This document shows positions 1 through 36,957 of a stretch of 36,957 bases of DNA, in pieces. The number at the start of each line of letters is the position of its first letter. Positions within the stretch are counted from its first letter, which is position 1. Source of the DNA: Eubacteriales bacterium (GTDB lineage: Bacteria > Bacillota > Clostridia > Oscillospirales > CAG-272); assembly GCA_045655025.1 (NCBI GenBank), contig JAZOOM010000065.1, positions 1-36,957 on the forward strand, written 5' to 3'. The position numbers and the translations under genes are program-made. The notes beneath the pieces are model-generated. The model had not been told where the DNA came from. It was given only the letters and a program-made list of their open reading frames with translations, and ran no database searches.

Positions 1-45
1 TAAAAAGCATTATTTAATAACACCTTTTTGAAAGTTTTGAGGATT

Positions 46-97
46 CTTAAGGGACTTTTTCAAAAGTCCCTTAAGCGGGTCCAGGGCAGGGCCCTGG
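46..97. repeat. REP-like double palindrome
   Basis: CTTAAGGGACTTTT-TC-AAAAGTCCCTTAAG (46-75) followed by CCAGGGC-AGG-GCCCTGG (81-97); intergenic. Confidence 0.55.
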
Positions 98-234
98 CCG
101 ATAAACCCAAATTTGAATTCTCTTTACCCTCAAGACGGACAAAATACCCGAAATATGACAAAACCCCAAAAATTTCTCAAAAAAATTTTTGCCCGCCAAG
201 GTAACAAGACCCCGGCGGGCAATTTTCAGACGGA

Positions 235-804
235 TCACAACCCGCCCTTGAACATATCCTTCAAAGAGAACTGCACCACCTCTTCGGCAGGCAGCTTCAA
301 GCGAGCGGCAGCGGCCACCAGGTATGTAAAGCCCCGCGTAACATGGCCGCCGTAGAACAGGCAACCATGCTCCCCGTAAAATCCCATTTCCTTGACCTCC
401 CAATGGGGCTTGATGAGCCTTCCGCCCCTTCCACCGTCGATACGGATGACCTTGACGGATTTGATATCGCTCCACAGAATCGTCTTGGTGGTGACAAAAC
501 CATAGCCGATCCGCAATCCGACGGCATCCACGCGGACGCGGTAAAGAGCCAATGGAAAGGCCAAAAGCAGGATGGCCACGCCTATGACCGTACCCAACCA
601 GCCCACAAAAGCCCCATTTTCGATTTTGGGGTAAGAGAGAACGAACAATCCAATGGCCAGCGAGACCAGCCCCATGCCCACCGCTTCAAGGATGGCATAA
701 GGGGATTCCCGCATGGTAAAGCTCTCGGGAGCCTCCCCCGCCTCGCTCTCGCGGTTCTTCTGCCCGATCAGCTTCTCGGTGTCTATAAGTCTTCCTCGTC
801 TCAT
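235..804 (-). CDS. Hypothetical membrane protein (2 TM helices + bacterial PH-like C-terminal domain)
   Basis: 189 aa; two hydrophobic helices then beta-rich 'YRVRVDAVGLRI...ILWSDIKSV'; starts 6 nt after the GH38 stop. Confidence 0.65.
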   Translation of the reverse strand: MRRGRLIDTEKLIGQKNRESEAGEAPESFTMRESPYAILEAVGMGLVSLAIGLFVLSYPKIENGAFVGWLGTVIGVAILLLAFPLALYRVRVDAVGLRIGYGFVTTKTILWSDIKSVKVIRIDGGRGGRLIKPHWEVKEMGFYGEHGCLFYGGHVTRGFTYLVAAAARLKLPAEEVVQFSLKDMFKGGL

Positions 805-810
805 GGATGC

Positions 811-3204
811 TTACAGCGCCAGCATAGACCGCTGCTCGGTCAGCTCACCGTTCTTGTACAGAAGGGTCTTGACCTCATACTTCCCGAAGGACAGGTCAAT
901 AGCCTTACCGAAAACAGTACAGCCACAAGTCTTGTCACCGTCCGAACCGTTGTACAGACGCACCATGTAGGTGTCCGCATCCACCTTGCGCAGGCAAGTG
1001 AGGGTGATCGTCTCGTCGGAGAGGGTGACGGCGGGGGTCTCGTGACGCTCACCCGTTCCATGAGGATAGAAGTTGAGAGCATAGGGCTTCTGGGTGAAGG
1101 CCGTAGCCTTGCGGTCGAGGTCAGCCTCGTCGCAGATCTCCAGACGTAGCTTGAACTCGTGGCGGCCGAGGTCGATGTAGGGCTGGAAGCGGTCCTCGTC
1201 CATAATGGGAAGATTACCGATGGGATGGGCGCAGTAGACGGATCCGTTGAGGAGGTCGAGGTAGAGCACGCCATCCTCCAGCGAACAGCCGTAGGTGCCG
1301 TCCTTGAAGATCGTCAGCACCTTGTCACCCATCTTCATGCCCACGAATCTCTGGGAGCATTGCTCCAGATCCGCGGTATAGGTCTGGGTGCCGAAGGCGG
1401 TCTGACCGATAAACTTGCCGATTTCAGCCACGGGAATGGCCAGCTTGAGGCCCTTGCCCGCATCGTTCCAGTAGGCGTTCACGGTCACGTCGATGTAGTT
1501 GAAATCCTTGTACAGGGTATAAGCCACGCGAACGTCGGACTTACCCGTGTTGTAGAAGCTCTCCACGGTGGTGAGCAGATCGCCCCGCTCAATGACGCGG
1601 AGGGGAATGGTGCAAGCCGCAGGAGTATAGTTCTTGCCCACGGTAGACATGTACCAGCCCCAAGGATCGGGGTTGTCGTCGTAGACGATGGGGGCGAAGG
1701 CGGAACCCTTCAGGAACTCCTTACCGTCGGCCGAGAAGGAGGTCAGCGCACCGCCCACGGGATCGAAGACTGCCTTGGTTCCCTGCCCTGATTCAAATTC
1801 GTTCTGAGGGGTGCGGTCAAGGATATTCTTCTTGCCGCGGCGCACCTCTACGTCGTAGCGGGTGACCGACAGGGGGTTCAGGGTGTCCTTGATGGCCATC
1901 CGCTTACTGCGATCCATGTTGATGCAGGAGGATTCCTTGACGATCTGGAAGGGGATCTCGACGCCGTCCCGCTTGACGGTGAATTCGTAGCCCTCGGTTT
2001 CGGAGCAGATGCCGCTCAGGAGGAAGAAGTCACCCGTGAAGATGGCCTCCTCGGCATAGGGAGTAGGATTGTAGACGAAAATGGGGTACTTCAGGGGCAC
2101 GGCCTTCTCATAGTCGCGGCACAGACCCATGAAGGCCTTGGTGAATTCCTTGTCCAGCAGCTCCAGCGCGTAGTCCAGCTTCTGCATACTGCTCTTCTCG
2201 CCCTCGATGATGCAGGTGCCCGACAGGACGTCGTGGAACTGCACCATGGCCATGCGCTTCTGGGCGTCGTCGAAGGCGTCGAAATTGTAATTATAGACAC
2301 CCTCGGCATCGGCGTAGGCGCAGATCTTCTCGGTGGTCAGGAGCTTGTTCTCCACCTCGGCGTAGCGGCGCTTGAGGCGGGCGATGGAGGTGTAGCACTT
2401 GACGAAACAGGGCTGGAGAGCCTCATCCCACACGGCGGAGGGCTGGGAGGCGGCGAAGAAGGCCTCGGGGGTGGAGTGGAACACGGCAACACCCGCCTCC
2501 TTCTGCTCCTCCATGAAGACGGCCAGCTCGGCAAGGTCTTTTCTGGACGCGCCACCGCCGTGGTTGCCCACGCCCCACAGGGCAAAGGCGATCTCCTCGC
2601 CCTGCTTGTCCCAGGGCTGCATCTTGCGCTTGACGGCGTTCACGGCATCGCCCAGATCGTTGGTGTAGATGGTCAGATCGTCGAAACGGGCGGCCTTGAT
2701 GCTACTGCCGTCAAAGCCCTTCCACTCGATATAGTTGGCGGGAAGGGGCATAAACTCGGGCATGGGGCGGCAACAGATATAGCCCTCGTAGCCGCACTTG
2801 GACAGGATCTGGACGAGGCCTTGGGTATGACCGAAGGAATCGAAATTCACAGCCGCCGTGGGAATAATGCCGAACTTCTCCTTGAAGTAGGAGAGTCCCG
2901 ATTCGATCTGGCGGACAAATCCCTCGCCCGAAGGAATGTTGCAGTCGGGCTGGACGTACCAGCCGCCCATGATGTGCCACTTCCCTGCCTTGACCAGTCC
3001 CTTGATGCGCTCAAAGAGAGCGGGGTCGTAGGTCTCCACGAACTCGTAGAGGAGGGCTTCGTTGTGGCAGAAAATATAATCGTACTCGTCAGCGATCTCG
3101 CAGGCGGCGTAGAAGGTGGCCAACGCGGCGGTGGCACCCTCGTTCCAGTCCCACTGCCAGACGGGGTCGAGGTGGGCGTTACAGACCAGATGCAGTTCTT
3201 TCAT
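811..3204 (-). CDS. Alpha-mannosidase, glycoside hydrolase family 38
   Basis: N-terminal HLVCNAHLDPVWQW, GGWYVQPD, DSFGH, QFHDVLSGT motifs; AAGGAG RBS. Confidence 0.93.
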   Translation of the reverse strand: MKELHLVCNAHLDPVWQWDWNEGATAALATFYAACEIADEYDYIFCHNEALLYEFVETYDPALFERIKGLVKAGKWHIMGGWYVQPDCNIPSGEGFVRQIESGLSYFKEKFGIIPTAAVNFDSFGHTQGLVQILSKCGYEGYICCRPMPEFMPLPANYIEWKGFDGSSIKAARFDDLTIYTNDLGDAVNAVKRKMQPWDKQGEEIAFALWGVGNHGGGASRKDLAELAVFMEEQKEAGVAVFHSTPEAFFAASQPSAVWDEALQPCFVKCYTSIARLKRRYAEVENKLLTTEKICAYADAEGVYNYNFDAFDDAQKRMAMVQFHDVLSGTCIIEGEKSSMQKLDYALELLDKEFTKAFMGLCRDYEKAVPLKYPIFVYNPTPYAEEAIFTGDFFLLSGICSETEGYEFTVKRDGVEIPFQIVKESSCINMDRSKRMAIKDTLNPLSVTRYDVEVRRGKKNILDRTPQNEFESGQGTKAVFDPVGGALTSFSADGKEFLKGSAFAPIVYDDNPDPWGWYMSTVGKNYTPAACTIPLRVIERGDLLTTVESFYNTGKSDVRVAYTLYKDFNYIDVTVNAYWNDAGKGLKLAIPVAEIGKFIGQTAFGTQTYTADLEQCSQRFVGMKMGDKVLTIFKDGTYGCSLEDGVLYLDLLNGSVYCAHPIGNLPIMDEDRFQPYIDLGRHEFKLRLEICDEADLDRKATAFTQKPYALNFYPHGTGERHETPAVTLSDETITLTCLRKVDADTYMVRLYNGSDGDKTCGCTVFGKAIDLSFGKYEVKTLLYKNGELTEQRSMLAL

Positions 3205-3224
3205 GAATGTATCTCCTTAATCTG

Positions 3225-5030
3225 TCAATTTTGATTCAGCCACACCGAAATGCGGTTGCGCTCTTCCATCCAGCGCTTTCCGCAGGAGGCGTAGTCGGTA
3301 AGGAGCAGATCGCCGTCGGTCGTCTTCAGGAGGAACCGAACCGTCTCCCCTGCTTCCGCGTCAAGCTGATTGACAACGAGCTTGTCGCCGTTCAGCGCGG
3401 GAATGACGGGGGCTTCGATGTCTCCCTCCTCCTTCTGCTCGTCGCGGGCCAGCGCCAACGCGCCGAAGGTGAAGGCAACCTTGCCGTTCAGGGTCTGCAT
3501 CTCCACCTCGGGATGAAGGGCAAGGGTGACGGTGTCGCCGTCCTTCCACTCACGGGTGAGATCAATGTAGCCCACTTCCACGGCTTGAGTCTCGCCGTTC
3601 ACCGTGAGGGTAGGCTCATGGCTCCATGCAGGAACACGGAGACGGAGGGTGAAGGTCTCGGGGGTATCCAAGGCAAGAGAAACGGCAGCGTTTCCTTCGT
3701 CCGCGAAATTCCCCGAGATGGTGAGGGTTACGGAATTGCCCGCGGGGGTGGCGGCGGTGACGGTACCGTTACCGTACTCGTTCAGCACAAAGCCGTCGTC
3801 CTGCGCCATGACGCTCACGAGGGGAAACAGAGCGGTGCCCGCCGCGCCTATGCAAGCGCAACAGCCGTAGTAGCCGCCGGTGGAGAACTTCTTGTAGCCG
3901 CCGATGCCGATGCCGCGAGCTTTGAAGGTGAGGGGGCTGTAGCTGTCGAAGGGAACCCCCGGCACACGGACATTCTCCCCTTTTTCCAGTTGGGGCAGTC
4001 CCTCAAAGTTCAGACTTCCGTACAAGGCGTTGAGGGCGGACTGCTCGATGCCCTCGGCGTAAATGACTTTCCCTGTCAGGCGCAGGAGACGCTCTTGGAG
4101 GCGCATCCACGTAACGGTGACGCAGGTCTCCTGCATGATGGCCAAAGGCTCGGTCTCCTCGGTCTGCTTGACGGCGGAGTGATCGAACAGCTCATGGGTG
4201 CAGCCCGCGCAACCAATGATGGTGATGTCGGTCTTACGGACAGCCTCGGCGAACTTTTCCACGATATTCAGGTAGCGGGTCTCACCCGTGACCTCGTAGT
4301 AGGCCAGCGCGCCCTCGAAGTAGGACATCATCTCGTAGGCCTTGACCGTGGGGTACTCAAAGGGCATCATGACCCCCTCCTCAGCCAGCTCCAGAAGATT
4401 TCCGTCACGGCAACCGCCGGATTCCAGAATGTACTTCGCAAAGGTCAGATACTTTTCTTCTCCCGTCAGCTTGTGAAGCTCCACGATGGGCTCCAGAATG
4501 GAGGCGGAGTTGACGCCTCCCCACCAATGGGAGGTCTCGAGGACAGAGAGCTTATCCTCTCCCAGCTTGTCTATCAGGTAGTCCACCTGACCCTTCATGG
4601 CGGTGACGATCCGCTCCTTGAAGGCCTCGTCACGGCAGATGCCGTAGAAGTAGAGGCAACCGACGAGGACGTACTTTCTCGTCCACATATCCCAGCCGCA
4701 GAATTCCTTCTCTTGGGGGTAGGTGGTGATGCGTCCATCGGCATCCTGCGCGTCCAGAATCCCGCGGACGGTCTCGTAGAGAACGCCGTACAAGGTCTCG
4801 TCGGGCAGATAGCGGTAGGTGAGGCAGGCACCCCGCATCATCTTGCCGAAATACTCGCCGCGCCAGCCCAGATCGGCGGCGTCGGGGCGCTCGGTAAAGA
4901 CGTAAACGAACTTGTCCCAGAGGGGCTTGTCCAGAAGCTGTTTTTGCAGAATAAAGGCGGCGTTATCGTGAACGGTGCCCTCGTAGCGGGCATTGCCCAT
5001 GGGGATGTAGCGGTATCGGTACGGAATCAT
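3225..5030 (-). CDS. GH127-family beta-L-arabinofuranosidase-like glycosidase
   Basis: WRGEYFGK, KAYEMMS, ETCVTVTW, CC motif, LRLRVPAWS, W..GD.V.L; start moved to ATG 5030 behind AAGGAG. Confidence 0.85.
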   Translation of the reverse strand: MIPYRYRYIPMGNARYEGTVHDNAAFILQKQLLDKPLWDKFVYVFTERPDAADLGWRGEYFGKMMRGACLTYRYLPDETLYGVLYETVRGILDAQDADGRITTYPQEKEFCGWDMWTRKYVLVGCLYFYGICRDEAFKERIVTAMKGQVDYLIDKLGEDKLSVLETSHWWGGVNSASILEPIVELHKLTGEEKYLTFAKYILESGGCRDGNLLELAEEGVMMPFEYPTVKAYEMMSYFEGALAYYEVTGETRYLNIVEKFAEAVRKTDITIIGCAGCTHELFDHSAVKQTEETEPLAIMQETCVTVTWMRLQERLLRLTGKVIYAEGIEQSALNALYGSLNFEGLPQLEKGENVRVPGVPFDSYSPLTFKARGIGIGGYKKFSTGGYYGCCACIGAAGTALFPLVSVMAQDDGFVLNEYGNGTVTAATPAGNSVTLTISGNFADEGNAAVSLALDTPETFTLRLRVPAWSHEPTLTVNGETQAVEVGYIDLTREWKDGDTVTLALHPEVEMQTLNGKVAFTFGALALARDEQKEEGDIEAPVIPALNGDKLVVNQLDAEAGETVRFLLKTTDGDLLLTDYASCGKRWMEERNRISVWLNQN

Positions 5031-5078
5031 ATCGTTCTCCTTATTTGTGTGCCTTGGGGAAGGCCACGGTTTGTCACT

Positions 5079-5107
5079 ATTATACCTGTATTCCTTCATT
5101 TTGTCAA
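5079..5107 (-). promoter_or_regulatory. Sigma-A/70 promoter for the GH127-GH38 operon
   Basis: TTGACA-N17-TATAAT on the minus strand. Confidence 0.75.
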
Positions 5108-5159
5108 TACAGTTTCAGCAAAGCGAACGAAAAAAACGCAATTGCGCCCCACTTGCCTC

Positions 5160-5188
5160 TTGATTATTTGGGAAATTTATGATACAAT
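5160..5188 (+). promoter_or_regulatory. Divergent sigma-A promoter for the DUF6259-like gene
   Basis: TTGATT-N17-TACAAT with TG extended -10. Confidence 0.55.
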
Positions 5189-5225
5189 AGTGGTATGGAG
5201 AATTCCCCAAAAAGGAGAACCTTAT

Positions 5226-7301
5226 ATGCGCATCTGCAAGCTGAACCAAATGACCCTGTCCGTGGACTTTGCGGCGGGGCATATCACCTCTCTGATCATA
5301 AACAGCGCGGAGCGTGTGGCCGCCGCCACGCCTCTGTTCCGCATCCGTCTCCGCGACGAGGCGGGACAGAACTACCACTACACGTCCTACGACGCAGCCA
5401 CCCGTGCCGAGACCGAAAACGGCGGGCTTTACTGTGATTTCCCTGCTCCCTTTGAGGATCTGGTCGTCGCCGTGACCCTGTCCGAGGCAGACGGTGGCAT
5501 GAACTGGGGCATTTCGGTGGCTCCCAACACAGGAGATGCCTTTGCCGAGTGGGTGGACTTCCCCCGCGTGACCCTCCCCGATCTGAAGCGGGAGAACCCC
5601 GAAACGGGTGGTGAAGTCCTGCTTCCCTACAACGAGGGCATTCTGGTCTCCTCCCACGCCGAGCGCGACGCGACCGATTTCCGCTTCTGGGAGCCCGAGT
5701 ACCCCTCCCTGGGGTGCTACTCCCTGTTCCCCAATATGATCTCCTCCCAGATGATGGCCTACCTGTGGGAGGATTGCGGTCTCTACATCGGTCTCCACGA
5801 CCCCAAGCGCGGGGTCAAGGCCATCGACTTCTTCCGCGACGGGGAGGGCACCACCATGCAGCCCCGCATTTTCTGCGGCGTGGAGTTCGGTGAGACCTTT
5901 GCCACCGACTACCCCGTGGTCTGGAAGGCCACCGACAGCCGCTGGGAGTCCGCCGCCGAGATCTACCGCGTATGGTTTGAGGCCAATCTGCCGCCCAAGG
6001 CGAGCAAGGTCAAGGACGATCCCACCCTGCCCGACTGGTACGAGGATTCCCCCCTCATCGTGACCTACCCCGTCCGCGGCTGGCACGACACCGACGATAT
6101 GTCCCCCAACCCCATGTTCCCCTACACCAATGCTTTGCCTGTTCTGAATCGCATCCGCAAGGCCACCGAGAGCCACCTCATGGTGATCCTCATGCACTGG
6201 GAAGGCACCGCCCCCTGGGCCCCTCCCTTCGTGTGGCCTCCCTACGGCGGTGTGGAGGGCTTCAATGCCTTCAAGTCCGCCCTCCACGACGAGGGCGATA
6301 TGCTGGGCGTGTACTGCTCGGGCTTCGGCTACACCATGCGGAGCAATCTCACCGATTACAGCGGCGAGGAATACTACGGGCAGGAGGGGCTTGAGGCCGG
6401 TATGTGCATGAGTCCCGACGGGCAGATCACCAGTAAGATCTGCACCGCCCAGAGACAAGGCTACGACGTGTGCCCCGCCTCCCCCGTGGGTCACGACCTG
6501 CTTGCTCGCGCCTACGCCCCCCTATTTGAGAGTGGGCTGGACTACGTGCAGATCCTCGACCAGAACCACGGCGGCGGCCAGTACTTCTGCTACGCCAAGG
6601 ATCACGGCCATCCCCCCGCGCCCGGCGCGTGGATGACGGAGTCCATGCAGACCATGCTGGGCGAGTGGAACGACAAGGCTCCCGATATGCTCTTCGGTTG
6701 CGAATCCGCCGCGGCAGAGCCCTTCATCGGCAATCTCCGCTTCAGCGATAACCGCTTCGAGCTCAACTACTTCACGGGTCGCCCCGTCCCCCTGTACGCC
6801 TACCTCTACCACGAGTACCTCCGCAACTTCATGGGCAATCAGGTCTGCGGCGACGTGCGCGGCGAGTACGAGACCCTGACCCACCGCATCGCCTACTCCT
6901 TTGCCGCAGGCGACTGCATGACCCTCGTCCTCTCTCCCGACGGCCGCATCCAGTCCTACTGGGGTCAGCGCGACCTGTCGGATCTCCCCGACGCGGACAA
7001 GGTACTGACCCTCATCCGCAACCTCACCCGCTTCTACAAGGGGGAGGCCAAGCCCTACCTCTACGCGGGTCGCATGATCCCCGCTCTCCCCGTGGAGTGT
7101 CCCGACCGCGCCTTTATCGGCAACTGGGGTACCCGTCCCTTCACCCTGCCCGTCCTCCACTCCACCGCGTGGGAGGCCGCCGACGGCAGCCGCGTGCAGA
7201 TCATCGTCAACCCCGAGGACTTCCCCGTGGAATGTCGCGTGGGCGAAAGACAGGTAACGATTCCCGCGTTGAGCGGCATCATTCTTCGGAATATCCTGTA
7301 A
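5226..7301 (+). CDS. DUF6259-like putative glycoside hydrolase (TIM-barrel)
   Basis: ATG 5226 after AAAGGAG; 691 aa; HWEGTAPWAPP, QILDQNHGG, GCESAAAEP motifs; strong GC3 bias; the track's 3207 start is an antisense extension. Confidence 0.75.
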   Translation: MRICKLNQMTLSVDFAAGHITSLIINSAERVAAATPLFRIRLRDEAGQNYHYTSYDAATRAETENGGLYCDFPAPFEDLVVAVTLSEADGGMNWGISVAPNTGDAFAEWVDFPRVTLPDLKRENPETGGEVLLPYNEGILVSSHAERDATDFRFWEPEYPSLGCYSLFPNMISSQMMAYLWEDCGLYIGLHDPKRGVKAIDFFRDGEGTTMQPRIFCGVEFGETFATDYPVVWKATDSRWESAAEIYRVWFEANLPPKASKVKDDPTLPDWYEDSPLIVTYPVRGWHDTDDMSPNPMFPYTNALPVLNRIRKATESHLMVILMHWEGTAPWAPPFVWPPYGGVEGFNAFKSALHDEGDMLGVYCSGFGYTMRSNLTDYSGEEYYGQEGLEAGMCMSPDGQITSKICTAQRQGYDVCPASPVGHDLLARAYAPLFESGLDYVQILDQNHGGGQYFCYAKDHGHPPAPGAWMTESMQTMLGEWNDKAPDMLFGCESAAAEPFIGNLRFSDNRFELNYFTGRPVPLYAYLYHEYLRNFMGNQVCGDVRGEYETLTHRIAYSFAAGDCMTLVLSPDGRIQSYWGQRDLSDLPDADKVLTLIRNLTRFYKGEAKPYLYAGRMIPALPVECPDRAFIGNWGTRPFTLPVLHSTAWEAADGSRVQIIVNPEDFPVECRVGERQVTIPALSGIILRNIL

Positions 7302-7331
7302 CGTTCGACCCTGTTTTTACGACGTAATCCA

Positions 7332-7381
7332 TAGGGCATCTCTGATCATTCATTGTACGCAGAGTTTTTAGAGATGCCCTA
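7332..7381. repeat. 12-bp inverted repeat (terminator or MITE-like remnant)
   Basis: TAGGGCATCTCT ... AGAGATGCCCTA around a 26-nt spacer. Confidence 0.45.
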
Positions 7382-7409
7382 AAAAAATCCCCAAGGAAAG
7401 GAGAACGCC

Positions 7410-10400
7410 ATGTCAGATCTGTGGGAAGCCGCGGTCAATCTGTACCGTTTACGATTGGTTCCTACGGTCAAGCGTATGCTGGATCGCAGGCGGATCTCCT
7501 ATACTCTTTTGACCGTGGGGGTTCTGACGGTGTCCGCCGCGGCGCTGGCTCTGCTCATTGCCTACGCCACCGAGTCCCTCGTCGGGCTGAATACGCTGGC
7601 AGAGGAATACGACCTCTACCTGATGAAATACCTGTCCGGCGGAAACAAACGCTCCCCCATGCCCGAAATGCGGGAGACCATCGCTCTGGCCAAGGCGGGA
7701 GCCGTTGCCCACTCGGTCTTCTGCGGCGGACTTTGGCTGATCCTGTCCGCCGTGGGGGTGGGATGGGTCATGTCGGCGGTCATGGAATCCGAGGCCTACG
7801 TCTACGGCCTGTTCATGATCTACGGAGCCGACCGCAAGCAGCTCTCCCGTCAGCTTTCCCTGGAATTTCTGGTAGCGGGTATTCCCGCTGTGTGCCTGGG
7901 AACCCCTTTGGGAATTGTTACGTACCGCCTCATAGGCGGAAGCGGAAGCCTGTCCCTCGGTCGCCTTTGTCTCGCCGTCCTCTCTTTTCTGATCCTCATT
8001 TCGGTCTCCGCCTCCATCCTCGCCCGCCGCATGCTGAAACGCTCCTGCATGGGACTTTTGAACGCGTCGGACACCGCGGATCTCACGACCTCCCCCCGCC
8101 GCTCCCACTTGGGCGGCTTGAAGAGAAAACGAGGTCTCCTTTCCTCCGCCCTGCTGGCCTTCTCGCGTATGCGGCGGCACTACGTCGCCTTAGCACTGGT
8201 AGCCGCCATTGTCTCGGCAACGGCCTTTGGGTCCCTGTCCCTCAGCGGCAACGTCGAGCAGACCACCTCCGCCCCCGCCCATACTCTCTACTTCTCCCAA
8301 GGAATCACCTCCGAGGAAATGCGGTACGACTATTTGGAAAATCTGGATTGGCACGCCGCCGTCCGTGATCTCTCCTACGCCGTAACCGATACCGCCGAGG
8401 AGCTGGGTATCCACCTCAAGCTCACCGAGGAGCAGAATCCCTCCCACGGCGGCGTCTATCTGGGCGCGCAGTACGCCACCGACGGCATCCGCATCGCCTG
8501 CGGAGACGGAGATACCTACTACGAGCTGGGCGGAAGCAATCCCATCCCTCCCGAGTTCTCCCATATATCCCCCTCAAACATGACACGCTTCGGCTACGAC
8601 CTGGAGGCCGTCCCCGACGGCTACGCGGTCTACGTCTACCCCGAGCAAACGGGCCCCACCCTTCAGCTGAAGGTGGGCGACACCGTCACCCTGTCCATCC
8701 CCCGGGAAGATCATAAGGATCTGTCCGACGCGGTAGAAGAAGAATGTGAAACCGTCACTGTGCGCATAGCGGATATCGTGTCGGTAGGAAGTGTGAGGGT
8801 TCTGGAAGGCGGGCCTGAGGTCTGTCCCCGTATCACCGAGGACTACCTCTATATCAGCCCCTCCGATTACGAAAAATTCAGCCGCGATGAGCGCGCCGAA
8901 TCCTTCACCGCCGAGGAGGTCTACCCCGACGAGCTGTTCGGAGACCGTACCGAAAACACTTGCATTCTGGCAGTACCCGAGGGCTACTTCGGAGGCGGCG
9001 AGATCCCCGACACGGTAACGGTCATCCACCCCGCCGACACGGTCAAATCCCTGTTCTCCATGGGCAAGACCGAGCTGGAGCACGAGGAATACTTCATCAA
9101 CCAAACGTATCGCGGCACGGGAGTCTATCTCGGCACGGAGGAGGCATACTTGACCGATCCCAACGCCGCCCCCCTTCTGGAGGAGCACGCTAAAGATGCC
9201 TTGACCGCTTATATGGGCGGAAGCGACCTCACCCTTCTCCGTCGGGAGTATGAGATCACGACCATCATCCCCATGCCCGCGGGAAGCAAGCCTTTCCTCA
9301 TTCTTCCCCACACCGACGAGATCAACTATAACAGGCTCTACAACGATCTTTGCGCCCTCCGTCTGGAGCCTCTGTCGGATGATGCCCCCGCGCTGACCGC
9401 GGTCCATCATGAGGCCTACGTGCTCTCCACCTCCATCCCCTTCGGGCGTATGGATTACGGACGTCACCTCTACTTGGGCACGTCCCTCATGGGCGACTTC
9501 ATCACCGCCATGGACGAGGCAGGTATTTCCCTGCAAGTCCCCGTCCCCACCTTCTCCCACAGCCGCGTAACCGCCCGCGGAAGCTTTTCCATCGGGAACA
9601 CCCACTACCTGCTGGCCGAGCCCTTTTCGGACTTTATACCCACGGAATACCCCGAGCTGGAGGCCGATCACTACCCCCGCTACGTAACGGGCGTGGGAAG
9701 CTTCCGCACGGTGGGCGATACGTCGAAAAACACGGTTTTATCCGCCAAGGAAGAGAGCTTTTACGCCATATTCCATGAGGACAGCATCGGTGCGCTCAAG
9801 GAAGAAAGCCTCCCCATAGAGGGCCACTACGCCGTGGGCGATTGGGTGATCGCCCCTGCCTCGGAAACCGCTATCGGAGAAAAGCCCACGAAGGGCTACG
9901 GCGTGATCTCGGTTCCCAACCCCGAAAAATCCCCCATCCAAGTAGGCGATACCCTCTCGGTGGCCATACGTCAGGATACCTCCGCCTTCATGAACGATCC
10001 CGAGCTGATGGGATTGACGGGAGACCGCCTTTTGGCCTACCTACAGGAAAAGATCATCTACGAATACACGACGGTAGTGGTATCCGCCATCGTACAGGGA
10101 GAGCGTAACACCCTCATTTTGGCGGAAGAGGATATGCAAGCCATCCTCGGGCAAAACGGTGTCTATACAAGGCTGGACGTTTACCTGTATCCCACCGTCA
10201 CCTTACAAAACTACTTAGATTTCCACACCGCCGTTACGTCGCTGACCAAAGCCGCCTCCCATGAGGTCACCCTTCTCTACGACGAAGACTTCATTACCCA
10301 CGCCGTGTCAGGCCCCTCCCCGTCGGTACTGTTGATCTGCGTAGGGGGAGCCGCCCTCTGCCTCCTTCCCCTTCTGCTCACAGCCTCCCGATTCCTCTTC

Positions 10401-10715
10401 TACGGCAAACGGGAGGAGGAGTACGCCATTCTGCACGCCATAGGCAAAACAGCAAGGGAGCGGAAACGGGCTTATTGGGCAGAATCCGCTCTGTTCTGTA
10501 TCACCGTCACCACCGCCGCAGCCCTGGCCTGCCCCATTGGCTACGGACTTCTGCTCATGGCAGCGGATACGTTGGAGCTTCCCCTCCCGACCTCCTACCT
10601 TGATCCCACGTTGTACGGAGGGGTCATAGGACTTTCCGCCGTAGCCTCGGTATCGGTAAGCGTCCTCACCTTCAGAAGAATGAAGAAACACGTATTCCAA
10701 CATAGAACCGATTGA
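7410..10715 (+). CDS. ABC transporter permease, FtsX/MacB-like, with large extracytoplasmic region
   Basis: Two FtsX-like TM modules (YGLFMIYGADRKQL..LEFL; REEEYAILHAIGKT..ES); adjacent ATPase; GGAG RBS. Confidence 0.8.
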   Translation: MSDLWEAAVNLYRLRLVPTVKRMLDRRRISYTLLTVGVLTVSAAALALLIAYATESLVGLNTLAEEYDLYLMKYLSGGNKRSPMPEMRETIALAKAGAVAHSVFCGGLWLILSAVGVGWVMSAVMESEAYVYGLFMIYGADRKQLSRQLSLEFLVAGIPAVCLGTPLGIVTYRLIGGSGSLSLGRLCLAVLSFLILISVSASILARRMLKRSCMGLLNASDTADLTTSPRRSHLGGLKRKRGLLSSALLAFSRMRRHYVALALVAAIVSATAFGSLSLSGNVEQTTSAPAHTLYFSQGITSEEMRYDYLENLDWHAAVRDLSYAVTDTAEELGIHLKLTEEQNPSHGGVYLGAQYATDGIRIACGDGDTYYELGGSNPIPPEFSHISPSNMTRFGYDLEAVPDGYAVYVYPEQTGPTLQLKVGDTVTLSIPREDHKDLSDAVEEECETVTVRIADIVSVGSVRVLEGGPEVCPRITEDYLYISPSDYEKFSRDERAESFTAEEVYPDELFGDRTENTCILAVPEGYFGGGEIPDTVTVIHPADTVKSLFSMGKTELEHEEYFINQTYRGTGVYLGTEEAYLTDPNAAPLLEEHAKDALTAYMGGSDLTLLRREYEITTIIPMPAGSKPFLILPHTDEINYNRLYNDLCALRLEPLSDDAPALTAVHHEAYVLSTSIPFGRMDYGRHLYLGTSLMGDFITAMDEAGISLQVPVPTFSHSRVTARGSFSIGNTHYLLAEPFSDFIPTEYPELEADHYPRYVTGVGSFRTVGDTSKNTVLSAKEESFYAIFHEDSIGALKEESLPIEGHYAVGDWVIAPASETAIGEKPTKGYGVISVPNPEKSPIQVGDTLSVAIRQDTSAFMNDPELMGLTGDRLLAYLQEKIIYEYTTVVVSAIVQGERNTLILAEEDMQAILGQNGVYTRLDVYLYPTVTLQNYLDFHTAVTSLTKAASHEVTLLYDEDFITHAVSGPSPSVLLICVGGAALCLLPLLLTASRFLFYGKREEEYAILHAIGKTARERKRAYWAESALFCITVTTAAALACPIGYGLLLMAADTLELPLPTSYLDPTLYGGVIGLSAVASVSVSVLTFRRMKKHVFQHRTD

Positions 10716-10726
10716 TAGGAGGATTC

Positions 10727-11404
10727 ATGAAGGTATTAGAATGTGAAGCCATCATCAAGCAGTATCGTCTCTACGACCACGTAGTGACAGCGGTCAACCG
10801 CGCCTCTCTGACGGTGGAGGAGGGCGAATTCGTTGCCATTACGGGAGAATCCGGATCGGGCAAAAGCACCTTTCTCCATATAGCGGCGGGGCTTGATGCC
10901 CCCGATTCGGGAGCCGTCCGTCTTTTGGGAAAGGATATCGTAAACATGAAGCCCGACGAGCTGTGCCGTTTCCGCGGCAAGCACACAGGATTCGTCTTTC
11001 AATCCCACCGCCTGGTTCCCTACCTGACCGCTCTGGAAAATATCCTGCTCCCCATTTCCGCCTCGGGAGGCGACGCCGCGCGGGTGGAGCATCGGTTGGC
11101 CCTCCTCATCGACCGCCTTTCCCTGGGGGATCGACTGAATCATCTCCCCCGCGAGCTGTCAGGCGGTCAGCAGCAGCGAGTCGCCATCGCCCGCGCACTC
11201 ATTCATTATCCCATGGTACTCTTCGCCGATGAGCCCACGGGAAACCTCGACCGCAAAAACGCAGAGGACGTCACTAAGCTCCTGGTCAGTCTGCGGGACG
11301 AGCTGAAGCAGACTCTGGTCATCGTCACCCACGACGAGGCCTTGGCCGACAGAGCGGATCGGGCGTATCGCATGGTGGACGGCGAGATGTACGTAAGACG
11401 GTAA
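10727..11404 (+). CDS. ABC transporter ATP-binding protein (LolD/MacB-like)
   Basis: GESGSGKST, LSGGQQQRVAIARA, FADEPTGNLD, VTHD; AGGAGG RBS before ATG 10727. Confidence 0.95.
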   Translation: MKVLECEAIIKQYRLYDHVVTAVNRASLTVEEGEFVAITGESGSGKSTFLHIAAGLDAPDSGAVRLLGKDIVNMKPDELCRFRGKHTGFVFQSHRLVPYLTALENILLPISASGGDAARVEHRLALLIDRLSLGDRLNHLPRELSGGQQQRVAIARALIHYPMVLFADEPTGNLDRKNAEDVTKLLVSLRDELKQTLVIVTHDEALADRADRAYRMVDGEMYVRR

Positions 11405-11569
11405 CCCCTCAAACCGAGTTCCCCGCCCTACAAAAAACACAGCACCATCCCAAACCGTTTCGTCCACAGTTTTTCAAGATTGTCGGATTCCTTCGCACCA
11501 TTTGACCAAAAAAACCATACGGAATACCACCCGGTTGGTCACTTTTGTTAAAAAATATATCCAAAACCC

Positions 11570-11598
11570 TTGACATCCGGGCGATGTTCCTTTATAAT
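11570..11598 (+). promoter_or_regulatory. Perfect-consensus sigma-A promoter embedded in an inverted repeat
   Basis: TTGACA(11570)-N17-TATAAT(11593). Confidence 0.8.
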
Positions 11599-11638
11599 AA
11601 AGGCAACATCTCCGGATGTCAATTTTTTCCTGCCCCGT

Positions 11639-11687
11639 TCAACGCTCAACGCTCAACGCTCATCGCTCATCGCTCATCGCTTATCAT
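11639..11687 (+). repeat. Heptamer tandem repeat in 5' leader
   Basis: (TCAACGC)3(TCATCGC)3 then degenerate TTATCAT. Confidence 0.85.
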
Positions 11688-11712
11688 CCATCGGGCAGAG
11701 AAAGGAACACGT

Positions 11713-14700
11713 ATGATCTACGACAAGAACAGAAAACAACCCTCTTTGGATCCGGCACTGTTCCAAACCCCCACAGCCGAGTACCGCGGCACTCCCTTCT
11801 GGGCGTGGAACTGCGATTTGCAGGCGGAGGAGCTGTGCCGTCAGATCGACATTTTCAAGGAAATGGGTCTGGGCGGCTTCCATATGCATTGCCGCGACGG
11901 TATGTCCACCACCTACCTCTCCGAGAAATTCATGGGTCTGGTCAAGGCCTGCACCGACCACGCCAAGGAAAACGACATGCTGGCCTGGCTCTACGACGAG
12001 GACAAGTGGCCCTCGGGCTTCGGCGGCGGCTACGTCACCAAGGACGACGCCTTCCGTCAGAGGTACATTACCTTCACCTGCGACAAAAACTTCCCCGCCC
12101 GCGCAACCTCTGTCCTCCTCGCCCGCTTTGACGTGGTGCTGGGAGAGGATAAATGCCTGAAATCCTACCGCAAGCTGGCCGACGGGGAGACCGCCGACAC
12201 CGCCGAGGGTACCGTCTGGTATATCTGGCGCGAGCTGGCGGGTAAGAGCCCTTGGTACAACAACGAGTCCTACGTGGATACCCTCAACCCCAAGGCCATT
12301 GAAAAGTTCATCGAGGTGACCCACGAGAAATACTTCGCCACCGTGGGTGACGAGTTCGGAAAGACCGTCCCCGCCATCTTCACCGACGAGCCCCAGTTCA
12401 TGCGCAAGGGCACGCTGGCCTTTGCCGACAGCCGTCAGAACGTCCACCTGCCCTGGACGGACGATCTGGAGGACACCTTCACCGCCACCTACGGCGAATC
12501 CCTCATTAACCACCTCCCCGAGCTTCTGTGGGATCTGCCCAATGGAGAGATCTCCCTGACCCGCTACCATTACCACGACCACATCTCCGAGCGCTTCGCT
12601 ATCGCCTTTGCCGACACCTGCGGCGATTGGTGTAAAGCCCACGGCATCGAGCTGACGGGTCACATGATGGAGGAGCCTACCCTCCACTCCCAGACCGCCG
12701 CCATCGGTGATTGCATGCGTTCCTACCGCGGTTTCGGTATCCCCGGCATTGATATGCTCTGCGCCCGCTTTGAGTTCACCACCGCCAAGCAGTGCCAGTC
12801 CTCTGTCCACCAGTACGGCCGTCCCGGTATGATGAGCGAGCTGTACGGCGTAACGGGCTGGGACTTCGACTTCCGCGGCCACAAGCTCCACGGCGACTGG
12901 CAGGCGGCTCTGGGCGTGACCGTCCGCGTTCAGCACCTCTCTTGGGTGTCCATGAAGGGCACCGCCAAGCGCGACTACCCCGCCTCCATCTCCTAGCAGT
13001 CCCCTTGGTACAAGGAGTATGCCTACGTGGAGGATCACTTCGGCCGCGTGAACACCGCCCTGACCCGCGGTACGCCTCTGGTAAAGGTGGCCGTGGTGCA
13101 TCCCGTGGAGAGCTACTGGCTCCATTGGGGTCCCAACGAGCAGACCCAGCTCATCCGTGACAAGCTGGACGGCAACTTCCAGAACGTCACCGACTGGCTC
13201 CTCCGCGGTAACATCGACTTCGACTACATCTGCGAGTCCACCTTCCCCGTCCAGTGCCCTGTTGGCGGCGCACCCCTGACCGTGGGCGAGATGGCCTACG
13301 ACGTGGTCATTGTCCCCGAGTGCGAGACCCTGCGCTCCACTACCTTGGAGAGACTGGAAGCATTCAAGGCCAACGGCGGTAAGCTGGTGTTCATGGGCGA
13401 TGCCCCCAAGTACGAGGATGCCAAGCCCTCCGCACGCGGTAAGGCTCTCTTTGATCAATCCCTGCAAATCGCCTTCAACCGCGGTGCCCTGCTGGATGCT
13501 CTGTACGAGGATCGCACCGTGGAGATCCGCAATTTCAGCGGTGCCTACACGAGCAACCTCATCCACCAAGTCCGCCGCGATACCGACGGCCTGTGGCTCT
13601 TCATCTCCCATTGCACCGAGCCCTACAACAAGGACGTGGCCAGAGACCAAGGCATTCATATCTACGTGAACGGCAAGTACAAGGCCGAGCTGTGGGATAC
13701 CATTACGGGTGAAGTGAAACCCATCCGTTACAGCAACAAGAGCGGCAAGACCCACATCATCATGAGCCTGTACGACTACGACTCCGCCCTCCTGTTCCTG
13801 CGGGACACCGAGGAGGACAGCAGCTATGAGCCCGAGACCGTGGCCGCTCCTACGCCCATCGGCATCAAGCGCATGACCGACGGCTACGCCGCGTGGGCAA
13901 CCGAATCCCCCGCTCCCGTGGCCTCTATTCCCGACACAGTGCCCTACACCCTCTCCGAGCCCAACGTCCTGCTTCTGGACATGGCACGCTACGCGCTGGA
14001 CGACGAGGAGCTGAATCCCACCGAGGAGATCCTCCGCATTGACGCCGCCGTCCGCCGCCGTCTGGGCTTCCCCGCGGGCAAAGCTCAGCCTTGGGTCATG
14101 GAGGATAAGCCCGCCGAGCATACCGTGACGCTGGAGTTCACGGTGCATAGCGACATCGACTACGAAAGTCCCTTCATCGCGCTGGAGGACGCCGATATCG
14201 CCACCATTCTCTGGAACGGAGAGCCCGTCACCACAAAGCCTGACGGCTATTACACGGATCTCTCCATTCAGAAGGTGGCTCTGCCTCCTCTGAAGAAGGG
14301 CGAGAACAAGCTGACCGTCACCATCCCCTTCGCGGTACGCTCCAATTGCGAGGCCATGTACCTGCTGGGTAACTTCGGCGTTCGCGTGGCGGGTCGCCGT
14401 CTGACTGTGACCGAGCTGCCCGAGACCGTCGGCTTCTCGGATCTGACCTACCAGGGCCTTCCCTTCTACGGCGGCGCCATCTCCTACAAGATTCCCGTGG
14501 ATGCCCCCGCAGACTGGTCGGCACTCATCAAGGTGCCCCACTACACCGCCGCCGTCAATACGGTGGAGCTGGACGGTGAGAAGCGTGGCGTCATCGCCTA
14601 CCCGCCCTACACCGCCGATATCGGTGTCATCCCCGCAGGCAAGCACGAGCTGACGGTGACGGCCTACATCACCCGCCGCAACTGCTTCGGTGACGTCCAC

Positions 14701-14829
14701 GACGCCGACGAAAAGCTGGCATGGCAGGGACCCTCCGCTTGGGTCACGGGCGACAGCCTCTGGACCTACGAGTACCGCCTCCGCAGAACAGGTGTTTTGA
14801 CCACCCCCATCATCCTCAAGAAGGATTGA
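11713..14829 (+). pseudogene. GH106-like (alpha-L-rhamnosidase-like) glycosidase interrupted by one in-frame TAG at 12994-12996
   Basis: YRGTPFWAWN, LYDEDKWPSG, FTDEP motifs; frame continues KRDYPASIS*QSPWYKEYAYVEDHF into the 13027-14829 ORF; may be an intact gene with a sequencing error. Confidence 0.8.
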
Positions 14830-14844
14830 TATTATCCCCTATGC

Positions 14845-14878
14845 AAAGGAACCACCGCCGAGGCGGTGGTTCTCTTTT
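14845..14878. terminator. Bidirectional rho-independent terminator
   Basis: GAACCACCGCC-GA-GGCGGTGGTTC followed by TCTTTT, between convergent genes. Confidence 0.75.
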
Positions 14879-15029
14879 CGTGGATATTATGTTTTGAATT
14901 TGGGCTTGGCGGCGCGCCAACCATCGTTTGTAGGGAAGGGGTCTCCCCTCCCGAAATCGTTAAAAGCGGAAGGTTTGCAGTTTTTCGTGAAATTCCATGG
15001 TGCATCCTTCTATTCGTCACGGTTACGGC

Positions 15030-15482
15030 TCAGGCTCCCGTACCTGTTTTTCTCTCATAGACGTAATTGAACAATTCCCCATCTTGGTCGACGAAAACAA
15101 ATCCCGCCCCCTCAAACACCTTGCGGGAGGCCTCGTTGCTCTCGTCGATGGAGACCTCGATGCGGTCGAAGCCAAGCCCGAAAGCATCGTCACGAACATC
15201 CTTGACCATGCCCTTCCCGAAGCCCTTTCCTTGGCACGACGGGAACACGACGACGCTCATATACAGGGTGCTTCCCTGCTTTTCCAGATGCGCCGTTCCG
15301 ATCAGTCTGCCGTTTTCGTAGGCCTTATAGAGCCAGACGTTTGGCGTATGGGTGACGTATCTGAAGTAGGCTTCGCTGATGCTGACGTACCGCGAGACCT
15401 CGGGCAATGCGAATATTTGTTTGAGGAGTAGAATATCCCCGTCGGCTTCGGATGTCATCCTTTTGTAGGTCAGATCTGCCAT
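15030..15482 (-). CDS. GNAT-family N-acetyltransferase
   Basis: VFPSCQGKGFG, N.AS.KVFEGAGF; GGAGG RBS before ATG 15482. Confidence 0.85.
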   Translation of the reverse strand: MADLTYKRMTSEADGDILLLKQIFALPEVSRYVSISEAYFRYVTHTPNVWLYKAYENGRLIGTAHLEKQGSTLYMSVVVFPSCQGKGFGKGMVKDVRDDAFGLGFDRIEVSIDESNEASRKVFEGAGFVFVDQDGELFNYVYERKTGTGA

Positions 15483-15493
15483 AGCGTCCTCCG

Positions 15494-16018
15494 TCACAGG
15501 GTGATCCAGTACCGCCGCAGGAGGTGATGTCCTTCGGCTGAATTGTAGGCTTCAACGGTATCCCACAGGACGCCGCCAAACTTCTCGCACAGACGGATAG
15601 AGGCGGTATTTTCCTCGTTGATGGTGAGCAGTACCCTGTCCATCCCCTTCTCCCGTGCGATATCCAGCCCTTGGCGCAGGATCTCGGTGCCGTAGCCCTT
15701 GCCCTGCTCCGACACGCGGACTGCATAGCCAATGCTCCCGATCTCGGTCATGACCCGTTCGGGGAACTCCGTCCTCAGCTGAAACTCTCCGATGAAGCGG
15801 TGACCGTCCACCGCCCAGTAGTGAAAGCTGACGGGCTGGCCTTCAATGATGCCTTTTTCTTTGCCGTCATACCAGTATTTCGTGCGGGAGAACCAGTCCT
15901 CGTCGATGCTCGCGGGGTTGGTGGGGCGGAAGTAGGGGACGCGGCTATCATAGATTTCCTGACAGTACGCCTTGTAGCCCGCCACGTATGCGGGGGTACG
16001 CTTGATGAGCTGCAGCAT
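15494..16018 (-). CDS. GNAT-family N-acetyltransferase
   Basis: GSIGYAVRVSEQGKGYGTE, NTASIRLCEKFGG. Confidence 0.9.
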   Translation of the reverse strand: MLQLIKRTPAYVAGYKAYCQEIYDSRVPYFRPTNPASIDEDWFSRTKYWYDGKEKGIIEGQPVSFHYWAVDGHRFIGEFQLRTEFPERVMTEIGSIGYAVRVSEQGKGYGTEILRQGLDIAREKGMDRVLLTINEENTASIRLCEKFGGVLWDTVEAYNSAEGHHLLRRYWITL

Positions 16019-16063
16019 GGTGGCCTCCTATCCCGGCGCGACGGCTGAACCGTTACGCGTAAT

Positions 16064-16648
16064 TTATCCATTCATCAAAAGATCGCTGAAGCCGATAAAC
16101 TCCTCGATCATTCCCTTGAAGTTGTGGTCAGCCCCCGAAACCGTCAGAACCTGTAGGTTTCCGAATCTCCCGTTCAGGAACGGTATATAGGGAAACGACG
16201 GATCCCGCTCCCCGTATACGGCGAAAATAGCGGTCTGCGGCATCGCGGAAATATACCGCTTCGTCTTGTGGAAGTTGATCATGAGGGGCATATTGACCAG
16301 AACCATCCTCCGAAACGCAACCCCGCAGGCGGCCAGCTCCAGCCCCTTGATGCATCCGTTGGAATTTCCAAAAAAGAATACCGAGGGATCCTCGATCCTC
16401 TGTTCGGACACGTACCGCTCCAGCACAGCCCGATCATTCTCCGCATGGCTCTCCCCGTTGTGAGGGTTGGTGGCCACGATCACACTGCACCCGCCCCCTT
16501 CATGGAGACGCCGCGCCATAACCGCGTATTTGCTGTCGTGCAAGATCCTATCCGTCCCCAACCCCGTCTTAACGAATACGATCTCAGCGCCTCCCCGCAC
16601 AACACCGTATTCAATGCCGTTGTGCGGCACCGTGTAATCAAAGCTCAT
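16064..16648 (-). CDS. Alpha/beta-hydrolase-fold protein
   Basis: GNSNG nucleophile elbow, YGERD, GADHNF (Ser-Asp-His triad). Confidence 0.75.
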   Translation of the reverse strand: MSFDYTVPHNGIEYGVVRGGAEIVFVKTGLGTDRILHDSKYAVMARRLHEGGGCSVIVATNPHNGESHAENDRAVLERYVSEQRIEDPSVFFFGNSNGCIKGLELAACGVAFRRMVLVNMPLMINFHKTKRYISAMPQTAIFAVYGERDPSFPYIPFLNGRFGNLQVLTVSGADHNFKGMIEEFIGFSDLLMNG

Positions 16649-16670
16649 AACCGATCAACCTCAAAAATAC

Positions 16671-16878
16671 ATGAAATCCGCCGTTGGCGGGTGAAATCCG
16701 TCTTCGACGGATGAAATCCACCTGCAGTGGATGAAATCCGCTCTGCGAGCGGGTAAAGGAAAGAAACCCTTCGGGGTTCTAATTTAATTTAAATGGACAG
16801 AATCGAAGGTAAAACCAAAGGTTCTGCACCTTCACCCGACCGAAGGGAGGATTTCATCCATCTTCGACGGATTTCATG
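16671..16878. repeat. REP-like element of TGAAATCC-hairpin units
   Basis: Four units at an exact 20-nt period (16672, 16692, 16712, 16732), each carrying a short hairpin; inverted GGATTTCA copies at 16849-16878. Confidence 0.8.
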
Positions 16879-17527
16879 ATGCCCGGGCCCTCACGGCAGC
16901 CTCATACAAGCAGACAAGCCCGCCGCTCACAAGCATGCCGCCCACAATGTCGCTAATCCAGTGCACGCCCGAGATCATCCGTCCTACCACCATAAACACC
17001 GTAAAGGCCACAATGACCGCAGAAATCCCTCTCCGCAGGAAAGGACGATTCACCCGTGTCCAAAGCTGTGAAAGCGCGGTGGGCATCACACAGAGCACCA
17101 ACAACGTCGTGGAAGAAGGGTAGGAGGTCTCCGGATACCCATCAATGAGTACGGGACGGTAGTTGACCGTCACCGCCTCGAACAGCACGTAGACCCCCAT
17201 CACCACCACATAGTAACAGCCCAGGATCAGAACGCTCCGATCCACCCGCCAAAAACGCCGCCGCTTGATCCATTGACCAAGCCCTAAAAGGGCAAAGCCG
17301 AAAACCGTCCCAATGGGTACCGATCCCAGCCAATCCGTCCATACGTAGAGGAACATATGCACCCCTGTTAAGTCGTGGAACGCCGCGTTCATGGTAGCCA
17401 ATCCCACCACCGATTCCAAAGGCCCCACAGCTTGCCTGTCCACCAGTAGGACAACCGCCGTCCATAGGCCAAAGGCTCCCAGCAGAGCCAAGCCCCCGTA
17501 CAAAAGTGCTTTCGTTCGTTTCTTCAT
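16874..17527 (-). CDS. PAP2-family membrane phosphatase
   Basis: NYRP, SYPSS, GRMISGVHWISDIVGG; several TM helices. Confidence 0.88.
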   Translation of the reverse strand: MKKRTKALLYGGLALLGAFGLWTAVVLLVDRQAVGPLESVVGLATMNAAFHDLTGVHMFLYVWTDWLGSVPIGTVFGFALLGLGQWIKRRRFWRVDRSVLILGCYYVVVMGVYVLFEAVTVNYRPVLIDGYPETSYPSSTTLLVLCVMPTALSQLWTRVNRPFLRRGISAVIVAFTVFMVVGRMISGVHWISDIVGGMLVSGGLVCLYEAAVRARAS

Positions 17528-17645
17528 TTCTCGTTCTCCTTTGCGATATGATCGGGCCTTGGCCCACGTTCATTGTAACGCAAAGTTACGAAATATGCAA
17601 GAAACGAGCCGTCACACCCGCGACACGCTCCGTGTCACCCCTGTA

Positions 17646-18251
17646 TCACGGGCGTTTGAAGGTCAAAAATGCCTTGATTCCACCCAAAACAAGGATGAAA
17701 ACGGCAGGATAGGGCTGCAAGCTCACAATGAACAGCAACCCCGCGGTAGCGCTGAGGCTCATGGACAACCACCCTCGGCATTTCTCCCACGTCCGCATAT
17801 CTCTCCCATACAGCCCCAATGTCAGAAGCCCAACGCCCACCAAGGCCGATACCACGACCCAATACAGCACGCGTAAATACGGGCTCACCTCTACCAAAGA
17901 CAGCAGAGAGACCGCGCGAATGCCTGCCTCTCCCCGTACGGCGAAAAAAGGGAGAAAATACAAAAGCCCCGCGCATAGATCCAGAAGCCCGTTCAACGGC
18001 GCCCGAAATCCCCGCTCGGCCTTCTTCTTCTCCTCCTCGGCAATGGTCAATACCTGATCGGTGGATAACAGCTGATCCACCGTCACCGAGAAAAAGGCGG
18101 CAATGGCCTTCAAGGAATCAATGCCCGGATACCCGCGCCCCGACTCCCATTTGGAAATCGCCGTGCGGGACACGTACAGGACCTTGGCCAATTCCTCCTG
18201 CGTCATTCCCTTTTGCCGTCTCAATTCCTGTAGCTTTTCGTGAAATTCCAT
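17646..18251 (-). CDS. XRE-family HTH regulator with C-terminal TM helices
   Basis: LQELRRQKGMTQEELAKVLYVSRTAISKWESGRGYP followed by 4 hydrophobic segments. Confidence 0.9.
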   Translation of the reverse strand: MEFHEKLQELRRQKGMTQEELAKVLYVSRTAISKWESGRGYPGIDSLKAIAAFFSVTVDQLLSTDQVLTIAEEEKKKAERGFRAPLNGLLDLCAGLLYFLPFFAVRGEAGIRAVSLLSLVEVSPYLRVLYWVVVSALVGVGLLTLGLYGRDMRTWEKCRGWLSMSLSATAGLLFIVSLQPYPAVFILVLGGIKAFLTFKRP

Positions 18252-18404
18252 GATATCCTTCTCCGTTCGTTGTCATGCTTCCCCGTGTGTCCCGTGCTCC
18301 GTGTTACCGTCAAACGGCGCAAGGGCTTCGTCGACGGCACACCCCATGATGAAAACCGAAAGCAGAGCGCCTCGAACCTCCCATGGCGGCAGACCGCAAC
18401 GCCG

Positions 18405-18812
18405 TCAGGAGCGATATACGTACAAGTCAATGTCCAATTCTGTCCCCGTGGCAACGCAGAATTCCATTACATCCAAAGACGGCGCCAAGCAGGGTGAGAT
18501 ATCGTCCGTATAGACCGAAGGAACCACCTCCAAATAGAAGGAGACCCGATTCTCCCGACGGATCCGATTCAGCAGTTCTACCTTGTCCCGCAAAACGGAA
18601 ATCGTCTTTCGCATCTGATTCTCCACGTGAGCGTCATATTCATCACAGCGGCCAATGCTCCAGCGAGCCGCCTCCGCGGGCCGCCCGTTGCGTCGAGGCG
18701 CGCCGATCTTACAAGCCTCACCGGGTGCCAACCCCAAAAGCGCCGTTACGGCATCGGGGTCAAACTCCCCCACAATGGTAAAGTACGTATAACAGCTGTT
18801 CCGAGTATCCAT
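18405..18812 (-). CDS. DUF4279-like protein
   Basis: YFTIVGEFDPDAVTALLGL.P ... ELDIDLY pattern; ATG 18812 has the better RBS (alternative start 18830). Confidence 0.7.
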   Translation of the reverse strand: MDTRNSCYTYFTIVGEFDPDAVTALLGLAPGEACKIGAPRRNGRPAEAARWSIGRCDEYDAHVENQMRKTISVLRDKVELLNRIRRENRVSFYLEVVPSVYTDDISPCLAPSLDVMEFCVATGTELDIDLYVYRS

Positions 18813-19044
18813 GCCGAATTCCCCCTTCATGGCTTTTTATCATTACTCCATTATAGCACAGAATCACAATCCTGTAAAGAGCCTTGAAAGTTTTTTTCGA
18901 AAATTCACGGTCTGATCAGCTCACAGATTTTTTCGAATCATTCTTCCCCACATCGCCCGAGGGGACAGTTGAAAAGTTACCCAGCCTCCTGTTTGACGAA
19001 AGAAGGGGGCTGCTTCATAGAGGTAACAATTTGTGAACAAAAGT

Positions 19045-19098
19045 AAAAGGAACTAAAACGGCGTTCGTTTTAGTTCCTTTTGGCGGAGATGGGGGAAT
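19045..19098. other. Hairpin plus second tRNA-Ser 3'-end-like att remnant
   Basis: AAAAGGAACTAAAACG...CGTTTTAGTTCCTTTT hairpin directly followed by TGGCGGAGATGGGGG; shares the TTCGTTTTA arm with the tRNA-proximal junction. Confidence 0.6.
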
Positions 19099-19139
19099 GC
19101 CATTCATGTACACAACATGAATCTCACCTTTTTCGGCAG

Positions 19140-19475
19140 TTATTCCATTCCCCGGTAACCGTGCTTTTCAGCGTTACCCAACAAATACAAGAATGCAAAC
19201 GCGGGTATTCTCAATCATTCCTTGCCACATGCCGTATTATGAACGCCAAAATCTTTCGCCGTTTTCGTAACGATAATTGCCGCTGATGCTTCCTCGCACA
19301 ATTCAATTATTGCATCGTCATCCGGAATTGGCGCGCCCTCGCGGTACTTGACTTCGATCAAGATATTCTTAATGTATGGATAATCAACGACAATGTCAAT
19401 TTCCTTGTTCTTTTTTCCTCCGCGAAAATACCCGACCGATGTCGCAAATTGATAATAAAATGCTGCGATATCCTG
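19140..19475 (-). pseudogene. C-terminal fragment of an AAA ATPase/DUF4143-type protein with an internal stop
   Basis: GYFR..KEIDIVV..ILIEVKY (PD-(D/E)xK-like); TGA at 19215 then the frame continues LRIPAFAFLYLLG; no N-terminus. Confidence 0.65.
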
Positions 19476-19479
19476 TGGC

Positions 19480-19887
19480 GAAAAATCAACAGATGTTATT
19501 GCTTTGTGGGATACAAGAGCAACATTGTGTTGTGTATCTGAAGATGTTGTCAAACAGTTGTCATTGATTCCAACAGGTAAGGTAAGGATGAGCACCCCAT
19601 CAAGTGCTTACAAACTGGTCGATACATATTTAGTCGATTTGTTATTACCCAATGATATGGTTCAAGATGTGGTGGTCGCTCACTCGGAAATTGGTGCACA
19701 AGGTATCGGTTTGTTGGTTGGTATGGATATTATCTCGCGTGGAGATTTTCTTATTACCAATAACAAGGAAACAGTTTTTTCTTTTAGAATGCCTCCCGAG
19801 CCATTAGCTGATTTCGTGACCGGAATAAATTTTCGTAATATTATAGGCACGCCTCATGGTCAAGGGAAAAGAGGCAACCGGAAATAA
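19480..19887 (+). pseudogene. 5'-truncated retropepsin-like aspartyl protease
   Basis: ALWDTRAT (DTGA motif mutated) and LLVGMDII; no start codon or RBS. Confidence 0.65.
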
Positions 19888-19904
19888 GGCTATAAAACAT
19901 ATAG

Positions 19905-19939
19905 AAAAAAGAACTTTAGAAATTCTAAAGTTCTTTTTT
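19905..19939. terminator. Bidirectional terminator hairpin next to the island border
   Basis: AAAAAAGAACTTTAGA-AAT-TCTAAAGTTCTTTTTT. Confidence 0.7.
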
Positions 19940-20054
19940 ATTGGCGGAGGGTGTGAAACGTAAAACGAATCTTCTTAGTTGTTTTTTCAACGACCGCTTT
20001 ACTTCTAAGCAGAAAACCGCCTTGACTTTGCCGCAAAAAGTGGCTGTTTTGCAT

Positions 20055-20891
20055 TTAAATGCTTTCCTTTTTACAAATACACTGTCTCCATTCCGCAGAA
20101 TGCTCTTGAAGCTCGGTAATCGAACTGTATTGGAACCGTCTGAGGGCAGAACACGGAGAAATCGTGCCGTCACACGAAACGTAGAAAGTCGTGTTTCCCG
20201 CATCGCACTCTTTGGTGCGACACAGCTCGTAGAAACACCCCTCGGGGCAAAGGAAGTCCTGAGTTTCATCGACCCACCGTTGGATATTCTCCAATTGGGT
20301 TGGCGTTGGAATATCCGTTAATTCGCCGCGATAATTCGGCATTTTCCGCAGAATATGGATACGGTTCACCCCCCACGCCGCACACTGCTCCCGCAACCGA
20401 GGCAGGTCGTCCGCATTACTCTGCGAGGCCACCCAGTTGACCGAGCATCCGATCCCCTCGCTTTTCAACAAGTGTATCAGCTTCACGGTATCCTCATAAC
20501 CGTTTCTTGTTATTTGATGGATCTCTTTCGTGGACCCGTTCAGAGATGCATGGACCATAACGCCATTTTCTCGAAACAGAGACAGATGTTCCCGTCGAAA
20601 TCCCTTGCCCGATGTAGCAACGGTCGTGAATATCCCCCTGCGCGAGCAAAACGGGATCAGTTCGAAAAGTCCCGAATAGAGCAGTGGCTCGCCGCCAGTC
20701 AGCTGTACAAGCCCCGCTCTATTTCTCAGGAATCCATCAATGACGCGCTCTGCATAGGAAAGAGGTATATCCGTATGACCTCGCGTCACGTAGCATTGAG
20801 GGCAAAGATAGGGGCAAGCATCCGTGACTTGTATCACAAGGGTTCCACCATATTCCCTTTGATTCGTGTTCATAGATCGCGTATCAAACAT
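20055..20891 (-). CDS. Radical SAM protein with SPASM/twitch domain
   Basis: CPYLCPQC, TGGEPLL, C-terminal CDAG..FYVSCDGTISPC plus extra Cys; overlaps the DUF4176 stop by 8 nt. Confidence 0.9.
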   Translation of the reverse strand: MFDTRSMNTNQREYGGTLVIQVTDACPYLCPQCYVTRGHTDIPLSYAERVIDGFLRNRAGLVQLTGGEPLLYSGLFELIPFCSRRGIFTTVATSGKGFRREHLSLFRENGVMVHASLNGSTKEIHQITRNGYEDTVKLIHLLKSEGIGCSVNWVASQSNADDLPRLREQCAAWGVNRIHILRKMPNYRGELTDIPTPTQLENIQRWVDETQDFLCPEGCFYELCRTKECDAGNTTFYVSCDGTISPCSALRRFQYSSITELQEHSAEWRQCICKKESI

Positions 20892-21150
20892 CGTCCTGCT
20901 GCAAAAGGACTTCCTTCACAAAAGCCTCTTCTTCTGCACAGGTATAGCCGCGATAGACAACCTCTCGAATGTCCACATGATTGAAGAGAAAACGCTGATC
21001 GTCCGAAAGATGGCCTTCAGGATAGAAGCACGCGATATAGTCATATATCATCGCTTCGTTAGCAATGCGAACGCAACGTCCATAGATCATCAGGGGCTTT
21101 CTCCCGCCATTCAGTAAGACCACACTTCCAATCGGCAAATAGTCTTTCAT
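20884..21150 (-). CDS. DUF4176 protein (T7SS-associated)
   Basis: LPIGSVVLL..LMIYGR..YDYIACFYPEG..FNH.DI.EV..RGY..EE signature. Confidence 0.9.
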   Translation of the reverse strand: MKDYLPIGSVVLLNGGRKPLMIYGRCVRIANEAMIYDYIACFYPEGHLSDDQRFLFNHVDIREVVYRGYTCAEEEAFVKEVLLQQDDV

Positions 21151-21180
21151 ATCAAAACGACCTCTCTTTCGTAAAAATCT

Positions 21181-21900
21181 CTAAAGATTATAAATCAAAG
21201 ATACAACATACTGTGTACCGCCCCTGGCAATGGCAACATAGGAATCTGATCCCAAACCTTGCGCACACATATAAAGGGCATCTCCGACATCTTTAAAAAG
21301 CACATTGACTTCTCGGTTTCCTCTTATATCGCGTATGGAAGAGACAGCCTTTTGGCCTGGAGATTGGCTACGCATATTGGTTTGCCATTCCTGAAGCCAT
21401 GCAACCGGAATCCCATATTTTTTTTGAAGTTCCCCGAAATTTTCCGCGGATCCGGCACCGACGAGGAGCTTCCCCTCCTCAGAAGTTAGCTTCACAAAAA
21501 AGGAACCCAACACATGAGGTCGGAAGGTCAGCCCGTTCATCCGGCAGATCCATTCGTCGAGATTGTCCGCCTCGTTCATCACGTGCTGAATTTCAAAAAC
21601 GTCCCCAACCTTGCGGTAACACAGGAACGAATCGTAATTCACCAGCAATCCGACCTGCCGCCCCATAATGGTTCTGCTCATAACGTACAGAGCATCCTGC
21701 CAAGCGGTAAGGATACGGGAGACGGCGTATTCAAGTCGATATCCATTTGCGCAAGGGGTAATATACCCCTTGCGCAAAAGAGACTCAATGGCATCATCAT
21801 CCTTCCGCACCATTACGTCCACAGCCGGGAGGAGGGAGATGCTCGACAGGGACAGAAGCGTAGCCAGTTCTTTTTCAGTCAATTGGGAACGCATCGCCAT
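21181..21900 (-). CDS. Hypothetical protein, possible EspG/EsaE-like T7SS chaperone or immunity protein
   Basis: 239 aa, AAGGAG RBS; LTEKEL..LL and AIESLLRKGYI..YRL..V motif. Confidence 0.65.
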   Translation of the reverse strand: MAMRSQLTEKELATLLSLSSISLLPAVDVMVRKDDDAIESLLRKGYITPCANGYRLEYAVSRILTAWQDALYVMSRTIMGRQVGLLVNYDSFLCYRKVGDVFEIQHVMNEADNLDEWICRMNGLTFRPHVLGSFFVKLTSEEGKLLVGAGSAENFGELQKKYGIPVAWLQEWQTNMRSQSPGQKAVSSIRDIRGNREVNVLFKDVGDALYMCAQGLGSDSYVAIARGGTQYVVSLIYNL

Positions 21901-21906
21901 TCTCCT

Positions 21907-23313
21907 TTACCACTTCTTGATCCAGTTAACCACGGCGGCTCCAGCAGAAGCGACCGTATTCACGACTGCCTTGGTCTGCGCGACAGCCACGTTCAGCGCA
22001 GTCTCAATAGGTGCGGCAACAACCTTGGCGGCTCCCTCAACGAAGTCGCCGACGCTGGTCGGATTCGTCATCTTCTTGATGCCCGTCTTAACGCTCTCCG
22101 CGCCGGACTTCACGGCGTTCCCCACGTCCTTGACGCAGGTCTCGCCGATGGCCTTCATATCGACCTTACCCGTCTCGTATGCCGTCGATACGGATTCCGC
22201 CACCTGTTTGGCACCCTCTACAACGTTGGGAGCAACCGTCTCAGCGAGATCGTTCCACATCCAACTCACGCCTACGGAGACGGCAACGCCAATGGCAACA
22301 CCCGCAGCCGTGGCCGCAATGGCGCCGGCTCCTGCGGCAGCAATCGCCGTAACAGCGGCGGTCGATACAATTGCCGACGCAACACCGGCTGCAGTTTCAC
22401 GAGCGATGTTGTTGGCATACTCTCCACCCGTAATCGTGCCGTTCTTGAGATCCTGATAGCCTACCAACGCCTCAATTCCGCCTCCGAGGACACCGCCGAT
22501 GACACCCGCCTTTACATACGTGCCAACCTTAATATTCTTGGCAGCCTCGGCAGCTCTGGCGGCGCGCTCAGCTCCGGTAAGACCCTTCTCCCCAAAGAGA
22601 GTGGTCTTCAAAGTAGCTTTTTTGGCAACCTCCTGCGAGATGTGGGAATTTTGCACGTTAATTTTAACGCCATCATCCAGACTATCCACACCCTTCTTCA
22701 GAGGCTCATACATCTCCTTGCTGGTGATGATTTTCTCACAATGCGCGTAGTCCCCTTGTCCGACACGCACGACGATCTTCTGTGCGTAGCCTGCGCCTCC
22801 GGCCTTCACTTCGTTAAATGCCCCGTTAATGATCACGTCGGCACCAGTTTCGGTCAGACTTTCTCCAAGAGTAGCAACCCCCTTGGTAAAGGGATTGATA
22901 TTGTGCTGATTGCGCACCATGATCTCCAAGGCAGTACCAAAGGAGTTCTTGCCGGATCCCACACGTTGGAAAGTCTCCAAACCCACCAAGGTTCGTCCGA
23001 GATCCACGCCCAGCAATCCGCCGACAAGACCGGGGAGCGTGAACTGTCCCGTCTTGCCAAGGGTCTTTTGGATATGTTCGGCATTATCCACGTCCTGATC
23101 AACGAGGGTGCGCGGGATCTTGCCTGCGCAATCATTGGTGAGATCCGTCATGTCCTTCAGCGAGAGGCGGAGTTGTTTTGTTACGGATCGGGAACCGGAC
23201 ACAGTCACTTTTTCCATGACAGCGTGGACGTTTTCCAGGTGATCACACACCTGATTCATATGTTGAAGAAACAGCTTATATTCTTCCAGTTTGATTCCGG
23301 TGTTGGTGTCCAT
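21907..23313 (-). CDS. Putative T7SS effector: WXG/LXG-like N-terminus plus Gly/Ala-rich hydrophobic (pore-forming-like) C-terminus
   Basis: Helical N-terminal ~85 aa ending TLVDQDVDNAEHI; GVIGGVLGGG and AAVTAIAAAGAGAIAATAAGVAIGVAV segments; follows the WXG100 genes. Confidence 0.7.
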   Translation of the reverse strand: MDTNTGIKLEEYKLFLQHMNQVCDHLENVHAVMEKVTVSGSRSVTKQLRLSLKDMTDLTNDCAGKIPRTLVDQDVDNAEHIQKTLGKTGQFTLPGLVGGLLGVDLGRTLVGLETFQRVGSGKNSFGTALEIMVRNQHNINPFTKGVATLGESLTETGADVIINGAFNEVKAGGAGYAQKIVVRVGQGDYAHCEKIITSKEMYEPLKKGVDSLDDGVKINVQNSHISQEVAKKATLKTTLFGEKGLTGAERAARAAEAAKNIKVGTYVKAGVIGGVLGGGIEALVGYQDLKNGTITGGEYANNIARETAAGVASAIVSTAAVTAIAAAGAGAIAATAAGVAIGVAVSVGVSWMWNDLAETVAPNVVEGAKQVAESVSTAYETGKVDMKAIGETCVKDVGNAVKSGAESVKTGIKKMTNPTSVGDFVEGAAKVVAAPIETALNVAVAQTKAVVNTVASAGAAVVNWIKKW

Positions 23314-23371
23314 ATCTCTACCTCAAAAGGCCGCAGCCGATCGGCCGCGGCCTCTTTCCTTGAAATTTTGC

Positions 23372-23689
23372 TTACGCACTGGCGACGGCACTGAAATCCT
23401 TGATGATATGCGCCGCGTTTTCTTCGTCCTTGTACGTAATGGTATTCTTCGCAGCGAGCAAGGTCTGCGGATAGCTCTTGAGCAATTCGATCATGGGGTC
23501 GAAGAAGGAGCTCTTCAAGGCCTGGTAAACCTCTGCATACGCTTGCTCTGCGTGACCCTGCCAGATCTGATTCAGCTCGTCCATGCGCTCGCGGATATCC
23601 TCCATACCCGTGGAGAGAGACGACGAAACGGACTCAAGCTCCGAAATAGTGGCAGTAATCTGCTCTTCCGACATTAAAAGCTTATACAT
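23372..23689 (-). CDS. WXG100-family type VII secretion substrate
   Basis: 105 aa helix-turn-helix with central WQG (LNQIWQGHAEQAY). Confidence 0.88.
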   Translation of the reverse strand: MYKLLMSEEQITATISELESVSSSLSTGMEDIRERMDELNQIWQGHAEQAYAEVYQALKSSFFDPMIELLKSYPQTLLAAKNTITYKDEENAAHIIKDFSAVASA

Positions 23690-23716
23690 AGTGACTCTCC
23701 TTTCGTTTATTGGTCA

Positions 23717-24016
23717 TCAAATGAGATACCGAGTGCGGATATCCGAAGCCAAAGCCTCGTCCTGCTCAATCATTTCGGTGTAGGAACGGGTGATCTCCTT
23801 CGGCATCTCGGTCAGAAGATCAAGCAGGCGCTGATAGTCAGCCTTCTTCTCCTCGTGAACCAGCTGGAATGCCTCCTGAGTCTTGGAGAGGAAGCCCTCG
23901 TTCAGGGTCTTCATCGTGCTCTCCAACTGAGTCATGGCATTTGTCACCAGCAACTTGTTCTTCTCAAGGTCCTTGCAAATCTGTTCCAATGCGGTGGCGT
24001 CGTACACAGTGTTCAT
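23717..24016 (-). CDS. WXG100-like protein (degenerate turn motif FLS)
   Basis: 99 aa helical hairpin, LNEGFLSKTQEAF at the WxG position, C-terminal MIEQDEALA export-like motif. Confidence 0.72.
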   Translation of the reverse strand: MNTVYDATALEQICKDLEKNKLLVTNAMTQLESTMKTLNEGFLSKTQEAFQLVHEEKKADYQRLLDLLTEMPKEITRSYTEMIEQDEALASDIRTRYLI

Positions 24017-24213
24017 TCGTATATCCTCTCTTTCAAAATTATGATTTGATCAACATAGCTCTGAAGCATTTTGCGCTGGATGCGCAAAGCCTCCGATATC
24101 GTGTCAGCCGTTTCGCCAAAGAGGCTGTCCCAAAGAGCGATCTCCGCATGCTTGAGCTCATCAATCGCCATCTCCAGCTCTTTGTGACAAAAGGCCAAAT
24201 ATGTCTCGTTCAT
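24013..24213 (-). CDS. Small helical hypothetical protein (66 aa), possibly a truncated WXG-like protein
   Basis: AGGAGGAG RBS before ATG 24213; ATGA overlap with the next gene; own promoter. Confidence 0.6.
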   Translation of the reverse strand: MNETYLAFCHKELEMAIDELKHAEIALWDSLFGETADTISEALRIQRKMLQSYVDQIIILKERIYE

Positions 24214-24236
24214 AGCCTCTCCTCCTTTCTGACCAC

Positions 24237-24265
24237 ATTGTATCACAAAAAACGACATTTGTCAA
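24237..24265 (-). promoter_or_regulatory. Internal sigma-A promoter for the substrate genes
   Basis: TTGACA-N17-TACAAT with TG extended -10. Confidence 0.7.
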
Positions 24266-24305
24266 GAGGTTTTCCAAATGTTTTTGTCAAATTATTTTAC
24301 ATTGT

Positions 24306-24977
24306 TCAATTTCTCTTTAATTTTTGGATTCTATTGTCCAAAAAGTCCGAAAGGCACCGATCAATGTGCCGGCGATCGCCGCAACGGATGATCATATTTC
24401 CCTTGTCCGTGTCTCCCTGAAGCAGCCACGCGCCGCCGCCCCTTCTGGCAAACAGAACGCAAGCTCCGCCTTCGGCTCCCCCGTTTTCAAAGGTAAAGCG
24501 CACGAAGGGCTCCTCCTCCGAAAAGGAGAAATCCTTGGGTTCTTCATCCACGTAACAGCTGGACGCGCAGGTGCCCGCAGTGGGTACCTGTGCGGCCAGC
24601 TTCAAAAACGTACTCAAGGGAGACTCGCCCAGCTCGGCCAGCAGGAAATCGACGCGGTGGTCATCCGCGGTTCGGGTCACGATGACGTGATCCCCCTGCC
24701 CAAAAAACATGTAAACCGAGCTGTCGTGACTCTTGGCAGACGGACATTCGATCCCCACCGTGGCATCCGCATTGCTGATGATCTTCACAACGTCCGCCAC
24801 GGGATCGGACAGCCGGTACTGCTGATCCTTGGTGGGAACGATGATCCGCTTGGATCTGAGCGAACACAGAACCTCCTCGGTAAGCGCCTCGCCGTCCCGA
24901 ATATTCTTTACCAAGCTATCCCATTCCAAGCCGCTCATGCTCACGGCAATCGGATATTTCGTATCAATAACGTTCAT
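24306..24977 (-). CDS. Hypothetical protein, possible EspG/EsaE-like T7SS accessory
   Basis: 223 aa, AGGAGG RBS; VLCSLRSKRII..QYRLSDPV motif resembles 21181-21900. Confidence 0.65.
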   Translation of the reverse strand: MNVIDTKYPIAVSMSGLEWDSLVKNIRDGEALTEEVLCSLRSKRIIVPTKDQQYRLSDPVADVVKIISNADATVGIECPSAKSHDSSVYMFFGQGDHVIVTRTADDHRVDFLLAELGESPLSTFLKLAAQVPTAGTCASSCYVDEEPKDFSFSEEEPFVRFTFENGGAEGGACVLFARRGGGAWLLQGDTDKGNMIIRCGDRRHIDRCLSDFLDNRIQKLKRN

Positions 24978-25002
24978 ATTGTCCTCCTATACGGTTACTT
25001 TT

Positions 25003-28000
25003 TTAGTTGTCCCGATACAGCTTCGTCAATCTTGGGCCGCGCGGATCATAGAGATATCCGTAGCCGTCGGGAATACTGCGATGTGAAAGCCCCGAAACAC
25101 CCCAGCGATCCTTGGTGGTTCCTCCCAAGGCCAAGCCGTGGTTGTAGTTCAGAATACCGGGAGTAATCGAGGCTACGGTTCCCTTATCCAACAATGCGTT
25201 CGCGGAATCGGACAGGATAAAGCGTACTCGGTTATAGTTGTAAATGGAAGCGCTTGATGCAGCCTGTGAGCCCAGCACCGTCAAAATCTTTTTGCTCGCG
25301 TCACTGGCGAGGGAACGCAACATGGCAAAATTACACAGGAAAATAAAGGTATAGCCGTCACCCGTTTTGTCGTACGTATCAACCGCTTTGATACCGTCAT
25401 CCAATTCGGCGGCACCGTAGACAGAAATGTTCATGCTCGAATCCGCAAGATTCTCAAAGGGATTGTCTTGCATCAGCGGATCGACCACAATGATCTGTCG
25501 CACGTCAAAGTTCTTTTGCCTGAGAAGATAGCGAACCATCCGGTGCATAACGGTCGAATCATCGTCACCGGACACAACGAAGAACGGGGACTCGTTGAAA
25601 TGGTATCCAACAGGGGCAAAGGGATAATCCCCGTCAATGCCCACAGGAATCAGATCGTGACAGTACTCCACATCCCGGAAGGTGACCGTATCTGGGATCT
25701 GCTCGATCCGGATGAGATTCTTGATCCCGCGAACGGTCGGAACGATCTGATGAACCTTGCTCTTCAGCTCCTGATCGGACATTGTATCACCGATATGTCC
25801 CGGAAGCGCGATGGCGAACGCCTGCGTTTCCTTCGCGTAGGATCCTCGCCGGTAAAACAACATCCGACCGGGGGTGGCAACGGGAGCCTTAATGTCCCGA
25901 AGCGGGAAATAATGCTCATAGGGATCATTATCTAGCTTGAATGACATCCATGTCGTAATAGACTGACGATACGTCAACGGCAAAACACTGACCGTAGCCG
26001 TAGAAAAAACGAAGTGGACGCCCAGCGCGAAGGAGTTCTTGCTGATTATCATCAACCTGTTCGCAAGAGTCGGCATTTCCTCATAAAGGGTATCCAAACC
26101 ATCGATCATAATCACAAGCCTCGGATGGTTTAGCGAAACCTTCCTTCTGTACTCGATCTCGCGCTGCAGACGGGGAACCAAACGCTCCAAAAGCTCGTTG
26201 TCCTCGAAGGTGATTGTGTGCACAACGTTGGGAACCTGCTCAAAGGCGCGGTAGTCACTATCCTTGAGCCCGAACGAGCAGACCCAGAACTGCAATTCGT
26301 CTGTCGTATAGAGCCAGCTTCCCATGAACAGCATGCTTTGTAGCAGCGTGGTCTTTCCCATGCCGGGATTGCCGCAAACCACGACGTTACCTTGATGCAG
26401 GGAGACCTCAGCACGTTCCATTTTCGCCGCGTAGATGTTATCGCTCATACCGATTGGGATGGTCACATTGGGATACGGACATTTCGCCCTTTTGATTCCG
26501 GGCAATAGACTCCATATCATCTCATCAGGAAGCGGAGTCTCAAACACAAGCTTGGCATTGGCGTGCTTTTGATCCTTGGCCGCCTGCTTGATAGCGGCTA
26601 CCAGCGCCTCCATTTGGGTTACGGCAGGAGAATCTGTGCAGAGCACGTCTCCCCCGTAGGGCGTTTGAAACTCCACCAAACCATCCCGATCCGTCAACAA
26701 ATACCCGCGGCCTCTTTGATCGGGCTTGATATACGCCGCATCGGGCTGATCAATGATCGCCCTGGAAATGGAATCGTCACGCACCTTAAAGCAAATATCG
26801 TAACCGATGTTTGCCGCGATCTGACCTCCGATCTGAGGCGCTGGATTTTGGGCGGAAAGAAGCAGATAAATACCTCGAGAGCGTCCCTGTCTGGCAATGC
26901 AGGCGATATTATCCAGGAAGGAGCTATCGCTCTGCTTAGCATCCACGAACTCATCAACAATGACCAGCAGATAGGGCATGGCCTCCAGTGCCGTCTTGTC
27001 TTGACAGTACTTTTCCTGATAGTACTCAATCTCGTTGACCGCAATGAGTCCATCCTCCTTGGCCTTGTTTAACAGCTTCTGTCTTCGTTTGCTTTCGGCC
27101 TCCAGCATGATCAATACGCGCTTCAGCTGATAAGAGCCGTCCAGATCGGACAAAGCCCCTGCGAAGTGAGGAAGGTCCTTGAGTTGCATAGAGCTTGCAT
27201 CTCCCTTAAAGTCGATGATTGCAAAGGAGAAAAGATCCGGACTGTACTTCGTGCAGAGCAGGGCAACCATGGAAAGAAGGAACTGAGACTTACCGCTTCC
27301 CGTCATACCGGCAACGATACCGTGACCGCGGCAACCGGTAAAATCAATACTGACGATTCCGCCGGCCCCTTGCCCGATGGGCACGCTCAATCCGGCCCCC
27401 TTGCACTGCTTCCAAGCACCTGAAATGCGTGAAACGGCGGCAGAAAACGCGAACGTGAGATTCATGAACTGGAAGAGCGAAAGCTTATCGGGAAGCTGTC
27501 CACCTCTCGCCAGCAAACCGCCTCGGTCTGCGTATTGAGCAAGCAAGGGAAACAGTTGCTGAGGAATGGCCTCCTTATGCAGCCATTCGGGAACCATCTC
27601 CACGCTCCTTGCAAAGGGGAATGTCAGCTCTGCCTTCGATATAGACTCGGCATGAATGTTGCATTCGCTGAAAACGGGTGCGTAATTCACATGGCAAACG
27701 AGCAGGCATACACGGGCGGAAGCATCACAGATGACTCTGTATAGCTGATCCAACTCGGCGTTGGACAAATCCAGGCTCTGAATCAATAGGAATTGCGCGG
27801 GCGGTACCATTCGTATCCGTTCCATTGCATCCTGAGCATTCCCATAGGATACGGAGGGCGGGGGCGGAACAGGCATTCCGTTTCTCCCGTTGCCGCACAG
27901 CATGACATGAACACGCTCGGGCGCATATGCCGCCAACAGTTCGCCCACAATCCCATTCGCAACAGACTCAGCCTGCTGACCCGTTACCGAAATGCAACGG

Positions 28001-28650
28001 TATTCGTCGCAGTTCAAAAGTAGCGGCATCAACTTGATAGTCTGACTTTTCTTAATCCTGTTCAGAACATCCTCTGCCAGAGGATGATTCGACAGGTCAT
28101 TCCCGGGGATAATACCCGCAGGATTGGGTGCGTTGCGAACCGAACCGACTCGCACCGTGATATGGTCATCGTTTGTCCTCTCTCCCATCCATTCGGATCG
28201 CCAAATATGGGAGAACAACGATGTATAGTCCTTGGGAGGATAGGCGCAGTTGATCCGCCTTGCGTAATCCTCTCCTTCCGCCTCGGCTTGGGCGATCGCC
28301 TTACTCAGCTTTTTGTTGAACTCCTCGGTCATTGCCCGATTCTTTTTTGCGTTCTGATGCTTCGAATAAAAGAATTCAATCACCGAACAGATGAGAGAAG
28401 AGATCATGCCCAAGGCCATAAAGGCAATCATGTAACCCATATGAAATCCTTGACCGGGCATGATGATGGTAAAGAGAAGATAGATACCGCCTCCTAAAAC
28501 GGCAAGCTGTATGCTGGGAAACAGGACCGTCTTGAGCCAGGAAAATTTGGATTGAGTGTGAAGACCGGGCAATTCCGGCATGGTAACCGCGGCAGGGGAA
28601 GTTATATCCCGAGCACGAAAGGCAGGAATAAAGAATTCTTTTTTCATCAT
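25003..28650 (-). CDS. essC: Type VII secretion FtsK/SpoIIIE ATPase (EssC/EccC-like), without FHA domains
   Basis: 2 N-terminal TMs; D1 HGIVAGMTGSGKS, IIDFKG, VIVDEF, ARQGRSRGIYLLLSAQ; D2 GNPGMGKTT, IMIDG; degenerate D3; start 28650 or 28647. Confidence 0.88.
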   Translation of the reverse strand: MMKKEFFIPAFRARDITSPAAVTMPELPGLHTQSKFSWLKTVLFPSIQLAVLGGGIYLLFTIIMPGQGFHMGYMIAFMALGMISSLICSVIEFFYSKHQNAKKNRAMTEEFNKKLSKAIAQAEAEGEDYARRINCAYPPKDYTSLFSHIWRSEWMGERTNDDHITVRVGSVRNAPNPAGIIPGNDLSNHPLAEDVLNRIKKSQTIKLMPLLLNCDEYRCISVTGQQAESVANGIVGELLAAYAPERVHVMLCGNGRNGMPVPPPPSVSYGNAQDAMERIRMVPPAQFLLIQSLDLSNAELDQLYRVICDASARVCLLVCHVNYAPVFSECNIHAESISKAELTFPFARSVEMVPEWLHKEAIPQQLFPLLAQYADRGGLLARGGQLPDKLSLFQFMNLTFAFSAAVSRISGAWKQCKGAGLSVPIGQGAGGIVSIDFTGCRGHGIVAGMTGSGKSQFLLSMVALLCTKYSPDLFSFAIIDFKGDASSMQLKDLPHFAGALSDLDGSYQLKRVLIMLEAESKRRQKLLNKAKEDGLIAVNEIEYYQEKYCQDKTALEAMPYLLVIVDEFVDAKQSDSSFLDNIACIARQGRSRGIYLLLSAQNPAPQIGGQIAANIGYDICFKVRDDSISRAIIDQPDAAYIKPDQRGRGYLLTDRDGLVEFQTPYGGDVLCTDSPAVTQMEALVAAIKQAAKDQKHANAKLVFETPLPDEMIWSLLPGIKRAKCPYPNVTIPIGMSDNIYAAKMERAEVSLHQGNVVVCGNPGMGKTTLLQSMLFMGSWLYTTDELQFWVCSFGLKDSDYRAFEQVPNVVHTITFEDNELLERLVPRLQREIEYRRKVSLNHPRLVIMIDGLDTLYEEMPTLANRLMIISKNSFALGVHFVFSTATVSVLPLTYRQSITTWMSFKLDNDPYEHYFPLRDIKAPVATPGRMLFYRRGSYAKETQAFAIALPGHIGDTMSDQELKSKVHQIVPTVRGIKNLIRIEQIPDTVTFRDVEYCHDLIPVGIDGDYPFAPVGYHFNESPFFVVSGDDDSTVMHRMVRYLLRQKNFDVRQIIVVDPLMQDNPFENLADSSMNISVYGAAELDDGIKAVDTYDKTGDGYTFIFLCNFAMLRSLASDASKKILTVLGSQAASSASIYNYNRVRFILSDSANALLDKGTVASITPGILNYNHGLALGGTTKDRWGVSGLSHRSIPDGYGYLYDPRGPRLTKLYRDN

Positions 28651-28783
28651 GACTCCTTATAGATTCAGCGTCGATACATTAATTAAAAACAACCTTACCC
28701 TTCAGCCACTCTTGCTTCTTTCGAAAAGCGTCTTTACGGCAAACGTCCGCGTACAGCGGTTATCGCTTTCCCGGGCAAAATCC

Positions 28784-30100
28784 TCACACCCGTGTTTTTA
28801 GATTGCCGGACGTGATCCTTCGCCCAAGATCTTCTGCCTGAGCTAAGCAAATACGTAAGTTCTTCAAGGTACGGTCTTGCTTACTTTCGATATATTCGTG
28901 GTATAGTGTTCGGATTTTGGTGTAGACTGCTCCTTCCTTTTTCTTAAGTTTTCGCTTTTCTTTGACTTCGACATGTGCCAGATATCGGCAAAACCCGAAA
29001 ATCCGTTCAAACAGCTCCTTTCGAATCTCCGGGTCTACTGTCATATCCCACGGGAAGTCATTATTATATCGCAAGATTGCCTGTTTCATGACAGGATCGT
29101 CATTGAGCATCGACTGCCAGTAATTTTCAGGAAATAGCTGCTGAGCTTCTTCCTCGACAACGTTGTTTGTTTGGCCTCTGTTTGCCGTTTTCGGTGTATC
29201 GTCTATCTCATCACTTCCCTCAACTGCCTTTTCCGGAACAGCAACGACGTCTGATATGGATCGTCTTCCATACAAAGAACAATCTTCAAGCGGATTACGG
29301 TCATCGGCCATCAGACGAGGCTTGGAGTCTCCCCGCCAAAGAAGGGCGATAGAAACGTCGTCAGGGCCGCACCGTCCTAGATCAGCCACCTTGTCCGCGA
29401 AAGCCTTTTCCGACATGGTTGCCTCCTTGAGCCAATTAACAAAGGCAGGCTCCATATGCTTCTGATCCTTTTGGAAGAGCTGAGGCTTCGACACCTCCGG
29501 GCCGTCGCTCATGAGCACGATGCCCCGCAGATCCTTTACCTGGTAGCGCTTAAAGGAGAAATGCTTGAACGCGGGATTCACTAACACCTCTATGCTGGGC
29601 GTGGCGGCTCCCGGAATACTGGAGGGCGAAACGACCCCGAAACCATTCCCCGTATCAGCGGCAATGATACCGTTACCGACCTTCGCGGTGATCAGGATAT
29701 CGTCCTTTACTGCGCACGCGACCAGCGTTGTGCTGTAAGGGCATTTGCGCAGGAAATCGACGTGATAGTAATTGGTGTTTTCCCGAAAAACGGGCGGCAT
29801 GCCGTTTTTGCTCGCATACTTGTCCAAATTTTTCGAATAGTATTCGTAGACGTACGTGTAGAATATATTGCGCAACTGATCCTCCGGTGCCTCGGCAATC
29901 TCGTCGAATTTTTCGACCAAGAAGCGGGTTGCCATTATGACTGCCATTCGGGCACCGATTCCTGCGTATTTCCCTGCTTGTGTCACACCGTCTCCAACGG
30001 CAAGAGCGTATACGCCCTTGTCCGCGCGGCCATGCGCTGCGTCTTGATTTTTGCCTTCAGAACCGGGTGCCGCATAGAAAAACATCGTATATTGATCCAT
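28784..30100 (-). CDS. PP2C-like protein phosphatase (YegK/TerY-P type) with helical C-terminal extension
   Basis: NQDA, LAVGDGV, STTL, VGNG, LMSDG, DDVSI motifs. Confidence 0.85.
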   Translation of the reverse strand: MDQYTMFFYAAPGSEGKNQDAAHGRADKGVYALAVGDGVTQAGKYAGIGARMAVIMATRFLVEKFDEIAEAPEDQLRNIFYTYVYEYYSKNLDKYASKNGMPPVFRENTNYYHVDFLRKCPYSTTLVACAVKDDILITAKVGNGIIAADTGNGFGVVSPSSIPGAATPSIEVLVNPAFKHFSFKRYQVKDLRGIVLMSDGPEVSKPQLFQKDQKHMEPAFVNWLKEATMSEKAFADKVADLGRCGPDDVSIALLWRGDSKPRLMADDRNPLEDCSLYGRRSISDVVAVPEKAVEGSDEIDDTPKTANRGQTNNVVEEEAQQLFPENYWQSMLNDDPVMKQAILRYNNDFPWDMTVDPEIRKELFERIFGFCRYLAHVEVKEKRKLKKKEGAVYTKIRTLYHEYIESKQDRTLKNLRICLAQAEDLGRRITSGNLKTRV

Positions 30101-30392
30101 TTATGTCTACCTTTCTATGTGTCCGCACTCCCTGAGGAATGCGGTATTTTCTTTTTTATCTGTCTGTTGTCTGCAAAGATGGTTAAACGCGAGATGGAAT
30201 TTCATTTCCGATCCCGCGTTTCCGTTTGATTGCCTCAGTGACCAGCGAGACTCTTCTGATTCCCCTTTGCGATCGAATAGCAGTGTCCGTAAAATCGTGT
30301 TACGTCACGGTCGTATGGCCATTCATGGGAAACGCAACACGACCGAACCCACTTCCTAAAAAAGGCGGAACATAGCCCCACATCCAAATGAG

Positions 30393-31298
30393 TTACTGAT
30401 CCGGGAACAATTTGTTCCAAAAATCTTCGTCATCCTCCTCCGAATATGCTTCGTCGTCTTCGTGGAACACTTCCAACAGCCTCTCAGGGGGAGCCTCTTC
30501 TCCGCATGCAGATGTCTCCTCCAGCAGGGTAACATCAACACCTCCGTCGTCGATAACATATTGCACGGAAGCGACGTACACCTCGATGATGGAATTCAGC
30601 AGCTCGTTAACAGACTTTTCGCTATCCCCGCGGAAATCGACTCCATCCAAGGCCTGCCGTTCATCCCGGGAAACGCTCCCCAACGGGACAACGTATGTAT
30701 ACTGTTTTTTTGCTTCATTCATCTGGTAGGTGTAGAGCTCGGCCATTTCCCTGAATAATTCCGTGCCGCTATATTCCTCGCCATCGATCATGTAACGTCC
30801 GGAATCGTTTTCGCCCAGATCCGAGATCAATACAACGATCGGCTGAGAATACCCAAATCCCAAACTCTTGTAGTGCTCCTTGCGCGCCACTCCATACATG
30901 TAGGCATACAGCATGGCTTCGCCCAAGGGAGTCGTTCCAGAACACTCTCTGATAACAGGGGGGGCATGCTCCACCAAGTCAAACTCTCGCTGGAATTCCA
31001 CGCCGGTTTCGTTGTCATTGTTCTTGCCAAAGACGATCACGGACAAATCAACGAGCTTTTCCAGTTCGAGGCTCGAATTCCGCGCGTGGATGGTTTCGTA
31101 CAAGTAGGACAGCGAGCTGTTGATCTGATCGCGGTCACTGCTCAGAGAACCGCTTCCGTCCACCAAAAAAATCAAAGGAGTACGAAAGGTCGCTCCACGG
31201 GGGTCCAGCGTCTTCAGCTTCGGGATCTTCACGTCCACGTAACACTTCTTCTTGGGATCGTACCTCTTAACATCATTAAATCTCTGAATCGACTTCAT
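30393..31298 (-). CDS. TerY/YegL-like vWA domain protein
   Basis: MIDAS FLVDGSGS, GTTPLGEA, RKEHYKSLGFGYSQPIVVLISD; GGAGG RBS before ATG 31298; acidic tail. Confidence 0.87.
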   Translation of the reverse strand: MKSIQRFNDVKRYDPKKKCYVDVKIPKLKTLDPRGATFRTPLIFLVDGSGSLSSDRDQINSSLSYLYETIHARNSSLELEKLVDLSVIVFGKNNDNETGVEFQREFDLVEHAPPVIRECSGTTPLGEAMLYAYMYGVARKEHYKSLGFGYSQPIVVLISDLGENDSGRYMIDGEEYSGTELFREMAELYTYQMNEAKKQYTYVVPLGSVSRDERQALDGVDFRGDSEKSVNELLNSIIEVYVASVQYVIDDGGVDVTLLEETSACGEEAPPERLLEVFHEDDEAYSEEDDEDFWNKLFPDQ

Positions 31299-31327
31299 AT
31301 GAACCTCCTGTATATTAAAAAATGAAA

Positions 31328-32503
31328 TCAATGAAACAGCTGCCAAAGTCCAAGCAGAATTAAGGCCGCTGCAGCCACAAAACCCAAAGACAAAACGATC
31401 CATGCCCAAGTGCTTCTGCCGTCTTTCAGTTGAGTATTTTGCACTTCGGAAATCTTCGTTCCGGGAGTCTTTGTTCCGGGGTCTCGCTTAGAGCCGACGT
31501 TTTCGGCATCGGGATCCTCAAGGAACTGTTTCTTTCCTTCATCGTAAGGCTTGTCAGGAAGATACATCAATCCGTCCAAATGGCTACTATATCGACAATA
31601 GGAAAAAAACATCGTCATCCATGCTTTAGGGGTGGGAAGGGATGCGTGCGGGGTGGTCAGCAAAGCTACGAAGGTGTCTCTCATACAGCGGGGCAGGATA
31701 TACCACGCAGGATAAAAGCGGCGTTTTTTGAGGTTTCGAATAGCGCGCATAGAGCCCTTCGCAAACAAATCGTATTCTTCGCCGGTTTCCTCCAGATCGT
31801 ATTCGCGTATACGCGCAAGATCCGAACGCAAGCTTTCCGTGCCCGTCAGGATTTGCAAAAGCATCATGGCCAAACCGTAGTTCTCGCTTTCCTCATCCGG
31901 TACGAATCCGGGCTCGATGCTGTCTCTGTTGGAGTACTCCGGGCGCGGCGGCTGAGAGTAGCTGCCACGAACCGAAAAGCCGTCCAGATCAATCGGATAA
32001 ACAAGCCCTTTTTGGGTTACAAAAAAATTATCCGGCTTCACGTCGCTCACCATCAGCTCATGTTGGTGCAGTTGATCGAAGCACGTGCACAGGGAATGAC
32101 AAACACGGAGCATCTTACGATAGGTATCCTCGCCAAACCATTCGTCGCAGTTCGTTTGAATGATGAGATGGTTCAGGGAACGATCGTCCGAGCAATCCCT
32201 CATGATAAAGCCACACCATGCGCTTTCGCTCCTGCTTGCATCGCTATACACGCAATCCATCGGGAAGGCCTTAGCCAGATACTTCAGATTACTACTCTGC
32301 TCAAGCTTCCGGCGGATATCCATCAAGCCATCGACCTTTGTCCTGTTTTCGGGCGTATTGGCCATGAATTTTACCAGAAGGTTGGAAGGGCTGTCAACCT
32401 TGTGAATCGCTTGCCTTTGAGAATTCCCCATGCCTCTGTCACTTTCATCCCGAACCGTATAAGTCAGCTCACCCATACGACAAAACACTGATTTTTGCAA
32501 CAT
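31328..32503 (-). CDS. YegI-like Ser/Thr protein kinase with C-terminal TM anchor
   Basis: GMG loop, LLVKF, LH..ELMVSDVKPDNFFV, IDLDG, RPEY; terminal TM helix; ATG 32503 behind AGGAGG (alternative GTG 32509). Confidence 0.85.
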   Translation of the reverse strand: MLQKSVFCRMGELTYTVRDESDRGMGNSQRQAIHKVDSPSNLLVKFMANTPENRTKVDGLMDIRRKLEQSSNLKYLAKAFPMDCVYSDASRSESAWCGFIMRDCSDDRSLNHLIIQTNCDEWFGEDTYRKMLRVCHSLCTCFDQLHQHELMVSDVKPDNFFVTQKGLVYPIDLDGFSVRGSYSQPPRPEYSNRDSIEPGFVPDEESENYGLAMMLLQILTGTESLRSDLARIREYDLEETGEEYDLFAKGSMRAIRNLKKRRFYPAWYILPRCMRDTFVALLTTPHASLPTPKAWMTMFFSYCRYSSHLDGLMYLPDKPYDEGKKQFLEDPDAENVGSKRDPGTKTPGTKISEVQNTQLKDGRSTWAWIVLSLGFVAAAALILLGLWQLFH

Positions 32504-32542
32504 CTTCACCTCCTAACGAACTAAATAACACCAAATTATAAT

Positions 32543-33466
32543 TTAATCAAAGAGCTTTTCGAAGGTTATCTCATCCTGCTCGACCACATCATTCCATTCG
32601 CTTAGCAGGAATAGCCTTTGAACATCGTTCAATTCGGCCACATTGATCAGCATCCCACTCGTTGTAACCAGAACAGGGATCATATTCGTGCAGTTCAGCA
32701 ATGAATCTATATTGTTGCTGATGAAATAATTCTTTTTGCTTTCTATCGGCGCACCCCCATTTGGGACACAATCACAAGCAGCCTCTATGAACTCGTTTGG
32801 CTCTCTCTGAACAGAGGTCACCGTTATCCTGCCGCATTCCTTTAGATTGACCATCTCCTGCACAAACCGTCTAATCTCAACAGATCGGGTCAAGTCTTCA
32901 TTGCGAATCTGCTCGCTGAGGTAAAAATTCACCGGAGCTCCGTTCATTTTTTTGAGCCGATAACCCAAAGCCAGCAGACGCCTGCGAGTTTTATCTGCGT
33001 CCGCATCCTTGCGGAAAGAAAGCAAATCCAAAAAGACGTTTCCGTCTCGAAGTGTCTCTGTTTTCACAATGATCTGCTCTAATTCTCCATTCACAAGGAT
33101 GCTCCGTTTTCTCAACAAAGCCTCCGTTAAGGTTGTAGCCGGGGGCAGTTTTTCACCCAAAATATAATCCAGATAATCGGATTCAAAAATCATGAAATTC
33201 TGACTATACAGAACCTCCTTGACAGCCGGATCATTGGTGGCATAATAGTCATAGAGCGCAGCCATAGAGAGAATGTTCGTAAACCGATACTCCCCCTTTA
33301 CATTTTCGGTGCTGCTCAAGTTTTGGTTTTCCATGTTGCTCAACGTCTGTCTGGTAATTCCTAATGCCTTTGAAATATCTTCCTGAGATTTTCCCAGGCC
33401 GCTACGTATCTTGCCGATCTTTTCGACAAAATCTTCAATAAATAGTTGTTGTGTAATTGTTGACAT
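32543..33466 (-). CDS. XRE-family HTH protein with large uncharacterised C-terminal domain
   Basis: IRSGLGKSQEDISKALGITRQTLSNMEN; AGGAGG RBS. Confidence 0.8.
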   Translation of the reverse strand: MSTITQQLFIEDFVEKIGKIRSGLGKSQEDISKALGITRQTLSNMENQNLSSTENVKGEYRFTNILSMAALYDYYATNDPAVKEVLYSQNFMIFESDYLDYILGEKLPPATTLTEALLRKRSILVNGELEQIIVKTETLRDGNVFLDLLSFRKDADADKTRRRLLALGYRLKKMNGAPVNFYLSEQIRNEDLTRSVEIRRFVQEMVNLKECGRITVTSVQREPNEFIEAACDCVPNGGAPIESKKNYFISNNIDSLLNCTNMIPVLVTTSGMLINVAELNDVQRLFLLSEWNDVVEQDEITFEKLFD

Positions 33467-33484
33467 AACTTACCTCCTAATTGC

Positions 33485-33513
33485 ATTATATCACAAAAAA
33501 CATCATTTGTCAA
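33485..33513 (-). promoter_or_regulatory. Sigma-A promoter heading the island operon
   Basis: TTGACA-N17-TATAAT with TG extended -10. Confidence 0.75.
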
Positions 33514-33895
33514 TACAATTGTACGTTTTTTTTACACAGAATCAAAAACAATTACTGTCAGATATTCTGTCGATGCGTAATTTTCAATATAGTCATGTAA
33601 GCGCGGGTTGATTAAATAGTTGGTTCCATTTTAATATATAATGATCACATAATTGTCGCGTGATCTTCAGTGGGACTCCAATACAGGAACCGATCGCACT
33701 TTATGCGTCGAAAGGGGAGGAAACAATCCACAATGTTATCTCTATTATACCACTTTTTATAGCTATATACGGGATGACTATATTATACAAGACCAGCTAT
33801 TTGGAATCCATATGATGCCCTCTGCGGCCTGATCACATATAACGTCTACGTCCCGACTTGAAATGATCACCAACTCTCGGTAATATCGGCTTACA

Positions 33896-34030
33896 ATGCT
33901 GATCAACTATCTCGTGAAGGAGATCGTCACGTATGACGACATCCGATCTTCGACCAGCAATCGAAGCCTTTTTCAATAAACCTACACGGAACAGTCCCGA
34001 TGAAAATCGGGGCTGTTCTGCTTTTACGGG
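33896..34030 (+). pseudogene. Probable remnant of a large serine recombinase C-terminus
   Basis: MLINYLVKEIVTYDD then, after a frameshift, IEAFFNKPTRNSPDENRGCS; resembles resolvase-family C-termini from recall; points toward the tRNA. Confidence 0.45.
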
Positions 34031-34206
34031 GCATAAGAAGCATTTCGATACCGAGATATGGATTTTGCGAAACGAGCCAGACAGAGGATTCTGAGGGCGT
34101 AGAGCAGCACTTGGAAGTGTCAATAAACCTTACAGGAAAAAAGAGCAAAAAAAAAGAACCTAAGACAAACAACAGACTATACCTTGTGTTCGTTTTAGGT
34201 TCTTAC

Positions 34207-34295
34207 TGGCGGAGGGAAAGGGATTCGAACCCTTGTGGGCGGGTGCCCAAACGGTTTTCAAGACCGCCTCGTTATGACCACTTCGATATCCCTCC
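34207..34295 (-). tRNA. tRNA-Ser(TGA)
   Basis: GGAGGGA acceptor, GCGGT-CTTGAAA-ACCGT anticodon arm, long variable arm, GGTTCGAATCC, GCCA end; 89 nt. Confidence 0.96.
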
Positions 34296-34445
34296 GTATA
34301 TGAACTGCCGTTAGGCAGATATCATCGGATTATTCAATTTTTTAGAAATATTTTTAGAAATGCTGTTTTCGGTTGCTTTCGGAGTGCCCGGAAAGTCAGT
34401 GTTTTCAAGGCTTTTTTGCGTTTTTGCGACCGTTATGCTCGCAAA

Positions 34446-34486
34446 TTTTCAAGACAGCCTCGTTATGACCGCTTCGATATGCCTCC
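34446..34486 (-). pseudogene. Duplicated 5' half of tRNA-Ser(TGA), ending at the anticodon loop
   Basis: 38/41 identical to 34255-34295. Confidence 0.8.
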
Positions 34487-34496
34487 GTACTCGGAT

Positions 34497-34525
34497 ATTA
34501 TACCACAAACCTCCCTGTTTGTCAA
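34497..34525 (-). promoter_or_regulatory. Sigma-A promoter for the tRNA locus
   Basis: TTGACA-N17-TATAAT, 10 nt upstream of the half-tRNA. Confidence 0.8.
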
Positions 34526-34579
34526 GTCCCCCCAAAAAGAACCTCCCTAAAAGAAAGTCAAGAAAGCACATTCTGTGAG

Positions 34580-34660
34580 CATCTGAATCCATGCTCTTCG
34601 GATCCGTAGGTCTGAAATAGAGAACACCGCTGTCATACAATTCCTGACAATACGCTTTGT
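34580..34660 (-). pseudogene. Fragment of a GNAT homologous to 15494-16018
   Basis: YKAYCQELYDSGVLYFRPTDPKSMDSD vs YKAYCQEIYDSRVPYFRPTNPASIDED. Confidence 0.75.
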
Positions 34661-34712
34661 ATCGTCGCGTAAAAGTGTCGCACCAAACTTGCACCAAAAT
34701 CATACCGACATT
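34660..34712. repeat. ~53-bp direct repeat, copy 1 (contains tandem GCACCAAA)
   Basis: Matches 36793-36844 with 5 mismatches and 1 indel. Confidence 0.8.
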
Positions 34713-34724
34713 TAATAGCTAAAT

Positions 34725-35312
34725 TCAAGCATTCAAAGTCTTAAACAAAAATTTTTTGCTTCGCAAAAGGTTGATTCCAAGCATAATGACAATCACGCAC
34801 ACGGCAGAGCCGAGAGTAGCGTTCATAACCACAATTTCCGATTCGGTCATTCCTTCAAATGAAACAAGCATTGAGCGTTGCAATGCGAATATCGATACGA
34901 AAGCATCCGCAAAGGATATGTTCCGGAGTGCAATACATGTTGCCGACGTACTGCGACGAGCTTTTAAGAGGTTTATTGTTGCAAGCGTGATTTTCGTAAA
35001 GGCGTATGCCGCCATAGCTATCATCACGATCATATGAAGCTCATGCCCTCTGTCTTTTACCACCGATAAAATGATTGATCCGAAAAGTGGTATGGATAAT
35101 AATATCAACATCCAACCCGTAAACTTGGTTACGCAACGCTCTTGGGTTTTGGAGCGTAGCACCACAAAGCGTACGATACTTAAAACAAGATAGTATGCGC
35201 CAAGCGTTAATAACCACCACGAGCTTGTAACAAATCCCCAAACAAGATGATAGCTTGCAAACGCTATGTTGAATGTCAGACTTGCGAGAGCAAGTTTCAA
35301 AGTCCTATCCAT
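34725..35312 (-). CDS. Hypothetical multi-pass membrane protein
   Basis: 195 aa, ~6 hydrophobic helices; overlaps the TetR stop. Confidence 0.8.
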   Translation of the reverse strand: MDRTLKLALASLTFNIAFASYHLVWGFVTSSWWLLTLGAYYLVLSIVRFVVLRSKTQERCVTKFTGWMLILLSIPLFGSIILSVVKDRGHELHMIVMIAMAAYAFTKITLATINLLKARRSTSATCIALRNISFADAFVSIFALQRSMLVSFEGMTESEIVVMNATLGSAVCVIVIMLGINLLRSKKFLFKTLNA

Positions 35313-35901
35313 TTATACTCCTATCGCCCATCACGCAATCGGTGATAATCTTAATAATTATTTTCATATCGTCCGAACAATTATTGTTAAGCCATTCCAT
35401 AACGATAGCAAAAACGCCTGTCAAATAGAATTTCATCACGTAGGAACGTTCTGCTTCAGGTACACCAAAGCGAGCAAGAATAGGACTGAAAATATGTTCA
35501 AACATCCGTCCGTAAACTTCGTCCATATTCATAGCATGAAACTGCCTTATTGACACCTTAAATAAACGCTGATTATCCTTGATAAATGTCAAATACGGAG
35601 TAAGATACTCGTTCGTGATAAACAAAAGCTCATTACTCTTACAAGTTTCAAATTGCAGGGATATGCGTTGCTTATCTATTTCGTAGTATGAGAGATGTTT
35701 GTCAATGATATAGCGTGTAGTTTCCTTTAGCAGATCCGAGGTGTTCTCATAATGCAGATAAAAGGTGGAGCGGTTTACCCCGGCGGTATCGCATATCTCC
35801 TTAATGCTGATATATTCAAAGTCCTTCTTCTCAAGTAGCGTAATGAGGGCTTCGTCCATTCTAATGGCCGTATTAAAGTATTTACTTTCGTTTTTATTCA
35901 T
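35305..35901 (-). CDS. TetR/AcrR-family transcriptional regulator
   Basis: ALITLLEKKDFEYISIKEICDTAGVNRSTFYLHY. Confidence 0.92.
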   Translation of the reverse strand: MNKNESKYFNTAIRMDEALITLLEKKDFEYISIKEICDTAGVNRSTFYLHYENTSDLLKETTRYIIDKHLSYYEIDKQRISLQFETCKSNELLFITNEYLTPYLTFIKDNQRLFKVSIRQFHAMNMDEVYGRMFEHIFSPILARFGVPEAERSYVMKFYLTGVFAIVMEWLNNNCSDDMKIIIKIITDCVMGDRSING

Positions 35902-35922
35902 AAGACCGCCCTCCTTGCATAC

Positions 35923-36276
35923 TTATTTACCCTCGCTGATCTCTCTTGCAAGCTCCACGATCTCATAAGCATACTTCTTTTTGCCCTTTTCAAGCATCTT
36001 TTTGTAGATAGGATAGTTTACACCGCATCCAATCATACCGATAACACCAACGATAATGCCAATCACCATACCGACAATACCGCTACCGAGAACTTGCATT
36101 GCAAAACACATTCCTGTGCCCAATACGAGCGATGAGATAATGCCGAAGGTGTAGGTAAAAATAGTTGCAGGCATCTTTGCTTTTCTGTCGAGTTTGCGAA
36201 GTGCTACAATTTTGGAGTTGTCCTTTGGAGCGTACTCCTTTGCGATGGATTCTGCGTAAATCTTGTCTGTGTTCAT
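35923..36276 (-). CDS. Conserved small 2-TM membrane protein
   Basis: 117 aa, AAGGAG RBS, two hydrophobic helices. Confidence 0.8.
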   Translation of the reverse strand: MNTDKIYAESIAKEYAPKDNSKIVALRKLDRKAKMPATIFTYTFGIISSLVLGTGMCFAMQVLGSGIVGMVIGIIVGVIGMIGCGVNYPIYKKMLEKGKKKYAYEIVELAREISEGK

Positions 36277-36421
36277 GTTGTTTCTCCTTTTCGGTTGTTT
36301 TTATTGTGACTTTATTATATCACCCGCCAAAGAAAAACGGAACAACAAGAATTGCATAATGTGTTGATTTAAGTAAATTATATCACAAAACCACCAAAAA
36401 TGAAATAGGACGGCAAAAAAG

Positions 36422-36605
36422 AATGAAATCACCTACGGTGATGGAATCCGTAAATGCGGACGAAATCTTCACTGCGTTCAGATGAAGTCCGAGGCAAGCC
36501 TCGGGCGATATGAAATCTGCCCATAAACCCGACGGGAGCGGATTTCATCGCGAGAGTGATTTCATCCACCTTTGCGGATTTATTCTGCCGTAGGCAGATT
36601 TCACT
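36422..36605. repeat. REP-like element of the TGAAATC/GATTTCA hairpin family (second copy)
   Basis: Several TGAAATC-hairpin units followed by inverted GATTTCA units, same architecture as 16671-16878. Confidence 0.7.
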
Positions 36606-36712
36606 GCACCCAGTTCATGGAAGAAATAACAAAAAATGCCCTGCGATTGCGGAGCATTTTTGAAGTCGACCAAAGGTCGAAATTATCTCTTTGAGTTTTA
36701 GCAATACCGTTT

Positions 36713-36799
36713 GATATCGTGAATATCGTGGAATTTCGTGTGATATCGTAGATCTATCGTGTGATTTCGTGCGATATCGTGAATATCGTGAGTATCGTC
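36713..36799. repeat. ~10-bp tandem degenerate repeat (ATATCGTG core) x9
   Basis: gatatcgtg aatatcgtg gaatttcgtg tgatatcgta ... agtatcgt. Confidence 0.8.
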
Positions 36800-36844
36800 G
36801 CATAAAGTGTTGCACCAAATTTGCACCAAAATCACACCAACATT
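36793..36844. repeat. ~52-bp direct repeat, copy 2
   Basis: TATCGTCGCATAAAGTGTTGCACCAAATTTGCACCAAAATCACACCAACATT. Confidence 0.8.
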
Positions 36845-36883
36845 CAACGCCTATTCAGCTCGTCAAATTGGAATTTGACCAAC

Positions 36884-36957
36884 TTATAACATCAATTTCA
36901 TTACAGCTTCACCTTCATCAATGATGCCCGTGTCGATAAAGCCTGCTTTCTGATAAA
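36884..36957 (-). CDS. 3' end of a GNAT-family acetyltransferase (partial, runs off the window)
   Basis: YQKAGFIDTGIIDEGEAVMKLML* resembles a GNAT C-terminus. Confidence 0.55.
   Translation of the reverse strand, partial: YQKAGFIDTGIIDEGEAVMKLML

Follow-up and report, generated by a model that had tools for sequence, protein, structure and literature searches.

A radical SAM enzyme closing a type VII secretion substrate operon, predicted to act on the C-terminus of an effector

To our knowledge, effectors of type VII secretion systems (T7SS) are regarded as unmodified polypeptides that are helped by chaperones. Among radical SAM enzymes, SuiB makes Lys-Trp cross-links, and the proteusin and epipeptide epimerases epimerize peptide residues. 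MftC is described as carrying out the oxidative decarboxylation of a C-terminal Tyr (PMC11350588; PMC10288494), with a requirement for an RRE chaperone and two auxiliary clusters (PMC11350588). The epimerase EpeE is reported to have two clusters (PMC8326336), and a four-Cys AuxI layout has been described for anSME (PMC5491770). On the secretion side, the DUF4176 family is presented as a family of toxin-specific T7SSb chaperones (PMC12478183), and in B. subtilis the gene for YfjC is described as lying directly after that of the predicted pore-former YfjB (PMC10765036).

The window, by which we mean the whole stretch of 36,957 nucleotides that was analysed, comes from a Eubacteriales bacterium (Oscillospirales; CAG-272). 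On its minus strand, genes for HTH, kinase-like, vWA-like and PP2C proteins, EssC and a 223-aa protein are followed by a second strong promoter, and then by genes for a 66-aa protein, two WXG100 proteins, a 468-aa protein, a 239-aa protein, a DUF4176 protein and a radical SAM enzyme, after which comes a terminator (Table 1). A first-pass annotation of this DNA had placed the enzyme at the end of a T7SS substrate operon, which is indeed where it lies, as the last gene of the minus-strand run before a terminator-like hairpin. The locus unites an EssC-like ATPase, WXG100 proteins and DUF4176, the combination by which we recognized a T7SSb module, with EssC scoring below the TIGR03928 cut-off. Its T7 core (25003-33466) looks minimal, with essC and the kinase-like, vWA-like and PP2C genes; no match to EsaA, EssA, EssB or YukD was found among the island genes scanned. 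PP2C and kinase genes are likewise present, downstream of the radical SAM gene, in two related loci, L022 and L131. The two island promoters (24236-24265 and 33484-33513) share a 30-nt sequence that is 90% identical, a candidate operator of the island's XRE regulator. Stacked insertions are suggested by another tRNA-3'-end-like remnant at 19045-19091, which has a hairpin close to 19082, and by a partial, degenerate tRNA-Ser copy at 34446-34489; a weak retropepsin-like ORF (19504-19887, plus strand) is situated between tRNA remnants.

Table 1. Features of the type VII island and its borders (positions in the window)
Feature	Position	Strand	Evidence or remark
Terminator-like hairpin, 16-bp stem, after the enzyme gene	19905-19939	-	ends the minus-strand run
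10-nt copy of the tRNA-Ser 3' end, other island boundary	19942-19951	-	sequence match
278-aa radical SAM enzyme with an auxiliary domain of twitch type	20055..20891	-	PF04055
DUF4176 protein, 88 aa	20884..21150	-	E 5e-27
Predicted EspG/DUF5081/YfjC-like effector chaperone, 239 aa	21181..21900	-	language-model look-alikes 0.92-0.95, lead only
Predicted T7 effector, 468 aa, proposed substrate	21907..23313	-	position, hydrophobic segment, neighbours
WXG100 protein, 105 aa	23372..23689	-	PF06013, E 3e-8
WXG100-like protein, 99 aa	23717..24016	-	PF06013, E 9e-6, slightly below cut-off
66-aa protein, opens the substrate operon, 4-nt overlap with next gene	24013..24213	-	no family match
Sigma-70-like promoter (11/12, extended -10) of the substrate operon	24237..24265	-	sequence match
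223-aa protein, no known family	24306..24977	-	profile searches
EssC/EccC-like FtsK ATPase, 1215 aa	25003..28650	-	TIGR03928, 314 bits, below cut-off
PP2C phosphatase gene	28784-30100	-	profile match
vWA-like gene	30393-31298	-	profile match
Kinase-like gene	31328-32509	-	profile match
XRE-family HTH gene	32543-33466	-	profile match
Promoter, perfect consensus, ahead of the XRE-family HTH gene	33485-33513	-	sequence match
tRNA-Ser(TGA), predicted island integration site	34207..34295	-	tRNA prediction

From its position, its hydrophobic segment and its chaperone-like neighbours, we infer that the 468-aa protein is a T7 effector. The segment, at about residues 307-352, resembles a Gly/Ala zipper, and the protein ends in an amphipathic, Ala/Val/Thr-rich tail closed by Trp (codon at 21910-21912). 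Searches of Pfam and NCBIfam gave no match for this protein, LXG domain included, and its only close homologue, 94% identical, is likewise Trp-ended; no immunity gene for it was identified. The adjacent 239-aa protein has weak homologues at the equivalent position in L022 and L131. As the first-pass annotation had remarked, no small precursor-like gene can be recognized in the operon, the products of its short genes having Glu, Ile, Ala and Val as their last residues.

The 278-aa enzyme belongs to the radical SAM superfamily by both motif and predicted fold. Its ORF matches Radical_SAM PF04055 (E 3e-16; 60 bits against a cut-off of 29.5) and carries CxxxCxxC as C26/C30/C33, and its AlphaFold model (pLDDT 93) matches radical SAM structures, with SuiB and SkfB as the top Foldseek folds (E 3e-15 and 6e-15, 17-21% identity) and anSME also found, the three together spanning 16-21% identity. 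In comparisons made with the family profile, PqqE (E 3e-33) and SuiB score best. The earlier designation as a radical SAM/SPASM enzyme is correct in its first half only, as the SPASM profile PF13186 gives 17.9 bits against a cut-off of 21.5. We reserved the name SPASM for enzymes with seven to eight auxiliary Cys, including a CxxC-x5-C-x2-3-C motif (two auxiliary clusters), and twitch for those with three to four conserved auxiliary Cys around a beta-hairpin (one auxiliary cluster). That motif is absent from all six T7-linked copies of the enzyme; of the 12 linked to Nif11, 10 have it and two are cut or broken. According to the alignment, the window's enzyme keeps four auxiliary cysteines (C219, C229, C247 and the C-terminal Cys), which match the AuxI layout of anSME; the four are kept in 6/6 T7-linked copies, making these twitch-type with a predicted cluster content. 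The enzymes of L098 and L085 are likewise short in this comparison.

No N-terminal RRE was found in the 278-aa enzyme. Among the best 25 of its 44 matches to curated NCBIfam maturase families none reaches the cut-off (best, 63.5 against 625 bits), and MftC (TIGR03962) gives 48.7 bits where 265 are needed. The enzyme falls outside all curated maturase families and is predicted, by analogy, to work like MftC. The 8-nt overlap with the DUF4176 gene that had been reported is obtained if ATG 20891 is the start, and an in-frame ATG 18 nt further on (20873) would leave a 10-nt gap; since no clear Shine-Dalgarno site precedes either ATG, the extent of the overlap is uncertain. In L022, L023 (4 nt) and L131 the two genes again overlap or abut.

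The enzyme is part of an uncurated family, in which the profile still gives 250 bits at the 150th listed cluster (50% identity), that is, at least 150 clusters, and 86 of 100 homologues bear the signature SLNGS-x8-R-x22-NWV-x4-N-x2-D. Genomic contexts were drawn from 37 metagenome loci and 63 GTDB loci. The 82 classified loci comprise 35 that are CLI_3235-like, 18 with an unknown 380-aa protein, 12 of the Nif11/NHLP type, five T7SS loci and 12 that are unclear. CLI_3235-like is our own label for loci with a second radical SAM gene, an ACP-like gene, an S8/TIGR04066-like protein and ABC exporters, the members tested falling below curated cut-offs. Together with L131, which was found later, the T7SS loci number six in about 85 examined (the window, L022, L023, L027, L086 and L131), L026 being left out of the T7 counts as a near-duplicate of L027. 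The T7 share of the family is probably underestimated, since the motif used for GTDB misses several T7-linked members (L022, L023, L027 and L131). The first-pass annotation had made its idea depend on homologues not occurring without T7 genes, and on this point the survey went against it. The loci of the non-T7 homologues are mostly RiPP clusters and themselves point to the substrate, and the suggested link between RiPP-like maturation and type VII export is borne out to the extent that an enzyme of a RiPP-maturase-like family recurs in six T7SS loci. The enzyme is the sole gene cluster common to the T7 and Nif11 loci. No family members were found in viral contigs (by motif pattern) or in plasmids (at E 1e-15), and a search of 401 Lachnospiraceae-family genomes gave no further T7-linked locus.

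The nearest GTDB relative (L085, 40% identity) is an orphan enzyme, with no T7 gene or recognizable Trp-ended partner nearby; the genome around it yielded neither a WXG100 match nor any EssC above the cut-off. Its gene (L085:9329-10516) belongs to a unit of two genes driven by a strong promoter of its own, and the 90-aa ORF upstream matches nothing in the loci that were retrieved. The 18-locus subclade (L061, L066, L067, L069 and 14 others), which spans Bacillota, Bacteroidota and other phyla, has N-terminally extended enzymes about 400 aa long that lack C219, carry Thr as residue 92 and are invariably paired with the 380-aa protein; the small-precursor candidates considered for it proved to be antisense shadows, and no conserved precursor was found. 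Other members carry a fused N-terminal domain of 150-300 aa (L087:8789-10669, L174, P0114, P0119, P0121, P0130, P0143 and P0159), for which no Pfam, NCBIfam or PDB match was found and which, by eye, we take to recall LynF/TruF-type prenyltransferases. Some fused members also bear UPF0489, NUDIX or DUF7005 domains, and the fused enzymes of L087 and L174 adjoin Trp-ended Nif11 precursors.

The precursors beside the enzyme share their last residue. In 11 of the 12 Nif11/NHLP loci they are Trp-ended (10 within 6 kb; that of L087 lies farther off), the exception being L112, whose precursor ends in Phe. The cores of these precursors are otherwise unrelated. L084 and L174 are two additional loci with Trp-ended precursors; in L084 the core is made of Gly and Ser, and its sole aromatic residue is the final Trp. 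In L076 the precursor adjoining the enzyme is Trp-ended and three others, beside different radical SAM enzymes, are not. Among complete Nif11 precursors unpaired with the enzyme, 3/14 end in Trp, a control in which wide flanks were checked for 11 regions and 1.5-kb flanks only for three precursors. The CLI_3235-like loci yielded 48 small peptides in 36 of 43 loci, of which 37 end in Cys, 10 in Trp and one in Glu. These peptides are Lys-rich and 26-60 aa long, in clusters with the ACP-like gene, the S8/TIGR04066-like protein and two radical SAM enzymes (L024-L119); the three that were tested matched no NCBIfam model, and the peptides look like undescribed lipidated or cross-linked RiPPs. In these clusters the second radical SAM enzyme could equally read the terminal residue. 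The N-termini of the enzyme's partner substrates differ completely, and C-terminal recognition is the simplest reading because the partners share the last residue and not a leader.

The same ending is found in the T7 loci. In all six that bear the enzyme, the large effector-like protein encoded upstream has at its C-terminus an amphipathic helix, rich in Ala/Val/Gly/Thr, and a last Trp. Where T7 loci lack the enzyme, only 3/14 effectors defined by profile are Trp-ended (Fisher p 0.002; 0.011 if four lineages are counted; for a T7-linked sample of six loci from about four lineages). One further Trp-ended effector without the enzyme, L143, came from a hand-picked list and stands outside the 14 controls. 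In the genome of the window, 15/1530 long ORFs end in Trp. Part of the Trp signal is a property of the protein classes, since Trp ends exceed the genome background in both control sets, effectors and Nif11 precursors. A strict tail motif separates the paired effectors from the controls (6/6 against 0/14); it was drawn after viewing the positives and hence is not evidence. L131 turned up after the prediction of a Trp end had been recorded, and its effector, about 50% identical to that of L022, is Trp-ended. This locus has the gene order of the window (WXG100s, effector, 239-aa chaperone, DUF4176, radical SAM), and a comparison of the two effectors gave no significant match (best E 0.21); simple inheritance therefore does not account for the Trp end that they have in common.

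Some RiPP precursor tails closely resemble those of the T7 effectors. Because the T7 effectors and the family's RiPP precursors end alike, the likely substrate in the window is the C-terminus of the 468-aa protein, and the sequence comparisons indicate that the effector tail is probably what the enzyme acts on. The first-pass annotation had proposed a modified T7 substrate and named the 66-aa protein, a WXG100 or the effector; a T7 substrate still appears the likely target, and the Trp end favours the effector among the three. A small T7 protein, 66-aa or WXG100, would be peptide-sized and shares operon and promoter with the enzyme. None in the window ends in Trp or Cys, nor do any of 21 in L022, L023, L027 and L086, and when genes of the window were matched to these four loci the 66-aa protein found no counterpart. 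Such a substrate is very improbable.

Enzyme and end residue also co-segregate. All Cys-paired enzymes form one clade (support 97), with every Trp-paired enzyme outside it, in a tree of 51 rows from which four fragmentary or duplicate Cys-paired rows were omitted; the Trp/Cys switch is a single change on this tree. Residue 92 is Ala or Ser in 27/27 Trp-paired enzymes (Ala in L174 and in that of the window) and Phe, Tyr, Ile or Val in 26/26 Cys-paired ones, and column 92 gives the best size separation among 270 alignment columns. It lies two residues before a conserved Ser-Gly on strand beta-3, a place from which we infer that it faces the active-site pocket. A small residue here would fit a pocket with room for indole; the switch happened once in evolution, and columns 19, 65, 181 and 185 also separate the two groups. 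T7-linked enzymes fall into three supported clades, one of the window's relatives, one inside the Nif11 clade and one with Trp-paired CLI_3235-like enzymes; that of L086 groups with three Trp-paired enzymes. Repeated recruitment into T7 loci is suggested only, because a single origin of the T7-linked enzymes is compatible with the AU test (p 0.09 for their monophyly, in a group that includes five close relatives without T7 context).

The gene could also be a passenger or a relic, captured by a mobile T7SS island and either idle on T7 substrates or active on an unlinked peptide or small molecule, with Trp-ended amphipathic tails being merely common among these effectors. The gene lies in an island flanked by tRNA sequence, a search of 28 genomes of the same genus gave no orthologue (best E 2e-15), and a survey of DUF4176 regions elsewhere (drawn from 40 of the 42 genomes with a match, many regions being cut by contig ends) met the enzyme in 1/40, namely L131. 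The loss of the second auxiliary cluster motif from all T7-linked copies, the orphan state of L085 and the similar amphipathic tails of control effectors are consistent with this reading as well. However, the window's copy keeps all seven cluster cysteines and the family signature, and in 6/6 T7 loci, from three separately supported clades, the gene closes the run of effector and chaperone genes or adjoins its end. In addition, one 13.8-kb contig of a related strain aligns with 19953-33532 at about 90% identity, enzyme included, and the Trp end is much rarer in control effectors than in paired ones. We consider a passenger unlikely. The pairing of the enzyme with a T7SS effector module is real, conserved and apparently undescribed: in the literature searched, which took in few subscription journals, we met no report of T7SS effectors being modified by a radical SAM enzyme, or of this Trp/Cys-terminal family.

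As to the reaction, the chances seem nearly balanced that the enzyme modifies the C-terminal Trp of the 468-aa predicted effector before export by oxidative decarboxylation. The enzyme would recognize the last residue of its substrate, abstract a hydrogen at the Trp C-beta and oxidize the product via the auxiliary 4Fe-4S cluster, and CO2 loss would leave a vinyl-indole enamide (-46.005 Da), as modelled on MftC and its C-terminal Tyr. In the Cys-paired clade an equivalent reaction would give an enethiol, and this sequence of steps is proposed because it is one reaction suiting both Trp and Cys ends. The modification might serve to take the terminal negative charge off a membrane-active helix or to cap it against carboxypeptidases, and in the cytoplasm, the site where an oxygen-sensitive enzyme would act, the DUF4176 protein and its EspG-like neighbour would serve the effector as chaperones. 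What the sequences themselves show is the family to which the enzyme belongs, its place in the operon, the amphipathic tail with its final Trp, and the co-segregation of enzyme clade with end residue; decarboxylation is a best guess, chosen purely by analogy. Complex prediction with the enzyme, effector residues 429-468, SAM and two clusters scored 0.01 and is counted neither for nor against this reading.

Docking on the terminal Trp could instead precede other chemistry, such as a cross-link to an upstream side chain, cleavage to an amide, or epimerization of Ala, Val, Thr or Ile in the tail. SuiB and SkfB, the top folds, and PqqE and SuiB, the top profiles, speak for such chemistry, as do the paired effector tails, which are 55-61% Ala/Val/Gly/Thr (6/6) against at most 52% in the 14 controls, and the description of epimerases as leader-independent and active on Val and Ile (PMC8326336). 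Cross-linking is difficult to reconcile with the precursors, which do not share a conserved partner residue at any constant spacing from the Trp. For epimerization an extra catalytic Cys is described as necessary (PMC8326336), but the family has only seven conserved Cys positions, all assignable as cluster ligands (by alignment, not structure), which leaves no non-ligand Cys as hydrogen-atom donor; moreover, Gly/Ser-only and Pro/Gln-rich cores offer few sites, and EpeE scores 38 bits against the family profile where PqqE scores 118. Taken together, these other chemistries appear rather unlikely.

More broadly, decarboxylation of the terminal Trp would make clostridial T7SS exporters of matured toxins, a picture that we advance tentatively. 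A radical SAM enzyme that reads RiPP C-termini would have been recruited, possibly three times, trimmed each time to one auxiliary cluster, and would cap the effector Trp, so that the same modified tail leaves the cell either as a small peptide via a type I exporter or on an effector of 350-650 aa via the T7SS; the family would then decarboxylate C-terminal Trp and Cys anaerobically and without flavin. If true, this would join RiPP chemistry to protein secretion and set a new requirement for effector activity in gut anaerobes, and a leader-independent editor of protein C-termini would be a useful tool. The comparison yields a testable substrate rule, in which the last residue, Trp or Cys, is tracked by enzyme clade and residue 92.

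Among described systems, the epimerases PoyD, OspD and EpeE resemble the proposed activity in their leader-independent action on Ala/Val-rich, membrane-active peptides, as described for them (PMC8326336); unlike them, the enzyme family has no spare conserved Cys and shows weak profile similarity, and what its partners have in common is the last residue, not the composition. SuiB/StrB, SkfB and PqqE are the nearest solved folds or profiles and have the auxiliary-cysteine layout in common with the enzyme, but its partners lack KxxxW or any other fixed motif and the enzyme has no RRE. MftC, whose radical SAM chemistry is directed at the aromatic residue that ends a ribosomal peptide (PMC11350588), is the working model. 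However, the island inventory of the window includes no MftA gene (a Val-Tyr-ended precursor), no MftB gene and no RRE partner, and the family's partners end in Trp or Cys instead of Val-Tyr; unlike what MftC requires, the window's enzyme has one predicted auxiliary cluster and not two, and its proposed substrate is a protein of 468 aa.

Nif11/NHLP clusters with an NHLM exporter (TIGR03793/03794/03796-03798) contain other family members and Trp-ended precursors, the tails of which can resemble that of the effector. The island of the window has WXG100s, chaperones and EssC in place of a Nif11/NHLP leader and a type I exporter, and its enzyme is shortened, with auxiliary cysteines reduced from eight to four. 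T7SSb modules with DUF4176 (Ltc) and EsaE/YfjC chaperones, whose effectors include TelE, TspA and YfjB, differ in that no radical SAM gene surfaced for them in those parts of the literature available to us, and the effector of the window has no Pfam LXG match. The window nevertheless has, as they do, a WXG100 pair together with DUF4176, and, like the modules of membrane-active T7SSb effectors, it combines a glycine-zipper-like effector segment with an EspG-like gene directly downstream.

Follow-up and report, generated by a model that had tools for sequence, protein, structure and literature searches.

A compact gene cassette on a lower-GC island

The window, i.e., the whole stretch of 36,957 nucleotides that was analysed, belongs to a gut Clostridia metagenome-assembled genome (MAG), whose 454 contigs sum to 2.84 Mb at a completeness of 74%, and contains a rare gene cassette of about 12-13 kb that is encoded entirely on the minus strand, as are the other features described below. 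The cassette reads HTH regulator, kinase, vWA protein, PP2C phosphatase, EssC-like ATPase, EspG-like protein, small helical protein, two WXG100 proteins and a C-terminally anchored protein. When 13 window proteins were compared by blastp with the six-frame ORFs of 12 loci, the same order was recovered in two more metagenomic lineages, L015 (EssC 42% identical) and L018 (29%); the L015 element also exists as near-identical copies in L014 and L016. Since the full cassette is known in these three independent lineages only, the conservation of gene order could in part be due to a single mobile element from which all three descend. Left out of the comparisons were L011-L013, L023 and L024, whose kinase matches had E-values of 3e-5 or worse, and L021 and L022, which carry distant kinases without Pfam annotation.

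The GC content drops from ~0.60 at 1-15 kb to 0.42-0.54 at 18-36 kb, a tRNA-Ser(tga) identified by ARAGORN (34207..34295) adjoins the upstream edge of the lower-GC part, and the N-terminal 420 aa of the EssC-like protein were found in none when 400 further genomes from the order were searched, which together give the region the character of an island. A tblastn search of plasmids with the full EssC protein returned 832 records, none with at least 60% identity (the best 25 of the 832 were all actinobacterial, and nine of these 25 are annotated as EccCa or EccCb), and zero matches were obtained there with the PP2C protein or the EssC N-terminus as queries. A search for related loci in genome contigs with the single EssC protein gave 31 pattern matches, of which 0 were confirmed. 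The sequencing runs listed as sharing words were two gut-metagenome DNA runs, with small shares (0.11 and 0.09), and included no RNA run.

The cassette is headed by an XRE-type HTH_3 regulator (32543..33466; 307 aa, Pfam HTH_3 E 1e-05) with an uncharacterised C-terminal domain of ~250 aa; homologues of the regulator lie directly upstream of the kinase gene in L008 and L014-L018 (blastp E 1.7e-25 to 4.5e-04). The ATPase gene is followed by a gene for a putative EspG-like chaperone (24306..24977; 223 aa, no Pfam match), which has homologues at the corresponding place in L015 and L018. An AF2 model built from three homologues reached moderate confidence (pLDDT 63.9), and all 16 of the 16 Foldseek PDB matches listed to rank 17 were EspG1, EspG3 or EspG5 (E 3.7e-05 to 2.8e-03, TM about 0.5); at the level of the predicted model, the EspG-like fold of this protein is thus shown. 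Next comes a small ORF (24013..24258; 81 aa, no Pfam match) that we read from its sequence as a probable helical hairpin rather than a ubiquitin-like protein, and which has no detectable similarity to the small ORFs at the same place in L015 and L018. The two WXG100 proteins, A (23717..24016; 99 aa) and B (23372..23689; 105 aa), match the Pfam WXG100 family just under the cut-off (8.8e-06) and over it (3.1e-08), respectively, with A also matching TIGR03930 at 4.1e-07; homologues of both are present in L015, L018 and L020.

Directly after the WXG100 pair lies the conserved C-terminally anchored protein (21907..23313; 468 aa, no Pfam match), with an N-terminal helical region, a Gly/Ala-rich hydrophobic stretch (residues 307-352) and TM-like segments. 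Its homologues in L015 (42% identity) and L018 (26%), at the same position, stop just past this stretch, whereas the window copy has a tail of a further 110 aa. The protein could belong to the membrane machinery or be a conserved substrate; its AF2 model from four sequences was unusable (pLDDT 38.8), and the best Atlas score of 0.87 gave no lead. The 239-aa protein encoded next (21181..21900, no Pfam match) is possibly a second EsaE/EspG-like chaperone, a lead that comes from its Atlas look-alike clusters (0.89-0.95), in which DUF5081 accounts for 23% of members, YfjC_N/C for ~54% and ESX-1_EspG for 23%. It is not similar to the 223-aa protein in BLASTP (E 1.1). The adjacent gene (20884..21150; 88 aa) encodes a member of the T7SS-associated accessory family DUF4176 (Pfam 5e-27), which is reportedly linked to the stabilisation of an LXG toxin (PMC12482557).

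An FHA-less EssC-like ATPase and the components of T7SSb

The central gene of the cassette (25003..28650) encodes an EssC/EccC-like T7SS ATPase of 1215 aa with FtsK_SpoIIIE and AAA families in Pfam, which matches TIGR03928 (EssC) at 1.8e-93 and 314 bits, under the 778-bit cut-off, TIGR03925 (EccCb) at 2.9e-50 and TIGR03924 (EccCa) at 2.5e-67. A reading of the locus from its sequence alone had described the protein as beginning directly with a Pro-rich, EccCa-like segment and two TM helices. The two TM segments are indeed there (residues 41-67 and 69-96, with 40 residues ahead of the first), while "Pro-rich" is a generous term for four prolines in the first 40 residues, and the EccCa-like nature of the N-terminus is unsupported by the HMMs because the EccCa model covers residues 408-665 only. 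The same reading was right in noting the lack of FHA domains (none in Pfam at E<=0.01) and of a Walker A motif in the third ATPase domain. The pattern G....GK[ST] occurs at two sites only, 448 (GMTGSGKS) and 760 (GNPGMGKT), corresponding to D1 and D2, and VSGDDDSTV stands at the expected P-loop position of D3 (1026). This loss is shared with P0003, P0004 and L015, whereas the D3 Walker A is present in L018 and P0115.

In phylogenetic trees (FastTree, 41 rows; IQ-TREE quick, 28 rows) the ATPase branches off deeply as a clade of its own, separated from 23 other rows with an SH-aLRT of 100 in IQ-TREE. It falls outside the ATPases of the c-type, i.e., those from T7SSc-like loci recognised by gene content alone and not by published TscC accessions: forcing the union of the two made the likelihood worse by 35.05 lnL (p-AU 0.008), with the c-type group of this test named post hoc, after a first tree.

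None of the other T7SSb components was detected on the island, where the sequence-only reading had noted the lack of EssA, EssB, EsaA and EsaB, or across the 74%-complete genome. YukC/EssB (PF10140, TIGR03926) had no match in the whole assembly, and none of 60 further genomes from the family of this MAG reached the YukC cut-off. A six-frame search of the genome for YukD (PF08817) was negative at E<=1, the EsaA N-terminus was matched once, weakly and on a different contig (E 0.0017; 18.5 bits, where the cut-off is 122 bits), and all matches to EssA in the assembly were below threshold and interrupted by stop codons. Neither a second EssC-like gene nor a complete T7SSb elsewhere that could supply these parts was found in the assembly. 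At 74% completeness of the genome, the absence of T7SSb parts is provisional; that the T7SS arrangement found here, in which no EssB/YukC, EsaA, EssA, EsaB/YukD or FHA-bearing EssC was detected, differs from T7SSb is supported, and in this the proposal of a distinct arrangement stands.

A YegI-type kinase with vWA and phosphatase partners

Upstream of the ATPase, three mutually adjacent genes encode a kinase, a vWA protein and a phosphatase. The first is a tail-anchored YegI-type Ser/Thr kinase (31328..32509; 393 aa from a GTG, or 391 aa from the alternative ATG at 32503 that was chosen in the sequence-only reading). It matches Pfam Pkinase weakly (E 0.0046), its family aligns with E. coli YegI in hhalign (Prob 97.1, E 4.8e-11), and K45, D154, K156, N159, D172 and D174 (391-aa numbering) are invariant in 9/9 family members, with the motif SDiKPdN aligned to the HRD loop of Nek7 (HRDIKPAN). 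Both the YegI-like nature of the protein and the retention of its catalytic K/D/N/D residues are therefore borne out, and judged by these intact motifs the kinase is apparently active. A protein homologue search with the kinase returned itself alone, one with the kinase-family profile returned three proteins, and PADLOC gave weak matches to the PD-T4-6 and MkoA kinases only.

The second gene encodes a vWA protein of the YegL type whose metal-binding MIDAS motif is intact (30393..31298, with a likely ATG start at 31298; the ORF extends to 31409 from a TTG). It matches Pfam VWA weakly (E 0.0064) and E. coli YegL in hhalign (Prob 98.4, E 4.2e-15), and 6/6 homologues share its MIDAS residues DxSxS, T and D. 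The third encodes a PP2C-type (PPM) phosphatase with a C-terminal extension (28784..30100; 438 aa, Pfam PP2C_2 8e-16), in which the motifs GQDA, DGV, GNG, MSDG and DDV are kept in 5/5 homologues. It is PP2C-type like PphC, to which its BLASTP match is not significant (E 0.057). PADLOC found no TerY-P-type match for the vWA or PP2C protein. In gene content the triad resembles the yegL-pphC-yegI operon of E. coli, whose YegI is likewise membrane-bound (10.1101/819920); kinase and vWA protein are homologous to their E. coli counterparts. YegI differs in that it has two TMs and its C-terminal part is cytosolic, as opposed to the one C-terminal TM of the cassette kinase, and the E. coli triad differs from that of the cassette, which adjoins a secretion ATPase and WXG100 genes.

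The (HTH-)kinase-vWA-PP2C module is portable, since it is also found without a T7SS: in L008 and L009 the triad is present and EssC is absent nearby, the L008 kinase is also tail-anchored, and the L009 genome bin contains no EssC-like gene, with FtsK-like matches only (best E 4e-18). These loci leave a T7SS-specific role of the kinase unsupported. As the triad can exist by itself, its co-location with the T7SS might reflect the hitch-hiking of two conflict modules, i.e., an unrelated TerY-P-like stress or defence module sharing the island with a minimal T7SS while being functionally uncoupled from it. TerY-P triads are described as phosphorylation switches that act stand-alone or as add-on conflict modules (PMC10542128). 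We nevertheless regard an uncoupled triad as improbable: order, strand and tight spacing are shared by three lineages with EssC at 29-42% identity, a different ATPase/WXG100 locus, L010, in which the FtsK-type ATPase is split, also carries a (distant) kinase and a vWA gene, and T7SSc represents the same pairing made from other protein lineages.

The sequence-only reading had gone further and suggested that the kinase stands in for EssB, with which it was said to share its domain topology. EssB has an extracellular domain and is a catalytically dead scaffold. The cassette kinase resembles EssB/YukC of T7SSb in its cytoplasmic kinase-fold domain, in the single TM tether and in its location beside the EssC ATPase, but keeps the K/D/N/D residues, has no sequence similarity to EssB/YukC in Pfam, NCBIfam or PDB-sequence searches and has no ectodomain at all: the TM-like segment (366-393) forms its last 28 residues, with 0 residues beyond. 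A topology shared with EssB is thus not supported. As a structural core subunit, replacing EssB in the membrane complex whether or not its activity is used, the kinase would fit the failure to detect EssB in genome and family, and it is kept beside EssC in 3/3 full cassettes. The same topological parallel is already in print for TscD of T7SSc, described as similar to EssB in topology with, unlike EssB, a conserved kinase active site (PMC11217815), so that the idea itself is not new. Against such a substitution, which we consider unlikely, stand the missing ectodomain and sequence relation, the occurrence of the same tail-anchored kinase family with vWA and PP2C but without EssC in L008, the L009 bin that lacks any EssC-like gene, and the fact that the constant partner of the kinase is a phosphatase, which argues for signalling. 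A predicted complex of the kinase family with EssC residues 1-420 scored 0.00 against a mark of 0.32, an uncontrolled result that carries no weight either way. Given the conserved cassette, the YegI/YegL homology, the separate ATPase clade and the triads without EssC, we take the kinase to belong to a portable switch, and not to be a shown replacement of EssB.

Parallels with T7SSc and a proposed phospho-switch

T7SSc (TscA-TscG), known from Paenibacillus, B. anthracis and Brevibacillus, comprises an FHA-less ATPase, a membrane Ser/Thr kinase, a vWA protein, a PPM phosphatase and an EspG-like chaperone, and its regulation by phosphorylation has already been proposed (Garrett, Higginson & Palmer 2024, PMC11217815). 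The cassette shares with it the FHA-less membrane ATPase, the active-site-conserved membrane Ser/Thr kinase, the vWA, PPM phosphatase, EspG-like and WXG100 proteins, and the lack of EssA, EssB and EsaA. The region is probably the core of a compact, horizontally acquired T7SS cassette whose design parallels that of the published T7SSc.

This equal set of functions would also be expected of a divergent T7SSc with orthologous TscC, TscD, TscE, TscF and TscG, an explanation that appears quite unlikely to us when the proteins are compared individually. The ATPase is separate in the tree, as described above, and no relationship of the kinase and vWA protein to their counterparts in c-type loci (set by gene content) was detected: hhalign gave Prob 0.4, 0.1 and 1.6 against the c-type kinases, compared to 97.1 for YegI, and 10.5, 9.4 and 27 against the c-type vWA proteins, compared to 98.4 for YegL. 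In addition, no YukD-like TscB was detected here, whereas the c-type loci L050 and L052 carry a YukD-like gene; the cassette has two WXG100 genes instead of one, a kinase without ectodomain, an additional HTH regulator and conserved C-terminally anchored protein, and a host among gut Clostridia MAGs. New here, as judged from the sequence comparisons, would be a T7SSc-like plan built from different, unrelated kinase and vWA lineages. Tentatively, the cassette could represent an unnamed eleventh T7SS arrangement that travels between gut Clostridia and has reached the T7SSc design independently, combining an FHA-less ATPase of its own deep clade with a YegI/PphC/YegL switch and no ubiquitin-like subunit.

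As to function, we favour a portable phospho-switch that was likely recruited to the T7SS and would control secretion, with the kinase as one of its parts. Kinase and phosphatase may turn secretion on and off through reversible Ser/Thr phosphorylation, with the kinase anchored in the membrane next to the ATPase and acting as a regulator, not as a dead scaffold like EssB; the phosphorylated protein would belong to the cassette and could be its vWA protein, ATPase, chaperone or regulator. The lack of a phospho-reader (FHA) in the cassette by Pfam counts against such a switch.

To our knowledge, genomics is the sole source of descriptions of T7SS variants other than a and b, and our limited literature search found no experimental work on T7SSc. 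A second build of this plan from non-orthologous parts would argue by convergence that reversible phosphorylation is an integral feature of FHA-less T7SS, and would give the YegI/PphC/YegL (TerY-P) triad, which is poorly understood, a concrete output. If two unrelated triads were indeed captured by two unrelated FHA-less ATPases, the triad could be of general use in controlling the ATPases of membrane export, which would also hint at the function of the orphan YegI triad of E. coli. With ~10 genes and no ubiquitin-like subunit, the cassette would be a small system to reconstitute.

A further parallel exists with T7SSh, which as described (PMC11217815) differs from the cassette by a YukD-like TshB, a location beside Tad pilus genes (no Tad-type family was found in Pfam scans of the window proteins searched) and the lack of a vWA protein or PPM phosphatase. 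[quoted passage not shown]

Gene order and missing T7SSb parts

The genes of interest all lie on the minus strand at about 20.9-33.5 kb of the window, and were assigned to families from Pfam and NCBIfam matches. An HTH_3 regulator (32543-33466) comes first in transcription order, followed by a kinase with a weak Pkinase match (31328-32509), a vWA-like protein (30393-31298, or to 31409 with an upstream TTG start), a PP2C_2 phosphatase (28784-30100), an FtsK/EssC-like ATPase of 1215 aa (25003-28650), a 223-aa and an 81-aa protein, both without family match, WXG100 proteins A (23717-24016) and B (23372-23689), a 468-aa protein with a Gly/Ala-rich hydrophobic stretch, a 239-aa protein without family match, a DUF4176 protein (20884-21150) and, last, at the cassette's downstream edge, a radical-SAM/SPASM enzyme (20055-20891), whose reading frame overlaps the DUF4176 gene at the latter's end. 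The genes around the vWA-PP2C junction are tightly packed; the 292-bp gap between these two (30101-30392), without a minus-strand ORF of at least 70 aa, could be a candidate site of an internal promoter or regulatory RNA. GC content drops from about 0.60 over the leftmost 15 kb, which encode GH38 and GH127 glycosidases, to 0.42-0.54 across the island, and a tRNA-Ser lies at 34207-34295. The low-GC far edge carries genes for an HTH_3 membrane protein (17646-18251), a DUF4279 protein (18405-18830) and a DUF4143 fragment (19215-19595), all on the minus strand. No integrase was seen within the window.

The sequence-only reading had described an ATPase without FHA domains, with two TM-like segments and a third ATPase domain (D3) devoid of Walker A, and this description was confirmed. 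No FHA family match was found in a Pfam scan of the protein, two hydrophobic segments (41-67 and 69-96) are preceded by 40 residues, and P-loops occur at residues 448 and 760 only, with VSGDDDSTV at residue 1026 (about 1020-1035), where the D3 P-loop belongs. Among six aligned clade members (A4), this P-loop (GxxxxGK[ST]) is kept in the protein of the comparison locus L018 (GTAQSGKS) and in the homologue P0115, but is missing from the window, P0003, P0004 and L015, which form one sub-branch, indicating that D3 degenerated recently within the clade.

The absence of EssB, YukD, EssA and EsaA from the island also held in a search of the whole assembly, a MAG of 2.84 Mb in 454 contigs (completeness 74%): YukC/EssB and YukD found no match, the EsaA and EssA models gave weak sub-threshold matches only, and no second EssC-like gene was found. 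A T7SSb hidden in the unassembled quarter of the genome could still supply these parts, but is unlikely, since the YukC cut-off was reached in none of 60 other genomes of the same family, with a sub-threshold match in one.

A membrane kinase within a probable phospho-switch triad

The kinase is very rare, with 152 proteins at E<=0.001 among 1.84 billion representatives (HMMER), 11 at E<=1e-10 and 5 at E<=1e-30, itself included. As the sequence-only reading had held, its catalytic residues are kept: K45, S153, D154, K156, N159, D172, D174 and G175 are invariant in nine family members, and the family's SDiKPdN aligns with HRDIKPAN of Nek7. Most members end in a single terminal TM followed by 0-41 residues, while the kinases of L018 and P0128 carry 174 extra residues with MORN repeats beyond it. 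The proposal that this kinase might stand in for the EssB pseudokinase fared less well, as no link of the family to EssB/YukC came from Pfam, NCBIfam or a PDB-sequence profile search.

In profile comparisons with E. coli K-12 references (locus L027), the kinase family matched YegI (Prob 97.1, E 4.8e-11, 271 columns) and the vWA family YegL (Prob 98.4, E 4.2e-15); the similarity of the PP2C to PphC remained below significance in BLASTP. The full MIDAS motif is kept in 6/6 vWA family members and the metal-binding motifs of the PP2C in 5/5. A yegL-pphC-yegI operon and a membrane location of YegI are reported in 10.1101/819920, and PMC10542128 presents TerY-P triads as predicted phosphorylation switches joined to various conflict systems. 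A better explanation than EssB replacement is that the kinase forms the membrane-bound part of a YegI/PphC/YegL-type phospho-switch, which this T7SS lineage would have recruited.

The triad also occurs without EssC within 10 kb in two loci of Clostridiales MAGs, with the HTH gene (L008) or without it (L009). No EssC-like gene was found in the L009 bin, where FtsK-like matches rank highest (E 4e-18); the 8.8-Mb bin of L008 has EssC genes of FHA length on other contigs. In L008 (12278-14368, plus strand) a C-terminal DUF6273 domain is fused to the phosphatase.

Conservation and occurrence of the cassette

Scans seeded with the kinase alignment yielded 6 genomic and 11 metagenomic loci, and 13 window proteins were compared by blastp with six-frame ORFs from 12 of them. 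The complete order of HTH, kinase, vWA, PP2C, EssC, 223-aa homologue, small ORF, WXG-A, WXG-B and 468-aa homologue was recovered in L015 and L018. By its gene neighborhoods, the triad thus appears repeatedly joined to this ATPase despite existing without EssC elsewhere. The 468-aa protein has homologues at the corresponding place in L015, L018 and L020, and these stop right after the hydrophobic stretch. A model of the 223-aa protein from three homologues (pLDDT 63.9) retrieved EspG1, EspG3 or EspG5 in 16/16 of the Foldseek PDB matches listed to rank 17 (E 3.7e-05 to 2.8e-03), and its predicted fold matches EspG. For the 239-aa protein, Atlas look-alikes in DUF5081, YfjC and EspG clusters provide a lead only, and from its sequence we read the 81-aa ORF as probably helical and not ubiquitin-like. 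A Lachnospiraceae MAG (L010) encodes a split FtsK-type ATPase, a WXG100 protein and a distant kinase and vWA before the contig ends.

Among 5.8 billion clustered proteins the ATPase has just three close relatives, P0003 (90%), P0004 (41%) and the partial P0005 (46%); among the matches listed beyond these, identity is at most 35%, those above 30% cover less than a quarter of the query, and matches on the full-length scale reach 22-29%. Its N-terminal 420 residues had no match in 400 other genomes of the order. In a phylum sample of 401 genomes, 18 (the window's included) had an EssC match at E<=1e-60, and outside the window's genome none reached the N-terminal part, all starting at model position 228 at least. 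Given this scarcity the cassette is sporadic in its distribution, as a mobile island would be. The metagenome contigs L014 and L016 match parts of the element on L015, also a metagenome contig, at 99.97-100% nucleotide identity. Across about 410 bp, L014 runs from the element's end into its start, consistent with a circular or tandemly repeated unit of about 12.6 kb; L016, however, has another upstream flank. In L018 (a 52.8-kb metagenome contig), a 1754-aa DEAD-box helicase with a MrfA-type Zn-binding domain (MZB; 2864-8128, plus strand) lies directly upstream of the HTH-kinase-vWA-PP2C-EssC cassette.

Comparison with T7SSc and other FHA-less systems

The sequence-only reading was right to suggest a distinct T7SS subtype, but the concept itself had already been published for other organisms: Garrett, Higginson and Palmer (2024; PMC11217815) described T7SSc-j, with T7SSc comprising TscA (WXG100), TscB (YukD-like), TscC (FHA-less ATPase), TscD (membrane kinase), TscE (vWA), TscF (PPM phosphatase) and TscG (EspG-like), and proposed regulation by phosphorylation. 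In their account TscD resembles EssB in topology but, unlike it, retains the kinase active site. We compared the surroundings of FHA-less EssC genes of other families in the phylum sample by Pfam content, by which L048-L052 were labelled c-type. L051 and L052 encode vWA, PP2C, YukD, EssC (1342-1367 aa), WXG100 and Pkinase+TPR; L048 and L049 EssC, WXG100, a 702-709-aa protein, vWA and PP2C; and L050 Pkinase, YukD, vWA and EssC.

ATPase trees from FastTree (41 rows) and IQ-TREE in quick mode (LG+C20 PMSF; 28 rows, 13 left out) agree. Though unrooted and with long branches, they place the window ATPase in a clade of its own (SH-aLRT 98-100) with P0115 as sister (100), both split off from the remaining 23 rows (100); a separate clade holds the c-type ATPases (100). 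Forcing the window and c-type groups together, a grouping chosen once the first tree had been seen, costs 35.05 log-likelihood units (p-AU 0.008). Profile comparisons of the window kinase family gave Prob 0.4 and 0.1 with individual c-type kinases and 1.6 with a profile of them; those of the vWA family with c-type vWA gave 10.5, 9.4 and 27. The c-type families themselves show no significant likeness to YegL (Prob 47) or YegI (Prob 0.8). Beyond the kinase domain all three groups share a P-[TS]-[AF]-x-x-W motif, which has no statistical weight and at most hints at a very distant common ancestry.

Apparently new is a conserved cassette of ten genes from gut-type Clostridia which reproduces the T7SSc plan but, relative to a c-type set defined by gene content, has an own-clade ATPase and a non-orthologous kinase and vWA; it is without a detectable ubiquitin-like subunit, unlike T7SSc with its TscB, and has two WXG100 genes, an HTH regulator of its own and a conserved protein with a C-terminal anchor.

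Among the other FHA-less loci, L053 (DUF5050, YukD, EssC, two WXG100) fits T7SSg by Pfam content. Two further loci from Bacillota pair an FHA-less EssC with other signalling partners: L055 has a Pkinase with zinc ribbons and YukD, and L054 a TPR-vWA protein, zinc-ribbon proteins and a fusion of WXG100 with lysozyme.
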